Sequence record: NC_055781.1 | Reading direction: 5' to 3' (one strand) | From: Escherichia phage p000v | DNA: 64,000 nt | Part shown: piece after piece, positions 1 to 64,000 of the stretch | How positions within the stretch are numbered: position 1 is the first letter of the stretch | How the letters are laid out: every line of letters starts with the position of its first letter | The notes under the pieces: model-generated | Databases searched by the model: none | Seen by the model: only the letters and a program-made list of their open reading frames with translations | Told to the model about the DNA's origin: nothing | Made by a program: the position numbers and the translations under genes

Positions 1-1044
1 ACGTTCGGAATATGTCGGAGATAACGGGTCTGAATCAATAGGGGCATTACTAGTTTTAATAAAACGAACTTTATCTCGAGCAGCAACATATACATAATCG
101 TCATTGCAAACGATAGCTTCTGCAATACGTGATACGTTAGCAGGTAATGATGCGTAGTTACCAAATATTTCTACATCAAATCCTAAATTTAGTTGGTCAC
201 CAATTTTAGCAAATGTTATATCTTGAGAACTAAATCTCACATCATCAGCAGACCAACGAACGTCAGATGATTTACGGCCGTAAAATAATTTATCATACCC
301 AAGAACATACGTGGTGTAATCTGTCTGGTAATACACTGTTCTTGATACAGGGTACCCTACACGGTCATTAAACAATTTAACCGATTTCCAGGTTTGTCCC
401 TTATCATTAGAGACTTTAACCACAGGCTGATACCGTTCAAACAAATAAAGAATTCCTTCAGATTCCATCAAATAAACACGGTTTATATCATGACACACCT
501 GTTGAATCGAACCTTGAATTTCATGATACTCATTTTCGCCAATAATGAAATTTTTAATAGATGAAATATCCGCATAAGCAGGGCTAAATTGGAACGATTC
601 ATTCATTAGAGCTGCCATTATAGTGTCGTTATTAAAATCGACATAAGCCATGTTGTTATTTGTAAATTTTTCTCTAATAAAAGTGTTAGCCAATTGCATT
701 TCAATCATATGTTGAAATGTATACGCGTTAGTCTGAAATGATTCAAATATTTCGGTATATACCCAATCGGATCTCTCGAAGCCTTCGGCGGCAGTTGATA
801 CACGAATAATATAAGAAGTTAATGGGTCTAAGCTACTTTCGAACCAGTTGCTATTAGGAGTATATCCTAAATTTATCCATCTGTAGCTGGCAGGGGGAAT
901 TATTTCCCCGTCTTCCGTTTTAGTCTCAGCGATTTCTACGAAATAGTAGAAATTAGCACCAACGTCATCCCAGCGTATTTGAACTTGGTTAGCGGACAAC
1001 TTGGATATTCTGAGACTTGTGACTGCTGGCGCTTTTACTGTCAT
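1..1044 (-). CDS. 7: baseplate wedge protein gp7, N-terminal portion (3' part of gene lies beyond window start)
   Basis: Reverse-strand ATG at 1044 overlaps gp6 stop (ATGA); translation begins MTVKAPAVTSLRIS, matching T4 gp7 N-terminus as recalled; frame open to position 1. Confidence 0.8.
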   Translation of the reverse strand, partial: MTVKAPAVTSLRISKLSANQVQIRWDDVGANFYYFVEIAETKTEDGEIIPPASYRWINLGYTPNSNWFESSLDPLTSYIIRVSTAAEGFERSDWVYTEIFESFQTNAYTFQHMIEMQLANTFIREKFTNNNMAYVDFNNDTIMAALMNESFQFSPAYADISSIKNFIIGENEYHEIQGSIQQVCHDINRVYLMESEGILYLFERYQPVVKVSNDKGQTWKSVKLFNDRVGYPVSRTVYYQTDYTTYVLGYDKLFYGRKSSDVRWSADDVRFSSQDITFAKIGDQLNLGFDVEIFGNYASLPANVSRIAEAIVCNDDYVYVAARDKVRFIKTSNAPIDSDPLSPTYSER

Positions 1045-3014
1045 TGTGAAATAGGCTCCAAATCTATAGTTAAGTACTGAGGACGTAAGTCATTTTCAAA
1101 TACGATTAAAGAACCATCCTTTGTAAAAATAATATCATCTGCAGGGTCGGAATAAAGTTCAATTGTTTGAACTTCAAAACGGTCTGAAGTGAGGTCAATT
1201 TTAGCAATGTTCCAATAAATCGAATCGGCAGGATAATTCACTTCACCAATTGAATAGTATTTGTTTCGTCCGTCAGTAACAGCAAGTTTATTAAAATCAT
1301 TACCTGTATAAGGTTGTATATTTTCGTTTTCAACAACATCGCCGTCTGCAAATGGGCCAATAATAACTTGACCTATGCCACGGTCATTACGGTCAGAAGA
1401 TACTATGCGAACACCGTATTTAATAGTTTCGTTTGCATTTTCTGGATTAGGTCTGTGCGAATCAAACGAGAATATATTAGATTCCATCGATCTATCTTTA
1501 ATCTGATTATTGTATTTAATACCGGCCTCAGGCGTTTTATAAAAGTTCTGTACTTCGCGAACCATTTGAATAGTAGCCGAAGAACCAATAATAGAAATAT
1601 CTGCATCATCGACATAAGTTAGCATTTTAGATTTTGCAAACGATGAGTTAAAAATTTCTACATCTTCAATATAATATCGGTCAATTTTATTAATAATCTG
1701 TCCTTCAAGGTATTGCTCTGATTCTTGAAGTTTATTCAACGCGTATGTAACTTTGATATTCATTTTGATAAACAAATAATCAGGCGAAATAACAACAGGT
1801 GTAATAGTCCCTAAGTTATAATCATTTAAATAGTTTTTGATGTCGTCGCGTTGAACAGAAGTCAAATACAATCCAGATTTAGGCTTAGCAGCAATATATG
1901 CGTACCCGGGTTTAGACGAATCTGTGAATGTTTGAACTGCTTGAATAATAGAACCAAACCGCTCAGAGACGAATGTGTCATAGTCGGAAGCGGTTACACA
2001 ACGTTGTTGAGTTTCACGTTTAATTGTGCCTAATTCTCGAATACGTTCAATATCTTCAGGGTCACCGCCACCATCAGCCCCGACAAAGTCTGGGTTATTG
2101 CTAGGGTTCTCGTTAATATCGATTACAGTGATATTAGCTAATGTATCAGCATAAGAAAATCCTACAGCACCGTTAGCATCTGCGCCATTAGTAGAAATAT
2201 ACTCAATTACGATTTTAGAACCCTGAACAGGCTTAAGGCCACCAATATAGTTGGATGTTAACGCGCCTTCTGATGTGTTAATAGAGATTTCGCCTTCACC
2301 AAAATAAAATTCGGTGTTCCCATCAACAGTTTCACGCATATAATAGATTGTTGACGTAGAACCAGCGTGAACCATCGACTTACGAGTCCAGTTAATCCAT
2401 TCTGCTCCGTCAACATACAACTTAACCAAATTACGGTCAATATTCTTATCACGAATAATGATAGGTTTTAATTTATCAAATGTTAATTCAGTGCGAACAA
2501 TACGACCCTGAGCTAATCGAAGACGTGGGAAATATTGATTATTTTTGTCTTTAACTACAATGACATCTTCAGTAGAAACAAAGTTATACGGGTTAACAGA
2601 AGTATCTTTAGCATATGCTAAGAAACGAGTGCCACGTGGAATGGTGATATAGTTTCTATTTAATGCATCTGTACATGTGAGCATAATTTCTGTTTGTGCC
2701 GCTGATTTAGATGAAGGCAGATATCCGTTATCTTGAGCCGCTTGTACAACAGAGCTACGCAAGTTTGCAGTGCGCATAAAACTTTCATACACTGCGCTAT
2801 TACTAAACTGTTGGATGTAAAGAGTGTTATATGCTAAAAGGTCGCACAATACGTTTAAGCGTGAACCTTCAAAATCATAATCAAGAAATTCATTCTGTCC
2901 ATGGAGCCATTCGATAATGTTTTGTTTGATTTCGGCAAATGTGCCCCCGATAAAAATCTCGGGAATAGCATTCGCTGTTCGGGTTAATTGATAATTTACA
3001 GGAGTGTTTGCCAT
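1041..3014 (-). CDS. 6: baseplate wedge protein gp6
   Basis: 657 aa; start set at MANTPVNYQLTRTANAIPE (ATG 3014, AGGA SD upstream) rather than longer track ORF; similarity to T4 gp6 along whole length. Confidence 0.92.
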   Translation of the reverse strand: MANTPVNYQLTRTANAIPEIFIGGTFAEIKQNIIEWLHGQNEFLDYDFEGSRLNVLCDLLAYNTLYIQQFSNSAVYESFMRTANLRSSVVQAAQDNGYLPSSKSAAQTEIMLTCTDALNRNYITIPRGTRFLAYAKDTSVNPYNFVSTEDVIVVKDKNNQYFPRLRLAQGRIVRTELTFDKLKPIIIRDKNIDRNLVKLYVDGAEWINWTRKSMVHAGSTSTIYYMRETVDGNTEFYFGEGEISINTSEGALTSNYIGGLKPVQGSKIVIEYISTNGADANGAVGFSYADTLANITVIDINENPSNNPDFVGADGGGDPEDIERIRELGTIKRETQQRCVTASDYDTFVSERFGSIIQAVQTFTDSSKPGYAYIAAKPKSGLYLTSVQRDDIKNYLNDYNLGTITPVVISPDYLFIKMNIKVTYALNKLQESEQYLEGQIINKIDRYYIEDVEIFNSSFAKSKMLTYVDDADISIIGSSATIQMVREVQNFYKTPEAGIKYNNQIKDRSMESNIFSFDSHRPNPENANETIKYGVRIVSSDRNDRGIGQVIIGPFADGDVVENENIQPYTGNDFNKLAVTDGRNKYYSIGEVNYPADSIYWNIAKIDLTSDRFEVQTIELYSDPADDIIFTKDGSLIVFENDLRPQYLTIDLEPISQ

Positions 3015-3022
3015 TTTAATTC

Positions 3023-3316
3023 CTATTTGATAAAGACTTTTGACGAGGCCTGAGAAACAGTATCCCCGCATGAAATTGGGTCAGCCATTTGAACGGCCTT
3101 TTTACCGGTGACGTATACTTTAGATGTACGAGGTTCAGTAACACCTCCATGAGTCTCGTATGGTTTTTTAATTTCTGTATGAGGTGTTATTTGGTCTCCT
3201 GCTACAAGAACAGGAATACCGCCGGTGAACACTTTAGATTGGGAAGCATTTATTACAGTAGGAGGCCATGCTTCATGACCTGTTGTAACGCACTTGTCGT
3301 AACTTAAGCCAGACAT
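3023..3316 (-). CDS. 5.4: PAAR-repeat spike-tip protein gp5.4
   Basis: 97 aa from [19 protein letters not shown]; matches T4 gp5.4 as recalled; track ORF N-terminal extension rejected. Confidence 0.85.
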
Positions 3317-3318
3317 TT

Positions 3319-3834
3319 TTATGGCCTCGCATAAACATAGTTTCGTAATTGTTGAGCCCATTTGCTCCAATTTCCTACTATAGTTTTTGTATAAACCTTA
3401 GTAAGAGTTTTTTGTACTGGAGCCGGTGGAGGTTCTGTACCAGAGTCACTTCTAGAGCCGCCTGATGAACTTTCTTCTTGGTAGTTATAAATCATTTCAA
3501 CCGTATAACTAAACACTTTACGAAGATTCTGAGGAGCTCTCCACAAATATAACTGTGTGGATTCATCTTTTGGTAAATCATCCCATGAAGATGCAGTTTT
3601 AAAATCATCATTTAATCGATATTTCAATGCATCCGAAGAAAAGCTAAACACACTTTCATATGTTCCATATAAATGATTACCATCAACAGTAATGCCTTGT
3701 GTCGGTTCATAATCTATTATATTTATTGACACTAAAGTTTCGGACGTTTCTAACTGTGGAGTAAAAAGGACGTCAATAGACGCCCCTTCCATGTCTTCTC
3801 CTAAGTCGGTATTTAAAGGAAGTATTTGTGCCAT
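3319..3834 (-). CDS. conserved protein between genes 5 and 5.4 (gp5.1-like)
   Basis: 171-aa ORF tightly packed between gp5 and gp5.4 on same strand; no motif recognised. Confidence 0.6.
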
Positions 3835-3837
3835 ATA

Positions 3838-5571
3838 TTACCCAATATCAATACGAGATCCGTCAACAGTGTATTGTCCTGAAGCTACTGAGCTCATTGT
3901 AGACATCGTTTCTGCCCAATCCCCGGCAACAGTCATATCAACATTACCATTAACAGTCCATTTAACGTTTCCGTTGACGGTGTAATCATGATTCCCTTCG
4001 ACCTGAGTTTTAGCATCACCTTTAACAAGAATATCTGCATTTCCGTCAACAACTATTTTGATATTACCCTTAACGTAAAGAGTTCCATCGCCTTCAACAG
4101 TTTTAGTTTGGTTACCACGAATAAAGATTGTGTCATTGCCGTCTATTTGATGGAGGCGATCTGCCATGTTATAATATATTTCATTAGCACCAACGTTAAC
4201 AAGCTTATCACCAGAAATCAAGAAGTTCCCATCGCCATTAGTGATGTCAAAAAGGTCTTCTACAGTTTTACGAGTACGACGCCCGGATGGAGAAACTTCC
4301 TCATATGACCCTGTTGGATGAACTAAGCGATAACGTTCATTACCTGGAGTGTCATCAAATTCTTGGATATGACCACTTTCTGTTTCCATAGCATGAACAT
4401 ATGGATACTCACCACGATAACTTGATTCCGGTTCTTTAAAAAGGATGCGTGAATCTAATGGAACAGGAGGACCGGCCGGGTCTTCTGAATCGGTATTTCT
4501 AGTAACTAAATCGGCACCAACTCCTGGTGAAGGTGGTGTTTTAACAGGAACACCGTACGATTCCATGTTACCAGTTAAAATAATTGTTGTTACGCGTGAA
4601 GCACGTCCTTTAGTCTGTTGGAACCATAATGAATCACGCCCGGATTTGTATGCAGTTTTCCAATCACCTGTGGCCATTGCTTTAAGCATAGTATTGAATT
4701 TTGCTACGCCACCAACGCCCATTTGGAAGCACATGTTTTCTAATGCCATTTGACGAGACCTGTTCATTTTAGCATAAACAGGACCTACTTTGGAATTAGA
4801 ACGAATGTCTTTCTGCATCTTAGCAAGGTCTTTCTCAAATAACGCTGTTGCTTCTTCTAATGTAATAGTTCCCGGATTTCCTGTTACTTCACGCCCTACT
4901 TGATCGGATAACAATTTATTAATTCGAGACATATCTCGGGTCTTTTCCATTACGATAAGGTGTCCAATACCTACTGTAGGATATCCGAGATGGTCCCAAT
5001 ACACTTTATCACGAAGTCCTTCGTCACGACGTAACATTTCCGTTATTGTAAAATTAGGGTCATCATCTTCTGGAATATTTGCTAAATCTGTATCGTCTGG
5101 GTTTATACCATAATCCAAGTTGTTATCTTGAATTACGTTAGAGTTTGAATAATAACCGGCTTCACCACCTTGGTTTAATACGTTAGTATCATTACCTAAA
5201 CGTCGTGGATATTGGCCTGTCGGGTCTGAAAAACCTTCAAGTCTATTAGGCTTTTCACGTACGATTCCGCCGTATGTACCAAGTACAATCCCGTTTGTTT
5301 TCCATTTGTCTAAGAAATGACCATATACTCGAGTTCCTTCAACAGGACCTGTAACAGAACCACCAATACCTGACATTGATGCGGACGTAATAGGTTGAAT
5401 AACAGTCATCCATGGAAGTTTTTCTGTAGGAATACCTTGCACATCACCTTGTGCTCTCTGTGCTGGATGAAGACCAACGACTCGAACTCGAACTCGCCCT
5501 TGTTTTAATGGGTCCATTCTGTCCTCGACAACACCCACGAACCAATTAAGGCTACTGCTAATCATTTCCAT
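3838..5571 (-). CDS. 5: baseplate hub / cell-puncturing protein gp5 with lysozyme domain
   Basis: 577 aa; T4-lysozyme-like segment (GIGHL...WFQQTKGRASRVTTIILTG) and C-terminal beta-helix repeats (VxGNxxxTV). Confidence 0.93.
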   Translation of the reverse strand: MEMISSSLNWFVGVVEDRMDPLKQGRVRVRVVGLHPAQRAQGDVQGIPTEKLPWMTVIQPITSASMSGIGGSVTGPVEGTRVYGHFLDKWKTNGIVLGTYGGIVREKPNRLEGFSDPTGQYPRRLGNDTNVLNQGGEAGYYSNSNVIQDNNLDYGINPDDTDLANIPEDDDPNFTITEMLRRDEGLRDKVYWDHLGYPTVGIGHLIVMEKTRDMSRINKLLSDQVGREVTGNPGTITLEEATALFEKDLAKMQKDIRSNSKVGPVYAKMNRSRQMALENMCFQMGVGGVAKFNTMLKAMATGDWKTAYKSGRDSLWFQQTKGRASRVTTIILTGNMESYGVPVKTPPSPGVGADLVTRNTDSEDPAGPPVPLDSRILFKEPESSYRGEYPYVHAMETESGHIQEFDDTPGNERYRLVHPTGSYEEVSPSGRRTRKTVEDLFDITNGDGNFLISGDKLVNVGANEIYYNMADRLHQIDGNDTIFIRGNQTKTVEGDGTLYVKGNIKIVVDGNADILVKGDAKTQVEGNHDYTVNGNVKWTVNGNVDMTVAGDWAETMSTMSSVASGQYTVDGSRIDIG

Positions 5572-6146
5572 TATGCAATCTCCATCTCACGAATCAAATC
5601 AGTAATAAACGAGTTTATATCTTCTTTTGCAACAATTTTTATTTTACGAAGTTTTTCATTATCTAATACTGCCGCTTCATAAGTATCTACTGCAGCTAAA
5701 GGTCCTTTATATTGCGGATACTTACGAGCTTCGTCACCTTTGTCATACCACACTAAAGGCTCATCCGGATATGAAACTAAATTGTAAAATTTCTCACGGT
5801 TCTCGTTAATATGGTAAAGAATTTGGTCTCCGCCAGCATTTGCATATTTCTGAATAGACGCTTGATACGCTGCTTCCTGAGATGTAATCCAACCATAATA
5901 TGGGTCATAGTTATCATTGCACATCAAAAGGACCCAGTATAATTGAGGGTTGCCATAAATTATGTTTGCTAGTTCTTCAGGACGCGGAGAGCCTTTAATA
6001 TAATAAGAACGTAATCTATAATTAGCAGCAACACGCTTAAAGTACTCTTTATAGTTACGAAATATGTCTGTCATAGGAATAGTAGGTGCATTCTTATCAA
6101 CTGTTTTAGCACTATATCCTATTGGGTCGAAGAATGTAAATAACAA
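5571..6146 (-). CDS. 53: baseplate wedge protein gp53
   Basis: 191 aa MLFTFFDPIGY...; first codon is TTG preceded by AGGAGA SD; 1-nt overlap with gp5 start. Confidence 0.85.
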   Translation of the reverse strand: MLFTFFDPIGYSAKTVDKNAPTIPMTDIFRNYKEYFKRVAANYRLRSYYIKGSPRPEELANIIYGNPQLYWVLLMCNDNYDPYYGWITSQEAAYQASIQKYANAGGDQILYHINENREKFYNLVSYPDEPLVWYDKGDEARKYPQYKGPLAAVDTYEAAVLDNEKLRKIKIVAKEDINSFITDLIREMEIA

Positions 6147-6173
6147 AATAGTCTCCTTCCAATATGAAATTGG

Positions 6174-6181
6174 TATAAATA
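6174..6181 (+). promoter_or_regulatory. T4-type late promoter TATAAATA, upstream of gene 4
   Basis: Exact TATAAATA about 27 nt upstream of gp4 ATG. Confidence 0.6.
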
Positions 6182-6188
6182 ATAATAC

Positions 6189-6196
6189 TATTTATA
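6189..6196 (-). promoter_or_regulatory. T4-type late promoter TATAAATA (reverse strand), upstream of gene 53
   Basis: Plus-strand TATTTATA is reverse complement of TATAAATA, about 43 nt upstream of gp53 start; divergent with the gene 4 promoter. Confidence 0.55.
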
Positions 6197-6207
6197 AGGA
6201 GGACAAC

Positions 6208-6657
6208 ATGGCCTACTCTGGTAAATGGGTCCCAAAAAATTTAAAAAAATACCGTGGAGACCATACCAAAATAACGTATCGTTCAAACTGGGAAAAATTC
6301 TTTTTCGAATGGTTAGATAAAAATCCAGAAATTATTGCATGGGGCAGCGAAACGGCAGTAATTCCATATTTCTGTAACGCAGAAGGTAAAAAACGTCGAT
6401 ACTTTATGGATATATGGATGAAAGATGCATCAGGTCAAGAGTTCTTTGTAGAAATAAAACCAAAGAAAGAAACTCAACCACCTATTAAGCCTGCAAATCT
6501 TACGACCGCAGCAAAGAAACGTTATATGAATGAAATCTACGTGTGGTCTGTGAACTGCGACAAATGGAAAGCTGCGTCAGCATTAGCGGCTAAAAGAAAT
6601 ATTAAATTCAGAATTCTCACAGAAGACGGTTTACGTCGTTTAGGATATAAGGGATGA
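6208..6657 (+). CDS. 4: head completion protein gp4
   Basis: 149 aa from MAYSGKWVPKNLKKYRGD with GGAGGA SD; matches T4 gp4 as recalled; track N-terminal extension rejected. Confidence 0.85.
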   Translation: MAYSGKWVPKNLKKYRGDHTKITYRSNWEKFFFEWLDKNPEIIAWGSETAVIPYFCNAEGKKRRYFMDIWMKDASGQEFFVEIKPKKETQPPIKPANLTTAAKKRYMNEIYVWSVNCDKWKAASALAAKRNIKFRILTEDGLRRLGYKG

Positions 6658-6658
6658 T

Positions 6659-7309
6659 ATGTATACTGTATATAAAATAACTAACATCGTAAATAATAAA
6701 ATTTATATAGGTGTTCATAAAACTAATAACCCGGATGATTCTTATAAAGGAACAGGTAAAATTATCTTAAAAGCCCATGCTAAATACGGATTAGATAATT
6801 TTGTAAAAGAAGTATTATATGTGTATGATACCGGTGACGAATTACTAAATGAAGAAATGGCTTTCCAAAAGGAAGCAGAATTAGTTGATCAATCTTTTGT
6901 GGATAGAGAAGATACATATAATATAGACCTAGGAGGAAAGGGAGGACGAGGCCGTTCTATTGATGTGCGAAAAAGAATAGGCGATTCATCCAGAGGTAGA
7001 AAATTAGGTCCTATTTCCGAAGAATCTAAAAAGAAAATGAGTTTAGCTAAGAAGGGTAAGAAATTATCCGAAGAGCATAAAGCTAAAATAGGTAAAGCAG
7101 GCCGAGGCAGGATAATGCCTAAAGAGATTAGAGACAAAATAAAAAATACTCTTACGGGACGAAATAGAACTCCTGAAGAAAAGGAAAACATGAGATTAGG
7201 ATACTTAAATACTCCTAATAAGATATGCCAATACTGCGGTATAGAATGTAAACCTGCGCCTTATAAACGTTGGCATGGTGATAATTGTAAAATGAGGAAA
7301 GTTGAATGA
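6659..7309 (+). CDS. GIY-YIG homing endonuclease (Seg-like)
   Basis: N-terminal [23 protein letters not shown] motif; basic C-terminal DNA-binding region; inserted between genes 4 and 2 with ATGA overlap onto gene 2. Confidence 0.85.
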
Positions 7310-8127
7310 GCATATTCCAAATTATATCTGAAGGCGTACAAGCCCCTAAGATTGCTCAGTCTATTAACGAAAGAAAATGGATTAAGGTGGGATTAGAGTA
7401 CAAGAAAGCTAAAGAGAAAGGAATCACTGCAAAAGCATTTGCAGAATCAAAAGGAATAAAATACTCGACGTTTAAGTCTGCAATGTCTAAATATGCATCG
7501 GCTATTAAAACTGAACAGAAAATTGAAACACTTGAATCTAAACCTAAAAATAAACTCAATAAGCAAGAACGTCAACTTCTGATGATAAACTCGTTTCGCA
7601 GTTCAATACGAGAAAAGATTAGAAATGAAGGCGCAGCAGTAAACAACAAATCATCTAAGTGGTTTGTTGAAACAATTAAGAAAAGTGTAAAAGGTCATAA
7701 AGTAGTCAAGCCTACGCCAGGCAAAATTTATACTTACGTGTATGATGCTAAACATAAAGATACTCTGCCATACTGGGACAGATATCCTTTGATTATTTAT
7801 TTAGGATTAGGTAAACATAATTTGTTGTATGGGTTAAACTTGCACTATATCCCACCTAAAGCACGACAACAGTTTCTTGAAGAATTGCTGAAGCAATATG
7901 CTAGCACAACTACTATTACTAATAACACAAAGTTGAAGATAGACTGGAGCAAGGTGAAAGGATTTCAAGGTGCTGACAAAATGATTAAAGCATACCTGCC
8001 AGGCCACATTAGAGGAACAATAACAGAAATCGCTCCTAAAGACTGGGCTAACATAATCATGTTACCTACTCAGCAGTTTATGTCAAAAGGAAAACGTTTC
8101 TCTGCGAATACTGTTTGGAAATCTTAA
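7306..8127 (+). CDS. 2: DNA end protector protein gp2
   Basis: 273 aa; size and position (between 4 and 3) as in T4; basic protein. Confidence 0.75.
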
Positions 8128-8229
8128 TTCTATTCTCTTCCGTTCTTCTGATATTCTGTTGAACCAGATTAATGGAAGAGACCTAAAACCATTATACTGC
8201 ATTTTTATTAAAGCGTTTTTGAGGTGCTT

Positions 8230-8814
8230 ATGACTCGTCCAACGAGACAGATTTTTAACCAAACAAATATAACAAACTTTGTTGTGGATATCCCGGATAG
8301 TACACGAACTTCAGGTTTTGTGCTCAATGCCCAAACGGCACCATTGCCAGGTGTGAGAATTCCTGTTGTTGAAACTGTGACAGGCACAATGGGGTTAGGA
8401 CGTGCAATGCGTGCAGGCACCACATTTGAATACGACCCTTTTGTTGTACGATTTATAGTTGATGAAGACATGACGTCCTGGATGAACATGTATAAATGGA
8501 TGCTCAGCACTAATAACTATATAACCGGACATAATACAGCCCACTCCGATGGTCCTGAGTTTGTTACTTTGCACATTTTAAATAACAATAAGACAGAAGT
8601 AGTTTTGACGGCAAATTTCTATAAACCATGGATTTCTGATTTGAGTGAAATTGAATTTAGTTACACTGAAGACTCTGACCCTGCCGTTACGTGCGTAGCA
8701 ACTATTCACTATGCGTATATGACGATAGAAAAGGATGGTGAAGTCATTGTATCTCAACAACCGCGTCAAGCGGTCGAATCTAAATCCATTTCTAGACACC
8801 CTTCCTTGCGTTAA
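8230..8814 (+). CDS. 3: tail completion and sheath stabilizer protein gp3
   Basis: ATG 8230 with GAGG SD; position between genes 2 and 1 as in T4. Confidence 0.7.
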   Translation: MTRPTRQIFNQTNITNFVVDIPDSTRTSGFVLNAQTAPLPGVRIPVVETVTGTMGLGRAMRAGTTFEYDPFVVRFIVDEDMTSWMNMYKWMLSTNNYITGHNTAHSDGPEFVTLHILNNNKTEVVLTANFYKPWISDLSEIEFSYTEDSDPAVTCVATIHYAYMTIEKDGEVIVSQQPRQAVESKSISRHPSLR

Positions 8815-8867
8815 TCGCTTCTAGCTCCGTATGTTATAATCACTTATAAATTATATGAGGAAAACCT

Positions 8868-9602
8868 ATGGAGCTAATCTTTTTAAGTGGCATCAAACGT
8901 AGTGGTAAAGACACTACTGCTGATTACATCAATTCAAACTTTAAATCCGTAAAATACCAATTAGCATATCCAATTAAAGACGCTCTAGCAATAGCCTGGG
9001 GACGTAGGCATGCTGAAAATCCTGATGTATTCACAGAGTTGAAATACGAATACTTTGAAGGCATTGGATACGACCGTGAAACACCATTAAATCTCAATAA
9101 GTTGGATGTTATTGAATTATTGGAAGAAGCGCTAATTTATTTGCAAAGTCAATATTTACCAATTAATAATGTTAAAGTATTATCATCGTTAGAAGGTGGA
9201 TATTCATATCTAGATATTAAACCATATGAAGCCCTGCGTGAAGCTATAAATAATATCAACGACACATGGTCAATCCGCCGTCTTATGCAAGCCCTCGGTA
9301 CGGATGTTGTCGTTAATTTATTTGACCGTATGTATTGGGTTAAGCTTTTTGCATTAAACTATATGGATTATATTGGAAGTGATTTCGATTACTATGTCGT
9401 AACCGATACACGCCAAGTCCATGAAATGGAAACCGCTAGAGCGATGGGTGCCACAGTTATTCATGTGGTTCGCTCTGGTACGGAATCCACCGATAAACAT
9501 ATTACAGAAGCTGGGTTGCCTATTGAAGAAGGTGATTTAGTTATTACAAACGACGGCTCTTTAGAAGAGCTTTATTCTAAAATTGAAACAATCTTAAGGT
9601 AA
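8868..9602 (+). CDS. 1: deoxynucleoside monophosphate kinase gp1
   Basis: 244 aa; MELIFLSGIKRSGKDTTADY P-loop and extended similarity to T4 gp1. Confidence 0.93.
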   Translation: MELIFLSGIKRSGKDTTADYINSNFKSVKYQLAYPIKDALAIAWGRRHAENPDVFTELKYEYFEGIGYDRETPLNLNKLDVIELLEEALIYLQSQYLPINNVKVLSSLEGGYSYLDIKPYEALREAINNINDTWSIRRLMQALGTDVVVNLFDRMYWVKLFALNYMDYIGSDFDYYVVTDTRQVHEMETARAMGATVIHVVRSGTESTDKHITEAGLPIEEGDLVITNDGSLEELYSKIETILR

Positions 9603-9606
9603 TAAA

Positions 9607-10292
<686 letters not shown>

Positions 10293-10304
10293 TTTCACAA
10301 AACA

Positions 10305-10340
10305 GTTTACATAAGGATGATGGTGTGTTACTATCATCCT
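10305..10340 (+). promoter_or_regulatory. early-type promoter (GTTTAC -35, TACTAT -10) with 8-bp inverted repeat AGGATGAT/ATCATCCT
   Basis: Sigma70-like spacing; inverted repeat brackets the -10; upstream of CTS protein gene. Confidence 0.6.
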
Positions 10341-10368
10341 ATCAAATAAACAACCTCAAGGAAATAAA

Positions 10369-10680
10369 ATGAAAACGTATCAAGAGTTTATCGCAGAAGC
10401 TACTAAAGCCGATAAAAATTTTATTATTAACACCACCGGTCCGTTAGATGATGAATACGCTAATGCTATTATTAAGTCAATTTCTAATCAAGGCGTTGAA
10501 GTAACAAATTTCGAATATAAGAAAAATGATACTTATATGGTAATTAGTATCAAAAAAGGTTCAAAGGCTAAAATTAAATCTGCATTTGGTGTTATGCGAG
10601 TCGACCAAATCGATAACCACGATTTTTCACAAACAGGGGTCAAACGCCAGAATACTATTTCATCTAAAGGCATAAAATAG
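10369..10680 (+). CDS. internal protein with capsid targeting sequence (IPI-locus protein)
   Basis: Starts MKTYQEFIAEA, the T4 internal-protein capsid-targeting leader; located next to 57B where T4 has ipI. Confidence 0.8.
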   Translation: MKTYQEFIAEATKADKNFIINTTGPLDDEYANAIIKSISNQGVEVTNFEYKKNDTYMVISIKKGSKAKIKSAFGVMRVDQIDNHDFSQTGVKRQNTISSKGIK

Positions 10681-10718
10681 TTTACATGCTGATAGGACTA
10701 TGTTATAGTAGTCCTATC
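10680..10718 (+). promoter_or_regulatory. early-type promoter with 10-bp inverted repeat GATAGGACTA/TAGTCCTATC around -10 (PeSL-like cassette)
   Basis: GTTTAC, 18-bp spacer, TATAGT; perfect inverted repeat flanks the -10. Confidence 0.6.
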
Positions 10719-10746
10719 AAAACAAATGAGTAAATGGAGAAATAAA

Positions 10747-10932
10747 ATGAAACGCGCTGAACTGATTCGTAATGTTGCTGTAGTAATTGCTTCAATGGCT
10801 TTTAGTTTTTCGATGTTTGTAGGATTCATTTGTGGACTACTGACAACAACTGAAAATTCTATCTCATTGGTAGTAGCATTTCTAATCGGCTTAATCGCTA
10901 TCGTTATGGATAAAATTGCAAAAGGTGAGTAA
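10747..10932 (+). CDS. small membrane protein
   Basis: Start set at second ATG (GGAGA SD); two hydrophobic helices. Confidence 0.55.
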   Translation: MKRAELIRNVAVVIASMAFSFSMFVGFICGLLTTTENSISLVVAFLIGLIAIVMDKIAKGE

Positions 10933-11295
10933 ATGAAATATCATGTATATGCGGATTTTGAAGCAAATCCTTCTAAAGACCCTGATTGTCGTTTGATACG
11001 CAGACCATTTGATTCGGCAGCTCAAGCCTGGGCCTGGATTAAATCTAAATCGCCTGGTTATATGTTCTTTGAAGTAGTCGATGACAATGGTACACTGCAT
11101 CCGGCCCCTACAGAAACTATTAATTTCCTTCTGTTTGCTGGTTATGAATATTATCCTTATGGCGGTATTGACGACTTATACGCTAAAGGAAAAACTGTTG
11201 AGGCTCTTCGCGAAATTTATAAAAACGCTGAAGAAAATTTTGACTGGTATCATATTGTTGATGCTCACACCTTTGAAGTGGTGGAACATTCATGA
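10933..11295 (+). CDS. hypothetical protein
   Basis: 120-aa ORF, tightly packed, no motif recognised. Confidence 0.55.
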   Translation: MKYHVYADFEANPSKDPDCRLIRRPFDSAAQAWAWIKSKSPGYMFFEVVDDNGTLHPAPTETINFLLFAGYEYYPYGGIDDLYAKGKTVEALREIYKNAEENFDWYHIVDAHTFEVVEHS

Positions 11296-11582
11296 TTCTT
11301 TATGCTAAAGTATCATCCGTCAAGAACGGTTATGAAAGCGACCAACGTGCAGCTAAAGCACTAGTTGATGACTACGGTATTCTGACCCTCTTTGAAGTTG
11401 AAAAGGTTTATATTGACCGTTCATCTTCACAGGTTAAATTACTCTGGGAAGACCGTAAATTTAATAGTGTGAACTTTGATTTCTTTATTGAAACAGAAAA
11501 AGGCCCTCTTGAATATGATATTTTCAAGAATCCTTTAAATCTTGAATGTATTGAGTATACTTACATTAATATGGTACGGTGA
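11292..11582 (+). CDS. hypothetical protein
   Basis: 96-aa ORF overlapping previous stop (ATGA). Confidence 0.55.
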   Translation: MILYAKVSSVKNGYESDQRAAKALVDDYGILTLFEVEKVYIDRSSSQVKLLWEDRKFNSVNFDFFIETEKGPLEYDIFKNPLNLECIEYTYINMVR

Positions 11583-11586
11583 GTAA

Positions 11587-12102
11587 ATGAATATTCGTTT
11601 AGGCAGTACAATTACTAAGGGCTACGTAATTGATGTCACTACCTATGAAAATGATGGTGACAACTATAAAACCAAAACATTGTTTGAAGTGGAAGAACAT
11701 GAGCTCCAACAGTTTAAATATCTCTTGAAGAAATTTAAGAGCCGTCATTCTAGCACCAAAGCCGAACGCTATTGCGGTAATACACCATTCAGTGATTGCT
11801 CGCTTATTATCTACGAATATCTGGTTGAAGGACTGTTCTCAGACCAACTCCAACCGGAATTTATTAAAAAGGTCTTTGGTATCGAAGTAGACCTTGGTGA
11901 TAAATCTGAAGAAGACGAAGCCCGCGTATTCGACCTGTTCTTTGTGAAAGGCGATGAGATATCTCAAGGACTTATTGATATTCTTGGCTATGCTTCTGAA
12001 TACTATGATTACGATTTCTTGCGTGTAGTTGAACGTGTCGAATTTGCTTATATTGAAAAAGAAATTGTTTTGCCAACAGTTAAAATGGTTGATTTGCTTT
12101 AA
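11587..12102 (+). CDS. hypothetical acidic protein
   Basis: 171-aa ORF with SD; no motif recognised. Confidence 0.55.
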   Translation: MNIRLGSTITKGYVIDVTTYENDGDNYKTKTLFEVEEHELQQFKYLLKKFKSRHSSTKAERYCGNTPFSDCSLIIYEYLVEGLFSDQLQPEFIKKVFGIEVDLGDKSEEDEARVFDLFFVKGDEISQGLIDILGYASEYYDYDFLRVVERVEFAYIEKEIVLPTVKMVDLL

Positions 12103-12181
12103 GAATTATGTGTTATTATTAATTCATACCCTCTATTACCAAAGGTGCTCTAAAGTGCCTTTCATAATAGAAAGTTATTAA

Positions 12182-12253
12182 GGCCCTGTAGCTCAATGGG
12201 AGAGCTGTCAGCTCATAACTGATAGGTAGCTGGATCGAAACCAGCCAGGGCCA
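12182..12253 (+). tRNA. tRNA with CAU anticodon (elongator Met or Ile2-type); CCA not encoded
   Basis: Hand-folded cloverleaf: acceptor GGCCCTG/CAGGGCC, D-stem GCTC/GAGC, anticodon stem GTCAG/CTGAT with loop CTCATAA, T-stem GCTGG/CCAGC; 1-72 pair is G-C so not an initiator. Confidence 0.8.
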
Positions 12254-12294
12254 TATTTTGGGAACATAAATACTCTTAGAAATAGGAGATATTT

Positions 12295-12963
12295 ATGTTC
12301 CATTACACTTATAAAATAACAAATAAAATTAATAATAAAATCTATATAGGCGCTCATTCTACCGAAAATTTAGATGATGGATATATGGGTTCTGGTAAAT
12401 TATTAAAAAGAGCCCAAGACAAGTATGGTATAGAAAATTTTAATAAAGAAATTTTAGAATTCTTTGACACTAAAGAGCAGATGTTTGAAGCCGAGAAAAA
12501 TATCGTAAACGAAGAATTTTTGAATCGTTCTGACGTATATAATTTAAAACTTGGTGGCGAAGGTGGTTGGGACCATTTAAATACTTACGAATTTAATTAT
12601 AAAAAGAAAGAAGCCTCTATTAAAGGAGCCAAAGCTTTTAAAGAGAGATTTGATTCTGATGAAGTGCTTCAAGAAAAATATCGTAAAATGGGTTCAGAGA
12701 AATTAAAGCATCTGTGGACTTTACCTGAATACAGAGAAAAATTCTCTAGCACTAAGTCGTTTTTAAATAAAAATCATACTTCCGAAACTATTGCTAAAAT
12801 GAAAGATACCCACGCCAGGAACAAACACCAACAAGGCGAGAAAAATTCCCAGTTTGGTACTATGTGGATTCATTCATTAGAAGAAAAGAAATCTAAGAAA
12901 ATTAAGAAAACCGATCCTATTCCGGAAGGTTGGATTAAAGGCTATAAACTAAAATTTAAGTGA
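12295..12963 (+). CDS. GIY-YIG homing endonuclease (SegB-like, tRNA region)
   Basis: YKITNKINNKIYIGAHS...GSGKL GIY-YIG motif; adjacent to tRNA as T4 segB. Confidence 0.85.
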   Translation: MFHYTYKITNKINNKIYIGAHSTENLDDGYMGSGKLLKRAQDKYGIENFNKEILEFFDTKEQMFEAEKNIVNEEFLNRSDVYNLKLGGEGGWDHLNTYEFNYKKKEASIKGAKAFKERFDSDEVLQEKYRKMGSEKLKHLWTLPEYREKFSSTKSFLNKNHTSETIAKMKDTHARNKHQQGEKNSQFGTMWIHSLEEKKSKKIKKTDPIPEGWIKGYKLKFK

Positions 12964-12970
12964 GGAAAAT

Positions 12971-13316
12971 ATGAAAGGTAATATTTATCTGGTAGTTCAT
13001 GATTTAACGTTTTATTTTAACGAACAGGATACAGTTATTTCGCGACCGGTTGATTAATTCATTATATCAACACGCTGATTACGTTTATTTCCAAAATGAA
13101 TTTGGCCATTGGAAGTTCCTTAAAAATCGTTCCGGGTTAACTAGTTTTGAATACTTTGACCGTAAAGACCTTTTAAACGAAATTCCATTGCAACATCGGT
13201 TCCAGAAACGCGAATCATTATATTATTGCCGTCATATACCAAACGCAGAATGTGCCAATGAAGCGATTAATCTATGGCGTAGACGTAGAGAACAAATTGA
13301 TGATATGCCAAAATAA
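12971..13316 (+). pseudogene. possible frameshifted gene (28-codon ORF with strong SD, then 88-codon frame lacking ATG)
   Basis: ATG 12971 with GAGGA SD opens a 28-codon frame ending 13057; an overlapping frame is open from 13008 to 13316 with no ATG; T-rich run at 13011-13020. Confidence 0.35.
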
Positions 13317-13617
13317 GAAGCCGGGTCGCTACCGGCAAGACGTCGGACTGATGTTCCCTGGGTAAGGACTGGTCTTAATAAATCTTTACGATTTGTTAAT
13401 ATCCCCTTACATCACAGCAGAAACGGCGCGCAGAATTATCGATTCGAGGAAATATCTTTGCCGTAAGCCGAGTAGCGTTTTTGACGGAACGTTCGGATAT
13501 GGTCGAGATATGGCCTTTTAAAAATATTGAGTAGCGTCAACTGCTTAATAACCGGGTTCGAATCCCGGCGTTTCGTACAAACACTTACCTAGTAGGTGGA
13601 AACCCCGACAAGGTATA
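13317..13617 (+). ncRNA. candidate stable small RNA(s) with tRNA-like 3' element (analogous to T4 RNA C/D region)
   Basis: 300-bp ORF-free stretch beside tRNA/seg locus; T-arm-like CCGGGTTCGAATCCCGG (13552-13568) plus acceptor-like pairing CGGAACG/CGTTTCG; ends at strong terminator. Confidence 0.3.
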
Positions 13618-13647
13618 AAGCCCCTTCCGAAAGGTTGGGGCTTTTTT
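13618..13647 (+). terminator. intrinsic terminator
   Basis: Stem AAGCCCC/GGGGCTT followed by TTTTTT. Confidence 0.8.
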
Positions 13648-13648
13648 G

Positions 13649-13656
13649 TATAAATA
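13649..13656 (+). promoter_or_regulatory. T4-type late promoter TATAAATA
   Basis: Exact TATAAATA 36 nt upstream of CTS protein gene at 13692. Confidence 0.6.
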
Positions 13657-13691
13657 TAGTAAACAATAAACCTACTTTCTAAGGACCATCG

Positions 13692-14318
13692 ATGTATACT
13701 TTTAATGAATTTTTAGCCGAAACGGAAGTAATCACCGAAGCCGGTGTACGTATGACAAAAGAGAAATGGCAAGCTGCTTACGATGCTATTTCTGGTACAA
13801 AAACTAGTACAGAGTTTTTCAAAAACGTTCAAGCCATGTACGGTATCGACACTTCCAGCCAAAAAGAATATTACAGAGCTTCTAAAGCATTCAAAGATAT
13901 TGTTAGTGGTGGTGTTTCTGCTAAATCTGGTTCGCCTAAAGTAAAACCTGCTCCTACCATTCCTAAACCTGCGACCCCTAAAGCAATAGCAAAACCTGAG
14001 CCTAAGCCTGAAGTAAAAGCAACTCCTAAAGCTCCTGCTCTTAAGTTTGATACTTCTAGCCTGGAAAAAAAATATAGACAACTATCTTCGCTTGTTCGTG
14101 ATATTGAATCCGATACATCTTCACTCGTTCGTGAATTCAATAGTCTTCGTAATGGCCAACATATCAACAACCTTGATACCCCAGACCTTTATCGTCTTTA
14201 TTTGACTATCGAAGGTTTGAAGTATACTCAACCACTTCATGATGAGATTAAAGAAAAACTTCGACAAGCAGGTCGTTTGGCTGCTGACGCTGCTCAGTAT
14301 GCAAAAACTCGTAAGTAA
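13692..14318 (+). CDS. capsid-targeted protein (CTS-like leader MYTFNEFLAE) with Pro/Lys-rich linker
   Basis: N-terminus resembles internal-protein leader; PKxKPAPTIPKPATPK repeat region; late promoter upstream. Confidence 0.7.
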   Translation: MYTFNEFLAETEVITEAGVRMTKEKWQAAYDAISGTKTSTEFFKNVQAMYGIDTSSQKEYYRASKAFKDIVSGGVSAKSGSPKVKPAPTIPKPATPKAIAKPEPKPEVKATPKAPALKFDTSSLEKKYRQLSSLVRDIESDTSSLVREFNSLRNGQHINNLDTPDLYRLYLTIEGLKYTQPLHDEIKEKLRQAGRLAADAAQYAKTRK

Positions 14319-14370
14319 AGAATGGGGACTTCGGTCCCCATTAGGGGGTCTATAACTTACTGAAAAAGTT

Positions 14371-14399
14371 GTTTACTTCTTCCCTAGATGTGTTACTAT
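14371..14399 (+). promoter_or_regulatory. early-type promoter (GTTTAC / TACTAT)
   Basis: 17-bp spacer; same cassette family as other early promoters in window. Confidence 0.55.
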
Positions 14400-14429
14400 A
14401 GAACCTATCAACAACATGAGGAAAATGTT

Positions 14430-14933
14430 ATGAGTCTTTACACTGAACTGAATAAAAAATCTGAAGAATCTGCTGAAACTATTTTTAAAAACGTGCAAAA
14501 GCGTATTTTAGAAAAGATGTATAACGCTGCATCTAAAGGTGAAAAATCTTGCCAGTTTCCGATGAGGTGTTCTTCTGATTTATGCGCAAATACTATTGAA
14601 TGGTTGGAAAGTGAAGGTCTTACAGTAGAGAAAAACCCGGCGACTTCTATTGACAGTGAATCATATATTAGTATTTCTTGGGATAAATCAAGGGTAGAAG
14701 AGAAAGATGGTGATTGGGTTGTAGATGTTAAAACTTCTGATGGTGGACGTTCTGTTGAAGTTTCAGCTGTAGTTAAAGGTACCCACGAACAAAGGACTTG
14801 GGGCTGGGGTGGTGAAGAAAAAGAAATTGTTCTTAGTGTGATTGCCAGGTCAACTAGTAATAAAATTGCACAAAGCATCATTGACGCTGCAATTGCTGAA
14901 GCAGAAAAAATTTGCAAAATTAAAAATAAATGA
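14430..14933 (+). CDS. hypothetical protein
   Basis: Start set at MSLYTELNKK (GAGGA SD, 7-nt spacing); 167 aa. Confidence 0.6.
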   Translation: MSLYTELNKKSEESAETIFKNVQKRILEKMYNAASKGEKSCQFPMRCSSDLCANTIEWLESEGLTVEKNPATSIDSESYISISWDKSRVEEKDGDWVVDVKTSDGGRSVEVSAVVKGTHEQRTWGWGGEEKEIVLSVIARSTSNKIAQSIIDAAIAEAEKICKIKNK

Positions 14934-14992
14934 TGTACAATCACCAAGGATGGTGATACTATAGACTTATCAACTACAGAGGAGTAAACAAA

Positions 14993-15157
14993 ATGACTAC
15001 TTTAATTATTTGGTTCGATGAAAATGAAGAAACATACTGTGTGAATATTGGTGAAAGCCCAATGCCTGAATTTGAATCCTCAGATAAAAACTCTGTTGTA
15101 TCTTGGGCTGAAGGTTATAAAGCAGCTAAAGGTGACGTTGAAATAATTTACATCTAA
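14993..15157 (+). CDS. small hypothetical protein (54 aa)
   Basis: Not in ORF track (<60 aa); GAGGAG SD 6 nt before ATG; preceded by promoter-like cassette. Confidence 0.45.
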   Translation: MTTLIIWFDENEETYCVNIGESPMPEFESSDKNSVVSWAEGYKAAKGDVEIIYI

Positions 15158-15203
15158 GTAAGTTTATGTTATAGTAGTTCTATCAAAACAAGAGGAAAAC
15201 AAA

Positions 15204-15431
15204 ATGGCTAAAGTTAGTATTGATGTCGTTGATTATGAATACACAGAAGAAGTTATTCGCAACCGTCACCCTGAAGTTCGTATCGATTCAGTACAAGATT
15301 CCAAGTTCTGGACAACTGAGCTTAATCTGAGTGGTCCTTATGAAGCTGTTAAGAAGTTCATGGTTGAAGAATACTGCGAAGGCATGCACCCCGAAGACGC
15401 CAAGTTTTATGTCAATTTGATTAAAAAATAA
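15204..15431 (+). CDS. hypothetical acidic protein
   Basis: 75-aa ORF with SD. Confidence 0.55.
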   Translation: MAKVSIDVVDYEYTEEVIRNRHPEVRIDSVQDSKFWTTELNLSGPYEAVKKFMVEEYCEGMHPEDAKFYVNLIKK

Positions 15432-15466
15432 TTTACAAACTCTTGAGAGCAGAGTATAATGCTCTC
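15432..15466 (+). promoter_or_regulatory. early-type promoter (TTTACA / TATAAT) with inverted repeat GAGAGCA/TGCTCTC; part of 45-bp exact repeat
   Basis: 17-bp spacer; inverted repeat flanks -10; sequence 15435-15479 recurs identically at 44500-44544. Confidence 0.6.
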
Positions 15467-15501
15467 GTTGGATAATAAACCACCAATTGAAAGGTAATAA
15501 T

Positions 15502-16095
15502 ATGAACACACTGAAGAAACTTGTTGAATTCATCCGCACTAAACTGGGTACTGCTATGGCTAAAAATCTGACTGTAGAAGAACAGTATAACGCAGCTGCA
15601 GATAAGTTGATTACCCAAATCAAAGAACTAAAAACGGCTTCTGTTAAATCTATTAACGAAGAAAAACGTATTCGCGAACTTGTTAATGAAAAGAACAAGC
15701 AAGCCGCTTCTAAGGAACGTGAAATTCGTAAGCTCCTGGCTGAAGGACAAGATGTTACCATGCATGCTAAGCTTGGTCTTCTGTATCGTCGAACTGCCGA
15801 ACAACTTAATACAAAAGCTGACGGTTATGCCGCTATGCGAATTGAAATTGCTCGTAAGGTGGTTGAACTTGATGATGCTCGTCAGAACCTGGCAATCAAA
15901 CTCGAATACATTCGTGAAACTCGAGCAGCCAATGCCCTTGGTATCTCTACGGCTGATGATGTGATTGAAATTGCTGCACTGACTAAGGTTGATATCGAAG
16001 ACACTCTGACTCGTGTCGAAACATTCAATGGCACTCCAGCCGGTGTCGAAACCACTTCTGCTGATGTACAAGAATATATTAACTCTTTGAAATAA
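15502..16095 (+). CDS. coiled-coil protein, possible PspA/IM30-like
   Basis: 197 aa, start MNTLKKL with AAAGG SD; long amphipathic heptad-rich helices; resemblance to PspA is architectural only. Confidence 0.55.
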
Positions 16096-16103
16096 AATAA
16101 TAC

Positions 16104-16125
16104 GGAGGACTCCGGTCCTCCTTTT
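16104..16125 (+). terminator. intrinsic terminator
   Basis: GGAGGAC-UCCG-GUCCUCC hairpin followed by TTTT. Confidence 0.75.
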
Positions 16126-16144
16126 GGATAATAAAGGAGTTAAC

Positions 16145-16747
16145 ATGCGAAACCAAAATAATGATATTGACTCAATGTTCGAAGAGTTCCGAGATAAGGT
16201 AAATCCACCTACGTCTTTAGTTGATTCATTACGATATGTTGCAACTGGGCGTAAATGGTACTGGTCGTCTTCTTATGAGACCACCGAGAAAACAGCTAGC
16301 CATAGCAGAAAATCTTTATTGGCCCCGGGTATTATGATTCATGATATCGGAGCTATTGCTAAACTAGTTGCAGACCATGATATTAGATTCACTGATTTCG
16401 TTGCTCCTACGTGGTCTGTTTGTTGTTTAAACACTGAATGGGAATATATCAGCGAACGCTCTGAAGATTATTATGGTTTTAGAGATAAGCTTCTGAGGTC
16501 TAATATGTTTTATATCGATACAGAAGTTCTAGTCGATAATAAAAAATATTACTTTACGTTAATCATCGATTCTGAAACTATGTATGAAGGCAAGCCTTTG
16601 CTTAAAAGAGTTGATGCTTTAAGTGCTATTGATGCGCTTTATGAAACTATGGTTGTTAGTCCTAATTTCACTAACAATTTAATCCTTGAGCAATTTATTA
16701 TGGAATGTAGAGAATATGTCAAAGCCAACCCTATACATGCCAAGTAA
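16145..16747 (+). CDS. hypothetical protein
   Basis: Start at ATG 16145 with AAGGAG SD; 200 aa. Confidence 0.6.
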   Translation: MRNQNNDIDSMFEEFRDKVNPPTSLVDSLRYVATGRKWYWSSSYETTEKTASHSRKSLLAPGIMIHDIGAIAKLVADHDIRFTDFVAPTWSVCCLNTEWEYISERSEDYYGFRDKLLRSNMFYIDTEVLVDNKKYYFTLIIDSETMYEGKPLLKRVDALSAIDALYETMVVSPNFTNNLILEQFIMECREYVKANPIHAK

Positions 16748-17108
16748 GCCCTGGGCGTATGAATACAAGCGTAAATTAATCCCAAATGAAGTACTATTTG
16801 GCCCTATTTTAGCTTTAGCATTTTTAATCTTTATGATTATAGGAGCTGTTTTAGATTCTAGTGAAGTTATATCGTCTGATGCAGCATTTTCATTAATGTT
16901 CGTCGCACCACTTATTATACCGTTTTTATTAATGCCTATTAACTGGATGGGATATTGGTACCAAGGACGTCATCACAGAGCCCGATTAAGAGAATGGAAA
17001 GTTCAGTGCGCAAAAGCCCAAGCTCAGTATGATGAAGCTGTTAAAAAGTATGAATATGAAGAAGCTATGGAATTCGTTAAGGAAATAAGATGCAAAAGCC
17101 TTAACTGA
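16716..17108 (+). CDS. small membrane protein with C-terminal EFVKEIRCK-type tail
   Basis: Two hydrophobic helices; overlaps previous gene end; start uncertain (16716 or 16737). Confidence 0.5.
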   Translation: MSKPTLYMPSKPWAYEYKRKLIPNEVLFGPILALAFLIFMIIGAVLDSSEVISSDAAFSLMFVAPLIIPFLLMPINWMGYWYQGRHHRARLREWKVQCAKAQAQYDEAVKKYEYEEAMEFVKEIRCKSLN

Positions 17109-17117
17109 ATTTATGCT

Positions 17118-17147
17118 GTTTACGCTTCTCAAATGATTAGTTATAAT
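17118..17147 (+). promoter_or_regulatory. early-type promoter (GTTTAC / TATAAT)
   Basis: 18-bp spacer; upstream of tandem paralog triplet. Confidence 0.55.
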
Positions 17148-17206
17148 GAACTCCTAGCTAAACGTGAAAATGAAACAATCGAAAACTTTATTAAGGAATG
17201 TAGAAA

Positions 17207-17512
17207 ATGAGTAAGATTATTGAAATTAAAGTACCAGAGTTTAATGATGCCAAATCCGCTTCAGATGCAATTTATAAACTTCTGAATCAAGCTGAACGTA
17301 TCGAAGAAGAAGCAACAAAGATCGCAGACCAATACGCTGTATCGTTTTCTGTAGGTGATTATGGTAGCGGTCGTACTTATTATCCTAAGGGTGAAATCGT
17401 ATCCCAGTGGATGAAAAATGAAATTGAAAATAATGGTGGCGACGTTAAGCGTGAAGGTAATGGTTACGTTATTACTGAAGGTGCTTGGGTTTCGTCTTCT
17501 GCGTTGTGCTAA
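17207..17512 (+). CDS. small protein, paralog 1 of tandem family with C-terminal GWVSSSxxC motif
   Basis: Ends GAWVSSSALC; first of three tandem ORFs with related tails. Confidence 0.65.
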   Translation: MSKIIEIKVPEFNDAKSASDAIYKLLNQAERIEEEATKIADQYAVSFSVGDYGSGRTYYPKGEIVSQWMKNEIENNGGDVKREGNGYVITEGAWVSSSALC

Positions 17513-17521
17513 GGAATCATT

Positions 17522-17794
17522 ATGTCTAAAGAACAAACCGAACTGGCTGAAGCCGTAGCAAAAATCTATGCAGCTATTGAGGCTGCCAAAGAAATTGCTA
17601 ATAAACAAAACACAACATTCGACTTGTATCCAGCTTATGGCATGGGTGGAACCTATCATTCACCAGGACATCTTAAAGCCGATCTTGAACGTTGTACAAA
17701 AAACGGCTATGCTGAATGGGCTGACGTTTACCAATACGACTACAACTTGAGCCTTGAAGATGGCGGTTGGGTTGCATCTTCTCACACTTGTTAA
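17522..17794 (+). CDS. small protein, paralog 2 (C-terminal GGWVASSHTC)
   Basis: 90 aa; shared C-terminal motif and SD context. Confidence 0.65.
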   Translation: MSKEQTELAEAVAKIYAAIEAAKEIANKQNTTFDLYPAYGMGGTYHSPGHLKADLERCTKNGYAEWADVYQYDYNLSLEDGGWVASSHTC

Positions 17795-17803
17795 GGAAAT
17801 CAT

Positions 17804-18001
17804 ATGTCTCGTGAATTAGATTGTGCTGTACGTACAGCAGTAGCTGCCCTAGAAAACCTGTTCCAGATTGCAACCGAAGAGCGTGAAGAAGTTACATTGT
17901 GGATTGAAGATAACGCAGGTCTGAATCTCCAGGACGCAATCTCGTTATCAAATAATAGTATTACTGTTCAAGGCTGGGTATCATCTAGTTATTCTTGCTA
18001 A
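17804..18001 (+). CDS. small protein, paralog 3 (C-terminal QGWVSSSYSC)
   Basis: 65 aa; shared C-terminal motif. Confidence 0.6.
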   Translation: MSRELDCAVRTAVAALENLFQIATEEREEVTLWIEDNAGLNLQDAISLSNNSITVQGWVSSSYSC

Positions 18002-18005
18002 AACA

Positions 18006-18043
18006 GTTTACAACAAGATAGGGCTATGTTATAGTAGTCCTAT
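18006..18043 (+). promoter_or_regulatory. early-type promoter with inverted repeat GATAGGGCTA/TAGTCCTATC (PeSL-like)
   Basis: GTTTAC, TATAGT; near-identical to cassettes at 10680 and 19298. Confidence 0.6.
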
Positions 18044-18063
18044 CAAATTAAATGGAGTCTACA

Positions 18064-18303
18064 ATGATTTATTATGAAAGTATCGGAACCGAAGTAGTTG
18101 CTAAAACTATTACTCGTGAAAAGTTTGCAAAGATATTCGATATGCGTTATAAAAAATCTGAACACAAAGGCATCCGATTCGAAGATGCGCACTGTACAAT
18201 TTGCCCTTATAATGAAGACATAAACGGTACAATCGTTCCATTGGTAGAGGCTTCACATGATGACCTCTGGGATGAATATAATATCGCATGTCGCGAAATT
18301 TAA
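18064..18303 (+). CDS. hypothetical protein
   Basis: Start set at MIYYESIG (GGAG SD 6 nt upstream); 79 aa. Confidence 0.55.
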   Translation: MIYYESIGTEVVAKTITREKFAKIFDMRYKKSEHKGIRFEDAHCTICPYNEDINGTIVPLVEASHDDLWDEYNIACREI

Positions 18304-18328
18304 GTAATCTAAATTCGAGGAAATTATT

Positions 18329-19285
18329 ATGATGTTAGTTATTGGTTCTCGTGCACTTCACTATCACGGCCTTATTGATTCTAGCGCTATCAAAAATAGT
18401 GATTGGGACTTTATTGCGGACCAAGGTTCTTGGAATGTATTCAAAAATCAAATGATGGGCGTATATGTTCACCAAGATAACCCTGATGTCCAAGTTTTCA
18501 AATGCTTCCATAATGGACGCGAAACTCATTTTGAAGCATACATTGTTCCGGCAATCACTAATGTCCGTGAATTAGTCGGTGAACTCACTCCTGAAGATTT
18601 CACGTCTTCTTATGACCTTTTAAAATACGCCAAGAAAAATTTGACTAAAGACCGTTTGAACGGGTTTTACTGGGCAACTCCTGAGATGTGTCTTGCAATT
18701 AAGATGTCTCATCGTTTCAAGAAAAATAATCCATTCTTTTTAAAGACTATGAACCATATTCAGTATCTTCGTGGTAAAGGTGTTACACTGAACGATGAAC
18801 TTACTGAAATTATGCTGAAACGCCAGAAAGAAACCTTGAATTATGCTCACCCGGTTCTTGACACTTCTAAAAGCGCATTCTTTAAAGATGACATCTACAC
18901 ATACGATCATGATACTATTCACGAAGCCATTGCACTAACAGACCGTCCAGCGTATACATTTTATATGAAAGATGGTTCTGAAGTCATGACCTCACGCGAG
19001 AAGTTCGAATCATTACCGGAAATGGTCAAATTGGCCGGCGTATACGAAGAATCATGTGTACTAGCATTAGAACGTTCTCAGATTCCTAATAACTTTGAAA
19101 TCCATCCACGTGATAGTTTTATGATAGCTCTTGAAAAGGTCTGTACTTCAATCACGTCAGGCTGGTTCCGTGAGTATGCCTGGGAGAACTATGGCAAAGT
19201 AGTAAGTATGTATCAAAGCTTAGGACATGACGATTATGTCAAACGTTTCAAACAAAATTTCCATATGGTAAAACCTTTCAAATAA
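18329..19285 (+). CDS. hypothetical protein (318 aa)
   Basis: Long ORF with GAGGA SD; no confident motif. Confidence 0.65.
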   Translation: MMLVIGSRALHYHGLIDSSAIKNSDWDFIADQGSWNVFKNQMMGVYVHQDNPDVQVFKCFHNGRETHFEAYIVPAITNVRELVGELTPEDFTSSYDLLKYAKKNLTKDRLNGFYWATPEMCLAIKMSHRFKKNNPFFLKTMNHIQYLRGKGVTLNDELTEIMLKRQKETLNYAHPVLDTSKSAFFKDDIYTYDHDTIHEAIALTDRPAYTFYMKDGSEVMTSREKFESLPEMVKLAGVYEESCVLALERSQIPNNFEIHPRDSFMIALEKVCTSITSGWFREYAWENYGKVVSMYQSLGHDDYVKRFKQNFHMVKPFK

Positions 19286-19297
19286 CTTCACAAAACT

Positions 19298-19334
19298 GTT
19301 TACAACAAGATAGGACTATGTTATAGTAGTCCTA
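19298..19334 (+). promoter_or_regulatory. early-type promoter with inverted repeat GATAGGACTA/TAGTCCTAT (PeSL-like)
   Basis: GTTTAC, TATAGT; same cassette family. Confidence 0.6.
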
Positions 19335-19355
19335 TTAAAACACGAGGAGAATATT

Positions 19356-19661
19356 ATGAAATTAGGCGAAACCAACCGAATTGGTCTTTTAACAATATTT
19401 GCATCACCTTTTTACGCAGCTCTTTCTGTTGCAGTATTACAAAAGGCTTACGATATGGATGGTGTTCCTGGTTGTATATTCTTATCACCATTTTTGTTAT
19501 TCGTTGGAGCACTGCTATTATACGCCACGACTAGTTTCGACCATAATGTCTGGGTTAATTATAAATGTAAATTGTCTGAAGAAGAACACGCAGAAGCTCG
19601 TAAAAAAGCTATTGAATCTACCAATCTAGAAAATTTCATTAAAGAATGTCGAGGAAAATAA
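19356..19661 (+). CDS. small membrane protein with C-terminal ENFIKECRGK tail
   Basis: Two hydrophobic helices; GAGGAG SD. Confidence 0.6.
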   Translation: MKLGETNRIGLLTIFASPFYAALSVAVLQKAYDMDGVPGCIFLSPFLLFVGALLLYATTSFDHNVWVNYKCKLSEEEHAEARKKAIESTNLENFIKECRGK

Positions 19662-19662
19662 T

Positions 19663-20349
19663 ATGAATAGTTCTAAAGTGTTTAATAGTCAAGCTCGTGC
19701 AGTAGGTGGTTTCGCTGGCCGTATCAGTAATGATAAAATTAAAAATGAGCCTATGTTCTTCAACTGCGACCTGAAGTTTGCTTTTGATAACGGCGGTCCT
19801 ATCACTCGTTCTTTCATCATGAATCTGCCTGATGACTGGAACACTAATGAAGTAGTATTCGATTCACGTGTTCATATGCTTATGCCTGGCTGGTATCCTG
19901 CTATTCCTGGATACCACCATGACGATGTTCCTCGCCCTGATATTCCAGTCGGCCAACACTTTATTACTGCAGGACAACCTGACTATGATAACCCTCGTTA
20001 CCATTCTGAACATATTCTTGGTCTTGTTAACGCTGACGTGTGTCCTACTCATTTTGCAACAGGAACTGCAGAGTTCAGTCAGATTCCTGATGGCGAACTT
20101 ATCTATCGCCAGTGGCACAAAGAAGTCCTCGAAAAAATCGAAAAAGGCGAACTAGAGAAATGGGAAGCTCCAGACCGTACTCTTCTTCAGTTTGATTGGC
20201 AAACATGGCACACTGGTTCTCGTGCAATTAGTAATGGATGGCGTTGGTTCGGGCGTGTATCTCGTAATACAGACCGAGTTAAAAAGATTACCAATGAAAT
20301 TCGTGTCAACGCTCAAGTTTATCTAGAATTCCCTATGGAAGGCTGGTAA
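19663..20349 (+). CDS. hypothetical protein (228 aa)
   Basis: ORF immediately following previous stop; Trp/His-rich; no motif recognised. Confidence 0.6.
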   Translation: MNSSKVFNSQARAVGGFAGRISNDKIKNEPMFFNCDLKFAFDNGGPITRSFIMNLPDDWNTNEVVFDSRVHMLMPGWYPAIPGYHHDDVPRPDIPVGQHFITAGQPDYDNPRYHSEHILGLVNADVCPTHFATGTAEFSQIPDGELIYRQWHKEVLEKIEKGELEKWEAPDRTLLQFDWQTWHTGSRAISNGWRWFGRVSRNTDRVKKITNEIRVNAQVYLEFPMEGW

Positions 20350-20840
20350 TGATTAACAAAACATATTGGTCTAATATTGACGACGGCAATGAAGGTATTT
20401 CGTACTATTCAGTGGATTGGACAGGATGTCCATCCTACTTAGTGAAACGTATTTGCCAAGAATTTAAAATCGACCAGCCAGCAGGTATTATCGTGAACAG
20501 ATACATTAATGGATATCAACCTATCGATGAAGTAATACGAACAACTCAAGCTGATCTTGAAAAGTTTTTCAATAAGTGCCAATGGATAACAGGATGGATT
20601 ATATTTGTACCGTCGGTATGGTTTTTTAGTACTAAGGTGAGTTCTTTCGGTTTTGTTGATATTATTGCTATCTTATTAGCATCTACTATCGTAAGTATAA
20701 TTGGTGGTATAATTGGTGGAGGTACTATAGGCATCATTATTAATCTTGTTAAAAGTAGTTTACAGGAACGTAAAGACAAGATAAAGGCCAAGAATAACGA
20801 AGTTGAACGTTTTATTACCGAATGCAGGAATTTGAGATGA
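20349..20840 (+). CDS. membrane protein with Gly/Ile-rich segment and C-terminal ERFITECRNLR tail
   Basis: Hydrophobic core IIGGIIGGGTIGIII; overlaps previous stop. Confidence 0.6.
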   Translation: MINKTYWSNIDDGNEGISYYSVDWTGCPSYLVKRICQEFKIDQPAGIIVNRYINGYQPIDEVIRTTQADLEKFFNKCQWITGWIIFVPSVWFFSTKVSSFGFVDIIAILLASTIVSIIGGIIGGGTIGIIINLVKSSLQERKDKIKAKNNEVERFITECRNLR

Positions 20841-21073
20841 GTATAGCAATTTACATTAAATCAGAATCATGCGATAGTTATCTGTACACGTATGATAAAG
20901 ATGTGTCAGAAGAAAAAATCAAAGACGATCTTAATATGGACCTTGATATGTTCTGTCCTATTGCAGATTACAAACTTGCGGTCTCTAATAGTGAAAGTCC
21001 ATCTAAAGAAACGCGTATTGAAGAATTTATGTCCGAATTAATGGCCAAATCATGGGACCGAGATGATGAGTAA
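20837..21073 (+). CDS. hypothetical acidic protein
   Basis: Start at ATG 20837 overlapping upstream stop (ATGA); 78 aa. Confidence 0.5.
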   Translation: MSIAIYIKSESCDSYLYTYDKDVSEEKIKDDLNMDLDMFCPIADYKLAVSNSESPSKETRIEEFMSELMAKSWDRDDE

Positions 21074-21521
21074 GAAAAATAAAGTGAAAGAACTATCAGC
21101 CGGTATTATCTTCATGACAAAAGATAAAGAATTATTCATGGGACGTGTAACTGGTTCTCGTCCTAAAGGTTCTTTAGCTCATCGGTGGGATATTCCTAAA
21201 GGACGTGTCGAGCCCGGTGAATCGCCTATTGAAGCTGCTATTCGTGAATGCGAAGAAGAAACTGGGTTTACACAATATGACCCTGCCTTCCTGAAAGACC
21301 TAGGTGAACATCATTACTCAGACAATAAGAATATTCATCTGTTCCTATATACCATCCCTGTAGAGCACGAGCAATTCAGAAACAGTGTTTGTAATTCCTA
21401 TCATACATTCCAAGACGGACGACAGATTCCTGAATTTGATGCATTCGCTTTAATTAAACCTTCTCAATGGGAATATGTGATGGGCAAATCATTATATAAG
21501 GTGCTCACTACCATCCTATAA
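21063..21521 (+). CDS. nudE: Nudix hydrolase NudE
   Basis: Nudix box GRVEPGESPIEAAIRECEEETG; located just upstream of e as T4 nudE (e.1). Confidence 0.88.
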   Translation: MMSKKNKVKELSAGIIFMTKDKELFMGRVTGSRPKGSLAHRWDIPKGRVEPGESPIEAAIRECEEETGFTQYDPAFLKDLGEHHYSDNKNIHLFLYTIPVEHEQFRNSVCNSYHTFQDGRQIPEFDAFALIKPSQWEYVMGKSLYKVLTTIL

Positions 21522-21529
21522 GTAATAAA

Positions 21530-21553
21530 TACCTCCTATAAACGTGGGAGGTA
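21530..21553 (+). promoter_or_regulatory. RBS-sequestering hairpin of lysozyme gene with late-promoter-like AATAAATA just upstream
   Basis: Stem TACCTCC/GGAGGTA pairs anti-SD with SD of gene e; AATAAATA at 21524-21531 would start late transcripts inside the hairpin. Confidence 0.5.
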
Positions 21554-21555
21554 TT

Positions 21556-22044
21556 ATGAATATATTTGAAATGCTTCGTAATGACGAAGGTCTTAGACTG
21601 ACTTTATACAAAGACACCGAAGGCTTTTGGACGATTGGCATAGGCCATTTGGTAACAAAGAACCCGTCTTTAGCCGTAGCTAAAGCTGAACTTGACAGAA
21701 TGATCGGTCGTAAATGCAACGGCACAATTACCCTTGATGAGGCTGAAAAGCTATTTAATGAAGACGTTGATAAAGCCGTTCGTGGAATCTTGGGTAATGC
21801 TAAACTTAAACCAGTGTATGATTCTTTAGACGCGGTTCGTCGATGTGCATTAGTCAATATGGTCTTCCAAATGGGTGTAGCAGGCGTCGCAGGTTTTACT
21901 AATTCTCTTCGTATGCTTCAACAGAAACGTTGGGATGAAGCGGCAGTAAATCTAGCCCAATCTAAATGGTATCGTCAGACACCTAATCGCGCGAAACGCG
22001 TAATCTCAACATTTAAAACAGGAACTTGGAAAGCGTATATATGA
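21556..22044 (+). CDS. e: endolysin (T4 lysozyme E)
   Basis: [32 protein letters not shown]...; near-colinear with T4 lysozyme; start ATG 21556 with GGGAGG SD. Confidence 0.95.
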
Positions 22045-22322
22045 AAACATATAGTGAATTTTTATCAGAATCTATTCTTAACGAAGCTACCGACACATTT
22101 GCAACTAAGCTAGGTGCAGCTTTGGTTGAAGCGGAAAGTCTATTAGCACGTATTTCTGAACTTGCCAGTAAGATAGATACTCGCAAATTTGAACGTACCA
22201 GTGATATCGTTAAGCTTGAAGCCTTGTTGCGTATGTGCGATAAACCGGAAGAAATCGCTAAGAACGGCTCGTTAATGAAACAACGTCTTGAAAAATATAT
22301 TTCAGGCGCTTCAGAAAAATAG
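22041..22322 (+). CDS. capsid-targeted internal protein (CTS leader [10 protein letters not shown])
   Basis: ATG overlaps e stop (ATGA); N-terminal leader matches internal-protein CTS. Confidence 0.7.
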
Positions 22323-22323
22323 T

Positions 22324-22377
22324 GTTTACTTCCTCCAAGGACTTTGATACTATACATTCATCAACTACTTGGAGGAA
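22324..22377 (+). promoter_or_regulatory. early-type promoter embedded in RBS-sequestering hairpin upstream of denV
   Basis: GTTTAC then 10-bp TTCCTCCAAG pairing with CTTGGAGGAA (the denV SD); TACTAT -10 lies in the loop. Confidence 0.6.
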
Positions 22378-22380
22378 ATT

Positions 22381-22794
22381 ATGACTCGTATCAATTTAAC
22401 ACTTGTTTCTGAACTGACCGACCAACATCTTATGGCTGAGTATCGTGAATTACCACGCGTATTTGGTGCAGTCCGTAAACATGTTCAAAATGGTAAACGT
22501 GTAAAGGATTTTAAAATCTCTCCAACATTTATCTTAGGCACAGGTCACGTAACATTCTTTTACGACAAACTTGAATTTTTACGTTTACGTCAAATCGAGC
22601 TAATCGTGGAATGTTTAAAACGCGGTTTCAAAATCAAGGACACGACAGTCCAGGATATTTCCGACATTCCTGTAGAATTTCGTAATAATTATGTCCCGTC
22701 CGAAGCGTCCATTGCGATAAGTCAAGCACGCTTAGATGAAAAAATTGCTCAACGTCCGACTTGGTACAAATACTATGGTAAATCAATTTACTAA
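22381..22794 (+). CDS. denV: endonuclease V (pyrimidine dimer DNA glycosylase)
   Basis: [34 protein letters not shown]...; near-colinear with T4 endonuclease V. Confidence 0.95.
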
Positions 22795-22806
22795 GGAAAA
22801 ACGAAA

Positions 22807-23061
22807 ATGTATCAAGAATTTACCGCTGAAGCAGATGCCAAAGGCCCAAAGTTTAAAGTTAAAGCTTTCATTGGTGATGCGGAAGACTTTGGCTCATTAA
22901 AATGTAATGGGTATTCTTTCTTAGGTGGCGATGGTAAAGAAATCAACACCTATGCAAAACGTAGTGAAATTGCTTATGTTGTAGCAAGTCCTAAAGTAGA
23001 TGTTGACGATATTGAATACGATTTTAACAACTTCGGAATTATTTCTGGCGGTAAAGCTTAA
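22807..23061 (+). CDS. capsid-targeted internal protein (CTS variant MYQEFTAEA)
   Basis: 84 aa; leader related to MKTYQEFIAE. Confidence 0.65.
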   Translation: MYQEFTAEADAKGPKFKVKAFIGDAEDFGSLKCNGYSFLGGDGKEINTYAKRSEIAYVVASPKVDVDDIEYDFNNFGIISGGKA

Positions 23062-23065
23062 AATT

Positions 23066-23095
23066 GTTTACGCTTAAGTATTAATATGGTATAAT
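23066..23095 (+). promoter_or_regulatory. early-type promoter (GTTTAC / TATAAT)
   Basis: 18-bp spacer; followed by CTATCAAAAC motif common to cassettes. Confidence 0.6.
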
Positions 23096-23125
23096 TACTC
23101 TATCAAAACAAACAAGGAAACAAAA

Positions 23126-23440
23126 ATGAAAACGTATAAAGAATTTATTGCAGAATCCGCCAACCAACGCGTTGAAGGTGGTTATATTTGGATTGAACAA
23201 GTTGAGCCACCGAGCCGCACTTCTACAGGTAAATGGAAAATTACCGTTGATGGTCCTGGTGGTAAACGTAGGACTCTTAAAGAAATTAACGGGTACTATG
23301 AAGAAGCTCTTTCGGATGCAGGAACTTACATGATGCAAATCATGATTAAAAACCCTGAAAACCGTTTTGCAGCTAAAGTCTTCCGCCGCATCGGTAATAA
23401 ACTTTATGATGCATACTCTAAAAACTTCCCTAAAGAATAA
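23126..23440 (+). CDS. internal protein (IPII-position, CTS leader MKTYKEFIAE)
   Basis: 104 aa basic protein with canonical CTS; position after denV as T4 ipII. Confidence 0.8.
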   Translation: MKTYKEFIAESANQRVEGGYIWIEQVEPPSRTSTGKWKITVDGPGGKRRTLKEINGYYEEALSDAGTYMMQIMIKNPENRFAAKVFRRIGNKLYDAYSKNFPKE

Positions 23441-23465
23441 CATAAATTAAAACAATAGGAACAAA

Positions 23466-24044
23466 ATGAAAACTTATAAAGAATTTATCGCCGAGGCCTT
23501 TGCAGGAAAAGCTCAAGGCATTAATAAGGACGAGTGGAATTATCGTGGCGGAAACGGCTTTGACCCTAAAACTGCTCCACTTGAACGATATCTAGCCACA
23601 AAAGCTTCTGATTTTAAAGCATTCGCTTGGGAAGGACTTCGCTGGCGTAACGATCTAAATATTGAAGTTGACGGACTCAAATTTGCTCATATTGAAGATG
23701 TTGTTGCTAGTAACTTAGATGCAGCTTTTGTTAAAGCCGACAGCGACCTTCGTCGCTGGAATTTAAAACTGTTCTCTAAACAAAAAGGCCCGAAGTTTGT
23801 GCCTAAAGCAGGTAAATGGGTTATTGATAATAAATTGGCTAAAGCTGTCAACTACGCTGGGCTTGAATTTGCCAAGCATAAATCATCATGGAAAGGTCTT
23901 GATGCAATGACTTTCCGTAAAGAATTTGCCGATGTTATGGCTAAAGGCGGCTTTAAGGCAGAAATAGATACCTCTAAAGGTACGTTTAAAGACGCTAATG
24001 TTCAGTACGCTTACGCCGTTGCTAATGCAGCCCGTGGTAATTAA
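23466..24044 (+). CDS. internal protein (IPIII-position, CTS leader MKTYKEFIAEA)
   Basis: 192 aa with canonical CTS; size and position as T4 ipIII. Confidence 0.8.
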   Translation: MKTYKEFIAEAFAGKAQGINKDEWNYRGGNGFDPKTAPLERYLATKASDFKAFAWEGLRWRNDLNIEVDGLKFAHIEDVVASNLDAAFVKADSDLRRWNLKLFSKQKGPKFVPKAGKWVIDNKLAKAVNYAGLEFAKHKSSWKGLDAMTFRKEFADVMAKGGFKAEIDTSKGTFKDANVQYAYAVANAARGN

Positions 24045-24046
24045 TA

Positions 24047-24068
24047 AGGCCTAAGTATAGGCCTATTT
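24047..24068 (+). terminator. terminator-like hairpin
   Basis: AGGCCT-aagtat-AGGCCT hairpin followed by ATTT. Confidence 0.45.
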
Positions 24069-24222
24069 ACATTTAAATAAAATGGGAACAACCTGGACCT
24101 CATGATTCTATGAGGGATTCCCGCCAACCTGTAATAAGGTCGAGCCCAAGTGCGGTAATGGGTAAATACAGAAATGGACAATTCATGCGCCACGGAATGG
24201 CCCAAACCTTAAGAGAAATAAT

Positions 24223-24762
24223 ATGAGAACATTTTTAACTGGACCTTATCTATCCCTGATGAATGCTTTTACACACCATTCTGATGCTAGAGTAGAAGAA
24301 ATTTGTAAGAACGGTTATATCCCACCGTTTGAAGACGTACTCAAGCAGTACTGTACACTTCGTTTAGACGGCGGCCGACAATCAGGTAAATCAATTGCTG
24401 TGACTAACTTTGCTGCTAATTGGCTGTATGATGGTGGAACAGTTATTGTTCTTTCTAATACTTCAGCTTATGCTAAAATTTCTGCTGGCAACATTGAAAA
24501 AGAATTTTCTCGTTATTCTAGCGACGATATTCGATTCCGTTTATTTACTGATTCTGTCCGTAGTTTTATTGGCAATGAAGGTTCTAAATTCCGTGGATTA
24601 ACGCTTTCTCGTATTCTGTACATAATTGACGAGCCTATTAAAGCTCCTGATATGGATAAGATTTACGACATACATATTAAAACAGTCCAACACTGTTGCA
24701 AAAGCAAATATTGCAACGGCGGTAATGCTCGTCCTCAATTTTTTGTGATTGGAATGCAATGA
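24223..24762 (+). CDS. P-loop NTPase-like protein
   Basis: Walker A-like GGRQSGKS and Walker B-like LYIIDE; 179 aa. Confidence 0.6.
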   Translation: MRTFLTGPYLSLMNAFTHHSDARVEEICKNGYIPPFEDVLKQYCTLRLDGGRQSGKSIAVTNFAANWLYDGGTVIVLSNTSAYAKISAGNIEKEFSRYSSDDIRFRLFTDSVRSFIGNEGSKFRGLTLSRILYIIDEPIKAPDMDKIYDIHIKTVQHCCKSKYCNGGNARPQFFVIGMQ

Positions 24763-25067
24763 TGACCACTATTGAAGTTTTTGAGTATTGTTATAACAGC
24801 TCAGTATGCAATAAAAGGGCTCTTGTAGAAAATTACGAGATTTACCATTTTAAACCTAAACGATATCGTTTGACTAAAGGTCCGTTCGCAGGGCAGCAGG
24901 TTCTTTGTACTGCTCCTAATGCACGACTGATGACTAGTATTCCGCATTTCAAAATGGAATTTATTGATGGACCATTTAAGGGATTAATCACTCAAAGTTT
25001 AATGGCGTTTAATTCTGACCCATTTTTGATTAAAGAAAAAACTTGGATAAATTTATTTTCTAATTGA
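24759..25067 (+). CDS. hypothetical protein
   Basis: 102-aa ORF overlapping upstream stop. Confidence 0.55.
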   Translation: MMTTIEVFEYCYNSSVCNKRALVENYEIYHFKPKRYRLTKGPFAGQQVLCTAPNARLMTSIPHFKMEFIDGPFKGLITQSLMAFNSDPFLIKEKTWINLFSN

Positions 25068-25073
25068 GGTTAT

Positions 25074-25436
25074 ATGAAAGCATATCAAATTCTTGAAGGT
25101 GTACATAAAGGCACTATTTATTTTGAAGACGGTACTCAAGCCCGGATTATTGTCTCTAAGACTTTTAAAGAAGACACTATTGTAGACCCTGAAATTTTCT
25201 ACGGTTTGAATGCCCGTGAAATTGAAATTGAACATCAACCTAAAGTTAAAATTGAAGGTGGTCAACATTTGAACGTTAACGTTCTGCGTCGTGAAACTCT
25301 GGAAGATGCAGTTAAGCATCCGGAAAAATATCCGCAGCTGACCATCCGTGTATCCGGTTATGCAGTTCGCTTTAACTCTCTGACTCCAGAACAGCAACGC
25401 GACGTTATCGCTCGTACCTTTACTGAGAGCCTATAA
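25074..25436 (+). CDS. grcA: autonomous glycyl radical cofactor (GrcA/YfiD-like)
   Basis: C-terminal 60 residues ([59 protein letters not shown]) match E. coli GrcA/PflB glycyl-radical tail as recalled. Confidence 0.9.
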
Positions 25437-25660
25437 TGGCTAAATTGATTATAGAAGGGTCTGAAGATGTTTTAAAATGTTTTGCCGCCTGGTTTAGTTG
25501 CTCAGGCGAGCAATCATTCATTGAAGCATTTAGAATGGGTGATATTACTGGAAGCTATCCGACAACTGATATCACTGTACGTGGATATGGTATTAATGAG
25601 CCTATCCAATTGGTCGAATATGACCTTGCCACTGATGAGGAAATTCCTTATGTCGATTGA
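25436..25660 (+). CDS. hypothetical protein
   Basis: 74-aa ORF, ATGA-coupled to grcA. Confidence 0.5.
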   Translation: MAKLIIEGSEDVLKCFAAWFSCSGEQSFIEAFRMGDITGSYPTTDITVRGYGINEPIQLVEYDLATDEEIPYVD

Positions 25661-25916
25661 AGACATCAAAGGCTACAAGCCGCATACCGATGATAAAATC
25701 GGTAAAGTGAACGCTATTAAAGATGCAGAAGTCCGTCTTGGATTGTTGTTTGATGCTCTGATTGAAGAAGCCTATATCTTGAAAGAAAATGAAACAGAGC
25801 AACAAACCAAAGAAGATATGGATGCAGTGCAGGCTCTTAAGTACGCTAAGCAACATTTAAAAGAAGCCAGCATGTGGGCCTGTCGTGCAGTATTTCGACC
25901 TGAGGAAAAATACTAA
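25650..25916 (+). CDS. hypothetical protein
   Basis: Start set at MSIEDIKGYK; overlaps previous gene end. Confidence 0.5.
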   Translation: MSIEDIKGYKPHTDDKIGKVNAIKDAEVRLGLLFDALIEEAYILKENETEQQTKEDMDAVQALKYAKQHLKEASMWACRAVFRPEEKY

Positions 25917-26131
25917 TGGCTTCTACTATTACTGGGTTATTGGACTTTCAAGAAAAGGTCAACAAAATTTGTAGTGAATACTTAAAGTATCTTGAAGAAG
26001 ACCTTGAAGATTGTAAGGAAGAAGGCGAAGAAGATTATGCTGACCAGCGTCGTCGCCAAATCGAAGAGATGAGGCATTTTGCCAATATGGTATCTAAAGA
26101 ATCTTGGGCTTTAACTCCATTTTATCAATAA
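25916..26131 (+). CDS. hypothetical acidic protein
   Basis: 71-aa ORF coupled to upstream gene. Confidence 0.5.
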   Translation: MASTITGLLDFQEKVNKICSEYLKYLEEDLEDCKEEGEEDYADQRRRQIEEMRHFANMVSKESWALTPFYQ

Positions 26132-26135
26132 AGTA

Positions 26136-26186
26136 GTTTACTTCTCCTCTAGTTGTGTTACTATAGACCTGTCAACTAGAGGAGAA
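26136..26186 (+). promoter_or_regulatory. early-type promoter embedded in 14-bp RBS-sequestering inverted repeat
   Basis: GTTTAC; TTCTCCTCTAGTTG pairs with CAACTAGAGGAGAA (SD of gene at 26193); TACTAT -10 in loop. Confidence 0.6.
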
Positions 26187-26192
26187 ATCAAA

Positions 26193-26651
26193 ATGACTAT
26201 CAATTCGGAAGTTTTTATCCGTCGCAATAAACTCCGTCGAATCTTTGAAACGGAGTTTCGTCAAATCAACGCCAGTATAAAAGATGCTGCAAAGTCTCTT
26301 GGACTACCAGGCTTTCATATAAAGTATTCTCAACATCTCTTAGATCGTGCCATCCAGAGAGAAATAGATGAGAATTACGTTTTTGAATTATTTCATAAAG
26401 TAAAAAATCATGTTAAAGAAGTTGCAGAATTTTTATCAATGCCGGCACGTCCAGATGTTGATGAAGATTTTGTCGAAGGTGTCGAATATCGCCCAGGCCG
26501 TTTAGAAATAACTGACGGAAATCTTTGGTTAGGACTTACAGTCTGTCGCGAAAATCCAGCATTCAAAATGAAGACTCTTCAATGCAGAATGGCTATTATT
26601 AACAGTAAACGACTACCAGGAAAAGCTTCTAAAGCAGTGATTAAAATCTAG
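26193..26651 (+). CDS. hypothetical protein
   Basis: 152-aa ORF with sequestered SD. Confidence 0.6.
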   Translation: MTINSEVFIRRNKLRRIFETEFRQINASIKDAAKSLGLPGFHIKYSQHLLDRAIQREIDENYVFELFHKVKNHVKEVAEFLSMPARPDVDEDFVEGVEYRPGRLEITDGNLWLGLTVCRENPAFKMKTLQCRMAIINSKRLPGKASKAVIKI

Positions 26652-26659
26652 AGGTAAAC

Positions 26660-27202
26660 ATGAGAAAAGCACTACTCGCTGGTCTATTTGCTCTTTCGTT
26701 ATCAGCACATAGCTCCGAGCATACTTTTAGTAATGTCCAACTCGATAACTTGAATTATGCTTATCAGTTTGGGGAACAGTTTTCTAAGGATGGAAAATTT
26801 AAAACGCATGAAAATATGCATAAGAAAGGACTTGGATACATAATGGCCGCAATACTATGGCAGGAATCATCTGCCGGTATTAATCTTAAAGATAAGAAAG
26901 GTCACCATGCGTATGGAATGTTCCAAAACTATCTACCAACAATGAGGGCAAGAATTAACCAGCTCGGTTATAATATGACTGATGCCCAAATTAAGAAAAT
27001 GCTATCTAAGCGGTCTAATTCAGCAAGATGGGCTTATATCGAATTTTCTTATTGGTTAAATATACATAACGGGGATATAAGAAAAGCTATATCCTCATAT
27101 AATGCGGGATGGAAGACAAGTGCTGGAAGTAAATATGCTTCTGAAGTCCTAGAAAAGGCTAATTACCTTAAATCAAATAAACTACTGGAAATAAAAGAAT
27201 GA
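26660..27202 (+). CDS. secreted lytic-transglycosylase-like (SLT domain) protein
   Basis: Signal peptide MRKALLAGLFALSLSAHS; SLT motifs QESS, YGMFQ, SSYNAG. Confidence 0.75.
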   Translation: MRKALLAGLFALSLSAHSSEHTFSNVQLDNLNYAYQFGEQFSKDGKFKTHENMHKKGLGYIMAAILWQESSAGINLKDKKGHHAYGMFQNYLPTMRARINQLGYNMTDAQIKKMLSKRSNSARWAYIEFSYWLNIHNGDIRKAISSYNAGWKTSAGSKYASEVLEKANYLKSNKLLEIKE

Positions 27203-27546
27203 CCAAAATGTTGGCTTTAATAGTTGGCTTGGTTTCATTTAACGCTCTTGCTAATACTACATATACTGATGTAACGGAGTATACAAACAGAACGGCGTCT
27301 GATTATTGTGGTAAAAGTCAAGAGTGTAAAGTAGATTTTTCACAAAAATTGTTATATGCATATAAAGACGGAGAAAAAGATGGGGCGTCTAGTAGGTTCA
27401 AGGCGTCTACCTTAATTAAAAGATACTATAAAAAATGGCAAATATTAGAATGCTCGGTGGCGGAACCTAAAGATAAGGCAGCATGCAATTCTATGGTGGA
27501 CCGTCTAGTTGACTCTTATACTAGAGGACTTGCAGCAAGTGATTAA
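27199..27546 (+). CDS. secreted small Cys-containing protein
   Basis: Signal peptide MTKMLALIVGLVSFNALA; four Cys; ATGA-coupled to SLT gene. Confidence 0.6.
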   Translation: MTKMLALIVGLVSFNALANTTYTDVTEYTNRTASDYCGKSQECKVDFSQKLLYAYKDGEKDGASSRFKASTLIKRYYKKWQILECSVAEPKDKAACNSMVDRLVDSYTRGLAASD

Positions 27547-28006
27547 AAACTATATCAAGGGCGATATTGTCGCCCTGTTTTCTGAAGGTAAAAATGTTGC
27601 TCATGGTTGTAACTGTTTCCATACAATGGGCGCAGGAGTAGCCGGGCAATTAGCGAAGGCCTTTCCAAAGATTTTAGAAGCCGATAAACTTCAAACCGAA
27701 TTCGGAGACGAGTCTAAACTTGGGTCTTATTCGGTTTATGAAAAATATTTTAAGACCCATAAAGCTTATTGCTTTAATCTTTATACACAGTTTGAGCCGG
27801 GACCTAATTTTGAGTACTCTGCTTTAATGAATTGTATAATAGAATTAAATGAATTCGGAAAAAATAAGATAACAAAGCCTGTAATTTATATGCCAAGAAT
27901 TGGTGTAGGTATAGGTGGTGGAAACTGGGATATCATTGAAGAAATTCTTGATACATATTCCACTAAACTAGAAATTGTGATTGTTGATTGGGAACCATTG
28001 CTATGA
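27539..28006 (+). CDS. macrodomain protein (TARG1/OARD1-DarG-like), non-ATG start
   Basis: GDIVALF...VAHGCNCFHTMGAGVAGQLAKAF and MPRIGVGIGGGNW motifs; no in-frame ATG before the GDI strand; GTG 27539 proposed (TTG 27509/27530 alternatives). Confidence 0.65.
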   Translation: MIKNYIKGDIVALFSEGKNVAHGCNCFHTMGAGVAGQLAKAFPKILEADKLQTEFGDESKLGSYSVYEKYFKTHKAYCFNLYTQFEPGPNFEYSALMNCIIELNEFGKNKITKPVIYMPRIGVGIGGGNWDIIEEILDTYSTKLEIVIVDWEPLL

Positions 28007-28215
28007 AAGTACATTACCCACATCCGTTTGATCCTAAAAATAAAGCAGTAATTATTCGTCAATGGGAACGCATTTGTCGTACTAAATGTCCAATTAATAG
28101 TCCACATGACGTAGATAAAGACTACATCGGAACATTCGTTGAATATACCTTTATTGATAAGAAAGGTCGTAAACAACATGTAGAAGAATATTGCTTAAAG
28201 GTGACATGGTTATGA
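28003..28215 (+). CDS. hypothetical protein
   Basis: Start at MKVHYPH, ATGA overlap with macrodomain stop. Confidence 0.5.
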   Translation: MKVHYPHPFDPKNKAVIIRQWERICRTKCPINSPHDVDKDYIGTFVEYTFIDKKGRKQHVEEYCLKVTWL

Positions 28216-28243
28216 GTCAAACAAAAATTCTTACAGGTGCTAA

Positions 28244-28426
28244 ATGAAATTGACTAAAGAAGAGAAAACTAAACTGTTCGAACTTATCCATGACCTATTG
28301 GATGAGCAAGCAGCCACCAATGCGTACGATGAATATGCTCCTTTAACAGATGAAGAATATCAAGCATTGTTGGAATCATTTGACAGGAAAGAACAAGAAC
28401 TCATTGACTACGTGAATTCACTATAA
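28244..28426 (+). CDS. hypothetical acidic protein
   Basis: 60-aa ORF. Confidence 0.45.
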   Translation: MKLTKEEKTKLFELIHDLLDEQAATNAYDEYAPLTDEEYQALLESFDRKEQELIDYVNSL

Positions 28427-28435
28427 GGGACTCTT

Positions 28436-29017
28436 ATGGCTAGTTTAATTTTTACCTATGCCGCTATGAACGCTGGTAAGTCTGCTTCATTACTTACTGC
28501 CGCACATAACTATAAAGAACGTGGCATGGGTGTATTAGTTCTTAAACCGGCTATTGATACTCGCGATTCAAAAGGTGAAATAGTCTCTCGTATCGGTATT
28601 CGTCAGGATGCCAATATAATTACAAAAGACATGGATATCTTTGAATTTTATAAATGGGCAGCAGCACAAAAGGATATTCATTGTGTATTTGTTGACGAAG
28701 CTCAGTTCTTAACTACTGAAAAGGTGTATCAACTTAGTCGTATTGTTGACGTATACAATGTGCCAGTAATGGCATATGGACTACGAACAGATTTTAAAGG
28801 TAATCTATTTGAAGGTTCTCAAGCATTAATGGCTATTGCCGATAAGCTTGTTGAACTTAAAGGTGTCTGTCATTGCGGTAAAAAAGCCACAATGGTAGCT
28901 AGAGTCACGGAAGACGGACTTCCAATTACAGATGGCAGTCAAATTGAAATTGGTGATACCGATAGATACGTGTCATTATGCCGGAAGCATTGGAATGATT
29001 TGACAGGGTTGTTATAA
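28436..29017 (+). CDS. tk: thymidine kinase
   Basis: MASLIFTYAAMNAGKSASLL P-loop; colinear with T4 Tk including CHCGKKA zinc motif. Confidence 0.95.
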   Translation: MASLIFTYAAMNAGKSASLLTAAHNYKERGMGVLVLKPAIDTRDSKGEIVSRIGIRQDANIITKDMDIFEFYKWAAAQKDIHCVFVDEAQFLTTEKVYQLSRIVDVYNVPVMAYGLRTDFKGNLFEGSQALMAIADKLVELKGVCHCGKKATMVARVTEDGLPITDGSQIEIGDTDRYVSLCRKHWNDLTGLL

Positions 29018-29044
29018 ATACTAATATCTAACCAAGAGGTATAT

Positions 29045-29257
29045 ATGCAGCAATTAAACGAAAGACAACTTCGTAATCTTACTGTAACCCAATTGGATGA
29101 AATCCGAAGAGAATTAGGACATTCTATTTCTCATTTAAACGAGGATATCCGTCAAACTGGTTCTAAAGCTGATTATACACGCAAGCGCAAGCTGGAAAAA
29201 TACCTCACAGATGTTAAGGCCGTCCAAAGGCGAAAAATAAATACTGGCCAAAATTAA
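29045..29257 (+). CDS. hypothetical basic protein
   Basis: 70-aa ORF with SD. Confidence 0.5.
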
Positions 29258-29269
29258 CAGGAGGCCTAT

Positions 29270-29572
29270 ATGGCCTTAAGAGCGATAGCTGTCATGGCGA
29301 TGCTGGGTTTTTTTGCAGCAACAACTCCTATCGTTGGTACTGCACGTATTGACCCATATTTTGATAACTTTATGGAATCAGGGATTAAAAACGTATATAC
29401 TTTGTTCGAAATTCAAAATGTTGAGAATTCTGAAAAATTCTATAAGTATATGGCAAAGCATTACAAAAATAGCCCCTGTGATGATGCATTTGAATGTCAT
29501 GAACAAGGCATAAAAACTGCCAGACAATTTGCTGAGTTCATGAAAATAAAATTAGAGCCTACATCTATCTAA
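29270..29572 (+). CDS. rI: lysis inhibition regulator RI (antiholin)
   Basis: MALRAIAVMAMLGFFAA signal-anchor then IDPYFDNFMESGIKNVYTLFE...; matches T4 RI as recalled. Confidence 0.85.
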   Translation: MALRAIAVMAMLGFFAATTPIVGTARIDPYFDNFMESGIKNVYTLFEIQNVENSEKFYKYMAKHYKNSPCDDAFECHEQGIKTARQFAEFMKIKLEPTSI

Positions 29573-29578
29573 TTTACT

Positions 29579-29607
29579 AGCCCCTTCCTTATGGTTGGGG
29601 CTTTTTT
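29579..29607 (+). terminator. intrinsic terminator
   Basis: AGCCCC/GGGGCT stem followed by TTTTTT; near-duplicate of terminator at 13618. Confidence 0.8.
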
Positions 29608-29617
29608 GTATCTATCA

Positions 29618-29669
29618 GTTTACTTCTCCGCAGGTTGTGTTATAGTAGTCTTTACTTACTAGAGGAGAA
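29618..29669 (+). promoter_or_regulatory. early-type promoter with anti-SD (TTCTCC) in spacer pairing to downstream SD
   Basis: GTTTAC, 17-bp spacer, TATAGT; TTCTCC 29625-29630 complementary to GGAGAA 29664-29669. Confidence 0.55.
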
Positions 29670-29673
29670 CGTT

Positions 29674-29853
29674 ATGTCACGTAAAGAAAAAATTTCTAAG
29701 TTAATGTTTTTGATTGAAGAGTACGCTAATGCCGTATCTGATTGGGAGAATGCCCACGGGTGCGAAGATGGCGATATTGATATCAATAAGGCAATGAAAA
29801 AGATGGCTGACGCCCACACCGAATTGCAAATGTATGTTAACGAGATTATGTGA
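29674..29853 (+). CDS. hypothetical protein
   Basis: Start at MSRKEK (AGAGGAG SD); 59 aa. Confidence 0.5.
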   Translation: MSRKEKISKLMFLIEEYANAVSDWENAHGCEDGDIDINKAMKKMADAHTELQMYVNEIM

Positions 29854-29860
29854 GGACATT

Positions 29861-30067
29861 ATGCTTTACGATTATACTGGAAAATCTGAAGACGGTGTAC
29901 TTGAACTTTTACCTGAAAGCGCTGAAGATGATGATACGGTGGTGATGTTTTGTAAAAATGGTCCTGGGGATAAGGGATGGATTTATCTTCGTCAAGAAAA
30001 TGATCTAATTGTTTTGGACCCAAAACAAGTTGAAGAACTTTATCAACATTTAAAACATAATCGGTAG
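29861..30067 (+). CDS. hypothetical acidic protein
   Basis: Start at MLYDYTGK; 68 aa. Confidence 0.5.
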   Translation: MLYDYTGKSEDGVLELLPESAEDDDTVVMFCKNGPGDKGWIYLRQENDLIVLDPKQVEELYQHLKHNR

Positions 30068-30105
30068 TTTACATCTTGGTAGGATTATGTTATAGTAGTC
30101 CTACC
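30067..30105 (+). promoter_or_regulatory. early-type promoter with inverted repeat GGTAGGATTA/TAGTCCTACC (PeSL-like)
   Basis: GTTTAC, TATAGT; same cassette family. Confidence 0.6.
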
Positions 30106-30124
30106 AAAACGAACGGAGAACAAA

Positions 30125-30235
30125 ATGAAACTTTTGCTTATCGCTTATGTTGTAGTACAATACAATTATCCGATGTTTACTTATAACATGGTAAACGGCA
30201 TAGTGAATCTTATTGAAACGAGTATGGTAAAATGA
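30125..30235 (+). CDS. small hydrophobic peptide (36 aa)
   Basis: Not in track; GGAGA SD; MKLLLIAYVVVQYNYPMF...; ATGA-coupled to next ORF. Confidence 0.4.
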   Translation: MKLLLIAYVVVQYNYPMFTYNMVNGIVNLIETSMVK

Positions 30236-30411
30236 CCCGTGAACAAGCTATTAAATTGATGGAACTTATCCGTAACTTACGTGAAGCCGATTCAGATTTG
30301 AATGATGTAGCTTATCATGCAGTAAATGATAACGAAGACTTTTATGAAAAACAGGTTGATGCTTGTCTGAATGATTTGGTGAATTTTGTTGAAACTTTAA
30401 TTGGTGAATAA
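30232..30411 (+). CDS. small acidic protein (59 aa)
   Basis: Not in track (<60 aa); open frame ending 2 nt before next gene. Confidence 0.4.
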   Translation: MTREQAIKLMELIRNLREADSDLNDVAYHAVNDNEDFYEKQVDACLNDLVNFVETLIGE

Positions 30412-30412
30412 T

Positions 30413-30943
30413 ATGAAAATTGTAATTGAAACAACCGAGTTGTTTGGTGATTTATGTATCGAAAAACGTGGTTATGTGTATGTTCTGACACAAGAAGATG
30501 ATTCTGTTACTATTCTTCCTATGGAACTGGACAAGATTTTGAAACTCAATCCGCCTGGCCATGCATCTGTAATTAACATCGATGAAGACCTTCAAGTTCG
30601 TTTTTATCACGGTCTTTATAGTGGGGTTAATATCGAAACAGAAGATGAATGCCTTTCTATTAATAATTGGAAAACATTCGTCACTAAGGTGAAAGAATTA
30701 ATGGAATCTGAAACAGCCAAAAAGGCCAAACTTCAATGGGCTAAATGCCGTAATGCTTTTATTACAAATCAGGACCGCCCTGACTATACAACAGTCCTAG
30801 GTGTTAATCCTTCTTATGAAGATGGCGATGTTGTAGTTATTCGTCAAATTGATGACCTTCGTCAGCATATCGTTACATTAGACAAAGATGAAGCAGTTGC
30901 TCTTAAAGCTTATCTCGATTCTATTATCCCAACTTTGAAATAA
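30413..30943 (+). CDS. hypothetical protein
   Basis: Start at MKIVIET; 176 aa. Confidence 0.6.
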   Translation: MKIVIETTELFGDLCIEKRGYVYVLTQEDDSVTILPMELDKILKLNPPGHASVINIDEDLQVRFYHGLYSGVNIETEDECLSINNWKTFVTKVKELMESETAKKAKLQWAKCRNAFITNQDRPDYTTVLGVNPSYEDGDVVVIRQIDDLRQHIVTLDKDEAVALKAYLDSIIPTLK

Positions 30944-30952
30944 GGAATTATT

Positions 30953-31426
30953 ATGATTATCAATGAAAACTCTTGGCACTTTAAAATTTATGCCGCGTTT
31001 AATAGTACATGGAATCGCCCGAAAACGTTGTGTGCTTATTTTTGGAAAACGTTAATCCCGGTATTGGCTGTTTCAATTATTGGATTTGCGATTTTAGCCG
31101 CAGTCACAATCATTGGCCAGGAAATTTTAACTAAATTCTTTGTTTTTAGCAGTCTATGGACATTAGTTCCAGCCTCAATTGGTGTAGGTGTTTTATTCAT
31201 TGCATTATGTGTTGGTATTTCTATAGTTTTAGTATTAGGCATACCGTGGCTAATCGACTTATACAGAGAGCGGAAGTATTATAAAGAAGTTGAGCTCATT
31301 GCACAAAACCAAGAACGAATTAAAAATGGACTTGAGCCTATTGAACGTAAGAAATCATTAATAGGTGAATACCTTAAAGCTCGTAAAGAAAAAGTCTGTC
31401 CTACTCTTGAATATAAGGCTAAATGA
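30953..31426 (+). CDS. membrane protein
   Basis: Multiple hydrophobic helices; 157 aa. Confidence 0.6.
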   Translation: MIINENSWHFKIYAAFNSTWNRPKTLCAYFWKTLIPVLAVSIIGFAILAAVTIIGQEILTKFFVFSSLWTLVPASIGVGVLFIALCVGISIVLVLGIPWLIDLYRERKYYKEVELIAQNQERIKNGLEPIERKKSLIGEYLKARKEKVCPTLEYKAK

Positions 31427-32412
31427 TGAAAACGATTGTTAAGGCTTACTTTGGTAGCCACCTTTATGGAACGTCTACTCCTGAATCTGACGTCGATTTT
31501 AAAGAAATTTATGTCCCTCATGCTCGTGATATCTTGACCGGTAACGTTAAAGAACACATGAGCAAGAACACGAATAACACATCTTCTAAGAACACAAAAG
31601 ACGACGTGGACCATGAGTTGTATAGTCTCAAATATTTCTTTAAACTAGCTGCGGATGGTGAAACCGTCGCATTAGACATGCTTCACACTCCACCAAGTCT
31701 AGTAGTTAAATCTGATTTGCCTGATGTATGGAAGTATATTCAAGATAACAGGTCTCGTTTCTATACCACTAACATGAAATCTTATTTAGGGTACGTCCGT
31801 AAGCAAGCTTCTAAATACGGTGTCAAGGGTTCTCGACTGGCTGTTCTTCGTCAAGCCCTTAAACGTTCTAATGAATGGGGACAATACTTTGATAACGGTG
31901 CAGTAATTCGTTTATCACATATGAAGAATGTTCTGCCTGTAGGTGAATTTGCTTCGTGGGTTGAAACCGAAAACGAGAAAACAGGTAAGCAAACATTCTA
32001 TAGTCTGTTAGACCGTAAATTCCAAGATACGTTAACTAACAAAGAGTTCAATGCCATCCTGGTTAAACTGGAAGAGAACTACGGTGAACGTGCTCGTAAG
32101 GCGGAAGCCAACGAAGGTATTGACTGGAAAGCATTGAGTCATGCATGTCGTGGTGGACTTCAATTATTAGAAATTTACAAAACAGGCGACCTGGTTTACC
32201 CACTTCAGGATGCTCCATTTATTCTCGATGTTAAGCTTGGTAAACATACGTTTAAAACTGTACAAGAATTCCTAGAAGATATCGTTGACCAAGTTGAACA
32301 TGCGTCAGAACAAGCTGCCAAGAACGGTATGCAACAAAAAGTAGATATGAGTTTCTGGGATGACTTCCTTGAACAAGTCTATCTCGAAAATCATAATTCT
32401 TACTATAAATAA
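31423..32412 (+). CDS. nucleotidyltransferase-fold protein (GS...DVD motif)
   Basis: N-terminal FGSHLYGTSTPESDVDF fits pol-beta-like NTase signature; 329 aa. Confidence 0.6.
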   Translation: MMKTIVKAYFGSHLYGTSTPESDVDFKEIYVPHARDILTGNVKEHMSKNTNNTSSKNTKDDVDHELYSLKYFFKLAADGETVALDMLHTPPSLVVKSDLPDVWKYIQDNRSRFYTTNMKSYLGYVRKQASKYGVKGSRLAVLRQALKRSNEWGQYFDNGAVIRLSHMKNVLPVGEFASWVETENEKTGKQTFYSLLDRKFQDTLTNKEFNAILVKLEENYGERARKAEANEGIDWKALSHACRGGLQLLEIYKTGDLVYPLQDAPFILDVKLGKHTFKTVQEFLEDIVDQVEHASEQAAKNGMQQKVDMSFWDDFLEQVYLENHNSYYK

Positions 32413-32443
32413 GTAGATAAATAACCCTTAACTTGAGGTAAAT

Positions 32444-32710
32444 ATGAAAAAATTAGTAATTGGTTTATTCGCAGTAATGATGACATTCTCTGTTGGTGCT
32501 ACCACGGGTGCAGGAGCTGGTGGTGGCCAGTCTTCTGCGCCTTCTAACGGTTCGGTAAATGCATCACATTCTCAGGGTATTGAGAACATTAAATCAAGCT
32601 ATATTAATAGCACGGCCGGACAAGCAACTGAAGCATGGTCAAAGGGTCGAGTAGTTACTCGCTCTGTATTCTGTGATATGCCTAATTATGTTGCTAAGTG
32701 TGATAAGTAA
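32444..32710 (+). CDS. secreted small protein
   Basis: Signal peptide MKKLVIGLFAVMMTFSVGA; Gly/Ser-rich; two Cys near C-terminus. Confidence 0.6.
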   Translation: MKKLVIGLFAVMMTFSVGATTGAGAGGGQSSAPSNGSVNASHSQGIENIKSSYINSTAGQATEAWSKGRVVTRSVFCDMPNYVAKCDK

Positions 32711-32761
32711 ATGTGGGGACCTTCGGGTCCCTTTAGGGGGTTAAAATATTTTTAAAAAGTA

Positions 32762-32790
32762 GTGTACATGCTTTTAGGATATGATACTAT
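32762..32790 (+). promoter_or_regulatory. early-type promoter (GTGTAC / TACTAT)
   Basis: 17-bp spacer; follows terminator-like hairpin. Confidence 0.5.
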
Positions 32791-32828
32791 AGACCTATCG
32801 AAACGAAATGAGTAAATTGGAGAATAAA

Positions 32829-33809
32829 ATGTTCAACGTTCAAATCAAAAAAGGTATCTATCGTAATAACGAAATCTCTGGTTCTTATGTTGCCACAAAG
32901 ACCTGGTTCCCGGCAAAGCTTAATCCTGAATGTTCCCACTTAGGTGACGGTAAAATTTTCGTTATGATTGATGGTTCTGAACGTGGAGTATGGGTCTTCA
33001 AATCAGACATCGTAATGGAAGGAGTTGAGACATCACCAGTTGCAGTTGTTGAAAGCACTGAAGATATGAAAACTCGTATCAACAAACGCTTTAAAGTAAT
33101 GAACATGATGACGAATGGCATTATTGATGGCAAAATTCGTTCACTCATTATTTCAGGTGCAGCTGGTATTGGTAAGACGTATTCTCTGGATAAAGCACTT
33201 AATAATGCTAATGATAATGGTTTCATCAAATACAAAAGCATTAATGGTAAAATCTCCGGTATTGGCCTTTACGAACAACTTTGGCTCAACCGTGATGCAG
33301 ACAGCGTTCTCTTAATCGATGACGTTGACGTATTCTCAGATATGGACATCCTGAACCTTCTTAAAGCCGCATTAGATACCGGCGATAAACGCAAAGTTTG
33401 CTGGAGCACTGCATCATCTTATCTTGATGATAAGGGTATCGATAAAGAATTTGAGTTTGAAGGTACTATCGTTTTCATTACAAACGTTGATATTGATAAA
33501 GAGTTAGAACGCGGTTCGAAACTTGCTCCGCACCTTCAAGCTCTAGTATCTCGTTCAGTGTATCTCGACCTTGGAGTACACTCTAATGAAGAGATTATGG
33601 TTCGAGTTGAAGATGTAATATTATCTACTGACATGATGCAGAAACGTGGCTTGACTGATGCTGAAACGTACAAAGCATTGTCCTGGATGAAGGCTAACGT
33701 ATCTCGTCTTCGCAATGTATCATTACGTACGGCTCTTTATGTAGCAGATTTTATTTCAACTGATAAAGATGGTTGGGAAGAAATCTCGGAAGTTACTTTA
33801 CTGAAATAA
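32829..33809 (+). CDS. AAA+ ATPase (initiator/DnaC-IstB-like motif pattern)
   Basis: Walker A GAAGIGKT, Walker B VLLIDDVD, sensor-1-like IVFITN; start at second ATG with GGAGA SD. Confidence 0.65.
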   Translation: MFNVQIKKGIYRNNEISGSYVATKTWFPAKLNPECSHLGDGKIFVMIDGSERGVWVFKSDIVMEGVETSPVAVVESTEDMKTRINKRFKVMNMMTNGIIDGKIRSLIISGAAGIGKTYSLDKALNNANDNGFIKYKSINGKISGIGLYEQLWLNRDADSVLLIDDVDVFSDMDILNLLKAALDTGDKRKVCWSTASSYLDDKGIDKEFEFEGTIVFITNVDIDKELERGSKLAPHLQALVSRSVYLDLGVHSNEEIMVRVEDVILSTDMMQKRGLTDAETYKALSWMKANVSRLRNVSLRTALYVADFISTDKDGWEEISEVTLLK

Positions 33810-33947
33810 GCTTATAGGAAGTTCTTAGGTAACAAAAGCCATAAAGATGAATAATCATATGGCTTACCTCAAAGAAGGACACCAGGAACCTACTGAGGGC
33901 ATAGAAATATTTAAAAATAATGATGTACAAATCAAAGAGGATATGTT

Positions 33948-34235
33948 ATGGATTTTATGCAAAAAATTAAAGCCGCAGTCGAACTCTATGCACATCGTAT
34001 GGTTAGTTCTACGATGCAATATAGCGAGGAAGTTCGCCAGGACTCTTCCTTGAAAGGAAAAACTAAAGCCTTAATTACCTTAGATCATTTGCAAAAGAAT
34101 GCCATAGAGATGCTCCAGTACGACAAGAGTGTATATAAGAAAGAACAGGAAGAGAAACTTAAATCTGAAAAATTACAAAAAATCCCGAAGTCTGTTTGGT
34201 TCAGTGGAAAAAATACCGAAAAAAGTTTCTTTTAG
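33948..34235 (+). CDS. hypothetical protein
   Basis: 95-aa ORF with AGAGGA SD. Confidence 0.5.
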   Translation: MDFMQKIKAAVELYAHRMVSSTMQYSEEVRQDSSLKGKTKALITLDHLQKNAIEMLQYDKSVYKKEQEEKLKSEKLQKIPKSVWFSGKNTEKSFF

Positions 34236-34237
34236 TT

Positions 34238-34272
34238 GTTTACAAGGTCTATGGTTATGTTATTATAGACCT
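34238..34272 (+). promoter_or_regulatory. early-type promoter with inverted repeat AGGTCTAT/ATAGACCT
   Basis: GTTTAC, 17-bp spacer, TATTAT. Confidence 0.55.
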
Positions 34273-34293
34273 ATCAACTACTGGAGGTAAAAC

Positions 34294-34821
34294 ATGAACG
34301 CTAAAGATATTTTCAACCTGGTAAATTATAACGACGGTAAATTTAAATCTGAAGCACAGAGCAAGTTCTTTAATGACGTTGCTTATGGTAACGAGATTAC
34401 CGTGGATGGAGGTCAGATTTTCAAATCTCGCTGGAATTGGATTGTTATCATCGATTCAGTTGGAATTGTGGAAGTCTACAAAAACACTAACAAAAAACGT
34501 ACATTATTCTGGTCTCGTGAAACTAACGAGCAGTACAAAAAGGATAAAGCATCTCGTTTATCCAAAGTAACCCAGGAAGATATCGAGTTCATTAAGAAAG
34601 ATATCGAGATGTATGAAAATTTAATCGCTGAAGACCAGGCAGTACTCGATAAGTTTGATGAAATTAAAGCTTCTCGTGAAATCCCTGACTTCATGAAAGA
34701 AACAGTAAACGAACGATACGCTCTCACTTCAGAACGTATTGCAAACTATACAAAACAGAAAGCAGAACGTATTAGTACTCTTCGGAAATTTGAAGAACGT
34801 TTAAAGACGGTTCACGCATAA
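34294..34821 (+). CDS. hypothetical protein
   Basis: 175-aa ORF with GGAGG SD. Confidence 0.6.
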   Translation: MNAKDIFNLVNYNDGKFKSEAQSKFFNDVAYGNEITVDGGQIFKSRWNWIVIIDSVGIVEVYKNTNKKRTLFWSRETNEQYKKDKASRLSKVTQEDIEFIKKDIEMYENLIAEDQAVLDKFDEIKASREIPDFMKETVNERYALTSERIANYTKQKAERISTLRKFEERLKTVHA

Positions 34822-34883
34822 ACGCTTTACCCAAGGACGGGTTATAATGGTTTTGAGTTCCAATTCAATCTGAGGAAATAGTT

Positions 34884-35879
34884 ATGAGCATTACATCTGA
34901 TGCGGTAAAACATGAAATTAACGGTTTATGTGCTTCACAGATTAAAGTGTGGTTTAAAGACCATAACGATCGCAGAGCACTTAATTATGAGCAAATTGCT
35001 ATCCAAGTTCATCAATTACTGACTAGTAAATTTGATTTTCATATGCCGTCTGAAATCTATACTAATCTGCCGCGAGCACTTATTAAAGCGTGTAAAGGTT
35101 ATGGAAAATCAATGGCTGACGGAATCTTCAGCGCGCTGAATAAACTTAACGTTCTGTCGATGATTAACTCTAACAATATCCTGCGTAATCTAGGACGTAC
35201 TGATTTGTTCGGTCGTGAACAGTGTAAAATGCCTTTGAAATGGATTGTTGCTCATCTTAACGAGAACCAAACACGTTTTATGGCCGTAACAGCACGTTTA
35301 CAAATGGGCCTAGATCGTCAGATGAACTTTAAAACTCATCCACGTTATTCAGGTTCAACAGACTTTTATAAATGTGAGCTTCAAAAGGTTGGTGGTAAAA
35401 CTGTCTTAGTAGTTCGTGTAACGTTTGAAGGACGACGTCAAGGATATTTTGACATAATCGGCTCTGGTCTTAAACATTGTGGATTTATCGACGAAGTTGA
35501 TATCAAGCGAGACGGCATTGGATACCGTATTGGGTATGTTTGTACTCTTAAAGAAGAGATTTCAGGACCAGCTCCAGGACTAAAAGACGTTAGATATAAA
35601 GACGAGCTCGTTGAAGAAATAAAAGAAGTTGAATATGATATCAACCAAGAAGATGCTCTTAAAGACCTTATTGATGAACTGAACCAAGATGTTATTCCTG
35701 TTCAGAAATTTGAATCAAAACATGCTGAGCAAATCAAATACTTTGAAGCTTTGATTAACGAACTTAATGTAACTATTCAACAGACTGACGATGAAATCTC
35801 ACGATTAGCAGGCTTAAACGGTAAAAATAAAACAGAACGAGCTAATCTTATTCAAGTAGTAAAACTTCTTAAGGAATGA
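34884..35879 (+). CDS. hypothetical protein with C-terminal coiled coil
   Basis: 331-aa ORF, GAGGA SD. Confidence 0.65.
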   Translation: MSITSDAVKHEINGLCASQIKVWFKDHNDRRALNYEQIAIQVHQLLTSKFDFHMPSEIYTNLPRALIKACKGYGKSMADGIFSALNKLNVLSMINSNNILRNLGRTDLFGREQCKMPLKWIVAHLNENQTRFMAVTARLQMGLDRQMNFKTHPRYSGSTDFYKCELQKVGGKTVLVVRVTFEGRRQGYFDIIGSGLKHCGFIDEVDIKRDGIGYRIGYVCTLKEEISGPAPGLKDVRYKDELVEEIKEVEYDINQEDALKDLIDELNQDVIPVQKFESKHAEQIKYFEALINELNVTIQQTDDEISRLAGLNGKNKTERANLIQVVKLLKE

Positions 35880-35908
35880 TGTACAACCAAGGATGGTTGG
35901 AGTATAAT
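35880..35908 (+). promoter_or_regulatory. promoter-like cassette (TGTACA / TATAAT) with CAACC-AAGGAT-GGTTG hairpin in spacer
   Basis: Related to cassette at 14934-14962 (TGATGTACAA...CCAAGGATGG). Confidence 0.45.
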
Positions 35909-35936
35909 GAATCTATCTTAACTAGAGGAAAATATT

Positions 35937-36887
35937 ATGACACGTTCACATTACATTGAATACTTTGCCGGTCTTATCGCTAACGTTCATGCTCAGCGCG
36001 CTTCTGGTGCACTAGGATTTGATGTTCCACACCGAGATGTAGTAAGTGGTATTCTTCGCGATTTTGGTACATACACAGGCCAAGAAAATCATATCTGTAA
36101 AGATACTCAGAATGCATATTCTCATTCATTAGGGACACTGCTTCAATGGTTCAAACGTTCTCGTTTATTATCTTCTACTGTAGCTCGCGATAACATTAAA
36201 AACTTTATGAAACCGAGCTTTATTAAATCTGTGACATCTAAAACCGATTTGGTTGAATTCACTATTGTTAATGATGTTAAAAAGACTCATTTAGCTGATT
36301 GGTTATCTACCATTCCTGAAACTAAATTTGCTGATAAATTTGCTTGTGAATTCAATAACCAAGTGAATATGCTTTTTAAACATTCTCGTAAATTATTCAC
36401 AGGCGGCGATGATCGTACAAATAAAGTTCATGTTAAAGATTGGGTTACTGCAGTATTCAAACCAACAGGTAATGGTAACGCATCATTGTCAATTGATATT
36501 CAGGTTCCTTATTACTACTCACGTAATCTCGGCACCATGAAAGCCGAAGAAATTAATAAGCGCAACAAAACCATTCGTTCGCTGTCTTATAAACTTCGCA
36601 TGATGTTAAGAATCATGGACGTGGTAGAAATGTATGATGAAACCGAAGATAATGGTTCAATGTTATACAGTTCTCGCATTCAAATTAAGTTGAAGAACCC
36701 TAACGAGTATAAGCCTAAGCCTATTAAAGAGCCTAAAGCAGAAAAAGTTGATAACTTAAGAGAAGAACGCGAATATCTCAAATCTCGTCTGAAAGAAGTC
36801 GAAGCCCAGATTAAAGAACAGACTAAATCGTTAAAAGCTCTGAATGCGAAAGCGGATGGTTTACGAAATGCCATTGAGGTGTTATAA
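35937..36887 (+). CDS. hypothetical protein with C-terminal coiled coil
   Basis: 316-aa ORF, GAGGA SD. Confidence 0.65.
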   Translation: MTRSHYIEYFAGLIANVHAQRASGALGFDVPHRDVVSGILRDFGTYTGQENHICKDTQNAYSHSLGTLLQWFKRSRLLSSTVARDNIKNFMKPSFIKSVTSKTDLVEFTIVNDVKKTHLADWLSTIPETKFADKFACEFNNQVNMLFKHSRKLFTGGDDRTNKVHVKDWVTAVFKPTGNGNASLSIDIQVPYYYSRNLGTMKAEEINKRNKTIRSLSYKLRMMLRIMDVVEMYDETEDNGSMLYSSRIQIKLKNPNEYKPKPIKEPKAEKVDNLREEREYLKSRLKEVEAQIKEQTKSLKALNAKADGLRNAIEVL

Positions 36888-37192
36888 TGAAACTACGTCT
36901 TTTAGAGGATATTGATATGAGCACTAATCATGGCTTGGTTAAGTTTATTGACGATAGTTCAAAGATTGAATTTGTTCAGCGAGATAAAATCCACGGTGAA
37001 GAAGAGTTCGTTCCTCCAGCATGGAACGAAATAATGAAAATGGTTGAACGACGTGAAAATGCCGCCAAATCGGCAGCAAAACATCCGTGTCCGGAATGTG
37101 GAACTATCCAAGTCCAACTGGTTAACTGGACCAGTGATAACTTGAAATTGAAATGCCGTAAATGCTTCCACAAATTTGAGAGAACATTATAA
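36887..37192 (+). CDS. zinc-ribbon protein
   Basis: CPEC...CRKC four-Cys motif; 101 aa. Confidence 0.6.
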   Translation: MKLRLLEDIDMSTNHGLVKFIDDSSKIEFVQRDKIHGEEEFVPPAWNEIMKMVERRENAAKSAAKHPCPECGTIQVQLVNWTSDNLKLKCRKCFHKFERTL

Positions 37193-37605
37193 TGAGATAT
37201 AGCCTTCGTTGTTTTATCGCAGCTTTAGTTTTTGCCATTATTCCATTCATTTGGAACAGCCAGAATACTTACATGGAAACTAAAGTAATTCCTGTGGAGG
37301 TAGTGGAATTAATCTCAGGCCAATCTACAGGAAAATATTCTAAATTAGAATTTATTGCAGTCTATAAAGATGAGCAAGGACGAGTTTTTGACAGGCGTGT
37401 ATCACCTTCGTTTTATACGCTTCTGAATAAAGGTGATACGATAGCTATAGAAATTCGTGAGATGGATATCAAACAAACTACTAAAGATAACTTGATTTGG
37501 TTCTTTGGTACAGTGTTGTTGGTTTCTATCTGTATCACAGGTTTTATTACATGTATTGTATTTGGCATTGCATATTTAATCGATGAAAGGAAAAATAATG
37601 TTTAA
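37192..37605 (+). CDS. membrane protein
   Basis: N- and C-terminal hydrophobic helices; 137 aa. Confidence 0.6.
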   Translation: MRYSLRCFIAALVFAIIPFIWNSQNTYMETKVIPVEVVELISGQSTGKYSKLEFIAVYKDEQGRVFDRRVSPSFYTLLNKGDTIAIEIREMDIKQTTKDNLIWFFGTVLLVSICITGFITCIVFGIAYLIDERKNNV

Positions 37606-37861
37606 AGTGTACGGGTATGACTCTACTATTCATAAATGCATTTATTGTGATAATGCGAAACGATTGCTGACTGTTAAGAAACAGCCGTTCGAATTCATTA
37701 ATGTTATGCCAGAAAAAGGTGTTTTTGATGATGAGAAAATTGCTGAGCTTCTGGTTAAGCTTGGACGTGAATCACAAGTCGGATTGACTATGCCTCAAGT
37801 GTTTGCTCCTGACGGAAGTCACATTGGTGGATTTGACCAACTACGAGAATATTTTAAATGA
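37598..37861 (+). CDS. nrdC: glutaredoxin NrdC
   Basis: MFKVYGYDSTIHKCIYCDNAKRLL...; colinear with T4 NrdC (87 aa). Confidence 0.93.
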   Translation: MFKVYGYDSTIHKCIYCDNAKRLLTVKKQPFEFINVMPEKGVFDDEKIAELLVKLGRESQVGLTMPQVFAPDGSHIGGFDQLREYFK

Positions 37862-38154
37862 GTATTGATTTAACTTTCCCTGGCCCTTATGACCAGGGTG
37901 AATTAGAAGCTTTATTATATCAAGAAATGTGCTCTCGTGCCAAGAACGATATTCAGTATGCTATCGATAATCCATGGGGCGAATTTCGAGTAATGATGGG
38001 TAATCGAATCATCGGTGTCCAATGGCGATTCGTTGGCCTTGAGCCTGAGGACTATGAAGAAAACGAGCACGGTGACTGGATTCCTGTTGGTGAATATCAC
38101 TGGGAATACGGTGGTCCTGATTTTGAAGTCTCTTGTTCATGGGTAGAACAATAA
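37858..38154 (+). CDS. hypothetical acidic protein
   Basis: 98-aa ORF coupled to nrdC. Confidence 0.55.
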   Translation: MSIDLTFPGPYDQGELEALLYQEMCSRAKNDIQYAIDNPWGEFRVMMGNRIIGVQWRFVGLEPEDYEENEHGDWIPVGEYHWEYGGPDFEVSCSWVEQ

Positions 38155-38172
38155 CCTGCGAGAAAATTTTAA

Positions 38173-38529
38173 ATGACATATTCATTAAATCTTAAAGATT
38201 TCCAGGATGTATACGAAGTTTGTGCCAACGAACTTGGTCCTGATGCTCCAACTATTATTGAAGTTTTAAATGTGCTCCCTTCATCATTAGCTTACGAAGC
38301 CAAATCATGGGGATGGAACGACACTGTCGTTCGTGATGACCTTTACGTCCTGATGAACGACATGATGGTTAAAAAGGCAGAACCGGTTGCACCAATGGTT
38401 ACCATTACCATTGAAGAATATAATCGCCTGCAAGCCATTGAAGAGCTTCTGTGGAACATTGAATGTGACCTGCCGTCAGGGCTAGAATCCTGGATTGATT
38501 ATGAAGAGCTCAATAAACTCCGGGGTTAA
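38173..38529 (+). CDS. hypothetical protein
   Basis: 118-aa ORF. Confidence 0.55.
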   Translation: MTYSLNLKDFQDVYEVCANELGPDAPTIIEVLNVLPSSLAYEAKSWGWNDTVVRDDLYVLMNDMMVKKAEPVAPMVTITIEEYNRLQAIEELLWNIECDLPSGLESWIDYEELNKLRG

Positions 38530-38657
38530 ACCGTGGTATTCTGCTCGATGGGAGACTGTCGAGCCAGACGTCGAAACAGTTTACAACGACGAAGAAACGT
38601 GTTATGATGAACCTACAGTAAACGATATGATTGATTTGGAAATGGGAAGAGATTATT

Positions 38658-38828
38658 ATGCAAGTTAAATTATTGTACCGTTTATTAAAAAGTGGCAAGC
38701 ATGATTGGTATTTGCTTATTAAAACCGATCCGAATTTTTTCTCTGGACAACCATTTACAGTTCGTCCTACTAAACGTCAGCTTCGCAAAGCTAAACGTTC
38801 TCATCGTAACTTTTATAGAGAATATTGA
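38658..38828 (+). CDS. small basic protein (56 aa)
   Basis: Start at internal ATG MQVKLLY with GGAAGAG upstream; Arg/Lys-rich. Confidence 0.4.
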   Translation: MQVKLLYRLLKSGKHDWYLLIKTDPNFFSGQPFTVRPTKRQLRKAKRSHRNFYREY

Positions 38829-38829
38829 T

Positions 38830-39243
38830 ATGAATATTTCTGAAACTCGCGGTAAATGGTTCAAGATTGTTAAAGAAGACGAAGAACTACAAGTCAAGTT
38901 TCCTGAATTAAAGAAAGGAACAATCATCAAGGTAATTGGTACTACTACCGAAGATGGTTATGGCGACCATGGCATTATCGAAGTGATGTTGAACACAGGT
39001 GAGAAACTTTGCATCTATGACCGTGATACTTCTCTTTGGTGCTTCTGGGAATCCCATTCAATAGATGAACTCGAAGAAATTGACCAAGTAGTTTGTGATG
39101 GTGGACTTGGTGAATTCGAAGGTGAACGTATTTCTTATGCTTTAGCTAAATTAGCTGGTCAAGAAAATAATGACGGTTATGAAGGTAATCTGATGCAAGC
39201 CGCAGCGGAATACATTGAATATTTAGAAAGACGTTTAAGTTAA
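38830..39243 (+). CDS. hypothetical acidic protein
   Basis: Start at MNISETRGKWF; 137 aa. Confidence 0.55.
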   Translation: MNISETRGKWFKIVKEDEELQVKFPELKKGTIIKVIGTTTEDGYGDHGIIEVMLNTGEKLCIYDRDTSLWCFWESHSIDELEEIDQVVCDGGLGEFEGERISYALAKLAGQENNDGYEGNLMQAAAEYIEYLERRLS

Positions 39244-39278
39244 TAAATACCCTTATCTATTTAAGGTAAGGGTTTATT

Positions 39279-39752
39279 ATGTTATTATCTGGCAAATTAT
39301 ACAAAGAAGAAAAACAAAAATTTTATGATGCACAGAACGGTAAGTGTCCTATTTGCCACCGTGAATTAGACCCTGATGTTCAAGGTAACCATCTTGACCA
39401 CGACCACGAGTTAAACGGGCCAAAAGCCGGTAGAGTTCGTGGATTACTCTGTAATCTGTGCAACGCAGCAGAAGGCCAAATGAAGCATAAGTTCAACCGT
39501 TCTGGTCTTAAAGGTCAAAACGTTGATTACCTCGAATGGCTTGAAGCTCTTCTTGCTTATTTGAAACAAGATTATTCTGATAATAATATCCATCCTAATT
39601 TTGTTCCAGACAAAACTAAAGAGTTCTCAAGACTAGGTAAAGAGGAAATGATGGCTGAGATGCTTCAAAGAGGATTTGAATATAATGAATCTGATACTAA
39701 AACACAATTAATAGCTTCATTCAAAAAGCAGCTTAGAAAGAGTTTAAAATGA
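39279..39752 (+). CDS. 49: recombination endonuclease VII (gp49)
   Basis: MLLSGKLYKEEKQKFYDAQNGKCPICHREL...; colinear with T4 endo VII. Confidence 0.95.
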   Translation: MLLSGKLYKEEKQKFYDAQNGKCPICHRELDPDVQGNHLDHDHELNGPKAGRVRGLLCNLCNAAEGQMKHKFNRSGLKGQNVDYLEWLEALLAYLKQDYSDNNIHPNFVPDKTKEFSRLGKEEMMAEMLQRGFEYNESDTKTQLIASFKKQLRKSLK

Positions 39753-41566
39753 AAATTGAAAAAGAAATTGAAGGATTAATTTATAAAACTAATAAAGATC
39801 TTTTGAACGAGAATGCTAATAAAGATTCTCGTGTTTTTCCAACTCAACGGGACCTTATGGCTGGTATTGTGTCTAAGCACATTGCCAAAAATATGGTCCC
39901 GTCTTTTATTATGAATGCGCATGAAAGTGGAATTATCCACATGCATGATATTGATTATTCTCCTGCTCTTCCGTTTACTAATTGTTGTTTAGTCGATTTA
40001 AAGGGGATGCTTGAGAACGGATTTAAATTAGGCAATGCTCAAATTGAAACGCCTAAATCGATTGGTGTTGCTACTGCAATTATGGCACAAATTACTGCAC
40101 AAGTTGCTTCACATCAGTATGGCGGAACTACATTTGCAAATGTCGATAAAGTTCTTTCTCCTTATGTTAAACGTACATACGCTAAACATGTTGAAGATGC
40201 AGAAAAATGGCAAATCGCTGATGCGTTGAATTATGCTCAATCTAAAACAGAAAAAGACGTATACGATGCATTCCAAGCTTATGAATATGAAGTAAATACT
40301 CTCTTTAGTTCAAACGGACAAACGCCTTTTGTAACAATTACATTTGGTACGGGAACCGATTGGACTGAACGAATGATTCAGAAGGCAATTCTGAAAAATC
40401 GGATTAAAGGTCTTGGTCGTGATGGGATAACTCCTATTTTTCCTAAACTTGTTATGTTTGTTGAAGAAGGTGTTAATCTTTATAAAGATGATCCAAACTA
40501 TGATATTAAACAACTTGCGTTAGAATGTGCAAGCAAAAGAATGTATCCTGACATTATTTCGGTTAAGAATAATAAAGCTATTACCGGTTCTTCAGTTCCT
40601 GTTTCTCCAATGGGTTGCCGTAGTTTCTTGAGCGTATGGAAAGATTCAACTGGAAATGAAATTCTTGACGGTCGTAATAATCTCGGTGTTGTAACACTGA
40701 ATCTTCCTCGCATCGCATTAGATTCTTATATTGGAACACAGTTCAATGAACAGAAATTTGTTGAATTATTCAATGAACGAATGGATTTATGTTTTGAAGC
40801 TTTGATGTGTAGAATTAGTTCCTTAAAAGGAGTTAAAGCGACTGTTGCTCCTATTCTTTACCAAGAAGGTGCATTCGGGGTTCGTCTTAAACCTGATGAC
40901 GATATAATTGAGTTATTTAAAAACGGTAGAAGTTCAGTGTCTTTAGGATACATCGGTATTCATGAATTGAATATTCTTGTTGGTCGTGATATTGGACAAG
41001 AAATTTTAACTAAAATGAATGCTCATCTTAAACAGTGGACTGAAAGAACTGGTTTTGCTTTTAGTTTGTATTCTACTCCTGCTGAAAACCTTTGTTATCG
41101 CTTCTGTAAACTCGATACAGAAAAATATGGAAGTGTAAAAGATGTTACCGATAAAGGCTGGTACACTAACAGTTTCCACGTTTCAGTAGAAGAAAATATT
41201 ACTCCGTTTGAAAAGATTTCTCGTGAAGCGCCATATCATTTCATTGCGACAGGTGGTCACATTTCTTATGTTGAACTTCCAGATATGAAAAACAATTTAA
41301 AGGGACTTGAGGCCGTCTGGGATTATGCTGCACAACATTTAGATTATTTTGGTGTTAATATGCCAGTGGATAAATGTTTTACATGTGGAAGTACCCATGA
41401 AATGACTCCTACTGAAAACGGATTTGTTTGTTCAGTTTGCGGAGAAACTGATCCTAAAAAGATGAACACCATAAGAAGAACATGCGGTTATTTGGGAAAT
41501 CCGAACGAACGCGGATTTAATCTCGGTAAAAATAAAGAAATCATGCATAGGGTTAAACACCAATGA
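39749..41566 (+). CDS. nrdD: anaerobic ribonucleoside-triphosphate reductase NrdD
   Basis: 605 aa; C-terminal glycyl radical motif RRTCGYLGN; uninterrupted ORF. Confidence 0.93.
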   Translation: MKIEKEIEGLIYKTNKDLLNENANKDSRVFPTQRDLMAGIVSKHIAKNMVPSFIMNAHESGIIHMHDIDYSPALPFTNCCLVDLKGMLENGFKLGNAQIETPKSIGVATAIMAQITAQVASHQYGGTTFANVDKVLSPYVKRTYAKHVEDAEKWQIADALNYAQSKTEKDVYDAFQAYEYEVNTLFSSNGQTPFVTITFGTGTDWTERMIQKAILKNRIKGLGRDGITPIFPKLVMFVEEGVNLYKDDPNYDIKQLALECASKRMYPDIISVKNNKAITGSSVPVSPMGCRSFLSVWKDSTGNEILDGRNNLGVVTLNLPRIALDSYIGTQFNEQKFVELFNERMDLCFEALMCRISSLKGVKATVAPILYQEGAFGVRLKPDDDIIELFKNGRSSVSLGYIGIHELNILVGRDIGQEILTKMNAHLKQWTERTGFAFSLYSTPAENLCYRFCKLDTEKYGSVKDVTDKGWYTNSFHVSVEENITPFEKISREAPYHFIATGGHISYVELPDMKNNLKGLEAVWDYAAQHLDYFGVNMPVDKCFTCGSTHEMTPTENGFVCSVCGETDPKKMNTIRRTCGYLGNPNERGFNLGKNKEIMHRVKHQ

Positions 41567-42033
41567 ATTATGATAGATTTTATCCTTGCGATTTTGTGAA
41601 TGGCCCGGGATGCAGGGTCGTTCTTTTCGTTACGGGTTGTTTGCATAAATGCGAAGGGTGTTATAATAAATCAACATGGAATGCTAGAAATGGTATTCCA
41701 TTCACTGGTGAAACACTAGAACAATTAATTGAATGTTTGAATAATGATTATATAGAAGGATTAACTATAACCGGAGGTGACCCTCTCTATCCTGATAACC
41801 GAGATGTTATTCATTGCATTGCTCAAACAGTAAAAAATCTTTATCCCAATAAAAGCATTTGGTTGTGGACAGGATATAAGTTTGAAGATATTAAACAACT
41901 AGAAATGCTTAAATATGTTGATGTTATTATTGATGGGAAGTATGAGAAAAATCTTCCGACTAAAAAGCTGTGGCGAGGATCAGATAATCAGCGACTTTGG
42001 TCAAATACCGATGGGGTGTGGAAACATGATTAA
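41563..42033 (+). CDS. nrdG: anaerobic ribonucleotide reductase activating protein NrdG
   Basis: Radical SAM CxxxCxxC (CLHKCEGCYN); follows nrdD with overlap. Confidence 0.9.
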   Translation: MNYDRFYPCDFVNGPGCRVVLFVTGCLHKCEGCYNKSTWNARNGIPFTGETLEQLIECLNNDYIEGLTITGGDPLYPDNRDVIHCIAQTVKNLYPNKSIWLWTGYKFEDIKQLEMLKYVDVIIDGKYEKNLPTKKLWRGSDNQRLWSNTDGVWKHD

Positions 42034-42143
42034 ATTGAATTACATTATGGATACTATAAATGATATGATTTTTCGTTTTGGTCCAGAATTTTATTCGCAA
42101 TATAGTTTAATGATTATCAATGCTTAGTTAATTAAGGGTAAAT

Positions 42144-42359
42144 ATGTACAAATTTCGTAAAGGTTTAGCTGATTTTCTTACAACTGTAACGTTCTTTTTG
42201 TTTATGGCAGTTGGAGCTATTTTTCTTATTCCTTTTACTGGTGTATTTTTCGTGATTAGTTTAATTTCTCCAGAAAAGGGTTTATCCTCCAGCGAATTCA
42301 ATGAACGTTTGGACAAAATTACTAATAAACTGAATTCTGTTCTTGATAAAAAGGCTTAA
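42144..42359 (+). CDS. small membrane protein
   Basis: 71 aa, two hydrophobic helices. Confidence 0.55.
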   Translation: MYKFRKGLADFLTTVTFFLFMAVGAIFLIPFTGVFFVISLISPEKGLSSSEFNERLDKITNKLNSVLDKKA

Positions 42360-42361
42360 TT

Positions 42362-42679
42362 ATGATTAGTTTTGAGCGGTATGTAGTAGAGAGTTGGAAT
42401 GGTTTTGATATGTTCGGTAATGACTATTATTTCTATGAATGTAGTCTGAACCCAAGCTTCTGGGCTGGACGTGAACAAGACCTCGAAGAAATCAACGCTC
42501 GTGCCGATTTGTTAGGTGAACTGCCTACGGTTTATTTTACCTTTGATGAATCCGGCTTCGTTATCCAGGTTTATTTTCCTGAAGAAAACTCTGGTGAGGA
42601 TTCTGTTAATCCTCCTTATTGGGCTTACCAAGGAATTATTTCTCGTGGAACAAAACTCGAACTTAAAGAACAAGATTGA
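42362..42679 (+). CDS. hypothetical protein
   Basis: 105-aa ORF. Confidence 0.55.
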   Translation: MISFERYVVESWNGFDMFGNDYYFYECSLNPSFWAGREQDLEEINARADLLGELPTVYFTFDESGFVIQVYFPEENSGEDSVNPPYWAYQGIISRGTKLELKEQD

Positions 42680-42968
42680 AATTTATGGCATCCCTGAAGA
42701 AGTTGGACGTTGTCCAGGATGTTATACTGTTACAAAACTTTTAAAGGAGCTCAATGCTCCTTATACATTTTATAAAGTCCTCACTAATAATGGTAAGATT
42801 GAATATGACCGTCCTTTAATCGTATCTCTTGCTAAACGTGCAGGATTCACTTCACTTAATATTCGTTATCCTGTCATATTTTTAAATGATAAGAAACAAA
42901 AGAATATTGCAGAGTTTAAAAAGTCCTTGATTTCATTAGGATATGACTCTGATATCATAGAAGATTGA
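42645..42968 (+). CDS. glutaredoxin-like protein (NrdH-position), probable GTG start
   Basis: KIEIYGIPEEVGRCPGCY thioredoxin-fold CxxC resembling NrdC N-terminus; no in-frame ATG near domain start; GTG 42645 with AAGGA upstream. Confidence 0.55.
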   Translation: MEQNSNLKNKIEIYGIPEEVGRCPGCYTVTKLLKELNAPYTFYKVLTNNGKIEYDRPLIVSLAKRAGFTSLNIRYPVIFLNDKKQKNIAEFKKSLISLGYDSDIIED

Positions 42969-43133
42969 CCAGGTGCCGCCTGGTCTTCTTTATCCCATTT
43001 CCAATATAATCTATTGGAATCTTCACTTCACTATCTCCTTGTGCCCCTCTCAAACCAAAAATATTTTCATAAAACAGTTTACATCCTCAATAGTTGTGTT
43101 AAGATTAAACCATCTACTATAGAGGAAAATAAA

Positions 43134-43316
43134 ATGACAATTGAAGATAAAGAAATTAAGGTTGACCAGTACTATTCTGTCAACGGTAATGCAGTACAGA
43201 TAACCAGAGTTTCAAGCCTGGATGTTTGGTACCGTTCAATCAAATATCCAGAAATTGGTGAAATGCTTTGTGACCGTGGTATCTTCTGTTCAATTGCAAA
43301 GGAAATTAAGCCATGA
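43134..43316 (+). CDS. hypothetical protein
   Basis: Start at MTIEDKEIK with GAGGA SD; 60 aa. Confidence 0.5.
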   Translation: MTIEDKEIKVDQYYSVNGNAVQITRVSSLDVWYRSIKYPEIGEMLCDRGIFCSIAKEIKP

Positions 43317-43561
43317 TTAGTTTAGACTCAAAGAAAGTTGTTCTAACCCTTAAAGTTAATGACGAGCGACTGGTATTCATTACCATTTCCGATTTACATG
43401 TTGAAATTGCTAATGGCGTCCGTACTTATCAAGCAAATAAAACTCATTGGGATTATATCCCGATGTTGACGCTTACTCAGCGTTTAGAATCAATCGGTCT
43501 TAAAGACCTTTCAGTAAGTGAAGTGAATTTTATCAAACGTGTCGTATCAATCAACCTCTGA
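43313..43561 (+). CDS. hypothetical protein
   Basis: 82-aa ORF, ATGA-coupled. Confidence 0.5.
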   Translation: MISLDSKKVVLTLKVNDERLVFITISDLHVEIANGVRTYQANKTHWDYIPMLTLTQRLESIGLKDLSVSEVNFIKRVVSINL

Positions 43562-43568
43562 GGTACTT

Positions 43569-43862
43569 ATGGGTAAAACATATCGTCGTAAAGATTTGAA
43601 AGTTCGCGATTATGACTATTTTGGTAAGCGTAAAGCTCCTGACGGTGTTAGCCACAAGGACATGGTTGAAAACATTTTCCGCTCAGATAAATGGAAACGT
43701 ATGAAAGGAGTTGATTCTGAAGTCAAGAATGAAATGAATCGACAACTCCGCAAAGAAGTTCGTAAGTTGAAAAAAGATGTTTACAGTAAAGAAGAGTATG
43801 ATTATAATACTTCTCATACTGAAGCCAAACGTAAAGCTAACGAATGTTATCGTTACAGTTGA
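43569..43862 (+). CDS. hypothetical basic protein
   Basis: Start at MGKTYRRKDL with GAGGT SD. Confidence 0.55.
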   Translation: MGKTYRRKDLKVRDYDYFGKRKAPDGVSHKDMVENIFRSDKWKRMKGVDSEVKNEMNRQLRKEVRKLKKDVYSKEEYDYNTSHTEAKRKANECYRYS

Positions 43863-43869
43863 GGAAATT

Positions 43870-44004
43870 ATGAATATCAAACGAATGCTTTTTAAGCAGG
43901 GATTATATACTTTAAATGTTAATCCAAAGGGTGATACAACTAAATGGTCTGTAAATGACTGGATTAAGTTCATCGATGAAAATGGGGCGTGGAACACAAA
44001 ATGA
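43870..44004 (+). CDS. small hypothetical protein (44 aa)
   Basis: Start MNIKRMLFK with GAGGA SD; upstream part of track ORF is in overlap with preceding gene. Confidence 0.4.
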   Translation: MNIKRMLFKQGLYTLNVNPKGDTTKWSVNDWIKFIDENGAWNTK

Positions 44005-44201
44005 ATCCTGAAAATATTGTGTCATGGCAACTTCGTGAAGAACGTGCCGAATTCTTTGCCAATATGAAACTCAACGGTGTTGAGGATGAAGACTTTTTAC
44101 GCTGGTTCTGGATTTACAAATACAAAGAATGCCAACATGCTGTGCTATTGACTTGCGCAATTATGTACGAAGGCTGGAAAGGCGCTAAAAAGTTCGGTTA
44201 A
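44001..44201 (+). CDS. hypothetical protein
   Basis: Start at MNPENIV, ATGA-coupled. Confidence 0.5.
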   Translation: MNPENIVSWQLREERAEFFANMKLNGVEDEDFLRWFWIYKYKECQHAVLLTCAIMYEGWKGAKKFG

Positions 44202-44203
44202 TA

Positions 44204-44239
44204 GTTTATGATGGTAGGAAGAAGTGTTATCTTCCTACC
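44204..44239 (+). promoter_or_regulatory. promoter-like cassette with 10-bp inverted repeat GGTAGGAAGA/TCTTCCTACC
   Basis: GTTTAT then perfect inverted repeat; upstream of gene at 44257. Confidence 0.45.
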
Positions 44240-44256
44240 AATTTGAGGAGAATATC

Positions 44257-44496
44257 ATGGAACAAGAATTAGACATTATTACATCGAAAAAACGTCTTGA
44301 AGTTGTAGTGAACGGCTCAACTATTAAGTTTGTATATGACACTTTAACTGATGCTATTACCGTTAGTTGTGGCGGAAAGGCTTTTAGTCTAGATTCTACT
44401 GAAAACAAATACCCGTTCTATAAAGGTATCTTTGATATGGGTGTTGATATCAGTGTTCGTCAAGCAAACTATTTACATTATCTTATCACGAAATAA
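44257..44496 (+). CDS. hypothetical protein
   Basis: Start at MEQELDII with GAGGAG SD. Confidence 0.55.
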   Translation: MEQELDIITSKKRLEVVVNGSTIKFVYDTLTDAITVSCGGKAFSLDSTENKYPFYKGIFDMGVDISVRQANYLHYLITK

Positions 44497-44499
44497 CGC

Positions 44500-44544
44500 A
44501 CAAACTCTTGAGAGCAGAGTATAATGCTCTCGTTGGATAATAAA
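44500..44544. repeat. 45-bp exact direct repeat of promoter cassette at 15435-15479
   Basis: ACAAACTCTTGAGAGCAGAGTATAATGCTCTCGTTGGATAATAAA present identically at both sites; contains TATAAT flanked by GAGAGCA/TGCTCTC. Confidence 0.85.
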
Positions 44545-44562
44545 ATAACAGAGGAAAATAAT

Positions 44563-44895
44563 ATGTCTACTAAAATCAAAAACGTAGTGAACTCTTTCGC
44601 TTTCGATAAAGTTGTTAGTCTTCTAGAAAAAGGTGGTATTGTTACTCCTCAAGTTCTTGACGCGTGGGAATTCCGTCTTTATGAAATCATGCAAAAACAC
44701 GACCAGAAAATTGGACGTAATTCTATTCGTGAAATTCTAGTACAATATATTCTTTCTGAATTTGACGTTGCCGCATTTGGTGTTGAATCTAAAGCTTATC
44801 AGAAACATGAAATCTCTGAAAAAACTATCCGTCGTATGAAAAATCAACGTAAGAAAAAATTCGCTGACTTGAAAATTGTTAAGGCGGTAAAATGA
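44563..44895 (+). CDS. hypothetical protein
   Basis: Start at MSTKIKNV with GAGGAAA SD; 110 aa. Confidence 0.6.
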   Translation: MSTKIKNVVNSFAFDKVVSLLEKGGIVTPQVLDAWEFRLYEIMQKHDQKIGRNSIREILVQYILSEFDVAAFGVESKAYQKHEISEKTIRRMKNQRKKKFADLKIVKAVK

Positions 44896-45119
44896 GCATA
44901 CTAACAGAAACTTTGATTAATGATCTGCGTCTAGCTGGTTACGAAGTTGGTACAAATAGTCTAGGTCTTCCTCAGATCGAAGGTCCTGGATTTATTCTAG
45001 AATACGAATTCAAACAATGGTGGTTATATGCTACGGTTGACGATGCGTTGAATATTGATTTCGTTGACCAATTTGATTCATTGGATGCTGCCTTATTTGC
45101 AGCAAAGGAACTAGAATGA
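44892..45119 (+). CDS. hypothetical acidic protein
   Basis: 75-aa ORF, ATGA-coupled. Confidence 0.55.
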   Translation: MSILTETLINDLRLAGYEVGTNSLGLPQIEGPGFILEYEFKQWWLYATVDDALNIDFVDQFDSLDAALFAAKELE

Positions 45120-45385
45120 AATTAACTCGAATCAGTATAACTGAAGAAAAGCTGGGCGAATTTTACGTCGACAACTTTATGAAAGTTACGTATTTTCCAT
45201 TTGTTAAAGGTGTCGGTTTTTGGGAAACTCATGTATCTCAATTAAACGAAGGCGACTATAACGAAACACATGAGAACTTTTTAGATTTTCTTTATGGAGC
45301 TGGATTAACCGAGCTTTATATTGATATACATGAGTTCAAACGTTTAATGGAAAAAGTATTCCAGGCGTATTGTTTGCTCCGATAG
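45116..45385 (+). CDS. hypothetical protein
   Basis: 89-aa ORF, ATGA-coupled. Confidence 0.55.
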   Translation: MKLTRISITEEKLGEFYVDNFMKVTYFPFVKGVGFWETHVSQLNEGDYNETHENFLDFLYGAGLTELYIDIHEFKRLMEKVFQAYCLLR

Positions 45386-45457
45386 TATCTCGTGCTTTAA
45401 GATAGGTCTCTAAATATTATGATATAATAGACCTATGAATTGAGCCAAGAGGTACTT

Positions 45458-46015
45458 ATGACTGAACAAAAACCTAAAAATAACTATGTGAATAATAAAG
45501 AGCTTCTCGCCGCTATAATCGAGTGGAAAAAGGAGCTCTTAAATAATAAAGACCCAAACAAAATTATTCGTCAGAATGATACCATCGGTTTAGCAATTAT
45601 GCTTATCGCCGAAGGCCTGTCCAAACGTTTCAACTTTTCAGGATATACCCAGTCTTGGAAGCAGGAGATGATTGCAGATGGGATTGAAGCCTCTATTAAG
45701 GGACTTCATAATTTCGACGAAACTAAGTACAATAACCCACATGCATACATAACTCGAGCTTGTTTTAATGCTTTTGTCCAACGTATCAAAAAAGAACGTA
45801 AGGAAGTTGCAAAGAAATATAGTTACTTCGTTCATAATGTCTACGACAGTCATGACGATGATATGGTAGCGTTGGTAGATGAAACGTTTATTCAAGACAT
45901 CTACGATAAAATGACGCATTATGAAGAATCCGCTTATAAAGCTCCTGGGGCTGAAAAGAAGGAAGTTGTTAGCGATTCGCCTAGTTTGGATTTTTTATAT
46001 GAGGATGACAATTGA
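45458..46015 (+). CDS. 55: late-transcription sigma factor gp55
   Basis: 185 aa from [26 protein letters not shown]...; near-colinear with T4 gp55; AGAGG SD. Confidence 0.95.
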
Positions 46016-46214
46016 CATCTCTAACTACTTAGAAGAACCTTTTGACGAAGCAATCCCTTATTTGGTAAAACTGTTGGGTCGTGAATTTAAAATTAATTTT
46101 GACATCGACCCTTTGAACCCACATGACGTGTCATTTTCAATAAATGGGACTCCAGTTGAGTACGAGTTCTGTATTGAAGAGGATGGACGTTTTTATTTTA
46201 ATTTAATGAGATAA
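46005..46214 (+). CDS. hypothetical protein overlapping end of gene 55
   Basis: 69-aa frame [15 protein letters not shown]...; start uncertain (45999 or 46005). Confidence 0.35.
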
Positions 46215-46215
46215 T

Positions 46216-46539
46216 ATGACTACCGAGATTATTGAAAATAAAGAAGCAGAAGATGCAGTAGCTAAAATGCTACAAGAAATCCAAAAGAAAAATGAAGCTG
46301 AAGCACGTAAAAAATCCGAAAAGATTCTTAAAAAGAATCGTTTTGAACTAAACCGTCTTTATGCACATGCTCAAGAAGCAGCAATTCAAAACAACTTCGA
46401 AGCTTACGAATATGCTATTAAGAAATCTCGGGATATTCTACGACAACCATATAATGACAAGTTAATTAAAATCCAGTGGATTACTACTCGTCAGGCTATT
46501 GAGGACATCATTAATGGCGCTAGTTCAAACAAAGTTTAA
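46216..46539 (+). CDS. hypothetical protein
   Basis: 107-aa ORF. Confidence 0.55.
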   Translation: MTTEIIENKEAEDAVAKMLQEIQKKNEAEARKKSEKILKKNRFELNRLYAHAQEAAIQNNFEAYEYAIKKSRDILRQPYNDKLIKIQWITTRQAIEDIINGASSNKV

Positions 46540-46720
46540 ACGTCTGAAGCTGAACGCAGGGTTCTCTCTTAAATTGGGAGGTCCTCTTTGTGTTAAAATT
46601 TCTGAAAAGGAATATCACGACGGTTCTATTACAGAAATTTGTCCGCCTATTGTAAAGGCAGACCCAAAACAACTCGTATGGGTCGATTCATTTCAAGTTA
46701 AGAAATGGTGGAAACGATGA
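46514..46720 (+). CDS. hypothetical protein
   Basis: Start at MALVQTKFK with GAGGA SD; overlaps previous gene end. Confidence 0.45.
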   Translation: MALVQTKFKRLKLNAGFSLKLGGPLCVKISEKEYHDGSITEICPPIVKADPKQLVWVDSFQVKKWWKR

Positions 46721-46759
46721 GAGAAATTGATTTAGGCATTTTCTGAGAGGTGCTTATGC

Positions 46760-46933
46760 ATGACGAACATCCCGACTTCTGAAAATTTCGATAAAATCCG
46801 TAAAGGCAAAGCAGAAAGAATGAGACGTTTTAAAGAGTCTTATGATAAAGCTAAAGCCGAAGGAACTATTACGTACAAGCCCATTCGATTTAAAAGTTCA
46901 AATGAGCCTTTGTACGGTGTACTATGTGGATAG
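46760..46933 (+). CDS. small basic protein (57 aa)
   Basis: Not in track; MTNIPTSENFDKIRKGKAERMRRF...; ends at terminator stem. Confidence 0.4.
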   Translation: MTNIPTSENFDKIRKGKAERMRRFKESYDKAKAEGTITYKPIRFKSSNEPLYGVLCG

Positions 46934-46956
46934 GAACTCTTCGGAGTTCCTTTTTT
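46933..46956 (+). terminator. intrinsic terminator
   Basis: GGAACUC-UUCG-GAGUUCC hairpin followed by TTTTTT. Confidence 0.8.
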
Positions 46957-46979
46957 GCTTTATAAACGGATGATAGAAT
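46956..46979 (+). promoter_or_regulatory. possible MotA-dependent middle promoter (TGCTTTA box, TAGAAT -10)
   Basis: MotA-box-like TGCTTTA 11 nt upstream of TAGAAT; upstream of gene 47. Confidence 0.4.
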
Positions 46980-47002
46980 GAATTAACTAATGAGGAAATA
47001 AT

Positions 47003-48022
47003 ATGAAAATTTTGCACTTAGGCGACTTCCATATCGGAGTCAAACAAGACGACCCATGGGTCCAAGATATTCAACGTGATGGTATTCGTCAAGCAATTGA
47101 ATACTCTAAGAAACACGGGATTAAAACTTGGATTCAGTACGGTGATTGGTTTGACGTCCGTAAAGCAATAACACATCGTACAATGGAATTCAATCGTGAA
47201 ATCGTTGATATGATTTCTAAAGCAGGCATTCACGTTCATGTCACGATAGGAAACCATGACATGGCGTTTAAGAATACAATAACACCTAACACTGTTTCTG
47301 AATTGTTAACTCAATTTGAAAACTTTACTATTTACGAACATCCAACTACTGTAGATTTTGACGGATGTCTGATTGATATCGTTCCGTGGATGTGTGAAGA
47401 AAATACAGGTGAAATCTTAGAGCACATCAAGACTTCTTCTGCTGCGTATTGCGTTGGTCACTGGGAACTGAACGGCTTTTATTTCTATAAAGGAATGAAG
47501 TCTCATGGGCTTGAACCTGATTTCTTAAAGACCTATAAACAAGTCTGGTCTGGCCACTTCCACACAATCTCTGAAGCTGCTAACGTCAAATATATTGGGA
47601 CACCATGGACCCTTACTGCAGGTGACGAGAACGACCCACGTGGATTCTGGGTATTTGACACTGATGTTGAACGTATGGAATTTATTCCTAATGAAACAAC
47701 ATGGCATCGACGAATCACTTATCCATTTAAAGGCAAAATCAATTATTCTGATTATACTAATCTAGCCGTACGTGTTATAGTATCAGAAATTGATTCAGAG
47801 TTGACTAAATTTGAATCTGAACTTGAAAAAGTAGTTCACTCTCTTCGTATGGTTTCTAAAGTTGATAACAGTGTTGAATCTGATGACGACCAGGAAATCG
47901 AGATTAAATCACTTCAAGATATCATTAAAGAATATATTGACGCGATTCCAGATATCTCAGACGAAGACAGAGAAGCGCTGGTCAAATATTCCAACGAACT
48001 TTATATTGAGGCAACACAATGA
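47003..48022 (+). CDS. 47: recombination endonuclease subunit gp47 (Mre11-like)
   Basis: MKILHLGDFHIGV...GNHD calcineurin-like phosphoesterase motifs; 339 aa as T4 gp47. Confidence 0.93.
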   Translation: MKILHLGDFHIGVKQDDPWVQDIQRDGIRQAIEYSKKHGIKTWIQYGDWFDVRKAITHRTMEFNREIVDMISKAGIHVHVTIGNHDMAFKNTITPNTVSELLTQFENFTIYEHPTTVDFDGCLIDIVPWMCEENTGEILEHIKTSSAAYCVGHWELNGFYFYKGMKSHGLEPDFLKTYKQVWSGHFHTISEAANVKYIGTPWTLTAGDENDPRGFWVFDTDVERMEFIPNETTWHRRITYPFKGKINYSDYTNLAVRVIVSEIDSELTKFESELEKVVHSLRMVSKVDNSVESDDDQEIEIKSLQDIIKEYIDAIPDISDEDREALVKYSNELYIEATQ

Positions 48023-48276
48023 CTTTAGATGAATTTAACAATGCTGGGCTAGGGCTTGAAGTTGAAATAGACGTTAAAGATGATGATGGATTCGAGAACA
48101 CTATCAAGTATTGGATTGAGCCATTACGTGTTGAAGGCAATGAAGTTAAAGCAGTTCATGTCTACACCGACTGGGCTATTGAATTTAGCTTTAATATAAT
48201 GGACAACGATACTCCTGGCTCTATTCTTAAAATGGCTGAAGCATGTATCAAGGATGCGTATAATGACGAAGACTGA
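48019..48276 (+). CDS. hypothetical acidic protein
   Basis: 85-aa ORF between 47 and 46. Confidence 0.55.
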   Translation: MTLDEFNNAGLGLEVEIDVKDDDGFENTIKYWIEPLRVEGNEVKAVHVYTDWAIEFSFNIMDNDTPGSILKMAEACIKDAYNDED

Positions 48277-48502
48277 CTATGAAATCCATCGTCACGAATT
48301 TAGTATTGGTGACGGTTATATTGGTATCGTTGAATGGACTGAGAATTACGAGGAATCAACTCCTCGTTTCTTTGGAACAATGTATGTTACCTGTGAGTAC
48401 GCACCAGGTGTTGTTATGTATGCAGAACTAGATGAATATTTTTCTGATAGGGATGACATGTTAAAATATGTAGAGGACTTCATTCGAAGAGAATACATAT
48501 GA
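48263..48502 (+). CDS. hypothetical protein
   Basis: Start at ATG 48263 with AAGGA SD. Confidence 0.5.
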   Translation: MTKTDYEIHRHEFSIGDGYIGIVEWTENYEESTPRFFGTMYVTCEYAPGVVMYAELDEYFSDRDDMLKYVEDFIRREYI

Positions 48503-50187
48503 AATCATTTAAATTAAATCGTGTTCGTTATCAAAACATCATGTCGGTAGGTGGGAATCCTATTGATATCCAATTAGATAAAGTCCAAAAGACATTAATC
48601 ACTGGTAAAAATGGTGGTGGTAAATCTACGATGTTAGAAGCCATTACTTTCGGACTTTTCGGTAAACCATTTCGTGATGTTAAGAAAGGACAAATCATTA
48701 ATAGCACGAACAAGAAAGAGCTCTTAGTTGAGCTTTGGATGGAATTCGATGATAAAAAATACTTCATTAAACGTGGCCAAAAGCCCAATATTTTCGAAAT
48801 CTCCGTTGACGGTGTTCGTCTTGATGAATCTGCCAGCAGTCGTGACTTCCAAGAAGAATTTGAACGTAGCATCGGAATGTCATACGCGTCTTTTAAACAG
48901 ATCGTTGTGCTTGGGACGGCAGGGTATACCCCTTTCATGGCTCTTAGCACCCCTGCTCGTAGAAAACTTGTCGAAGACCTTTTAGAAGTCGGCACACTCG
49001 CTGAAATGGATAAAATCAATAAGTCTCAAGTTCGAGAACTTAATTCCCAGGGGCAAGTTCTCGATGCCAAGAAAGATGGTATTATCCAACAAATTAAGAT
49101 TTATAACGAGAATATCGAACGCCAAAAGAAATTATCTGGCGATAATGTAGCACGTCTACAGAATATGTATGACGACCTAGCCAAAGAAGCTCGTTCATTA
49201 AAAGCAGAAATTGAAGAAGCTAATGAGCGTCTACTTAATATCGTTCTTGACGAAGACCCTACTGAGGCATTCAACAAGATCGGACAAGAAGCATTCTTGA
49301 TTAAATCTAAAATCGACTCATATAACAAAGTTATTAAGATGTATCATGACGGTGGCACATGTCCTACTTGTGCATCACAGTTGCACCAGGGTGATCCTAT
49401 TGTCTCTAAGATTACCGATAAGCTTCATGAATGTAATCACTCATTCGAGCAACTTACCTGTCACAGAGATAATCTGAGTGTCCTAGTGGACGAATATAGA
49501 GCTAATGTTAAGACTAAACAGGACCTTGCATCTGATATTCGTACCAAGAAACAAGCAATGATTGCCACTATTGATAAAGCTAAGAAAGTTAAAGCTGCAA
49601 TAGAACAAGCCTCGGCGGAATTTATCGACCATGCCGATGAGATAGCTTTGCTTCAAAAAGAACTTGATAAAATCATTAAAACAAAATCGGATAACGTTCT
49701 TGAAAAATACCATCGTGGTATTATAACAGATATGTTAAAAGATTCTGGTATTAAAGGTGCTATCATTAAAAAATATGTGCCTCTGTTCAACAAGCAGATT
49801 AACCATTACCTTAAAATCATGGAAGCTGATTATGTGTTTTCTATTGACGAAGAATTCAATGAATCTATAAAATCACGTGGTCGTGAAGATTTTAGTTATG
49901 CTTCATTTAGTCAAGGTGAAAAGGCACGTATCGATATCGCATTGTTGTTTACATGGCGAGATATTGCTGAAAAAGTTTCTGGTGTTAAAATCAACACGTT
50001 GATTCTTGATGAGGTTTTTGACGGCGCTGTAGATTCTGAAGCTGTTAAGGCTATAGATACCATTCTTGGAAGTTTACAAAATACTAACGTGTTCATTATC
50101 TCTCATCGAGACCATGACCCTCAACGTTATGGACAACATCTTCAGATGAGTAAAGTTGGACGATTTACTGTAATGACTGTTTCATAA
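48499..50187 (+). CDS. 46: recombination endonuclease subunit gp46 (Rad50/SbcC-like ATPase)
   Basis: Walker A GKNGGGKST, central coiled coil with CPTC zinc hook, C-terminal ABC signature region; 562 aa. Confidence 0.93.
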   Translation: MKSFKLNRVRYQNIMSVGGNPIDIQLDKVQKTLITGKNGGGKSTMLEAITFGLFGKPFRDVKKGQIINSTNKKELLVELWMEFDDKKYFIKRGQKPNIFEISVDGVRLDESASSRDFQEEFERSIGMSYASFKQIVVLGTAGYTPFMALSTPARRKLVEDLLEVGTLAEMDKINKSQVRELNSQGQVLDAKKDGIIQQIKIYNENIERQKKLSGDNVARLQNMYDDLAKEARSLKAEIEEANERLLNIVLDEDPTEAFNKIGQEAFLIKSKIDSYNKVIKMYHDGGTCPTCASQLHQGDPIVSKITDKLHECNHSFEQLTCHRDNLSVLVDEYRANVKTKQDLASDIRTKKQAMIATIDKAKKVKAAIEQASAEFIDHADEIALLQKELDKIIKTKSDNVLEKYHRGIITDMLKDSGIKGAIIKKYVPLFNKQINHYLKIMEADYVFSIDEEFNESIKSRGREDFSYASFSQGEKARIDIALLFTWRDIAEKVSGVKINTLILDEVFDGAVDSEAVKAIDTILGSLQNTNVFIISHRDHDPQRYGQHLQMSKVGRFTVMTVS

Positions 50188-50241
50188 ACGCTTTAACACG
50201 ATGTGGTTATAATGACCACATCAAATTAAATGGAGAACAAC

Positions 50242-50430
50242 ATGGAGTATTCAACCGGACAACATCTTCTTGTTGTCCCTGAAATTAAAAAATATGTTTT
50301 GACCAATACGTTTTCAGGTGAAGAACATATTGTTACTGAACAAATGCTCAAATCTGCTTTTAAAGATGAGTATAATAAAATAATGTCTAATCGCAATTCC
50401 GCATGGACAGTTACTGACTTCTACGAATAA
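50242..50430 (+). CDS. hypothetical protein
   Basis: Start at MEYSTGQ with GGAGA SD. Confidence 0.5.
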   Translation: MEYSTGQHLLVVPEIKKYVLTNTFSGEEHIVTEQMLKSAFKDEYNKIMSNRNSAWTVTDFYE

Positions 50431-50442
50431 GAGAGAAATAAT

Positions 50443-50859
50443 ATGTTTACTACTGCTAAAGGTTTCACTGCTGCTGATCTGAAAGTTACTTCTATCCGTA
50501 CTGACGCTAACCCGCATAACCATAATCGTGTTCGTAAAGCATGGGTCCTGCATTGTGATGACGCAAGTGCTAAAAAGCTTCAATCTTTGCCACAAGAAAC
50601 TCGTTTTATGATTTATGGTTTTATTGATAACGATGTATCTGATATGTGGATTCATCTGATGCGTAAGCACTATAAAGATTCTATTGAAGCAGGTGGAAAA
50701 ATCGTTCTTGATAAAGATGGTTCTGAGCGCCTGGAAGATTTCTACTGTGTTGATGCTGACGAACAACTAATTGCAGCTGGCGAAATTGTTGCTTCTAAAA
50801 TTCCAGAATATATTGAATCACTGCCTGAAGCTATTAAAAAGCAGATGGTTGCTGCATAA
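50443..50859 (+). CDS. rpbA: RNA polymerase-binding protein RpbA-like
   Basis: 138-aa ORF immediately upstream of gene 45, as rpbA in T4; assignment by position. Confidence 0.55.
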   Translation: MFTTAKGFTAADLKVTSIRTDANPHNHNRVRKAWVLHCDDASAKKLQSLPQETRFMIYGFIDNDVSDMWIHLMRKHYKDSIEAGGKIVLDKDGSERLEDFYCVDADEQLIAAGEIVASKIPEYIESLPEAIKKQMVAA

Positions 50860-50901
50860 TAAATTTGTTATAAACTTTGAATTGTCTTGAAAGGAAATAA
50901 A

Positions 50902-51588
50902 ATGAAACTGTCTAAAGATACTATCGCTATTCTGAAAAACTTTGCCTCTATTAACTCCGGTATTCTGCTGAGTCAAGGTAAATTTATTATGACCCGTGCA
51001 GTTAATGGCACCACTTATGCGGAAGCAAATATCTCTGATGAAATTGATTTTGACGTAGCACTTTATGATTTGAATAGCTTCTTAAGCATTTTGAGTCTAG
51101 TGTCTGATGATGCTGAAATTTCAATGCACACCGATGGCAATATTAAAATTGCAGATACACGTTCCACAGTTTATTGGCCTGCTGCCGACAAGAGCACCAT
51201 TGTTTTTCCTAATAAGCCAATTCAATTCCCGGTGGCTTCTGTGATTACTGAAATTAAAGCTGAAGACCTTCAACAATTGCTTCGAGTTTCACGTGGTCTT
51301 CAGATTGATACAATTGCTATTACAAATAAAGATGGTAAAATTGTTATCAACGGTTACAATAAAGTTGAAGATTCTGGCTTGACCCGTCCTAAGTATTCTT
51401 TGACTCTTACAGATTATGATGGTTCTAACAACTTTAACTTCGTAATCAATATGGCTAATATGAAAATCCAGCCAGGTAACTATAAAGTAATGTTGTGGGG
51501 AGCTGGTGATAAAGTTGCAGCCAAGTTTGAAAGCTCTCAAGTAAGTTATGTTATTGCAATGGAAGCCGATTCTACTCACGACTTCTAA
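50902..51588 (+). CDS. 45: sliding clamp gp45
   Basis: MKLSKDTIAILKNFASINSGILL...; near-colinear with T4 gp45. Confidence 0.95.
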   Translation: MKLSKDTIAILKNFASINSGILLSQGKFIMTRAVNGTTYAEANISDEIDFDVALYDLNSFLSILSLVSDDAEISMHTDGNIKIADTRSTVYWPAADKSTIVFPNKPIQFPVASVITEIKAEDLQQLLRVSRGLQIDTIAITNKDGKIVINGYNKVEDSGLTRPKYSLTLTDYDGSNNFNFVINMANMKIQPGNYKVMLWGAGDKVAAKFESSQVSYVIAMEADSTHDF

Positions 51589-51663
51589 GTCAAAGCTTTA
51601 CGTTTAATGTAGTACGATTATGGAGGAGAAATCCTCCAGTTTAATGATAATGAGGAAAATTAC

Positions 51664-52626
51664 ATGATTACTATCAATTCCAAAGAACACATTCTAGAAC
51701 AGAAATATCGTCCTTCTTCCATTGACGAATGTATTCTGCCTGCGTATGACCATGAAACATTCAAGTCTTTAGTATCTAAAGGAAAACTTCCTCATATTAT
51801 TTTGCACTCTCCTTCTCCTGGTACAGGTAAAACAACCGTAGCAAAAGCATTATGTAATGATATCAATGCCGAAATGATGTTCGTCAACGGTTCTGATTGT
51901 AAGATTGATTTTGTGCGTGGTCCGTTAACTGCATTCGCTCGTTCAGTCTCAATGGAAGGCAAGCCTAAAGTTATTGTTATTGATGAATTCGACCGTAGTG
52001 GCCTCGCCGAATCACAACGCCATCTTCGTACGTTTATGGAAGAATTCTCTAGTAACTGCTCTATTGTTATTACTGCTAACAACATCGATGGAATTATTGA
52101 ACCATTACGTAGCCGTTGTCGAGTTATCGAATTCGGTCGTCCAACCGAAGAAGATAAAATCTCGATGATGAAGAAAATGATTCATCGTATGGTTGAAATC
52201 TGTAAGAACGAAAATATCGAAATCGCTGATATGAAAGTTGTTGCAGCTCTTGTTAAAAAGAACTTCCCAGACTTTCGTCGTACAATTGGACAATTAGACC
52301 AGTACTCGTCTAAAGGTGTTCTTGATGCGGGTATTCTGTCTATCGTAACTAATGACCGTGGCACAGTCTCTGATGTTATCGAAGCAATGAAGAACAAAGA
52401 TATAAAACAGCTTCGTGCATTAGCTCCAAAATATGCTGCAGATTATTCATGGTTCATCGATAAATTAGTTTCAGAATGTTATGACCAAGTTGCACCTGGT
52501 AAAAGTATTATTTCGCTTTACGAAATTGCAGGCGAAAATAATAAGTTTCATGGATTAGCAAGTAATATTGAATTACATGTTATGTATATGCTTCTTCAAC
52601 TGACCTGCGAACTGACTTGGAAATAA
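51664..52626 (+). CDS. 44: clamp loader large subunit gp44
   Basis: AAA+ Walker [11 protein letters not shown]; colinear with T4 gp44. Confidence 0.95.
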
Positions 52627-52627
52627 T

Positions 52628-53191
52628 ATGAACTTATTCGATGATGACGTCCAGCTTAACGAGCACCAAATTGCATGGAAGTCTAATGACGCTGATGCGA
52701 TTCAAAAATGTGCTGATATGTTTAAAGAAAAACCTGAGAATGAATTCTTTAAAATCATTAATGCTATTAATGAAAAGAAATCTATGTCAATTGCTCAGGT
52801 CGACTACTCAAAATTTATGGTTGAGAACTCATTATCCCAGTTTCCAGAATGTATGCCAGCCGTTTACATGATGAACTTAGTCGGTTCTGAATTAAGTGAT
52901 GAAGCGCACTTCAACTATATGATGGCGGCAATTCCACGTGGTCGTCGATTCTCTAAATGGGCTAAACTAGTCGAAGACACTTCAGAGTTACTAGTTATCA
53001 AACTGTTGATGAAACATTACACAATCAACATGAATGATGCCACCGAGTATAAACGGCTCCTTGAAAAAAATAACAAGCTGCCAATAGTCCTTAAAGAACT
53101 GAAGGCCATGGTCACTGATGAATTTCTCAAAGAAGTTACTAAAAACGTAAAAGAACAAAAACAATTTAAAAAATTAGCATTGGAATGGTAA
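52628..53191 (+). CDS. 62: clamp loader small subunit gp62
   Basis: 187 aa directly after gene 44. Confidence 0.9.
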
Positions 53192-53193
53192 AA

Positions 53194-53562
53194 ATGATTG
53201 AAATTAAATTGAAGAACCCTGAAGATTTTCTGAAAGTCAAAGAGACTCTGACCCGTATGGGCATCGCTAATAACAAGGATAAAGTTCTTTATCAGTCCTG
53301 TCATATCCTCCAAAAGCAAGGTAAATACTACATCGTCCACTTTAAAGAAATGCTGCGTATGGACGGACGTCAGGTTGATATTGATGGTGAAGACTATCAG
53401 CGACGTGATTCGATTGCTCAGTTGCTTGAAGACTGGGGATTAATTGTTATTGAAGACTCTGCTCGTGAAGATCTATTTAGCCTGACTAATAACTTCCGAG
53501 TTATCTCTTTTAAACAGAAAGATGACTGGACTTTGAAAGCAAAATATACAATTGGTAATTAA
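53194..53562 (+). CDS. regA: translational repressor RegA
   Basis: MIEIKLKNPEDFLKVKETLTRMGIANNKDKVLYQSCHILQK...; colinear with T4 RegA. Confidence 0.93.
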   Translation: MIEIKLKNPEDFLKVKETLTRMGIANNKDKVLYQSCHILQKQGKYYIVHFKEMLRMDGRQVDIDGEDYQRRDSIAQLLEDWGLIVIEDSAREDLFSLTNNFRVISFKQKDDWTLKAKYTIGN

Positions 53563-53567
53563 AGCAA

Positions 53568-53588
53568 TGGGACTTCGGTCCCATTTGG
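53568..53588 (+). terminator. terminator-like hairpin (UUCG tetraloop)
   Basis: TGGGAC-TTCG-GTCCCA followed by TTTGG; weak U-tract. Confidence 0.5.
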
Positions 53589-53643
53589 AGTATAATAAGT
53601 TCATCAACAAACAAAAGACAATAACTCGTCTAAAGGAAATTAA

Positions 53644-56355
53644 ATGAAAGAATTTTACTTAACGGTTGAACAGATTGGTGATTCAATTTTTGAACGTTAC
53701 ATCGATTCTAATGGCCGTGAACGTACTCGTGAAGTAGAATATAAACCATCACTGTTTGCTCATTGTCCGGAAAGTCAGGCTACGAAATATTTTGATATCT
53801 ACGGTAAGCCGTGTACTCGTAAACTATTCGCTAACATGCGTGATGCGTCTCAATGGATTAAACGCATGGAAGATATCGGACTTGAAGCACTTGGCATGGA
53901 CGATTTCAAATTAGCGTATTTGTCTGACACTTATAACTATGAAATCAAATACGACCATACAAAAATTCGTGTGGCTAACTTCGACATCGAAGTAACATCT
54001 CCGGATGGGTTCCCTGAGCCGTCACAAGCAAAACATCCTATTGATGCTATCACCCATTATGACTCAATTGACGACAGGTTCTACGTATTTGATCTATTGA
54101 ATTCTCCATATGGTAATGTAGAAGAATGGTCTATTGAAATCGCTGCTAAGCTTCAAGAACAAGGTGGTGATGAAGTTCCATCTGAAATTATCGATAAAAT
54201 CATTTATATGCCGTTCGATAACGAAAAAGAATTGTTGATGGAATATCTCAACTTCTGGCAACAGAAAACTCCTGTCATTTTGACTGGATGGAACGTTGAG
54301 TCATTTGATATTCCATATGTGTATAACAGAATCAAGAATATTTTTGGCGAATCTACTGCGAAACGTTTATCACCACATCGTAAAACTCGTGTTAAAGTTA
54401 TCGAAAACATGTATGGTTCTCGTGAAATCATTACATTGTTCGGTATCTCTGTTCTTGATTACATTGACCTTTACAAAAAATTCTCTTTTACCAATCAACC
54501 GTCGTATTCTCTGGATTACATTTCAGAATTTGAATTGAACGTTGGTAAACTGAAATATGACGGCCCTATTTCTAAGCTTCGTGAAAGCAATCACCAACGA
54601 TATATTTCTTATAACATCATCGACGTGTATCGTGTATTGCAAATTGATGCTAAGCGCCAGTTCATCAACTTGAGTTTGGACATGGGTTATTATGCTAAGA
54701 TACAGATTCAATCTGTGTTCAGCCCAATTAAAACATGGGATGCTATTATTTTTAATAGCCTTAAAGAGCAGAACAAGGTGATTCCACAAGGTCGTTCTCA
54801 CCCGGTTCAACCTTATCCTGGCGCTTTTGTTAAGGAACCTATTCCAAATCGATACAAATATGTAATGAGTTTCGACCTTACATCTCTGTATCCAAGTATT
54901 ATTCGCCAAGTGAATATTAGCCCAGAAACAATAGCAGGAACGTTTAAAGTAGCTCCATTGCATGATTATATTAACGCAATCGCTGAACGTCCTTCAGATG
55001 TGTACAGCTGCTCTCCTAATGGCATGATGTATTATAAAGACCGTGATGGTGTAGTTCCAACTGAAATCACTAAGGTCTTTAATCAACGTAAAGAACATAA
55101 AGGTTACATGCTTGCAGCTCAACGTAATGGTGAAATAATTAAAGAGGCATTGCATAATCCTAATCTTTCTGTTGACGAACCATTAGATGTTGATTATCGT
55201 TTCGACTTCACTGATGAGATTAAAGAAAAGATTAAAAAGTTGTCTGCTAAATCTCTTAATGAAATGTTGTTCAGAGCTCAACGTACTGAAGTTGCAGGTA
55301 TGACTGCACAAATTAACCGTAAATTGCTTATCAACTCACTTTATGGTGCACTTGGAAACGTTTGGTTCCGTTATTACGATTTGCGTAATGCAACTGCAAT
55401 CACAACATTTGGTCAAATGGCTTTACAGTGGATTGAACGTAAAGTTAATGAATATCTGAATGAAGTTTGTGGTACAGAAGGTGAAGCTTTCGTTCTTTAT
55501 GGTGATACAGACTCTATTTACGTATCTGCAGATAAAATTATTGATAAGGTTGGTGAATCTAAATTCCGTGATACCAACCATTGGGTGGACTTTTTAGATA
55601 AGTTTGCACGTGAACGTATGGAACCGGCTATTGATAGAGGTTTCCGTGAAATGTGTGAATACATGAACAATAAACAACACTTAATGTTCATGGACCGAGA
55701 AGCTATCGCTGGTCCTCCGCTCGGTTCTAAAGGTATTGGTGGATTCTGGACTGGTAAGAAACGTTATGCATTAAACGTGTGGGATATGGAAGGTACTCGT
55801 TACGCTGAGCCTAAACTCAAAATCATGGGTCTAGAGACTCAGAAATCTTCGACCCCTAAAGCAGTACAGAAAGCTCTTAAAGAATGTATTCGTCGTATGC
55901 TTCAAGAAGGTGAAGAATCATTACAAGAATATTTTAAAGAGTTTGAAAAAGAATTCCGTCAATTGAATTATATTAGCATCGCGTCGGTATCTTCTGCGAA
56001 TAACATTGCTAAATATGACGTTGGTGGATTCCCTGGTCCTAAATGCCCGTTCCATATTCGTGGAATTCTGACATATAACAGAGCTATCAAAGGTAATATT
56101 GATGCTCCACAAGTTGTAGAAGGCGAAAAGGTATACGTTCTGCCTTTACGTGATGGAAACCCGTTCGGTGATAAATGTATCGCATGGCCTTCTGGTACTG
56201 AAATCACAGATTTAATTAAAGACGACGTACTTCATTGGATGGACTACACTGTTCTCCTTGAGAAGACATTTATTAAACCACTTGAAGGATTCACATCAGC
56301 AGCGAAACTCGATTACGAGAAGAAAGCATCTCTGTTCGATATGTTCGATTTTTGA
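53644..56355 (+). CDS. 43: DNA polymerase gp43
   Basis: 903 aa; B-family motifs (DIEV exo, SLYPS, KKRYA, YGDTDS); length as recalled for RB69-type polymerase. Confidence 0.97.
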   Translation: MKEFYLTVEQIGDSIFERYIDSNGRERTREVEYKPSLFAHCPESQATKYFDIYGKPCTRKLFANMRDASQWIKRMEDIGLEALGMDDFKLAYLSDTYNYEIKYDHTKIRVANFDIEVTSPDGFPEPSQAKHPIDAITHYDSIDDRFYVFDLLNSPYGNVEEWSIEIAAKLQEQGGDEVPSEIIDKIIYMPFDNEKELLMEYLNFWQQKTPVILTGWNVESFDIPYVYNRIKNIFGESTAKRLSPHRKTRVKVIENMYGSREIITLFGISVLDYIDLYKKFSFTNQPSYSLDYISEFELNVGKLKYDGPISKLRESNHQRYISYNIIDVYRVLQIDAKRQFINLSLDMGYYAKIQIQSVFSPIKTWDAIIFNSLKEQNKVIPQGRSHPVQPYPGAFVKEPIPNRYKYVMSFDLTSLYPSIIRQVNISPETIAGTFKVAPLHDYINAIAERPSDVYSCSPNGMMYYKDRDGVVPTEITKVFNQRKEHKGYMLAAQRNGEIIKEALHNPNLSVDEPLDVDYRFDFTDEIKEKIKKLSAKSLNEMLFRAQRTEVAGMTAQINRKLLINSLYGALGNVWFRYYDLRNATAITTFGQMALQWIERKVNEYLNEVCGTEGEAFVLYGDTDSIYVSADKIIDKVGESKFRDTNHWVDFLDKFARERMEPAIDRGFREMCEYMNNKQHLMFMDREAIAGPPLGSKGIGGFWTGKKRYALNVWDMEGTRYAEPKLKIMGLETQKSSTPKAVQKALKECIRRMLQEGEESLQEYFKEFEKEFRQLNYISIASVSSANNIAKYDVGGFPGPKCPFHIRGILTYNRAIKGNIDAPQVVEGEKVYVLPLRDGNPFGDKCIAWPSGTEITDLIKDDVLHWMDYTVLLEKTFIKPLEGFTSAAKLDYEKKASLFDMFDF

Positions 56356-56395
56356 TATAATGCCATGGACGGTAAACTAATTAAATGAGAGAAAT

Positions 56396-57031
56396 ATGAA
56401 AACTACACCAATCACTATCGCTATTGACGCAATCGTAAAACAAGCTTCATCTCTTGCCACTATGGCTAAAGTAATTAGTCAAAACTCTGCCCGATATAAT
56501 GCTATTCTTGAAACTCTTCGTCGCCCTGGACTGAGTAATTATGAAAGCCGAGTAATTATTACAGGTGTTGGTAAGAACGCTAATATCGCAACTAAAGCTT
56601 CCGAGACTTTTGCTTCACTAGGTATTCCTAGCATGTATTTGAACACCGGGCATTATTCTCATGGCGACGCAGGATTTATTGCACCTAATGATGTATTAGT
56701 TCACATCAGTCGTTCTGGTAAGACTGAAGAAATGATAGGTGTTGCTAAACATCTTCGTATGATTCGTCCTCAGGTTAAACAGATTCTGTTACATTGTAAC
56801 CCTGACATTCCGCAAGAATACGAAGCTCTTTTTGATTATACGTTCTGTACAGGCATCGCGGTAGAGGTTGATGAGAATTCTCTGGCTCCGACCATGTCCA
56901 CTACATTGTTGTTAGCGCTTATCGATACGTTTGCTATCAACCTTTCGTCTGAACGTGGATTTACCTCTAATGACTTCCTTAAGTTCCACCCTGGTGGTGC
57001 ACTAGGTGCCATGTTACGAGGCGAACAATGA
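56396..57031 (+). CDS. SIS-domain sugar-phosphate isomerase (KdsD/GutQ-like, no CBS domains)
   Basis: VIITGVGKNANIATKASETFASLGIPS, HGDAGF, ISRSGKTEE, HPGGALGAM motifs parallel arabinose-5-phosphate isomerase SIS domain. Confidence 0.8.
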   Translation: MKTTPITIAIDAIVKQASSLATMAKVISQNSARYNAILETLRRPGLSNYESRVIITGVGKNANIATKASETFASLGIPSMYLNTGHYSHGDAGFIAPNDVLVHISRSGKTEEMIGVAKHLRMIRPQVKQILLHCNPDIPQEYEALFDYTFCTGIAVEVDENSLAPTMSTTLLLALIDTFAINLSSERGFTSNDFLKFHPGGALGAMLRGEQ

Positions 57032-57171
57032 AAGCAATAACAATAGGACTTTTACTATTGATGCTTGTCATGACTATCTACTGGAGCTTAACGGCTCCAG
57101 TAATGATTCCGACTCTTATAATCGGATGGATTATGATTGGACTACAAGCAAAGTATGAATGCTTTAACTAG
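57028..57171 (+). CDS. small membrane peptide (47 aa)
   Basis: Not in track; ATGA-coupled to SIS gene; two hydrophobic segments; position recalls T4 imm. Confidence 0.4.
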   Translation: MKAITIGLLLLMLVMTIYWSLTAPVMIPTLIIGWIMIGLQAKYECFN

Positions 57172-57212
57172 AATAGTGTACAATACACCTACTTACCAAT
57201 GAGGACTTCAAC

Positions 57213-58898
57213 ATGAAAAAAGCTGTTATTCTTGGTGCTGGACTGGCAACTCGTTTGTATCCAATAACGCACCATATTCCTAAGGTGCTTGTTAACTATA
57301 AACAAGACACTATTCTGAGCAATTTGTATACAATTTATTCTGACCTTGGCGCAGATGAAATTATTGTAGTAGTTCATTCAAAATTTGCTGAAACTGTTCG
57401 AGCTTATTGCGAGCAAGAAGGGTTCAATGTGACTATTCGTACAGTTGATGAAGCGTATGGTTCTGCTTATGCTCTTGCTAAATTATACAAAGATTTAGAT
57501 GGCCATAACGTAATTGTTAACTGGTGTGATATTATTCCTGACTTTGGTTCATGGTCTTGGAATGTTAACGCAATCTATGTTAAGGGTGATGAATGTCGAT
57601 ATAATTTCGATGGTGAAAATATCACTAACGTAGGTTCAACAGGTGGTAATGTTGTAGGAATTTATCAGTTCAAAGACTGGGAATTCTACATGGGTTCTAC
57701 TGATGAGGAAATTCACGAATACTGCAAAGGTCGTGATTTCGTAGAATTCCTTTACGGCAGTGCATTCAATAAATCAGAGCTTATGAATCTAATTGATTTA
57801 GGTGATATGCCTAAACTTGAAAAGGCTCATGAAGTTCGTGAACTGAATCGTAGTTTTAATGCAGTTGAAATTGGCGAAGAAACTGTAACTAAATTCGCGT
57901 TAACCGAACAAGGTCGAGCTCTTCAAAAAGATGAGATTTCATGGTATTTGAAAGTGAAATCAGATTCAGTTCCTCAGTTAGTTTCGGTAAATGAAAATAA
58001 TTTTGAAATGGAACGTATTAAAGGTAAGCCGGCATTTGAATATATTAAATCCAAATCAAGTCTTGCTCGTCCACAAATTGTTGATGCAATTTTAGATGCA
58101 CTGAAATTCAGCACGGACACTTATTTTGTAAGTCCTGAAACTGTTCGCCGTGATTTCACTAAAGAGTTCTATACGAAAGTTATTGATCGTTGTGAAAGCA
58201 TTCAGCCATTGATTGATTCATTTGGTAAAATCACACGTGTGAACTACACTAAGATTGGACGTCTGAAGCCAATGTTGAAACAAGCTTTAGAACATCTTAT
58301 TCGTTATCATAACCGTTCTCAGGGACAGTACTCTGTTATTCATGGTGACCCGAACTTCAGTAATACTATGATTACCGATAACGGCGAAGTCAAGTTTATC
58401 GACCCTCGTGGATATTTTGGTGAAACCAAGATTTACGGGCCAAAATTGTATGATGAAGCTAAAGTGCTTTATGCTGTTTCAGGTTATGATGAATTCAATG
58501 CTAATCCGACCTGGGGTCAGTTTACTATTGATGAAACAACTTGTAATGTGACTATTAACATCAATCCATTAGTTTACAAATATGGAAAGATGAGTTCGTT
58601 TAACGAGTATCATCATTTGGCAGTAGCAATTATCTGGATTGCATTAGGTGGTTATTTCAAGAATAATCCACTTAAAGCGGTTGCCGCATATTATAAAGGT
58701 ATGGAACTTCTGACTAAGCAATTACGTAACATGGGCCGTGTACTTCAAGACGGCTCTATTAGTTATGACGTAGCAGAACCTGTAACGGCTACTCTGATTA
58801 CAAAAAATCCTGGTAAATGGGTACTAACTGATAAAGAAACTGGTGTTTCCTATCGTCCAATCGGCGGCGATATCACTCATCAATGGGAACGAATCTAA
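57213..58898 (+). CDS. bifunctional sugar-1-phosphate nucleotidyltransferase / APH-like sugar kinase
   Basis: N-terminal ILGAGLATRLYPIT (RmlA/GalU-type); C-terminal HGDPNFSNTMI...VKFIDPRG (aminoglycoside/choline-kinase fold); 561 aa. Confidence 0.8.
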   Translation: MKKAVILGAGLATRLYPITHHIPKVLVNYKQDTILSNLYTIYSDLGADEIIVVVHSKFAETVRAYCEQEGFNVTIRTVDEAYGSAYALAKLYKDLDGHNVIVNWCDIIPDFGSWSWNVNAIYVKGDECRYNFDGENITNVGSTGGNVVGIYQFKDWEFYMGSTDEEIHEYCKGRDFVEFLYGSAFNKSELMNLIDLGDMPKLEKAHEVRELNRSFNAVEIGEETVTKFALTEQGRALQKDEISWYLKVKSDSVPQLVSVNENNFEMERIKGKPAFEYIKSKSSLARPQIVDAILDALKFSTDTYFVSPETVRRDFTKEFYTKVIDRCESIQPLIDSFGKITRVNYTKIGRLKPMLKQALEHLIRYHNRSQGQYSVIHGDPNFSNTMITDNGEVKFIDPRGYFGETKIYGPKLYDEAKVLYAVSGYDEFNANPTWGQFTIDETTCNVTININPLVYKYGKMSSFNEYHHLAVAIIWIALGGYFKNNPLKAVAAYYKGMELLTKQLRNMGRVLQDGSISYDVAEPVTATLITKNPGKWVLTDKETGVSYRPIGGDITHQWERI

Positions 58899-59284
58899 TG
58901 CACCGTGTAGAAAACATGCTTAATCTTTGTTTTGATGTCGATGATTGTATAACAGAGTGGAATAACAATCGTGATTACGTGAACTTCAAACCAGACGTCG
59001 AAATGGTGTCTGCCATTAATGCCCTGTATGATGCAGGGCATACCATAACGCTTTACACTGCCCGTGGTATGAAGTCGGTAGGTCCTGGTCGTATAGCAAT
59101 TGACATTCTCCCAAGTCTGATTCAGAACTTGGAAAACATTGGTTTGAAGTACCATAATTTGCTAACACATAAACCAGTATATGATTGGATTATCGACGAC
59201 AAAGCTATGCGTCCTGACGAATTCAAAGCTCTTATGAATAAAGGCGAATTCGAAACATTTAAATCATATAAACCAAATCTATAA
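58898..59284 (+). CDS. HAD-superfamily phosphatase-like protein
   Basis: N-terminal FDVDDCIT (DxD motif I) and later K...DD; start taken at ATG overlapping upstream stop (TAATG). Confidence 0.55.
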   Translation: MHRVENMLNLCFDVDDCITEWNNNRDYVNFKPDVEMVSAINALYDAGHTITLYTARGMKSVGPGRIAIDILPSLIQNLENIGLKYHNLLTHKPVYDWIIDDKAMRPDEFKALMNKGEFETFKSYKPNL

Positions 59285-59341
59285 TAATTTAAGTAAGACC
59301 TGCAAAAACCATCGCATCAATTAACGCGAGATGCAAAAAAA

Positions 59342-60502
59342 ATGAATACTTTTAAAATCGGAACGAATTTTGATTTAGCTCTTCTTGATAAAATCGTAGA
59401 GCTCAATAAAACCTATCCTAATAGCTTGATAAACGAAGTATATGGCTCTACAAGAGAAATGGCTTTTGTAGCAGCCAGACCTGATTTTAGGCTTCCTGAC
59501 GTTGACAAAAAGATGTTAGAAGACTACGTTAAACGTTGTAACGAATTAGGTATTTGCTTTAACTATACACTCAACACGATAAATCCTGGTTCAAAAAGAG
59601 AACTAGTTGAGTGGAAGAAGAAAGCTATTCAGGATTATGTTCAGTATCTTTGGTCAATAGGCGTATGGCGTATTACTATCGCTAACCCTGTTGTTATGGA
59701 AATTGTTCGTGAAGTCAATAAAGATATTGAGATTGAAGTTTCAACAATTCTACATGTCGATGCGGTAACTCAAATCAAATACTTACATGACCAATATAAC
59801 ATCAAAAAGGTCTGTTGCGGAATTCATAAGAACCGTTCAGTTTCTTTCCTGAAGCGTGCAGCAGAGTTTTGCAATAAGAACAATATAATATTTGAAGTTC
59901 TTGTAAATGAGTTCTGTTCTAATGCTGGTAAAGGGTATACAACACATTGTAGTTATCGTGACTCTTGCTATATTTTCCATAGTACTGATGTTACCGCTGA
60001 TGATGCTAAATCCTTAAATGGATATCCTATGCAGCACTGTATTAAAGCTCGTGATACAGACCCATTTAACTGGTTGAGAACTCGTTTTGTTCGTCCTCAA
60101 GATTTGAAACTTTATAATGATATTGGTATCACTCAATTCAAAGTTTCAGGACGTACAGGTAGCACAGACTACATTTTGAAAGTTCTTGAAGCATACGCTT
60201 CTGAAAAGTTTGAAGGTAATTTGTTAGAACTGTGGAAGCCTTTAGAGACTATTTTCACTCTTGAAAATGAGACTGAGTTTTCACATACAGTAAATATTGA
60301 AACCTCTTTGTTAGATGGCTTTTTAGAAAAAAGGTGGTTCAGACATCCAGATTTTGATTGTGCTAATGAAATCTGTGGGTCAACGTGTACATATTGTGAA
60401 AGGTATTATAAACGTCAATTATCTAAAAACGGGTTAGCAGAAAACTCCATATCTATTATTGATATAACTAACTCTGATGACGCTTTGAGGTACCCGGAAT
60501 GA
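59342..60502 (+). CDS. Cys-rich protein, possible peptidase-U32-like Fe-S enzyme
   Basis: EVLVNEFCSNAGKGYTTHCSYRDSCYIF and C-terminal CANEICGSTCTYC clusters; resemblance to U32 signature is partial. Confidence 0.6.
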   Translation: MNTFKIGTNFDLALLDKIVELNKTYPNSLINEVYGSTREMAFVAARPDFRLPDVDKKMLEDYVKRCNELGICFNYTLNTINPGSKRELVEWKKKAIQDYVQYLWSIGVWRITIANPVVMEIVREVNKDIEIEVSTILHVDAVTQIKYLHDQYNIKKVCCGIHKNRSVSFLKRAAEFCNKNNIIFEVLVNEFCSNAGKGYTTHCSYRDSCYIFHSTDVTADDAKSLNGYPMQHCIKARDTDPFNWLRTRFVRPQDLKLYNDIGITQFKVSGRTGSTDYILKVLEAYASEKFEGNLLELWKPLETIFTLENETEFSHTVNIETSLLDGFLEKRWFRHPDFDCANEICGSTCTYCERYYKRQLSKNGLAENSISIIDITNSDDALRYPE

Positions 60503-60738
60503 TTTCTAGAAAAAGTTTTAATTATAAACTTAACGAAGAGATTTTGACTATGAAACTGAACACTAACGAACAAATTCTTAAAAAGGCCCTTATGGGCCTG
60601 TTTGAAACCAAAGCGGCTAAAGTGATTAAAGAACCTGTTCAATTGGAATACTACGCTGATGCATTTCTTCATAGTGTTCTTGGAAGTATCGATGCTGAAG
60701 CTTTACGTTATATCAACATTGTCAAGAAATTCAAATAA
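60499..60738 (+). CDS. hypothetical protein
   Basis: 79-aa ORF, ATGA-coupled. Confidence 0.5.
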   Translation: MISRKSFNYKLNEEILTMKLNTNEQILKKALMGLFETKAAKVIKEPVQLEYYADAFLHSVLGSIDAEALRYINIVKKFK

Positions 60739-60780
60739 GCTTTACGAATTGAGTATATAATAAATTGTATTGAGGTAAAC

Positions 60781-61497
60781 ATGGGAAAACATAACACAAT
60801 GAAATATATCAAAGCCGCAGATTTTCAAACCGCATTTAAAGCAGTCAATCGTGAAATTTTAGAAAACCCGGAATTCGTAACTGATTCTCGTATTGGACGT
60901 TGTAATGAAATTGGGTCTATGACAGTAGTTGTTGACACTCCATCATCATTCAAAATGACCGACCCACGTATTAACCGCATCTCTTATGAATATGCCGAAG
61001 ACTTCTGGAAGTTTATGATTTCTGGTGGTACCAACGCAGAAGAAGCGTTTAAGGCATATCCTAATGTCGCTAAATTTATTTCTAAACCAAAATCAGATGT
61101 TTTGCCGGCGAACTTCAACACTTTCTATGGTCCTCGCATTGCGGCCCAATTACCAACTCTTCTAAAAGAACTTAAAGAGAAGCCTAACTCCCGAAGAGTT
61201 GTGTTCCAAATTCTAGAAAGTTCTGATCAGGCTTTGCTTGATTCGGACGAAACACTTGAATATCCATGTACTGACTCAGTAACTTATTATATTCGTGATG
61301 GTAAGCTTTATACCCACTGTCATATGCGTTCTCAGAACTGTGCTGTTGTTATGCAGTTGGATTTTTATCTCCAAGGAAAATTACTTCATTATATCGCTAA
61401 CGAATGCGGTGTAGAAGTTGGTGATTATACTCATACCATGGTAAGTGCCCATGTGTTTGAACGTGATTTTGATTATGTTAAAGGATTCCTTGACTAA
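60781..61497 (+). CDS. 42: pyrimidine hydroxymethylase, dCMP hydroxymethylase gp42-like (thymidylate synthase fold)
   Basis: YPCTDSVTYYIRDGKL and HMRSQNCAVVMQLDFY align with T4 gp42 catalytic Cys region and Asp specificity residue as recalled. Confidence 0.75.
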   Translation: MGKHNTMKYIKAADFQTAFKAVNREILENPEFVTDSRIGRCNEIGSMTVVVDTPSSFKMTDPRINRISYEYAEDFWKFMISGGTNAEEAFKAYPNVAKFISKPKSDVLPANFNTFYGPRIAAQLPTLLKELKEKPNSRRVVFQILESSDQALLDSDETLEYPCTDSVTYYIRDGKLYTHCHMRSQNCAVVMQLDFYLQGKLLHYIANECGVEVGDYTHTMVSAHVFERDFDYVKGFLD

Positions 61498-62396
61498 TGG
61501 CTATTTTCCGCGTACCAATCTTGAGTATGCGGTCTTATGAAACTGGACAGTATGCTATCCTTAAGGATGGCAACTTCCAACTTCATTTGCACCGTGCTAA
61601 TCCGGGTGATGTGATTACATATCCACGTAATGCATCTGATATTAAAGAATGCGAACGTCTTTTCCCAGAATTTAAGTTTGTTCCATTATGGTATAAAGAT
61701 AACGCGTATAACACTCGTAAATATTTCTGGACTGAAAATGAATTTGTGGTTGATTCATTAATTGATTATTATGATTGTGATTTTCTAATCACAGATATCA
61801 CTGGTTATGGTGGCGCTTTTGATGTGGAATTCAATTTCAATATCACTGCAGACCCTAATAAACCACGTTTTTATATTGATGAATTCTTAAAAACCGACAT
61901 GTTGTCTGTTAATCGTTCACTTCAAACTACTGTGTTGAATGAACGTCAAAAAGAAGTGCTGGTTAACGCAGGTGCAGATGGTAATAAGATTATCGTAACG
62001 CAGAAAGTTATACGTCCTTCCATCATGCAGCGTCTTGTAGGTGATTTGGCTCCTATTCATCTAGATGGTATTTTTCATCCATTTCGAATTAGTGACCCAT
62101 GTTATCGTTTTGAACAAGTGGTTGAATGTGCAATTCAATTAGGTCAACCGCTTTATATAACCGATCCAAATAATAGCTTCGACAGAAATAAGTATCCTGA
62201 AGAAGCGCTGATTCGAATTTTTAAACCAACTAAAACTGAGTACTATCAAATTCTTAAAGGACGTCCGAAAATTCAATATTTCGAAAATCCTGAAGAAGTA
62301 TTCCATCCAGGTCTTGGTGAGTTCATCTACTTTAATGCTTTAATTTCTTCGCCGTATAATATACCTAAATACGAAGATGTCGTAATCGAGGAATAA
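61497..62396 (+). CDS. hypothetical protein in beta-glucosyltransferase position (candidate DNA glycosyltransferase)
   Basis: 299-aa ORF between gp42-like gene and uvsX; no motif recognised; function inferred from synteny only. Confidence 0.6.
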   Translation: MAIFRVPILSMRSYETGQYAILKDGNFQLHLHRANPGDVITYPRNASDIKECERLFPEFKFVPLWYKDNAYNTRKYFWTENEFVVDSLIDYYDCDFLITDITGYGGAFDVEFNFNITADPNKPRFYIDEFLKTDMLSVNRSLQTTVLNERQKEVLVNAGADGNKIIVTQKVIRPSIMQRLVGDLAPIHLDGIFHPFRISDPCYRFEQVVECAIQLGQPLYITDPNNSFDRNKYPEEALIRIFKPTKTEYYQILKGRPKIQYFENPEEVFHPGLGEFIYFNALISSPYNIPKYEDVVIEE

Positions 62397-62397
62397 A

Positions 62398-62946
62398 ATG
62401 GCTAAAATTATTTTAGTAGATGGCCCGGATAATGCCGGTAAAACAACTTTCATTAATGACATAATGGAAATTAGTGAAAGATATGTAAAGATTGATTTCC
62501 CTAAACGAACAGTTGATGGACGTTTCGATGTTAAGTCTCGAAATGAAGTTGGCTGTTTCGAAACGATGTTGAATTATTTAGACCCTACTAAGATTTATCT
62601 GTTAGACCGTGGATATATTAGTAACTGGGTTTATGGACGTATTCGACAAGATGCGGACTCGATTCTTGACGTTTATGAACAGGACTATGTTCGTCTTTGC
62701 CAAAACCATGATGTGTTCACAATTATTTTAACACGTAACGAAATGACTGAAAGTTTTGAAGACGACCTTATTACTTTGTCTTCATTCGGTTTTAATACAG
62801 TCATTTCACATTTTGAAGAGTTTGCAATTCATAACAAAATCCAAACATATCAATTACTTAATCATGATGGTGCTAACAAAGTTATAGGATTTAATGCAAG
62901 CGAACGTAATGGTTTGATTACAGAAATCATCAAATGGGCTCGTTAA
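62398..62946 (+). CDS. P-loop kinase-like protein
   Basis: Walker A GPDNAGKTT near N-terminus; 182 aa; dNK/thymidylate-kinase-like size. Confidence 0.65.
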   Translation: MAKIILVDGPDNAGKTTFINDIMEISERYVKIDFPKRTVDGRFDVKSRNEVGCFETMLNYLDPTKIYLLDRGYISNWVYGRIRQDADSILDVYEQDYVRLCQNHDVFTIILTRNEMTESFEDDLITLSSFGFNTVISHFEEFAIHNKIQTYQLLNHDGANKVIGFNASERNGLITEIIKWAR

Positions 62947-63045
62947 GAGCCTGTTTAAAGTTTTAAATGCTGTATAACCCTTAGTATATAATCGTTTTAT
63001 CTTTTAAACATGAGTAAAATATAATGATGCCTATGGAAAAATACA

Positions 63046-64000
63046 ATGTCTGATTTAAAATCTCGTCTGATTAAAGCTTCTACTTCTAAAATGACTGCAG
63101 ACTTGACTAAGTCTAAGCTGTTTAATAATCGTGATGAAGTCCCTACTCGTATTCCGATGTTGAATATTGCACTAGGTGGTGCTCTGAATGCAGGATTGCA
63201 ATCAGGCTTGACTATTTTTGCTGCACCTTCTAAACACTTTAAAACGCTGTTTGGACTAACTATGGTTGCAGCGTATATGAAGAAATATAAAGATGCAATC
63301 TGTTTGTTCTATGACTCAGAATTTGGTGCTTCAGAATCTTATTTTCGTTCAATGGGTGTTGATTTAGACCGTGTAGTTCATACACCAATTCAGTCCGTCG
63401 AACAACTTAAAGTTGATATGACTAATCAGCTTGACGCGATTGAACGCGGTGATAAAGTTATTATCTTTATCGATTCAATCGGTAATACTGCATCTAAGAA
63501 AGAAACCGAAGATGCATTGAATGAGAAAGTCGTAGGTGATATGTCTCGTGCTAAGGCACTTAAATCTCTGTTCCGTATTGTGACCCCGTATCTGACTATT
63601 AAAGATATTCCGTGTGTTGCAATCAACCATACAGCAATGGAAATCGGCGGACTATATCCTAAAGAGATTATGGGTGGTGGTACAGGTATTCTTTATTCTG
63701 CCAACACGGTATTTTTTATCTCTAAACGTCAGGTTAAAGAAGGTACAGAATTGACCGGTTATGACTTCACGTTGAAAGCAGAAAAATCTCGTACAGTTAA
63801 AGAGAAATCTACTTTCCCGATCACGGTTAATTTCGATGGTGGTATCGACCCATTCAGTGGCTTGCTAGAAATGGCAACTGAAATCGGTTTTGTGGTTAAG
63901 CCTAAAGCTGGTTGGTATGCTCGTGAATTCCTTGACGAAGAAACAGGTGAAATGATTCGTGAAGAAAAATCATGGCGTGCTAAAGCTACTGATTGTGTAG
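63046..64000 (+). CDS. uvsX: RecA-like recombinase UvsX, N-terminal portion (continues beyond window)
   Basis: MSDLKSRLIKASTSKMTADLTKSKLFNN...; colinear with T4 UvsX; Walker A GLTIFAAPSKHFKT. Confidence 0.93.
   Translation, partial: MSDLKSRLIKASTSKMTADLTKSKLFNNRDEVPTRIPMLNIALGGALNAGLQSGLTIFAAPSKHFKTLFGLTMVAAYMKKYKDAICLFYDSEFGASESYFRSMGVDLDRVVHTPIQSVEQLKVDMTNQLDAIERGDKVIIFIDSIGNTASKKETEDALNEKVVGDMSRAKALKSLFRIVTPYLTIKDIPCVAINHTAMEIGGLYPKEIMGGGTGILYSANTVFFISKRQVKEGTELTGYDFTLKAEKSRTVKEKSTFPITVNFDGGIDPFSGLLEMATEIGFVVKPKAGWYAREFLDEETGEMIREEKSWRAKATDCV

Follow-up and report, generated by a model that had tools for sequence, protein, structure and literature searches.

Results

Two neighbouring genes match nrdC.6 and nrdC.3 of T4

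We analysed a window of 64,000 nucleotides from Escherichia phage p000v (NC_055781.1), an RB69-like T-even phage (Mosigvirus), and focused on two genes that encode proteins of 331 and 316 aa (Table 1). Both ORFs lie on the plus strand exactly where an earlier note had placed them, each with a Shine-Dalgarno sequence 7-8 nt 5' of its ATG, and the stop codon of the 316-aa gene overlaps the start of the nrdC.2 ortholog at 36887. The earlier note had called the products unannotatable, which is incorrect. The 331-aa protein is similar to T4 NrdC.6 over its full length (34% identity) and matches PHROG 2257 across residues 1-331 (E 1.6e-127), while the 316-aa protein aligns end to end with T4 NrdC.3 (58% identity) and matches PHROG 1435 (E 9e-105); precomputed Pfam tags place them in PF26899 (NrdC.6 family) and PF26897 (NrdC.3 family), respectively. 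Gene order agrees with these assignments: the 331-aa gene occupies the syntenic place of nrdC.6 downstream of nrdC.8 in the nrdC-mobD region, and the 316-aa gene stands immediately before nrdC.2, as expected of nrdC.3. Homology and synteny together identify the two genes as the Mosigvirus orthologs of T4 nrdC.6 and nrdC.3.

Table 1. Features at the nrdC.8-nrdC.2 locus of the window
Feature	Position	Strand	Remarks
ATPase-like ORF, 333 aa	32808-33809		1 kb upstream of the 331-aa gene; ORF list
NrdC.8 ortholog, 175 aa	34294-34821	+	Upstream neighbour; 84% identical to Bas37_0203
Putative promoter cassette of the NrdC.6 ortholog	34823-34848	+	MotA-box-like CGCTTTA, hairpin, -10 TATAAT
MotA-box-like CGCTTTA	34823-34829	+	331-aa gene cassette
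Hairpin ACCC-AAGGAC-GGGT	34829-34842	+	331-aa gene cassette
-10 TATAAT	34843-34848	+	331-aa gene cassette; 13-nt spacer from CGCTTTA
Shine-Dalgarno GAGGA	34872-34876		331-aa gene
331-aa protein gene, T4 NrdC.6 ortholog	34884-35879	+	ORF list, homology
Residues 1-145	34884-35318	+	Basic helical domain with conserved motif core
Residues 146-225	35319-35558	+	Variable alpha/beta subdomain
Residues 226-277	35559-35714	+	Acidic hypervariable disordered linker
Residues 278-331	35715-35876	+	Conserved two-helix tail
Putative promoter cassette of the NrdC.3 ortholog	35880-35908	+	-35, hairpin, -10; also the probable recombination joint
-35 TGTACA	35880-35885	+	316-aa gene cassette
Hairpin CAACC-AAGGAT-GGTTG	35884-35899	+	316-aa gene cassette
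-10 TATAAT	35903-35908	+	316-aa gene cassette; 17-nt spacer from TGTACA
Shine-Dalgarno GAGGA	35925-35929		316-aa gene
316-aa protein gene, T4 NrdC.3 ortholog	35937-36887	+	ORF list, homology
Residues 1-255			Basic globular part, then short linker
Residues 275-316	36759-36884	+	Single 41-residue heptad helix

The correspondence with T4 extends to details. T4 nrdC.6 sits in the same place as the 331-aa gene, directly after nrdC.8 (nrdC.7 in T4), and the two proteins have in common the motif core and a tail of the form QI.YF...I.ELN..IQQ.DDEI.RL.GLN.K.K.ER..L....LLK; the acidic linker is ~35 residues longer in the Mosigvirus protein, and the T4 reference annotation truncates NrdC.6 at 275 aa. An alignment of NrdC.6 from T4 and 33 relatives holds 39 invariant columns, the tail included. 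T4 nrdC.3 and the 316-aa gene are both last in the array, overlapping nrdC.2. The members of both families all come from T-even phages (108 clusters for NrdC.6; 33 protein clusters from 652 phage records for NrdC.3). Both genes have long been known as hypothetical ORFs and are not a new kind of element; a literature search found no functional study of nrdC.3 or nrdC.6. The ORFs are indeed sizeable, but not unusually large for the region, as had been suggested, given the 333-aa ATPase-like ORF upstream.

No known family or fold was recognised in either protein. Pfam, NCBIfam and PADLOC searches returned just sub-threshold coiled-coil noise, and PDB sequence-profile searches gave a best E of 0.018 and no relative. 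Structure prediction, which had been proposed together with a structure search, yielded AlphaFold models with a pLDDT of 73 for the 331-aa protein and a poor 55 for the 316-aa protein, and no recognisable fold emerged from the models, PDB or BFVD. The 316-aa model is of low confidence because the family alignment is shallow, and its BFVD search therefore carries little weight. Secondary-structure elements run in the same order in the two models, and the BFVD searches have weak hits only in common, both comparisons depending on this poorer model. The description of two sizeable proteins with no assignable function thus holds, as does the view that they are neither structural nor replicative: no family or fold of either sort was matched, and their T4 and Bas37 orthologs are non-essential.

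A basic globular region precedes a predicted coiled-coil tail in both proteins

We next describe the layout of the two proteins, which is best explained as a common one: a basic N-terminal globular region and an alpha/beta subdomain, then a variable linker that leads to an amphipathic heptad helix at the C-terminus. The globular parts carry a net charge of +7 to +13 (pI 9.1-9.6), with a pI of 9.5 for the NrdC.3 ortholog and 9.6 for the N-domain of the NrdC.6 ortholog. Region by region, conservation is highest in the motif core (SRLLS...L.NF and N..+LL..A+L..G.D+.M/I) and the tail (63-64% in NrdC.6, 77-84% in NrdC.3) and lowest in the alpha/beta subdomain and linker.

The earlier note had described coiled-coil C-termini. 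In the 316-aa protein, 83% of the a/d heptad positions of the tail (residues 275-316) are hydrophobic (p=0.003 versus shuffles), and in the 331-aa protein the same holds for 86% of the a/d positions of helix 281-307 (p=0.03). Heptad helices are thus found in both proteins, but not throughout: the heptad test gave no signal for the last helix of the 331-aa protein (residues 313-330, or to 331), which AlphaFold models as a hairpin with helix 281-307. As a label for the predicted tails, "coiled coil" is reasonable but unproven.

Related hairpin-bearing cassettes precede the two genes

A promoter-like cassette lies before each gene, as had been noted, and the two are related repeats that are conserved in relatives. 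The upstream cassette resembles a MotA-dependent middle promoter, its 13-nt spacing matching that of T4 middle promoters, whereas the downstream cassette is sigma70/T4-early-like by sequence (10/12 matches, 17-nt spacer). They have in common the core CCAAGGAYGG, which has only three exact matches in the window; with one mismatch allowed there are nine, against 2.7 expected, and none of 100 shuffles reached nine. A generic promoter scan of the region showed no enrichment over shuffles (23 found versus 21.9 expected), and the evidence for promoters therefore lies in the repeat and its conservation in relatives rather than in the consensus match. The cassette found at 34823-34848 recurs before nrdC.6 in Mosigvirus and, in T4, before nrdC.7-nrdC.6. 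A generic terminator scan was likewise not enriched over shuffles, and the plus strand between 34000 and 37000 holds no terminator-like site, just a 4-5 bp hairpin in the promoter spacer.

These features recall the PeSL/PmSL cassettes of T4-type phages, repeated promoter motifs that flank non-essential ORFs in hyperplastic regions (PMC2839356, PMC4122927) and that recombine with one another, so that closely related phages differ by insertions and deletions (Arbiol et al. 2010, PMC2839356; Comeau et al. 2014, PMC4122927). The cassette at 35880-35908 fits the PeSL promoter consensus TTTACW-N17-TAYWAT (PMC4122927), being found as TGTACA-N17-TATAAT; it has the strong sigma70-like early promoter motif of a PeSL and is near-identical before two genes in relatives. 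The cassette at 34823-34848 differs in having Mot-box-type spacing. The stem-loop differs as well: here it is a 4-7 bp hairpin in the spacer between the -35 and -10 elements, its loop is always AAGGAY, and it does not resemble a terminator; a terminator stem-loop like that of PeSLs is absent from the plus strand between 34000 and 37000.

Profile comparison links NrdC.3, NrdC.4, NrdC.5, and NrdC.6

Direct pairwise BLASTP detected no similarity between the two window proteins, and direct hhalign of the NrdC.6 and NrdC.3 family profiles gave a probability of 3.5%. NrdC.3 and NrdC.4 are clearly related (97.8%, E 1e-12). Pooling them raised the match to NrdC.6 to 81.6%, a gain due to the tails, which align weakly to each other; with the tails removed the match was not significant (E 0.05). 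An exhaustive HMMER run against 1.84 billion representatives returned only 15 hits, four of which are distant full-length members, and bridge sequences from this search were used in profile comparisons between the families. They matched NrdC.6 (probability 99.2%, E 2e-19), the NrdC.5 group over the full length (97.9%, E 5e-13), and NrdC.3+4 inside the globular region (92.1%, E 6e-7), against E values of 0.16-0.78 for reversed-sequence nulls. It is through the bridge sequences only that the link between NrdC.6 and NrdC.3+4 is closed. Profile comparison thus shows, transitively, that NrdC.3,.4,.5, and.6 form one superfamily, of which the window proteins are two diverged members, a distant paralogy that the earlier note had missed.

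Homology to NrdC.5 is remote and transitive, as judged from profiles. T4 NrdC.5 has the locus, size, and layout of the window proteins, with a heptad helix ending in ...L..A...L, and is the product of a non-essential early gene; it has direct pairwise similarity to neither of them, and activity against Dsr1 has been shown for T4 NrdC.5 only.

The array probably varies through its cassettes

The superfamily is restricted to T4-like phages, where one to four copies stand in tandem at a single syntenic, hyperplastic locus between nrdC.8 and nrdC.2. Kanagawavirus IME523 has one copy, and Mosig-, Gapriver-, Dhaka-, and Tequatroviruses have 2-4; Mosigvirus carries NrdC.3 only, T4 both NrdC.3 and NrdC.4, and Gapriver- and Dhakaviruses NrdC.4 only. 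Copy number and content vary even within one phage species. The two genes are accordingly not the fixed adjacent pair that had been proposed: in ~135 of 154 related Mosigvirus records another ~320-aa gene stands between them, and in T4 two genes do. The remaining 19/154 records lack the intervening gene and share the junction of the window, with the break at window position ~35882. Compared with the two mobillu cassettes, the junction follows the left cassette up to a 27-bp shared core and the right cassette after it, so that some relatives have, and others lack, a gene of ~1 kb between two 27-bp repeats. Here, too, the end points of gene insertion or deletion are marked by a cassette, as with PeSLs. 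The window has no NrdC.5-type gene. The best explanation is that the p000v lineage lost, or never gained, an NrdC.5-like gene through PeSL-type recombination between two cassettes.

The surrounding locus is increasingly identified as an anti-defence island

Published work increasingly identifies this hyperplastic locus, which the earlier note had not recognised, as an anti-defence island. T4 nrdC.5 overcomes Dsr1 (SIR2) (Srikant et al. 2022, PMC9391042), nrdC.1 acts against Septu and bas37_0203 against Druantia III (bioRxiv 10.1101/2025.11.20.689424), and gp49.2 counters OLD (PMC13096335). The passages found in the EVADES anti-defence compendium preprint make no mention of NrdC.5. We considered bas37_0203 (log2FC -5.8 on host CFE303; HIDEN-SEQ supplement) as a counterpart of one of the two genes and rejected it, as it is the NrdC.8 ortholog.

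On K-12, neither gene is essential in T4 or in Bas37: nearly all TA sites could be disrupted in T4 nrdC.3 (91/94) and nrdC.6 (79/82) and in Bas37 0198 (78/85) and 0201 (80/84). In HIDEN-SEQ competition assays, depletion of the Bas37 orthologs did not reach significance on any of the clinical hosts CFT073, CFE299, and CFE303; 0201 had a log2FC of -0.73 (q 0.81) on CFT073, and on the other two hosts the values lay near 0. The orthologs are dispensable on laboratory hosts, and the locus holds neighbours with reported anti-defence roles.

Discussion

Paralogy with NrdC.5 and the anti-defence locus make the window proteins plausible inhibitors of immunity. We suggest, with a probability of about one half, that they are modular, oligomerising counter-defence proteins. 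Both would be soluble proteins of the cytoplasm, produced early in infection; their C-terminal tails, to judge from the heptad pattern, would mediate oligomerisation, and the globular part would bind and neutralise a host immune protein. Each paralog may be specialised for a different defence system, the one experimental case being NrdC.5 against Dsr1. Each copy would be a self-contained expression module in which an early or middle promoter cassette with its hairpin is followed by a ribosome-binding site and an ORF, and the repeated promoter cassettes may act as recombination handles by which family members are added or removed. Extending this to the whole superfamily as modular immune inhibitors, each with a conserved core, an oligomerising tail, and a fast-evolving specificity subdomain, with one defence system per paralog and cassettes that swap inhibitors, is a more speculative step, which we regard as doubtful for now.

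Several points weigh against counter-defence. Paralogy to an inhibitor does not by itself make a protein an inhibitor, the basic character of both proteins would fit nucleic-acid binding equally, and on three clinical hosts depletion of the Bas37 orthologs was not significant. The proteins could instead be accessory factors that modulate host takeover or housekeeping rather than immunity, for example basic nucleic-acid binders that tune DNA or RNA metabolism under particular growth conditions. This is unlikely on balance, yet deserves serious consideration: the globular part is basic in each protein, the motif core is where invariant polar residues concentrate across paralogs (which points to a shared biochemical activity and not to target surfaces that diverge), the clinical hosts revealed no conditional phenotype, and the genes are non-essential on K-12. 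However, family and PDB searches detected no nucleic-acid-binding fold or family, the array varies within one phage species in a manner typical of arms-race genes and not of metabolic modulators, and experimental evidence supports counter-defence roles for one paralog and several of the immediate neighbours.

It is improbable that the two proteins form a hetero-oligomer through their C-terminal helices, as the term pair would imply. The single family member in Kanagawavirus, the one or two other paralogs that usually separate the genes, and the separate promoters, apparently of different classes, all argue against it. Such an assembly would nevertheless fit the tail being the most conserved part of each protein, the weak alignment between the two tails, the presence of an NrdC.3 or NrdC.4 protein in every examined genome of a Tequatro-, Mosig-, Gapriver-, or Dhakavirus that carries an NrdC.6 member, and a distant T4-like phage whose adjacent genes (UniProt E5EYP0 and E5EYP1) match the two models respectively. 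Finally, virion-packaged internal proteins or structural or replication components are very improbable: the N-termini of NrdC.3/.4/.5, M(K)TRxxYIxxF, loosely resemble the T4 capsid-targeting sequence MKTYQEFIAE, and T4 internal proteins include anti-restriction factors, but NrdC.6 lacks this motif, the cassettes are of early or middle type and not late promoters, the orthologs are non-essential, and no structural or replication family or fold was matched.

T-even phages are workhorses of phage biology and therapy, and their nrdC-mobD region increasingly looks like a reservoir of counter-defence genes. Since the function proposed here is one that we infer, and the genes are long-known hypothetical ORFs, the finding generates hypotheses rather than surprises. 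Membership of one diversifying family that includes a Dsr1-defeating protein turns two anonymous ORFs into concrete candidates for defence-panel screens. Cassette recombination offers a simple sequence-level account of why close relatives differ in their family members, and this variation may contribute to differences in host range. If the superfamily is indeed a dedicated family of modular immune inhibitors, the window proteins would act on defence systems that have no known phage antagonist.

The two genes are orthologs of T4 nrdC.6 and nrdC.3

The window is AT-rich (~37% G+C), and its + strand carries nearly all transcription. Megablast assigns the region to Mosigvirus (RB69-like T-even phages), many E. 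coli phages being 98% identical to it. Both large ORFs described in the earlier note are present, inside the nrdC-mobD region, and each has ahead of it a GAGGA ribosome-binding site and, as claimed, a promoter-like cassette of its own. Alignment identified the 331-aa protein as the ortholog of T4 NrdC.6 (34% identity) and the 316-aa protein as that of T4 NrdC.3 (58% identity). The two had been called unannotatable; they belong to PHROGs families 2257 and 1435, respectively, both labelled 'unknown function', and carry Pfam tags in a large protein database (PF26899 and PF26897). The genes are real, the earlier observation was correct, and they are ordinary, long-catalogued T-even 'hypothetical' genes.

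Coordinates of the features discussed (window positions unless a locus or residues are named)
Feature	Location	Strand	Description
First gene	34884-35879	+	331-aa ORF
Second gene	35937-36887	+	316-aa ORF
NrdC.8 ortholog	34294-34821	+	175-aa ORF upstream of first gene, 84% identical to Bas37_0203
NrdC.10 position	32808-33809	+	333-aa P-loop ATPase-like ORF, matched to T4 NrdC.10 by position alone
NrdC.7 homolog	37192-37605	+	137-aa membrane protein adjoining nrdC, 41% identity to T4 NrdC.7
nrdC	37583-37861		thioredoxin/glutaredoxin-like
AAGGAY hairpins, window	14940-14957 (third hairpin), 34829-34842, 35884-35899		promoter-cassette spacers
AAGGAY hairpins, T4 locus (L005)	4034-4053, 6423-6436, 7480-7493		promoter-cassette spacers
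ORF after third hairpin	14993-15157		54-aa ORF
M(K)TRxxYIxxF start	35937-35980		N-terminus of NrdC.3 ortholog; start also in the T4 locus (L005)
NrdC.6 ortholog, helical domain	residues 1-141		confident in AlphaFold model
NrdC.6 ortholog, small alpha/beta subdomain	residues 160-222		AlphaFold model
NrdC.6 ortholog, disordered stretch	residues 226-277		AlphaFold model
NrdC.6 ortholog, C-terminal end			two helices, AlphaFold model

In many relatives' GenBank records (e.g., MN850622 and OR352940), all nrdC.x genes, these two included, are labelled 'thioredoxin', a mistake that the gene name has carried into the product names; the sole thioredoxin/glutaredoxin-like protein among them is that of nrdC itself. 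The T4 reference gives NrdC.6 a length of 275 aa and an aberrant end (L005 4493-5390; NC_000866 52066-52893 plus 'intergenic' DNA before nrdC.5), and its conserved tail (...SKAKSEREKLIKIVDLLKS*) lies in a different frame, slightly downstream of the annotated end. NrdC.6 has 296 aa in relatives and in the T4D annotation behind HIDEN-SEQ, and the aberrant end is likely a frameshift or sequencing error of the reference.

Both proteins fall in a small proposed superfamily confined to T4-like phages

Searches of both proteins against Pfam, NCBIfam, and PADLOC returned nothing beyond sub-threshold coiled-coil matches, and profile searches against PDB sequences gave a best E of 0.018. The structure prediction and structure search proposed earlier found no known fold. 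For the NrdC.6-ortholog model (mean pLDDT 73), Foldseek against a viral predicted-structure library returned NrdC.6 orthologs, full-length uncharacterised proteins of ~300-335 aa (E 3e-7 to 1e-3, 12-16% identity) from distantly related T4-like phages that infect Enterobacter, Acinetobacter, Klebsiella, Yersinia, and Serratia, and, more weakly, an Aeromonas phage protein (E 0.02). The model of the NrdC.3 ortholog is of low quality (pLDDT 55), but its helices and strands come in the order seen in the first model.

Direct BLASTP found no similarity between the two proteins, and hhalign of the NrdC.6 and NrdC.3 family profiles was not significant. In T4, Bas37, Gaprivervirus VR20, and Dhakavirus EcWhh-1, the nrdC.8-nrdC.2 interval always holds two to four genes of ~300 aa that have in common their layout, recurring motifs, and a C-terminal ...L..A..LLK helix; Kanagawavirus IME523 has one lone family member at the syntenic site. 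Local hhalign joined NrdC.3 to NrdC.4 (probability 97.8%, E 1e-12), three NrdC.5 variants to one another (91-99%), NrdC.3+4 to NrdC.5 (E 1e-4; 4e-5 with tails removed), and NrdC.3+4 to NrdC.6 (81.6%, E 1e-5, but only 0.05 without tails). An exhaustive HMMER search of 1.84 billion representatives with the NrdC.6 profile returned just 15 proteins; four of these are full-length, distant members that belong to uncultured T4-like phages. This bridge matched NrdC.6 (99.2%, E 2e-19), the NrdC.5 group over its full length (97.9%, E 5e-13), and NrdC.3+4 inside the globular region (92.1%, E 6e-7), against E 0.16-0.78 for reversed-sequence controls. On these profile matches we therefore regard the two window proteins as putative distant paralogs, both of one another and of NrdC.5, within one small superfamily found in T4-like phages only; the link is transitive.

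Conservation is highest, in the NrdC.6 and NrdC.3 families alike, in the central motif core and C-terminal tail; the first helices, alpha/beta subdomain, and indel-rich linker are the most variable. The proteins are basic in their globular parts, and NrdC.6 has an acidic linker. A heptad-rich tail had been ascribed to each protein: the NrdC.3 tail, a single 41-residue helix, bears this out strongly (p=0.003), and the two-helix NrdC.6 tail does so in its first helix only (p=0.03). NrdC.3, NrdC.4, and NrdC.5 also have in common an N-terminal start, M(K)TRxxYIxxF, that the NrdC.6 ortholog lacks and that, we presume, loosely resembles MKTYQEFIAE, the capsid-targeting sequence of T4 internal proteins.

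Recombination at repeated promoter cassettes changes the contents of the array

Both cassettes have the core CCAAGGAYGG. Cassettes of this type lie ahead of nrdC.6, the NrdC.5-like gene, and nrdC.3 in Mosigvirus; in T4 they are found before nrdC.7, nrdC.4, and nrdC.3. The second-gene cassette matches the published promoter consensus of PeSL regulatory cassettes for T4/PST-type phages; the first-gene cassette has Mot-box spacing. Within the -35/-10 spacer, the core folds into a small hairpin whose loop, AAGGAY, is constant and whose stems of 4-7 bp covary. All cells (100%) are paired and both sides changed in 3/4 pairs, in a test that is partly circular because part of the hairpin set came from a scan requiring complementarity. 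Across the loci covered in T4 and Mosigvirus, an nrdC.3-.7 array gene follows every AAGGAY hairpin; the third window hairpin precedes a 54-aa ORF. The hairpin may act as a structure in DNA or RNA, as a protein site, or as a handle for recombination.

Most Mosigviruses (~135/154 records) have a 319-aa NrdC.5-like gene between nrdC.6 and nrdC.3, with near-identical 27-29-bp cassette copies on either side; the window lacks it. The window junction (35880-35908) agrees with the left copy as far as the core that both have and with the right copy from there on (5681-5735 and 6696-6757 in L001, a relative's locus with the gene). This gene-less junction is common to 19 of the 154 records, and the remainder break at window ~35882. 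Judged by sequence, the junction is a recombinant between the 27-bp promoter repeats found on either side of the NrdC.5-like gene in relatives. Such recombination between cassettes is the mechanism described for PeSLs (PMC2839356). The locus is a variable cassette array whose contents change through recombination at repeated promoter cassettes. A NrdC.7 homolog occupies the slot of T4 nrdC.1, a further sign of module shuffling, and a NrdC.1 homolog (reported anti-Septu) is absent at this locus.

A possible counter-defence role

A literature search found no reported function for nrdC.3 or nrdC.6. Among neighbouring genes, T4 nrdC.5 rescues infection when the host carries Dsr1 (PMC9391042), T4 nrdC.1 inhibits Septu (bioRxiv 10.1101/2025.11.20.689424), T6 gp49.2, encoded just downstream of nrdC, inhibits OLD (PMC13096335), and Bas37_0203 inhibits Druantia III (2025 preprint, bioRxiv 10.1101/2025.11.20.689424). 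The last is the NrdC.8 ortholog of Bas37 (KarlGJung, MZ501089); in the window's NrdC.8 ortholog a charged helical region also makes up the C-terminal half. According to the HIDEN-SEQ tables, neither T4 nrdC.3 and nrdC.6 nor the corresponding genes of Bas37 are essential on K-12; the Bas37 orthologs show no significant depletion on CFT073, CFE299, or CFE303, and bas37_0203 has a log2FC of -5.8 on CFE303. For bas37_0205, the gene at the NrdC.10 position in Bas37, the point estimate on CFT073 is a log2FC of -1.64.

We put the probability of a counter-defence role for both proteins at about one half: they would be made early or middle in infection, may oligomerise via the C-terminal tail, and would inhibit host immune proteins. 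Some other accessory or host-takeover role is a lesser possibility, and an obligate hetero-complex of the two proteins seems improbable. We give very little weight to structural or packaged proteins. The analysis adds to the two genes a family relationship and an anti-defence setting, through which both become testable candidates.

Follow-up and report, generated by a model that had tools for sequence, protein, structure and literature searches.

The nrdD gene of Escherichia phage p000v, at positions 39749-41566 of the 64-kb stretch of DNA analysed here (the window), is almost certainly an intact and colinear gene of an RB69-like (Mosigvirus) T-even phage, which encodes a glycyl-radical enzyme, the large subunit of the class III (anaerobic) ribonucleoside-triphosphate reductase, and which appears to contain an unoccupied homing site. 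The nrdD gene of T4, also named sunY, encodes the same enzyme of 605 amino acids but is interrupted after nt 538 by a self-splicing intron of 1033 nt, in which the GIY-YIG endonuclease I-TevII is encoded, whereas the gene in the window has no intron. The features on which the following description is based are:

39279..39752, + strand: gene 49, recombination endonuclease VII, 157 aa (Pfam Endonuclease_7 and Endonuc-dimeris), found in the same place in RB69 and T4
39749..41566, + strand: nrdD, class III (anaerobic) ribonucleoside-triphosphate reductase large subunit, 605 codons and a stop codon without interruption (ORF list, Pfam and alignments)
40277..40306, no strand: 30 bp from -10 to +20 about the insertion site, identical to the intron-less T4 junction at 23 of 30 positions
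40286..40287, no strand: empty intron insertion site between nt 538 and 539 of nrdD, inside the Tyr179 codon (GAA T/AT GAA); the T4 and JK45 introns sit between the homologous bases
40616..40618, + strand: codon of Cys290, conserved with respect to T4 NrdD
41375..41440, + strand: C-terminal metal site of four cysteines (Cys543, Cys546, Cys561 and Cys564), all four conserved
41486..41488, + strand: codon of Gly580, the glycyl-radical site in RRTCGYLG (alignment with T4 NrdD)
41563..42033, + strand: nrdG, radical-SAM activase, 156 aa (Pfam Fer4_12, E=6.8e-48, and Radical_SAM), with the motif CLHKCEGC

In the program-made list of open reading frames, nrdD is opened by an ATG and encodes 605 amino acids; at about 36% G+C, where approximately 7% of random codons are stops, base-composition arithmetic gives a chance of about 1e-19 for an open frame of 605 codons. 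Its product is matched by the Pfam family NRDD (PF13597) in a single stretch, with residues 21-604 aligned to model positions 1-562 (E=2.5e-171, 571.6 bits against a cut-off of 26.2), and the family Gly_radical covers residues 481-586 (E=1.4e-25). The description of nrdD as one continuous frame of 605 codons, given by an earlier reading of the sequence alone, is confirmed by the list of frames and by this uninterrupted profile match, and the frame does run, as that reading had also claimed, through the glycyl-radical motif, found as RRTCGYLG with Gly580.

The comparison with the T4 protein of known structure (PDB 1H78, 1H79, 1H7A, 1H7B and 1HK8) is equally direct: residues 1-605 align on residues 1-605 without gaps (E=0), so that two proteins of equal length are matched at 605 of 605 positions with only 8 substitutions, corresponding to 98.7% identity. 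Cys79, Cys290, Cys543, Cys546, Cys561, Cys564 and Gly580 are all retained in this alignment; residue 580 is a glycine in the window protein and an alanine in the crystal sequence 1H78. According to published work on T4 NrdD, Cys290 is the thiyl-radical cysteine and Cys79 an active-site cysteine, and Cys543, Cys546, Cys561 and Cys564 are the zinc cysteines. The family profile, the glycyl-radical motif, the key cysteines and the nearby NrdG are the sequence features of a class III NrdD, and the product of the window gene is predicted to be active as a reductase.

The gene is embedded between the same neighbors as in T4 and RB69. Gene 49 lies immediately upstream, preceded in turn by pin (PinA inhibitor domain), and nrdG, whose product contains a CX3CX2C motif, follows immediately downstream. 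The stop codon of gene 49 and the start codon of nrdD overlap in an ATGA (aaATGAaa, 39749-39752), and the same arrangement is found between nrdD and nrdG (ccaATGAat). The junction of nrdD and nrdG holds neither a mobC nor a segH gene, in contrast to T4, in which the free-standing HNH gene mobC is located between nrdD and nrdG although the flanking genes 49 and nrdG are common to both phages, and to the phages HY03 and F2, which have a homing endonuclease gene at the position of T4 mobC (annotated as SegH in HY03).

That T4 nrdD has an intron, as stated in the sequence-only reading, is evident from the record NC_000866, whose annotation joins the gene from two pieces and places I-TevII within it, and from the Rfam family Intron_gpI, which scores 105.3 bits on it. 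The splice site was located by trying every possible junction for the removal of 1033 nt from the T4 gene: only the cut after nt 538 (538/1572) yields at once an exon-final U, an intron-final G and the peptide AYEYEV present in the window protein, and the layout of the T4 gene is therefore an exon of 538 nt, an intron of 1033 nt and an exon of 1280 nt. Against these exons the window gene is colinear and gap-free throughout, with nt 1-536 aligned to T4 nt 1-536 at 92.4% identity and nt 539-1818 aligned to T4 nt 1572-2851 at 94.6%, giving 93.9% nucleotide identity over the exons. The alignment is also gap-free against the exons of Shigella phage JK45, a second intron carrier described below. The total lengths of the genes are 1818 nt in the window, 2851 nt in T4 and 2863 nt in JK45. 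Alignment to the T4 exons was the check proposed with the original observation, and the intron-free reading is upheld by it.

A search for the intron itself led to the same picture. The Rfam group I family (Intron_gpI, RF00028) was not found anywhere in the 64-kb window, either at the gathering threshold or at E≤1 with permissive filters. The T4 intron and the JK45 intron, at 70.6 bits, served as positive controls; the latter was missed by the fast filters of the gathering mode and detected with permissive filters, and for this reason all 64 kb were rescanned at E≤1. The permissive scan added just two hits, which were to plastid families, at chance level and well under the cut-offs. By BLAST, the intron DNA of T4 and JK45 gave in the window only chance-level matches of 14-44 nt (E of at least 0.05), none of which is in nrdD, and tblastn with both I-TevII proteins gave no match in or near nrdD and a single weak one (E=0.001) at 6785-7153, in an unrelated free-standing gene. 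A group I core, an insertion of about 1 kb after nt 538 and a GIY-YIG ORF, all characteristic of an intron-bearing allele, are thus absent from the window nrdD.

These results leave virtually no room for a cryptic or degenerate intron, or an intein, hidden within the nrdD frame and removed after transcription or translation. Such an element is contradicted by a window protein exactly as long as the spliced T4 NrdD and without indels, by a Pfam match that crosses all 562 model positions in one stretch, and by the empty Rfam scan at E≤1 together with the short chance matches of intron DNA located elsewhere in the window. The cryptic intron, which the sequence-only reading had named as the case against its own interpretation, can be considered ruled out, as the alignments show no gap and the covariance-model scans no intron.

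At the point that matches the T4 insertion, between 40286 and 40287, nothing is inserted. The window reads GCTTATGAAT upstream and ATGAAGTAAATACTCTCTTT downstream of this point, and the intron-less junction of T4 reads GCTTATGAGT and ATGAAGTGAACACGTTATTC, respectively. The 30 bp from -10 to +20 correspond to the stretch reported for I-TevII recognition in intron-less T4 DNA, and the enzyme reportedly cleaves approximately 13-15 nt downstream of the insertion point. Seven of these 30 bases, at -2, +8, +11, +14, +15, +17 and +20, differ from the T4 junction, all of the changes being synonymous; 25 of the 30 are identical to the junction of the JK45 type. The G-to-A change at -2 would produce an A·C mismatch in the P1 helix, between the exon end UAUGAGU and the intron guide GCUCAUG.

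The most informative comparison is with JK45 (NC_054940), whose backbone is RB69-like, with 96.8% identity to the window over 25 kb, and whose spliced nrdD exons are 96.3% identical in DNA to the window gene, with 3 amino-acid differences, but which contains a group I intron of 1045 nt (positions 2981-4025 of the JK45 sequence piece compared) exactly at the position that is empty in the window. In RefSeq, JK45 nrdD is not annotated as a join but split into two CDSs. The endonuclease of the JK45-type intron is 56% identical to T4 I-TevII. At 53 informative sites of nrdD the intron-less Mosigviruses (the window, RB69 and LF82-41) share a base that is not found in the intron carriers HY03 and F2. 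In JK45 the base is of the donor type, that of the carriers, at 8 consecutive informative sites, from nt 528 to nt 564 (-11 to +26, including -2), and at the other 45 JK45 has the Mosigvirus base in 44 cases and a base of neither type in one. This run is the classic signature of co-conversion during homing, with a very short tract, and it suggests that a window-like site has probably been invaded on one occasion or more, after cleavage by at least the enzyme of the JK45 type. Across nt 501-600 of nrdD the window has none of the eight donor-type bases that mark JK45, and its own site looks like an uninvaded homing site.

The same comparison bears on the possibility that the site is empty since it is immune, that is, that synonymous changes around the sequence recognized and cleaved by I-TevII protect the window allele from this enzyme. 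Several of the seven synonymous differences from the T4 junction do fall near the reported cleavage position, but JK45, on its RB69-like backbone, was invaded by an intron with a diverged enzyme, and GIY-YIG homing endonucleases are tolerant of many substitutions, so that immunity appears unlikely. A narrower form of this idea, in which the synonymous changes clustered at +8 to +20 would render the allele resistant to the T4-type I-TevII but not to the diverged JK45-type enzyme, we regard as a rather doubtful prospect; if true, resistance to the T4-type enzyme would represent a small natural case of homing-site escape and endonuclease retargeting in T-even phages. Another account regards the empty site as a secondary state: the lineage of the window would formerly have had the intron and would have been precisely rid of it, for instance when its allele recombined with an intron-less one. 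Both precise loss and lateral gain have been treated in the literature on T-even introns (PMC2988022), and intron decay does occur, as seen in the nrdD introns of Escherichia phages 215Ecol030PP and BYEP01, which are shortened. However, no base separates the window from RB69 in nt 501-600, which surround the insertion site, and the window hence shows no trace of past invasion: its flanks are of the Mosigvirus type, with no donor-type base at any of the eight sites of nt 528-564, and nearly all of its nearest relatives among the matches listed are intron-less too. Secondary loss therefore seems very improbable, even though a loss through recombination with an intron-less Mosigvirus would be traceless. 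The reading that we prefer is that of an intact gene with an unoccupied site.

This reading is in agreement with the distribution of the intron among the relatives. The nrdD region of the window is 96-98% identical to Mosigvirus genomes; over 3.3 kb the identity is 98.2% for LF82-41 and 95.9% for RB69, and for LF82-41 it is 97.2% over 25 kb. In the type phage RB69, nrdD (NP_861775, NC_004928) is, as in the window, an uninterrupted gene of 1818 nt, which differs only by point substitutions (95.3% nucleotide identity across nrdD), and the order 49-nrdD-nrdG is also like that of the window, nrdG following nrdD without an intervening endonuclease gene. The region gave matches in 942 phage records, and in 727 of these the match extends over 80% or more of the query. 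The T4 intron was found at full length in 69 records in a low-stringency search, 25 of which (T4 isolates and Yersinia phage fPS-2) are at least 99% identical while the others are about 66% identical, and the JK45-type intron was found at full length in 44 records; of the 69, then, 25 are of the T4 type and 44 of the JK45 type, and two shortened introns come in addition. An nrdD intron is thus carried by approximately 7-10% of the records of T4-like phages (about 70 of roughly 730-940), a frequency counted on database records that include GenBank/RefSeq duplicates and many laboratory isolates of T4. Nearly all of the closest relatives among the matches listed also have no intron, and among the best 40 of the 942 records, those nearest to the window, JK45 is the only carrier of a JK45-type intron. 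An intron-free nrdD is therefore the norm among T4-like phages, and the window gene, which matches the annotated state of RB69, is an instance of a majority condition that is already known. The variable occurrence of T4 introns among T-even phages is established and has been published since 1987-89 (PMC2988022), and RB69 has been tabulated with zero homing endonuclease genes (PMC2993671, Table 5). The shortened introns mentioned above lie inside nrdD and are of the JK45 type, retaining 46% of the intron in 215Ecol030PP (PP328843) and 34% in BYEP01 (OR757453) at more than 99% identity; they look like introns from which most or all of the endonuclease ORF has gone.

A coherent functional scheme can be proposed for the locus. 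Genes 49, nrdD and nrdG are tightly packed, each overlapping its neighbor by ATGA, and because of this overlap the translation of nrdD is probably coupled to that of nrdG. With S-adenosylmethionine and an iron-sulfur cluster, NrdG would form a radical at Gly580, from which the radical would pass to Cys290 for the reduction of ribonucleoside triphosphates under anaerobic conditions. This radical mechanism is established knowledge for the NrdD and NrdG of T4, and it is applied to the window protein on account of the 98.7% identity between the two enzymes. The nrdD mRNA of the window would need no splicing, because the mobile group I intron and its I-TevII gene were either never inserted or left no trace; on this history, reconstructed from the sequence, the junction between 40286 and 40287 would be an unoccupied homing site.

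For annotation, it follows that nrdD of the window is to be given as a single CDS and not as a join. The phage is one of the RB69-like group, in which most members are without the T4 introns, and its nrdD offers a clean, intron-less reference allele of the homing site. Together, the window and JK45 form a natural before-and-after pair for intron homing, a phenomenon that is itself textbook knowledge, and beyond correct annotation the observation is of little importance.

Some further differences among the relatives were observed around the gene. The spacer between pin and gene 49 measures 35 nt in the window (39244-39278), against approximately 228 nt with an ORF of 180 nt (RB69ORF087c) in RB69, LF82-41 and many other relatives, and this presence/absence polymorphism of 193 nt is the reason why the relatives appear as two-piece matches in the database search. 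In HY03 and F2, nrdD departs strongly from the window gene over about its last 80 nt (nt 1740-1818): the final 118 nt contain 31 differences, and the last residue is not the same. This stretch lies directly upstream of their homing endonuclease gene (SegH in HY03), and its divergence fits a replacement of sequence at the end of the gene associated with the endonuclease.

Elsewhere in the window, a free-standing gene for a putative GIY-YIG/NUMOD3 homing endonuclease of 216 aa, with the N-terminus VYKITN...KIYIG, is located at 6659-7309 (+ strand), flanked on one side by the head-completion gene (6064-6657, TnsA-like domain) and on the other by the DNA end protector gene (7306-8127). The Pfam matches of its product are marginal, with 21.1 bits for SegE_GIY-YIG, below the cut-off of 25, and 20.7 bits for NUMOD3 against 20.4. 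The surrounding stretch of 2.8 kb is covered over at least 80% in only 5 of the 708 phage records that match it, namely ChristianSchoenbein, HX01 (two records) and GADS24, which cover it in full, and ECO111 5-P, which covers 82%. The other relatives among the matches listed, including LF82-41, cover 76% of the stretch in two pieces, a pattern consistent with the lack of about 650 nt in these phages. The segment 6001-8000 is also unusual in composition, with a G+C content of 0.344 and an AT skew of 0.21. The phage is therefore one that has neither the nrdD intron nor mobC, yet harbors a rare, putatively mobile endonuclease gene at another locus. The only tRNA gene of the 64 kb encodes a tRNA-Met (anticodon CAT) at 12182-12253 on the + strand (Rfam 62.4 bits); in T4 the corresponding region holds a cluster of eight tRNA genes.

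Follow-up and report, generated by a model that had tools for sequence, protein, structure and literature searches.

Genes 55 and 47 are separated by 987 bp (46016-47002) in the stretch of Escherichia phage p000v analysed here (64,000 nucleotides of record NC_055781.1, referred to as "the window"), and the genes and signals of the interval, its two flanking genes, the modification cluster and gene 1 all lie on the plus strand. On the left, gene 55 (45458-46015) encodes the late sigma factor, with 90.7% amino acid identity to T4 gp55 and 99.5% to RB69 gp55; on the right, gene 47 (47003-48022) encodes the SbcD-like nuclease subunit (Pfam Metallophos; 75.8% identity to T4 gp47 and 100% to RB69 gp47). 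Four small ORFs fill the space between them, each with one match to a PHROG of unknown function. The first, an a-gt.5 homologue of 71 aa (45999-46214; 46.6% identity to T4 a-gt.5 and 100% to RB69p070; Pfam DUF5491, 1.4e-12; PHROG 1169), overlaps the 3' end of gene 55; its start is annotated at 46005 in RB69 and FP43, giving 69 aa, while T4 a-gt.5 aligns from 45999. It is followed by homologues of a-gt.4 (46216-46539, 107 aa; 57.7% identity to the T4 protein; Pfam DUF2654, 1.6e-27; PHROG 951), a-gt.3 (46514-46720, 68 aa; 69.2%; PHROG 1648, 9.8e-34) and a-gt.2 (46760-46933, 57 aa; 75.9%; Pfam DUF5486, 4.5e-28; PHROG 2140), all three of unknown function.

The sizes given for these ORFs in the initial annotation (69, 107, 68 and 57 aa) match exactly, and no ORF longer than 107 aa occurs in the interval on either strand. 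Only 69 bp lie between the a-gt.2 homologue and gene 47, with a hairpin and a MotA-type middle promoter-like site inside them, so that a gene of about 400 codons is absent from this position. T4 a-gt, mobB and 47.1 gave no match in the interval, a repeat scan of 45400-47100 returned short two-copy matches only, with no remnants of a-gt or mobB, and an Rfam scan of 45800-47200 found nothing at E <= 1. The claim that no alpha-glucosyltransferase gene lies between 47 and 55 is thus borne out; the interval holds the a-gt.5, a-gt.4, a-gt.3 and a-gt.2 homologues and no other gene.

This is an observation of gene content and was judged by synteny, not by chance statistics. At least 80% of window 45400-48100 is covered by 145 phage records, each as a single collinear match, and the same 55-47 layout is annotated in both RB69 and vB_Eco_mar005P1. 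The RB69 interval (RB69p067-p070) has the same four ORFs at the same lengths and the same 69-bp gap before gene 47; over the 987 nt the two sequences are 97.7% identical and gap-free, with point differences only, and the a-gt.2 homologues share 94.7% protein identity. By its sequence the window is that of a Mosigvirus (RB69-type), and its interval has the form that is usual in Mosigvirus for the T4 55-47 region, with the four small early/middle genes a-gt.5 to a-gt.2 retained. The a-gt.N names are positional only, since these small genes persist in phages without a-gt.

A putative hairpin-promoter module and the possible history of the slot

The T4 a-gt locus is homologous to and collinear with the window in its flanking genes and in the four small a-gt.N ORFs, and the hairpin and Mot-box module toward gene 47 is common to both. 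T4 has in addition 2.25 kb that carry the HNH homing endonuclease gene mobB, the 400-aa alpha-glucosyltransferase, the 46-aa 47.1 and a second hairpin-promoter module. By blastn, homology to T4 ends at window position 46966 (T4 38702) and restarts at 47001 (T4 36449), leaving an empty site of 34 bp (46967-47000) as the counterpart of T4 38701-36450 (mobB, a-gt, 47.1). The same empty alpha-gt slot is found in the Enterobacter phage CC31 (Karamvirus), where the order is 55, a-gt.5, a-gt.4, a-gt.3, a small ORF, one module and 47.

A terminator scan identified the hairpin as intrinsic-terminator-like, with an 8-bp stem, a UUCG loop and a following T run (46932-46951); the RNA folds at -13.9 kcal/mol (z = -4.4), and none of 200 shuffled sequences was equally stable. 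Upstream of gene 47, pattern matching located a MotA-box middle-promoter-like site consisting of TGCTTTA, 11 nt and TAGAAT (46956-46979). The window holds 20 matches to the Mot-box pattern where 4.7 are expected, an enrichment that 0 of 100 shuffles attained. The strict pattern of hairpin, Mot box and -10 box has a single match there. Since at least one match also arose in 22 of 100 shuffles, we rejected it as a repeated family within the window; for the same reason the promoter call rests on conservation across genera and not on statistics. T4 and Mineola have homologous hairpins behind both a-gt.2 and a-gt, and CC31 has one before gene 47.

The stretch 46932-46979 combines a stem-loop with a TGCTT Mot box and a correctly spaced -10 box, which is the architecture of a PmSL as defined in PMC4122927 and of the PeSL/PmSL cassettes of T4-like phages in general (Arbiol 2010; Comeau 2014). 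As with those cassettes, the position of the window element coincides exactly with the edge of an indel that separates related genomes. We infer that it is a PmSL-like terminator-promoter module, predicted both to terminate transcription and to drive gene 47. PmSLs were described from vibriophage nt-1; the window element is a single copy, and its part in recombination is putative.

Such a part would account for the empty slot if an ancestral alpha-gt cassette had been deleted by recombination between near-identical flanking hairpin and Mot-box modules, leaving one hybrid module behind. We regard this as a real possibility, if one that falls somewhat short of probable. A UUCG hairpin with a (T)GCTTTA box stands on each side of a-gt in T4 and in Klebsiella phage Mineola (Jiaodavirus), whereas the window, at the site of its indel relative to T4, and CC31 have one module only (in the window, the one match to the strict pattern). 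The window module equals the T4 upstream copy through TTGCTTTATAAA, and the bases that follow (CGGA..TGATAGAATGA) resemble the T4 downstream copy (CGGAGTTTGATATAATGA), as a hybrid would; modules of this kind are documented mediators of indels (PMC4122927). The a-gt proteins of T4 and Mineola are 66% identical, near the values for the neighbouring gp47 (71%) and gp55 (77%), a sign that the gene may have been in the slot for a long time, and the window's gp47 and gp55, at 76% and 91%, resemble their T4 counterparts more than those of Mineola do. However, the modules share a core of only about 8-12 nt, and insertion through the same modules would give the same pattern, so that the direction of the event is not fixed. 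CC31 is likewise without a-gt, and a second loss would be needed to explain it. T-even genomes are, moreover, mosaic (T4 gp43 has 61.5% identity to its window counterpart but 78% to that of CC31), which makes gene-by-gene identities a poor guide to phylogeny.

Search for glucosyltransferase genes

Homologues of a-gt are carried by 657 phage records and homologues of b-gt by 126. In the window, however, T4 a-gt (400 aa) gave nothing better than E = 0.016 by tblastn, and T4 b-gt (351 aa) nothing better than E = 1.9. The whole-genome check was made on the two closest complete genomes, FP43 and RB69, out of about 150 Mosigvirus records; FP43 aligns with 60.6 kb of the window (mean identity 96.9%) and RB69 with 60.0 kb (95.3%). 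In these two complete genomes the best E was 0.04 for a-gt and 3.7 or worse for b-gt, and a phmmer search of every ORF in the window and in FP43 stayed at E = 0.15 or above. The best window match to a-gt (16232-16411, 27.5% identity over 69 aa) was rejected as chance: the ORF beneath it, of 200 aa, matches PHROG 2607 end to end, corresponds to RB69 e.5 and is the one that reaches E = 0.15 by phmmer. The initial annotation had named an alpha-gt or beta-gt homologue elsewhere in the genome as the finding that would overturn it; none appeared in the window, nor in FP43 and RB69 over their full length. That p000v has no glucosyltransferase elsewhere in its genome is thus supported, for 64 kb by direct reading and for the remainder by analogy with two complete relatives.

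The initial annotation had also taken the empty alpha-gt slot, together with the unrelated protein in the beta-gt slot, as a sign that hmC is not glucosylated in the T4 manner. The alpha-gt slot is indeed empty, but it is not evidence by itself. CC31 differs from the window in having a true gp42 (68% identity to T4), a b-gt (49%) and, between gene 42 and uvsX, another glucosyltransferase; it keeps glucosyltransferases despite its empty slot, so that an empty alpha-gt slot alone does not mean that there is no glucosylation. The conclusion itself is nevertheless supported, by the failure to find either a-gt or b-gt together with the presence of an RB69-like arabinose and 5-hydroxycytosine (5hoC) cluster.

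The modification cluster and the probable chemistry of the DNA

A whole cluster for the arabinosyl-5-hydroxycytosine pathway lies at 56396-62946. It begins with an arabinose-5-phosphate isomerase gene (56396-57031; equivalent to RB69 gp55, 96.2% identity) whose product matches Pfam SIS and the NCBIfam families KpsF/GutQ (8.5e-32) and KdsD (3.4e-30). [quoted passage not shown] Enzymes of the gp52:53/AfhE type make UDP-arabinofuranose, a function taken from PMC13326640. A HAD-like sugar phosphatase follows (58883-59284; equivalent to RB69 gp51, 98.5% identity, and to HY126 AfhF), with matches to an NCBIfam capsule biosynthesis phosphatase (1.9e-13) and PHROG 1238. These three genes for UDP-arabinofuranose (56396-59284) are together 96-100% identical to RB69 gp55, gp52:53 and gp51.

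Beyond them lie a gene for a peptidase-U32-family protein of unknown pathway role (59342-60502; equivalent to RB69 gp50) and an ORF of 79 aa that is found in Mosigvirus only (60499-60738), has no Pfam match and fills the slot occupied by chorismate mutase in other genera. The position of gene 42 is taken by a thymidylate-synthase homologue (60781-61497; Pfam Thymidylat_synt), the equivalent of the 5hodCMP synthase RB69 gp48, with 98.7% identity to that protein and 24.8% to T4 gp42. Adjoining it, in the beta-gt slot, is the equivalent of RB69 gp46:47 (61497-62396), a proposed first arabinosyltransferase for which a fold search showed the GT-B fold; a sequence search of this 299-aa transferase family against PDB chains returned nothing. 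The last gene of the cluster (62398-62946), ahead of uvsX (63046 onward), encodes a thymidylate-kinase-like nucleotide kinase (PHROG 761 thymidylate kinase, 9.7e-45; 98.4% identity to RB69 gp45). Away from the cluster, gene 1 (8868-9602, 244 aa) encodes a dNMP kinase equivalent to RB69 gp159, in the position of the deoxynucleoside monophosphate kinase of FP43.

The window thus holds a homologue from the 5hodCMP synthase branch, the genes for UDP-arabinofuranose synthesis and a GT-B transferase adjoining the synthase, as in the RB69-type system. Compared with the Afh pathway of RB69, HY126, Bas46/47 and DLP3, its gene order is that of RB69 gp55 to gp45, with proteins 91-100% identical, a range that holds across the region as well as for the cluster proteins (gp45-gp55). 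The RB69 reference splits gp46/47 and gp52/53, which its authors attribute to sequencing errors; both ORFs are intact in the window. Bas47 (AlbertHofmann) is 96.7% identical to the window in DNA over the cluster, while DLP3 is without the U32 gene and the small ORF that follows it and has two extra transferases. A homologue of RB69 gp3, the second arabinosyltransferase, is present in FP43 at 85748-86845 (99.5% identity); it has no match within the window, and its region, next to rIIA, falls outside. The domain assignments in the cluster fit the pathway and so support a reading in terms of arabinosyl-5-hydroxycytosine.

In RB69-type phages cytosine is replaced by arabinosylated 5-hydroxycytosine (Thomas 2018; Lee et al. 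2026). RB69 was reported to have no glucosyltransferase and to carry arabinose instead of glucose in its DNA, under the name ara-hmC (PMC6024577); its DNA contains mono- and di-arabinosylated 5-hydroxycytosine, and the base is not hmC (PMC13326640). That work presents MS and NMR evidence for Araf-5hodC, for the activity of gp48 and for the pathway, with nucleoside ions of the Ara-5hodC types at m/z 376.13 and 508.18 and a base fragment at 128.05, and demonstrates experimentally that RB69 gp48 is a 5hodCMP synthase and that the gp159 kinase acts on 5hodCMP; single transferases showed no activity on 5hoC DNA, and the first arabinosyl transfer was not reconstituted in vitro (PMC13326640). That RB69-like coliphages carry arabinosylated 5-hydroxycytosine and are without T4-type glucosyltransferases was published in 2018 and refined in 2025-2026.

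We consider it very probable that p000v is a standard RB69-type phage that carries the pathway for arabinosyl-5hoC instead and makes no glucosyl-hmC, so that neither an alpha- nor a beta-glucosyltransferase is needed. The present analysis shows the gene content and its synteny, that a-gt and b-gt are missing, that the protein in the beta-gt slot has a GT-B fold, and that the phage is nearly identical to RB69; the chemistry and the enzyme activities are taken from published experiments on RB69 and HY126, and p000v is inferred by analogy to behave like RB69. If it does, the flavin- and O2-dependent thymidylate-synthase homologue (60781-61497) would convert dCMP to 5-hydroxy-dCMP, which would be phosphorylated by the gene 1 kinase (8868-9602) and incorporated by the DNA polymerase. 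The isomerase, kinase/uridylyltransferase and phosphatase (56396-59284) would lead from ribulose-5-phosphate to UDP-arabinofuranose, and the GT-B transferase (61497-62396), with the second transferase beside rIIA outside the window, would place one or two arabinoses onto the 5-OH.

Two other readings can be set against this one. The modification might be ara-hmC, the form originally put forward for RB69, and not arabinose placed directly on 5-hydroxycytosine; the name goes back to Thomas et al. 2018 (PMC6024577) and was based on the detection of arabinose and on the gene 42-like thymidylate-synthase homologue. The published RB69 data make this very unlikely, as the MS/MS base fragment lies at m/z 128.05 where hmC would give 142.06, the NMR HMBC joins Araf C1 to cytosine C5, and 5hodC, with 18O taken up from O2, is the product of RB69 gp48, to which the window protein is 98.7% identical (PMC13326640). 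Still more improbable, to the point that we give it hardly any weight, is that an alpha-gt or beta-gt gene has moved into the approximately 105 kb outside the window and that the phage still glucosylates hmC. The window is 64 kb of the genome, and accessory genes of T-even phages do change places among hyperplastic regions (PMC2839356, PMC4122927), but the complete FP43 and RB69 sequences, at 95-97% identity to the window, offered nothing better than E = 0.04. The window has, besides, a full pathway for arabinose and 5hoC and, in place of a true gp42, the homologue with 24.8% identity to T4 gp42; a phage with no hmC would have no substrate for glucosylation.

For annotation, it follows that the gene 42 homologue of RB69-type phages should not be labelled a dCMP hydroxymethylase. 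RB69-type phages also differ from T4 in the restriction, CRISPR and type IV systems that they resist or succumb to.

The U32-family gene and chorismate mutase

The U32 gene (59342-60502) lies directly upstream of the 5hodCMP synthase gene. No other protein of the cluster is as well conserved as its product, which is 76-88% identical among Escherichia, Yersinia, Proteus and Shewanella phages. The U32 protein has the domain and fold of the U32 family in common with the Fe-S hydroxylases RlhA, TrhP and UbiU-UbiV. It also has many invariant cysteines: ten are invariant in 22 U32 homologues (C158, C177, C192, C203, C209, C233, C340, C345, C349 and C352), with a C-terminal cluster as in RlhA, the enzyme that makes 5-hydroxycytidine and requires prephenate. 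The spacing of these cysteines is unlike the published 4Fe-4S motif CX6CX15CX3/4C, similarity to the E. coli U32 enzymes is weak (profile E values of 1e-5 to 4e-3 against four sequences), and a sequence search of the ORF against PDB chains found nothing.

In 51 phage records from at least 10 host genera, a CM_2 chorismate mutase gene (Pfam 6.7e-10) stands directly downstream of the U32 gene. The product of chorismate mutase is prephenate, and the pairing indirectly suggests a prephenate-dependent, O2-independent cytosine hydroxylase. The U32 gene is missing from 57 phages of Acinetobacter, a strict aerobe, that carry the synthase and the transferase, and it is precisely the module of the U32 gene and the following ORF that is absent from DLP3. 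On the other hand, about 40 Escherichia phages with the pathway are also without the U32 gene, and chorismate mutase is absent from Mosigvirus, including this window. The 79-aa ORF (60499-60738) was considered as a diverged chorismate mutase and, on the evidence at hand, rejected, as BLASTP, Pfam at E <= 10 and hhalign revealed no similarity (hhalign gave a probability of 0.1 against the Marfavirus chorismate mutase); its family is narrow, no homologue falling below 73% identity, and includes truncated copies.

We tentatively put the U32 protein forward as a candidate RlhA/TrhP-like, Fe-S- and prephenate-dependent C5 hydroxylase, which would let the phage make 5-hydroxycytosine independently of O2 in the anoxic gut, a role that the protein may well not have. 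The U32 route may run parallel to the O2- and flavin-dependent thymidylate-synthase homologue; the TrhP and TrhO pathways for ho5U in tRNA are a precedent for such a dual route. If the proposal is true, the U32 protein, with chorismate mutase in other phages, would be a second hydroxylase that explains how gut phages obtain 5hoC without O2, and prephenate-dependent hydroxylation by U32 proteins would reach DNA precursors, beyond RNA and quinones.

Gene content between genes 55 and 47

The window is oriented in reverse of the T4 map, and its plus strand carries gene 55 (45458-46015; 90.7% amino acid identity to T4), four small ORFs and gene 47 (47003-48022; 75.8%), in that order. The small ORFs, all on the plus strand, are homologues of T4 α-gt.5 (46005-46214, 69 aa, or 71 aa from 45999, where the alignment to T4 α-gt.5 starts; 47% identity), α-gt.4 (46216-46539, 107 aa; 58%), α-gt.3 (46514-46720, 68 aa; 69%) and α-gt.2 (46760-46933, 57 aa; 76%); the initial annotation had their sizes and coordinates exactly right, as ORF coordinates and homology to T4 show. 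All four fall into PHROGs of unknown function, with DUF5491, DUF2654 and DUF5486 as the Pfam assignments among them. Neither strand of the interval holds an ORF longer than 107 aa, and scans of the region gave no Rfam match and no notable repeats.

The layout is identical in RB69, the type member of Mosigvirus, where the interval is 97.7% identical over 987 nt, gap-free, and the surrounding proteins are 91-100% identical (gp43, 99.7%). Escherichia phage FP43 is 99.4% identical in this region, and 145 Mosigvirus phage records are collinear with it. Over the whole window, coverage is 60.6 kb for FP43 (mean identity 96.9%) and 60.0 kb for RB69 (95.3%).

In T4 the same interval additionally contains mobB (an HNH homing endonuclease), α-gt (400 aa) and 47.1. 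By blastn, homology to T4 extends from upstream of gene 55 to 46966 (T4 38702) and restarts at 47001 (T4 36449), so that 34 bp stand for 2.25 kb of T4, and the claim that no α-glucosyltransferase gene lies between 47 and 55 is confirmed. The α-gt.2 to α-gt.5 homologues are kept in Mosigvirus, and α-gt.3 to α-gt.5 in the Karamvirus CC31, without α-gt; the names are positional, and the function of these genes is probably unrelated to glucosylation.

Glucosyltransferase searches and the replacement cluster

We searched with T4 α-gt and β-gt against the window and the complete assembled FP43 and RB69 genomes for a copy elsewhere; the best tblastn E values were 0.016 for the window and 0.04 for the two whole genomes, and phmmer against all ORFs of at least 60 aa in the window and FP43 reached 0.15 at best. 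The sole weak match sits in an e.5-type ORF and was rejected as chance. Across the phage collection, α-gt homologues occur in 657 records (about 90-100% identity in Tequatrovirus, about 66% in Klebsiella Jiaodavirus) and β-gt homologues in 126.

A 6.5-kb cluster absent from T4 separates gene 43 from uvsX in the window and corresponds to RB69 gp55 to gp45: arabinose-5-phosphate isomerase (56396-57031; gp55), a 47-aa ORF (57028-57171; no RB69 equivalent given), a bifunctional nucleotidyltransferase/kinase (57213-58898; gp52:53), a phosphatase (58883-59284; gp51), a U32-family protein (59342-60502; gp50), a 79-aa ORF (60499-60738; no RB69 equivalent given), a thymidylate-synthase homologue (60781-61497; gp48), a 299-aa protein (61497-62396; gp46:47) and a thymidylate-kinase-like protein (62398-62946; gp45). 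The gene 42 homologue is 98.7% identical to RB69 gp48 versus 24.8% to T4 gp42. RB69 DNA carries arabinose instead of glucose, and RB69 has no glucosyltransferase gene (Thomas et al., 2018, PMC6024577). Its cytosines were identified by MS/MS and NMR as α-Araf- and β-Araf-3-α-Araf-5-hydroxycytosine, with gp48 as a 5hodCMP synthase dependent on flavin and O2, and gp55, gp52:53 and gp51 as the predicted UDP-Araf pathway (Lee et al., 2026, PMC13326640). The ORFs at 57213-58898 and 61497-62396 are intact in the window and each in two in the RB69 reference (gp52/53 and gp46/47), which agrees, at the level of sequence, with the published view that these splits are sequencing errors.

The empty α-gt slot is not informative by itself, because CC31 has the same slot (55, α-gt.5, α-gt.4, α-gt.3, one small ORF, a single hairpin-promoter module, 47) and yet, unlike the window, has retained a genuine gp42 (68% identity to T4), β-gt (49%) and a second glucosyltransferase. 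The further proposal that the phage does not glucosylate hydroxymethylcytosine in the T4 manner is nevertheless supported by the replacement cluster, the searches and the RB69 literature combined, rather than by the interval alone; for RB69 and related phages, both the observation and its interpretation were known before.

Gene 43 DNA polymerase (53644-56355) is 61.5% identical to T4 gp43, alongside 90.7% for gp55 and 75.8% for gp47, whereas in CC31, a more distant genus, gp43 is 78% identical to T4. The switch to another modified base may have been accompanied by divergence of both the polymerase and the gene 42 homologue.

The U32-family gene and chorismate mutase

RB69 gp50 has one table entry, without discussion, as a “sugar or heterocycle reductase” (Lee et al., 2026, PMC13326640). 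Known U32 proteins are Fe-S hydroxylases: RlhA forms 5-hydroxycytidine in 23S rRNA and requires prephenate (PMC5727448), TrhP uses prephenate to form ho5U in tRNA, alongside the O2-dependent TrhO (PMC6599085), and UbiU and UbiV act on quinones, which they hydroxylate without O2 (PMC6747719). Since RlhA and TrhP both hydroxylate C5 in a prephenate-dependent manner, the phage protein may, by analogy, provide a second, prephenate-dependent and O2-independent route to 5-hydroxycytosine. Ten of its cysteines are invariant, and it keeps 76-88% identity between phages whose hosts are distant.

In Klebsiella phage PWKp16 (locus at 4501-5903 of its record, L014) a chorismate mutase ORF overlaps the U32 stop codon (Pfam CM_2, 6.7e-10), and such a gene adjoins the thymidylate-synthase homologue, downstream of U32, in 51 phage records spanning ten or more host genera. 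The Mosigvirus slot holds the unrelated 79-aa ORF, which has no similarity to chorismate mutase; it occurs in Mosigvirus only, at 73-97% identity (neighbours, 98-100%), with several metagenomic copies cut short at 47-58 aa.

The 5hodCMP synthase is found in 341 phage records and so is the first transferase, with counts that agree genus by genus; the U32 gene is found in 220, which include every record from Klebsiella, Proteus and Yersinia and 135 of the 175 from Escherichia. The list of genera for U32, whose smallest entry has three records, does not include Acinetobacter (57 records with both synthase and transferase). In DLP3, which has an arabinosyl-5-hydroxycytosine pathway, the phosphatase gene directly adjoins that of the synthase, so that exactly the U32/small-ORF module is absent there. 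Our literature search, which did not extend to He et al. (2026) and Mahler et al. (2025), found nothing linking phage U32, chorismate mutase and this pathway.

Origin of the empty slot and other variable regions

The 69-bp gap between α-gt.2 and gene 47 contains a UUCG-loop hairpin resembling a terminator (46932-46951; -13.9 kcal/mol, z = -4.4) and a MotA-type middle-promoter-like site (46956-46979; TGCTTTA, 11 nt, TAGAAT), a composite termed PmSL by Comeau et al. (PMC4122927). The Mot-box pattern is enriched in the window (20 matches versus 4.7 expected), and the combined pattern occurs once. In T4 and Klebsiella phage Mineola each side of α-gt has a module made up of a UUCG hairpin, then (T)GCTTTA and then a -10 box; the window and CC31 have one module each.

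The α-gt cassette could have been lost from Mosigvirus by recombination between the two modules, leaving a clean deletion. The window module matches the T4 upstream copy through TTGCTTTATAAA and resembles the downstream copy thereafter, and deletion through such modules has been proposed for PeSL/PmSL elements; the divergence of α-gt between T4 and Mineola (66% identity), close to that of gp47 (71%) and gp55 (77%), also fits long residence in the slot followed by Mosigvirus loss. However, insertion via the same modules would leave the same pattern and these genomes are mosaic, so we put forward loss as a tentative reading, somewhat short of an even chance.

Two GIY-YIG Seg-like homing endonuclease ORFs (6659-7309, 216 aa; 12295-12963, 222 aa) are 37% and 53% identical to T4 SegA, and since megablast matches their segments to neither FP43 nor RB69 they look, from sequence comparison, like recent mobile insertions.

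The ORFs at 23126-23440 and 23466-24044 both start with MKTYKEFIAE, which we take to be the capsid-targeting sequence of T4 internal proteins. Most of the second (23492-24123) has no megablast match in RB69, nor do its first 660 bases in FP43. Modified DNA is protected from type IV restriction by internal proteins such as T4 IPI*, so these two ORFs may be variable anti-restriction cargo.

Follow-up and report, generated by a model that had tools for sequence, protein, structure and literature searches.

The DNA of RB69-type phages carries arabinose ether-linked to 5-hydroxycytosine (5hoC). NMR and MS showed arabinose on 5hoC in RB69 DNA (PMC13326640), and DNA of Mosigvirus NP contains 5-ara-dC and 5-ara-ara-dC (PMC13390438). 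The corresponding gene sets, gp45-gp55 in RB69 and the 'Afh' cassette in HY126, were described by Lee et al. (NAR 2026; PMC13326640). RB69 gp48 is an O2- and flavin-dependent 5-hydroxy-dCMP synthase that binds flavin and incorporates oxygen from 18O2; together with gp159, for which conversion of 5hodCMP to 5hodCDP was demonstrated, it yields 5hodC in vivo (PMC13326640). As summarized in this source, AfhE and AfhF of HY126 convert arabinose-5-phosphate (A5P) to Ara-1,5-P2, then Ara-1-P and finally UDP-arabinofuranose (UDP-Araf) (PMC13326640).

T4 differs from these phages in both base and sugar chemistry. Its gp42 performs folate-dependent hydroxymethylation instead of flavin/O2-dependent hydroxylation, and its alpha- and beta-glucosyltransferases use host UDP-glucose, whereas the arabinofuranose is made by phage enzymes. 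The RB69/HY126 cassette is reportedly also treated by He et al. (Nat Chem Biol 2026) and Mahler et al. (Cell Host Microbe 2025).

Here we analyze a 64,000-nucleotide stretch of Escherichia phage p000v (NC_055781.1; the window), a Mosigvirus (RB69-like) genome. Judged from its orthologs, the region between gp43 and uvsX is very probably an RB69/HY126-type cytosine hypermodification cassette, substituting 5-O-arabinosyl-5-hydroxycytosine for cytosine in the DNA. Both cassette and pathway are already known. Experiments on near-identical orthologs have established the activities of the hydroxylase and the gp1 kinase, the steps of AfhE and AfhF type, and the DNA chemistry.

Results

Organization and conservation of the locus

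In T4, the slot between gp43 and uvsX holds imm.1, imm, 42, beta-gt and segA; in the window it is filled by the genes of Table 1, which are tightly packed and in some cases overlap, as seen from the junction sequences. All ORFs named in a preliminary description were found on the plus strand at the positions it gave, and its domain calls were upheld by Pfam, NCBIfam and PHROG profile matches and by motifs. It had been unable to match the enzymes to characterized proteins; in fact the orthologs have been studied biochemically, and the thymidylate synthase (TS) homolog matches PDB entries 9IQC, 9IR2 and 9IQU (E 3e-160, about 97% identity). At least 150 phage records contain the entire 6.7 kb with 95-99% identity. 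For the cassette proteins, identity is 91-100% to RB69 and 97-99.5% to phage HY126, and pN/pS values of 0.016-0.26 show purifying selection on the genes. The three phages have one and the same gene order between gp43 and uvsX, and they share the TS signature residues and the bifunctional kinase/nucleotidyltransferase. The 561-aa and 299-aa ORFs, intact here, are split in the RB69 reference record (reported sequencing errors), and the 79-aa ORF, full length here, is frameshifted in HY126; otherwise there is essentially no difference.

Table 1. Features of the cassette and its surroundings in the window
Feature	Position	Strand	Length (aa)	Ortholog or remark
gp43	53644-56355			upstream flank of cassette
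Cassette	56396-62946	+		between gp43 and uvsX
Putative arabinose-5-phosphate isomerase	56396..57031	+	211	RB69 gp55; SIS domain alone, without CBS domains
Conserved hydrophobic small ORF	57028..57171	+	47	ATGA overlap with isomerase stop
Predicted bifunctional sugar-1-P nucleotidyltransferase (N-terminal) and APH-fold kinase (C-terminal)	57213..58898	+	561	RB69 gp52:53, HY126 AfhE
HAD-type phosphatase	58898..59284	+	128	RB69 gp51, HY126 AfhF; alternative upstream ATG at 58883 gives 133 aa
U32-family Fe-S protein	59342..60502	+	386	RB69 gp50; 13 Cys
Mosigvirus-only ORF	60499..60738	+	79	in chorismate mutase slot of related genera
Predicted TS-fold 5-hydroxy-dCMP synthase	60781..61497	+	238	RB69 gp48
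Compact GT-B glycosyltransferase	61497..62396	+	299	RB69 gp46:47, intact here
P-loop nucleotide kinase, thymidylate-kinase fold	62398..62946	+	182	RB69 gp45
uvsX	start ~63045			downstream flank; continues past end of window
gp1-type dNMP kinase	8868..9602	+		RB69 gp159; outside cassette coordinates, within pathway

Two small ORFs were missing from the preliminary description. The product of the 47-aa ORF reads MKAITIGLLLLMLVMTIYWSLTAPVMIPTLIIGWIMIGLQAKYECFN, and counterparts of the same size and position are annotated in HY126, LC53 ('transmembrane segment'), Pectobacterium PM2 and PEi20. The 79-aa ORF gave no match in a Pfam search, and its hhalign probability against phage chorismate mutases was 0.1%. 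Its homologs are confined to Mosigvirus and many are truncated; the HY126 frameshift falls after codon 40, and pN/pS is 0.22. This ORF is probably dispensable.

Modified base

The TS homolog (Pfam Thymidylat_synt, E 1.9e-15) is 98.7% identical to RB69 gp48. Its residues E160, C163, N186 and D194 correspond to ThyA L143E, C146, D169N and N177D; at the D169 position T4 gp42, with 29% overall identity, keeps the aspartate. Near-identity to an ortholog with demonstrated activity predicts that the enzyme hydroxylates dCMP at C5 using flavin and O2. The resulting 5hodCMP would be phosphorylated by the gp1-type dNMP kinase encoded far upstream. Its translation begins MELIFLSGIKRSGKDTTADY and is T4 gp1-like by inspection, unscored; the position agrees with RB69 gene order. 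The P-loop kinase, with Walker A motif GPDNAGKT, a match to PHROG 761 (thymidylate kinase, E 1e-44) and 98.4% identity to the RB69 protein, probably also phosphorylates the modified dNMP; weak homologs lie upstream of glycosyltransferase (GT)-U32 pairs in distant phages. Incorporation of the modified nucleotide into DNA would fall to gp43.

Sugar nucleotide and transfer

The isomerase matches Pfam SIS (E 9.6e-10), PHROG 5670 (E 2e-116) and the NCBIfam models TIGR00393 KpsF/GutQ (E 8.5e-32) and KdsD (E 3.4e-30), the latter two under their full-length cut-offs. It is 96.2% identical to its RB69 and 97.2% to its HY126 counterpart, and would convert ribulose-5-phosphate to A5P. The 561-aa enzyme combines an NTP_transferase domain (Pfam, residues 3-99, E 1.3e-9) with weak APH/fructosamine-kinase matches at about residues 308-409 and a catalytic motif, HGDPNFSN, at residue 377. 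It shares 543 of 561 residues with the HY126 protein and is 99-100% identical to both RB69 fragments. By this identity to HY126, its kinase domain is expected to add the 1-phosphate to A5P, giving Ara-1,5-P2, and its nucleotidyltransferase domain to form UDP-Araf from Ara-1-P. The intervening removal of the 5-phosphate is attributed to the HAD phosphatase, as shown for near-identical orthologs; the protein has a DVD motif at residue 13, matches PHROG 1238 (E 6e-43) and the capsule biosynthesis phosphatase model TIGR01689 (NCBIfam, E 1.6e-13), and is 99.2% identical to HY126.

The 299-aa protein adopts a GT-B fold, and we propose that it transfers the first arabinose to 5hoC. A second would be added by the homolog of RB69 gp3, which is located outside the window. 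In phage DLP3, none of the glycosyltransferases was active singly on 5hoC DNA (PMC13326640).

U32 protein

The 386-aa protein matches Pfam Peptidase_U32 (E 7e-11), and its AF2 model (pLDDT 92.7) is a TIM barrel with the U32 protein 5D88 as best PDB match. Ten cysteines are conserved, nine of them invariant in 121 homologs and C177 present in 118. Its gene is the most constrained of the cassette (pN/pS 0.016). The closest E. coli paralog is the rRNA 5-hydroxycytidine synthase RlhA (hhalign 83%). With RlhA (23S rRNA ho5C2501), TrhP (tRNA ho5U34) and UbiU/UbiV (anaerobic ubiquinone) the phage protein shares a U32 domain above the Pfam threshold and the TIM barrel, and two of its cysteines align with the RlhA Fe-S ligands C169 and C176. 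It nevertheless forms a distinct subfamily, with only a sub-threshold NCBIfam match to UbiU. Unlike the known U32 hydroxylases, it has the spacing C192-x10-C203-x5-C209-x23-C233 and an extra C-terminal CX4CX3CX2C cluster, lacks DUF3656 and a partner subunit, and presumably acts on a deoxynucleotide or DNA rather than on RNA or a quinone.

In other phages, genes of this type are genomically coupled to prephenate supply. A chorismate mutase gene adjoins the U32 gene in seven related phages, and among 36 distant phage U32 loci, 20 have linked homologs of the cassette GT and nine DAHP synthase or chorismate mutase; no TS-like gene was found near U32 in these 36. Some distant phages carry minimal kinase-GT-U32 modules without sugar-nucleotide genes and without a TS-like hydroxylase, so something there must create the acceptor hydroxyl. 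Conversely, cassettes without U32 occur in Acinetobacter phages and E. coli Dhakavirus. For one of these, Acinetobacter phage DLP3, production of ara-5hoC has been demonstrated (PMC13326640); thus U32 is not required aerobically.

Discussion

The preliminary description read the locus as making hmC by a gp42-like dCMP hydroxymethylase and then arabinosyl-hmC, the product to which Thomas et al. (2018) had assigned their HPAEC and MALDI data (PMC6024577). The cytosine-specifying Asp it had noted is present (N177D) and, like the acidic residue at L143, is shared with T4 gp42, but the Asn at D169 and the low identity to gp42 argue against hydroxymethylation, and for RB69 the assignment has been refuted by the 5hodC product, 18O2 labeling and bound flavin of the ortholog gp48 (PMC13326640). 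The ara-hmC assignment has been explicitly called 'erroneous' (PMC13390438), and we regard this reading as very improbable. The proposed synthesis of an NDP-pentose for DNA glycosylation stands, with UDP-Araf as product and 5-hydroxycytosine instead of hmC as acceptor; the suggested order, dephosphorylation before C1 phosphorylation, is the reverse of the kinase-then-phosphatase order summarized for AfhE/AfhF in PMC13326640. A role in capsule or LPS-type sugar metabolism, be it mimicry of Kdo or capsule or remodelling of the host surface, could be suspected from the top bacterial families, KdsD/GutQ and TIGR01689. It is extremely improbable: the cassette lacks genes for KDO8P synthase, CMP-Kdo synthetase and export and lies in the replication gene block, accompanied by a soluble GT-B enzyme and a TS homolog that modifies dCMP, and arabinose is chemically present on 5hoC in RB69 DNA (PMC13326640). 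Arabinosylation of 5hoC is the reading we retain.

For the U32 protein, true collagenase-like peptidase activity is scarcely credible: it is suggested by the Pfam family name and by many records annotated 'peptidase' or 'collagenase-like protease', but the ten conserved cysteines, a pattern typical of Fe-S enzymes, the TIM barrel and the nucleotide-metabolism context oppose it, and we know of no signal peptide or protease motif in the family. In the accessible literature the protein has no assigned function; Table 1 of PMC13326640 labels it 'sugar or heterocycle reductase'. Such a reductase, an arabinose-acting enzyme or an enzyme like RlhA/TrhP that modifies host or phage RNA has a real chance of being correct, though one somewhat below even. 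Of the four canonical U32 Fe-S cysteines only two line up with those of RlhA, DLP3 manages without U32, and the gene adjoins the NT-kinase in distant sugar-making loci, which may indicate a sugar role. Against this, all U32 proteins with a known physiological role are tied to prephenate-dependent hydroxylation of aromatic or pyrimidine rings (PMC10990095, PMC5727448, PMC6599085), the pairing with chorismate mutase or DAHP synthase recurs in several unrelated arrangements, and the minimal modules need a source of the acceptor hydroxyl.

We put forward, at just short of an even chance, a role for the U32 protein as a second hydroxylase, dependent on prephenate but not on O2, that acts on pyrimidine C5 to give 5-hydroxycytosine in the same pathway (literature basis: PMC10990095, PMC5727448, PMC6747719, PMC6599085). 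The protein would then be paired with an O2-dependent counterpart catalyzing this reaction, as in TrhO/TrhP and UbiIHF/UbiUV.

Cassette organization and relation to RB69

Between gp43, which ends at 56355, and uvsX, which starts at about 63045 and continues past the window end, we found the genes for an isomerase, a nucleotidyltransferase-kinase fusion (NT-kinase), a phosphatase, a Cys-rich putative Fe-S protein (U32), a TS homolog, a GT and a P-loop kinase, in the order known from RB69 and HY126. Every reading frame listed in the preliminary description was recovered on the plus strand at its coordinates, and its statement that the cassette replaces a different T4 block was correct, the T4 interval holding imm.1, imm, 42, beta-gt and segA. 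Its list missed two small ORFs, of 47 and 79 aa. Junctions between the cassette genes are abutting or overlapping (ATGA or TAATG), which suggests that the cassette is one translationally coupled unit.

Coordinates of the cassette genes and of other features discussed in the text
Feature	Record	Coordinates	Strand	Size and content
SIS isomerase	window	56396-57031	+	211 aa
Hydrophobic ORF	window	57028-57171	+	47 aa
Nucleotidyltransferase-kinase fusion	window	57213-58898	+	561 aa
HAD-like phosphatase	window	58898-59284	+	128 aa
Cys-rich protein, U32	window	59342-60502	+	386 aa, 13 Cys
ORFan	window	60499-60738	+	79 aa
TS homolog	window	60781-61497	+	238 aa
Protein in beta-gt slot (GT)	window	61497-62396	+	299 aa
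P-loop kinase	window	62398-62946	+	182 aa
GIY-YIG (Seg-type) homing endonuclease-like ORF	window	6659-7309	+	216 aa
gp1-type dNMP kinase ortholog	window	8868-9602	+	
GT, split (gp46/47)	RB69, NC_004928	4598-5498		
NT-kinase, split (gp52/53)	RB69, NC_004928	8095-9781		
Distant U32 locus	contig L007	8001-14360		
Distant U32 locus	contig L011	3996-9804		
Distant U32 locus	contig L012	4777-13179		

The cassette proteins share 91-100% amino-acid identity with RB69 and 97-99.5% with HY126. The earlier proposal was correct in part: the genes do form an RB69-type cassette for NDP-pentose synthesis and DNA glycosylation. A role in capsule or LPS mimicry was rejected on genomic context. By megablast, at least 150 records of RB69-like phages (Mosigvirus) contain the 6.7-kb block, with identities of 95-99%. 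The NT-kinase and GT are single intact ORFs in the window and split in the RB69 record, where the splits are reported sequencing errors (PMC6024577, PMC13326640); the intact ORFs support this published view of frameshift errors in the RB69 reference.

The 47-aa ORF is conserved, strongly hydrophobic and overlaps the isomerase stop codon (ATGA), and an ORF of equal size is annotated at the matching position in HY126, LC53, Pectobacterium PM2 and PEi20. Its product is a putative small membrane protein encoded amid cytoplasmic nucleotide-sugar enzymes. The isomerase gene shows a pS of 0.29-0.34 against RB69 and HY126, compared with 0.05-0.17 for the remaining cassette, and forms a local GC peak (0.42 vs about 0.36), which suggests that its recombination history is distinct from that of the other cassette genes. 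Homing endonucleases are inserted inside the cassette in LC53, PEi20, phiR1-RT and Proteus PM2; the window itself encodes a probable protein of this type far from the cassette.

Sugar enzymes, TS homolog and the modified base

Profile and motif searches supported the domain calls made previously for the isomerase, NT-kinase, HAD protein, TS homolog and P-loop kinase. Arabinose-5-phosphate isomerases of the KpsF/GutQ/KdsD type carry tandem CBS domains C-terminal to a SIS domain; the cassette isomerase matched the SIS domain (TIGR00393, E 8.5e-32), below curated cut-offs, and lacks the CBS part. The N terminus of the NT-kinase, LGAGLATRLYPIT, fits the GxGxRL-type signature of sugar-1-phosphate nucleotidyltransferases, and its NTP_transferase domain matched Pfam above cut-off (E 1.3e-9) and PDB entry 1JYK (E 2e-5). 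The motif HGDPNFSN at residue 377 corresponds to the HxDxxxxN loop, with Pfam kinase-family matches all below curated cut-offs; the match to an APH / eukaryotic-like kinase fold is from PMC13326640, Table 1. The HAD phosphatase carries FDVDDC at residue 13 (motif I, DxD), and its match to TIGR01689 (E 1.6e-13) did not reach the full-length cut-off. Because PDB sequence searches gave no match for either the GT or U32, structure prediction was needed for both, and the predicted GT model has two Rossmann-like domains with a structural match to GT-B enzymes. The P-loop kinase has a Walker-A motif and is thymidylate-kinase-like. A gp1-type dNMP kinase ortholog that belongs to the pathway is encoded some 47 kb away from the cassette; its RB69 counterpart gp159 phosphorylates 5hodCMP (PMC13326640). 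RB69 gp3, a second arabinosyltransferase, and the gp56 dCTPase were searched for within the 64-kb window and both were absent.

For the TS homolog, we aligned the window protein with RB69 gp48, T4 gp42 and E. coli ThyA (ThyA numbering checked). Residues E160, C163, N186 and D194 occupy the positions of ThyA L143, C146, D169 and N177, so that the protein combines an Asn at D169 with N177D, an acidic residue at L143 and the catalytic Cys146, which is the hydroxylase signature. The cytosine-specifying Asp noted previously is thus real (D194). Whereas T4 gp42 keeps Asp at ThyA position 169 (motif MRSNDV), the window protein has MRSQNC, and at 29% identity to gp42 it does not qualify as a dCMP hydroxymethylase of that type. 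PDB entries 9IQC (E 3e-160), 9IR2 and 9IQU share about 97% identity with it. Because of N186 and this identity, the TS homolog is placed by its sequence in the hydroxylase branch and not, as the preliminary description had it, among gp42-like hydroxymethylases. D169N (ThyA numbering) is a predictor of 5hodCMP-forming activity, and RB69 gp48 was shown to bind a flavin and to form 5hodCMP whose added oxygen comes from 18O2 (PMC13326640).

Arabinose was detected in RB69 DNA by Thomas et al. (2018), who proposed ara-hmC and flagged the gene module (PMC6024577); the preliminary interpretation is essentially this proposal. Lee et al. (2026) identified mono- and di-arabinosylated 5-hydroxycytosine (5hoC) in RB69 DNA by MS and NMR, with the sugar linked via an ether oxygen (PMC13326640), and in another Mosigvirus, NP, 5-ara-dC and 5-ara-ara-dC were confirmed and the hmC assignment was called erroneous (PMC13390438). 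By analogy with these two phages, p000v virion DNA is expected to contain mono- or di-arabinosyl-5-hydroxycytosine (PMC13326640, PMC13390438). According to the account of He et al. (2026) given in PMC13326640, the bifunctional HY126 AfhE converts arabinose-5-P to Ara-1,5-P2 and later forms UDP-arabinose, while the HAD protein AfhF removes the 5-phosphate; on that account, the order assumed earlier, dephosphorylation before C1 phosphorylation, is reversed. The pathway is already known from work published in 2018-2026, and the finding as stated adds nothing new to its biology. What it contributes is a better annotation, with 5-hydroxycytosine in place of hmC as the base, hydroxylation in place of hydroxymethylation as the reaction of the TS homolog, and the kinase step ahead of the phosphatase step.

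Sequence and predicted fold of U32

The Cys-rich protein matched Pfam Peptidase_U32 with 42.2 bits (cut-off 22.4) and is the most constrained gene product of the cassette, with pN/pS of 0.016 against HY126 and 0.032 against RB69. Across genera its identity stays at or above 82%, while that of the NT-kinase falls to 42% in those phages. Conservation across 121 homologs (lowest identity 47%) extends to ten cysteines, nine of them invariant: C158, C192, C203, C209, C233 and the C-terminal cluster C340-x4-C345-x3-C349-x2-C352. The tenth, C177, is present in 118 of the 121. The predicted structure is a TIM barrel of the U32 type (pLDDT 92.7), with 5D88 as top Foldseek match; the search against the PDB returned only this entry and generic TIM barrels, and no solved UbiU, TrhP or RlhA.

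When the family profile was compared with the four U32 paralogs of E. coli, RlhA gave the best alignment (hhalign 83%, 205 columns). U32 C203 and C209 align with the RlhA Fe-S ligands C169 and C176, so that two of the four cysteines of the canonical [4Fe-4S] motif CX6CX15CX3/4C align, the third and fourth positions being unaligned and differently spaced. RlhA forms 5-hydroxycytidine in 23S rRNA, TrhP forms 5-hydroxyuridine in tRNA, and UbiU/V act on ubiquinone precursors, which they hydroxylate independently of O2; each of these enzymes is prephenate-dependent, with prephenate as the oxygen donor (PMC5727448, PMC6599085, PMC6747719, PMC10990095). In the literature consulted, the one function suggested for the RB69 ortholog is "sugar or heterocycle reductase", an entry in Table 1 of PMC13326640, and several independent observations from sequence and gene context point away from it.

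Genomic neighbourhood of U32

In seven related phages, a genuine AroQ chorismate mutase (CM; CM_2 33-47 bits, cut-off 27) with conserved catalytic residues is encoded beside or near U32. These are Serratia LC53, Enterobacter Entb_45, Edwardsiella PEi20, Pectobacterium PM2, Yersinia phiR1-RT, Proteus PM2 and Shewanella Thanatos-2, the last with a rearranged cluster in which U32 and CM are still adjacent. U32 and CM are jointly absent from Acinetobacter phage AM101 and E. coli Dhakavirus Bp7. The slot that holds CM in related genera is occupied in the window by the 79-aa ORFan, a fast-evolving frame (pN/pS of 0.22) restricted to Mosigvirus, where truncated versions of 47-58 aa are common and the HY126 copy carries a frameshift. 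A degenerate CM was considered and rejected in view of this restricted distribution, the truncation in HY126, the lack of any CM_2 or other Pfam match and an hhalign probability of 0.1% against phage CMs; the AroQ Arg/Lys/Glu/Ser/Gln set of catalytic residues is absent from the ORF.

A search with U32 matched 220 phage records, all at 80% identity or above and, among the matches listed, none from Acinetobacter; the TS homolog and NT-kinase were each found in 57 Acinetobacter phage records. A rule that U32 occurs only in phages of anaerobe-capable hosts is only half-supported, since the gene is missing from the Acinetobacter phages among these matches but also from E. coli Dhakaviruses.

Unrelated phage contigs also carry U32 homologs, more distant ones at 45-58% identity. 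We searched 36 such loci, including a few near-duplicates, with profiles over flanks of up to 10 kb. A TS-family gene was found in none of the 36 within these flanks, beyond which a TS-like gene may sit. Homologs of the window GT were near U32 in 20 of the 36, often within 60 nt, NT-kinase homologs in 15, SIS isomerase homologs in 9, and CM and/or DAHP synthase in 9.

Contig L011 carries in a row a GT homolog, SIS isomerase, NT-kinase, U32, DAHP synthase (NCBIfam 237 bits vs 63 for KDO8P synthase) and epimerase; upstream of these lie two UDG-family genes and one adenylate/thymidylate-kinase-like gene. The gene content is that of an arabinose-type cassette joined to an enzyme of the shikimate pathway, with no TS-like hydroxylase. 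On L012, U32 lies between a GT homolog and the gene for a TAGT (TET-associated) DNA glycosyltransferase, which it overlaps, with a dUTPase/DCD gene and UDP-galactopyranose mutase close by; this content hints at a galactofuranosylated hydroxypyrimidine. Five metagenomic phage contigs outside the T4 group (L013 and L023-L026, about 5-9 kb in each locus) share a recurrent module immediately upstream of Pol III alpha, with a thymidylate-kinase-like P-loop protein, sometimes a radical-SAM/SPASM protein, a GT homolog and U32, and with neither TS homolog nor sugar-nucleotide genes. This module probably represents a system for DNA base glycosylation that has not been described before. L007 has two divergent U32 paralogs together with NT5C deoxyribonucleotidase, a nucleoside transporter, dNK, a radical-SAM/SPASM protein and a nucleoside deoxyribosyltransferase; because the contig also encodes dockerin/GH43 proteins, it probably derives from an anaerobic Firmicute or its prophage.

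Proposed role of U32

We tentatively propose, as a reading nearly as apt to hold as to fail, that U32 is a prephenate-dependent, O2-independent hydroxylase acting on C5 of a cytosine (or pyrimidine) deoxynucleotide. The [4Fe-4S]-dependent enzyme would use prephenate as hydroxyl donor, and the CM or DAHP synthase genes adjacent to U32 in other phages are indirect evidence of a dependence on prephenate. In Mosigviruses, which have lost CM, prephenate would presumably come from host PheA and TyrA. T4-like phages would have two routes to 5hoC, one flavin- and O2-dependent via the TS-fold enzyme and an anaerobic one via U32 as backup, a dual arrangement equal to that of TrhO/TrhP and UbiIHF/UbiUV in E. 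coli. In minimal modules of kinase, GT and U32, the acceptor hydroxyl would be made by U32 alone. U32 is dispensable aerobically, because some cassettes lack it and DLP3, a phage with such a cassette, makes ara-5hoC.

U32 may instead act on the sugar or on RNA. Full-text literature searches returned nothing relevant on U32 with prephenate in phages, CM with 5-hydroxycytosine or U32 with arabinosylation; earlier publication is possible.

If pyrimidine hydroxylation by U32 is correct, it would explain how enteric phages make O-glycosylated cytosine in the anoxic gut, since the only demonstrated hydroxylase requires O2. U32 would be the sole creator of the glycosylation handle in many non-T4 phages that have the kinase-GT-U32 module alone, and the many metagenomic phages with this module by Pol III alpha would be flagged as carrying unknown glycosylated bases, which would matter for phage therapy, for sequencing artefacts and for the evasion of restriction and CRISPR. 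The pathway would be a widespread, previously unrecognised route of DNA hypermodification, and prephenate-dependent hydroxylation would extend from RNA and quinones to DNA precursors, the first substrate of this kind for the U32 family.
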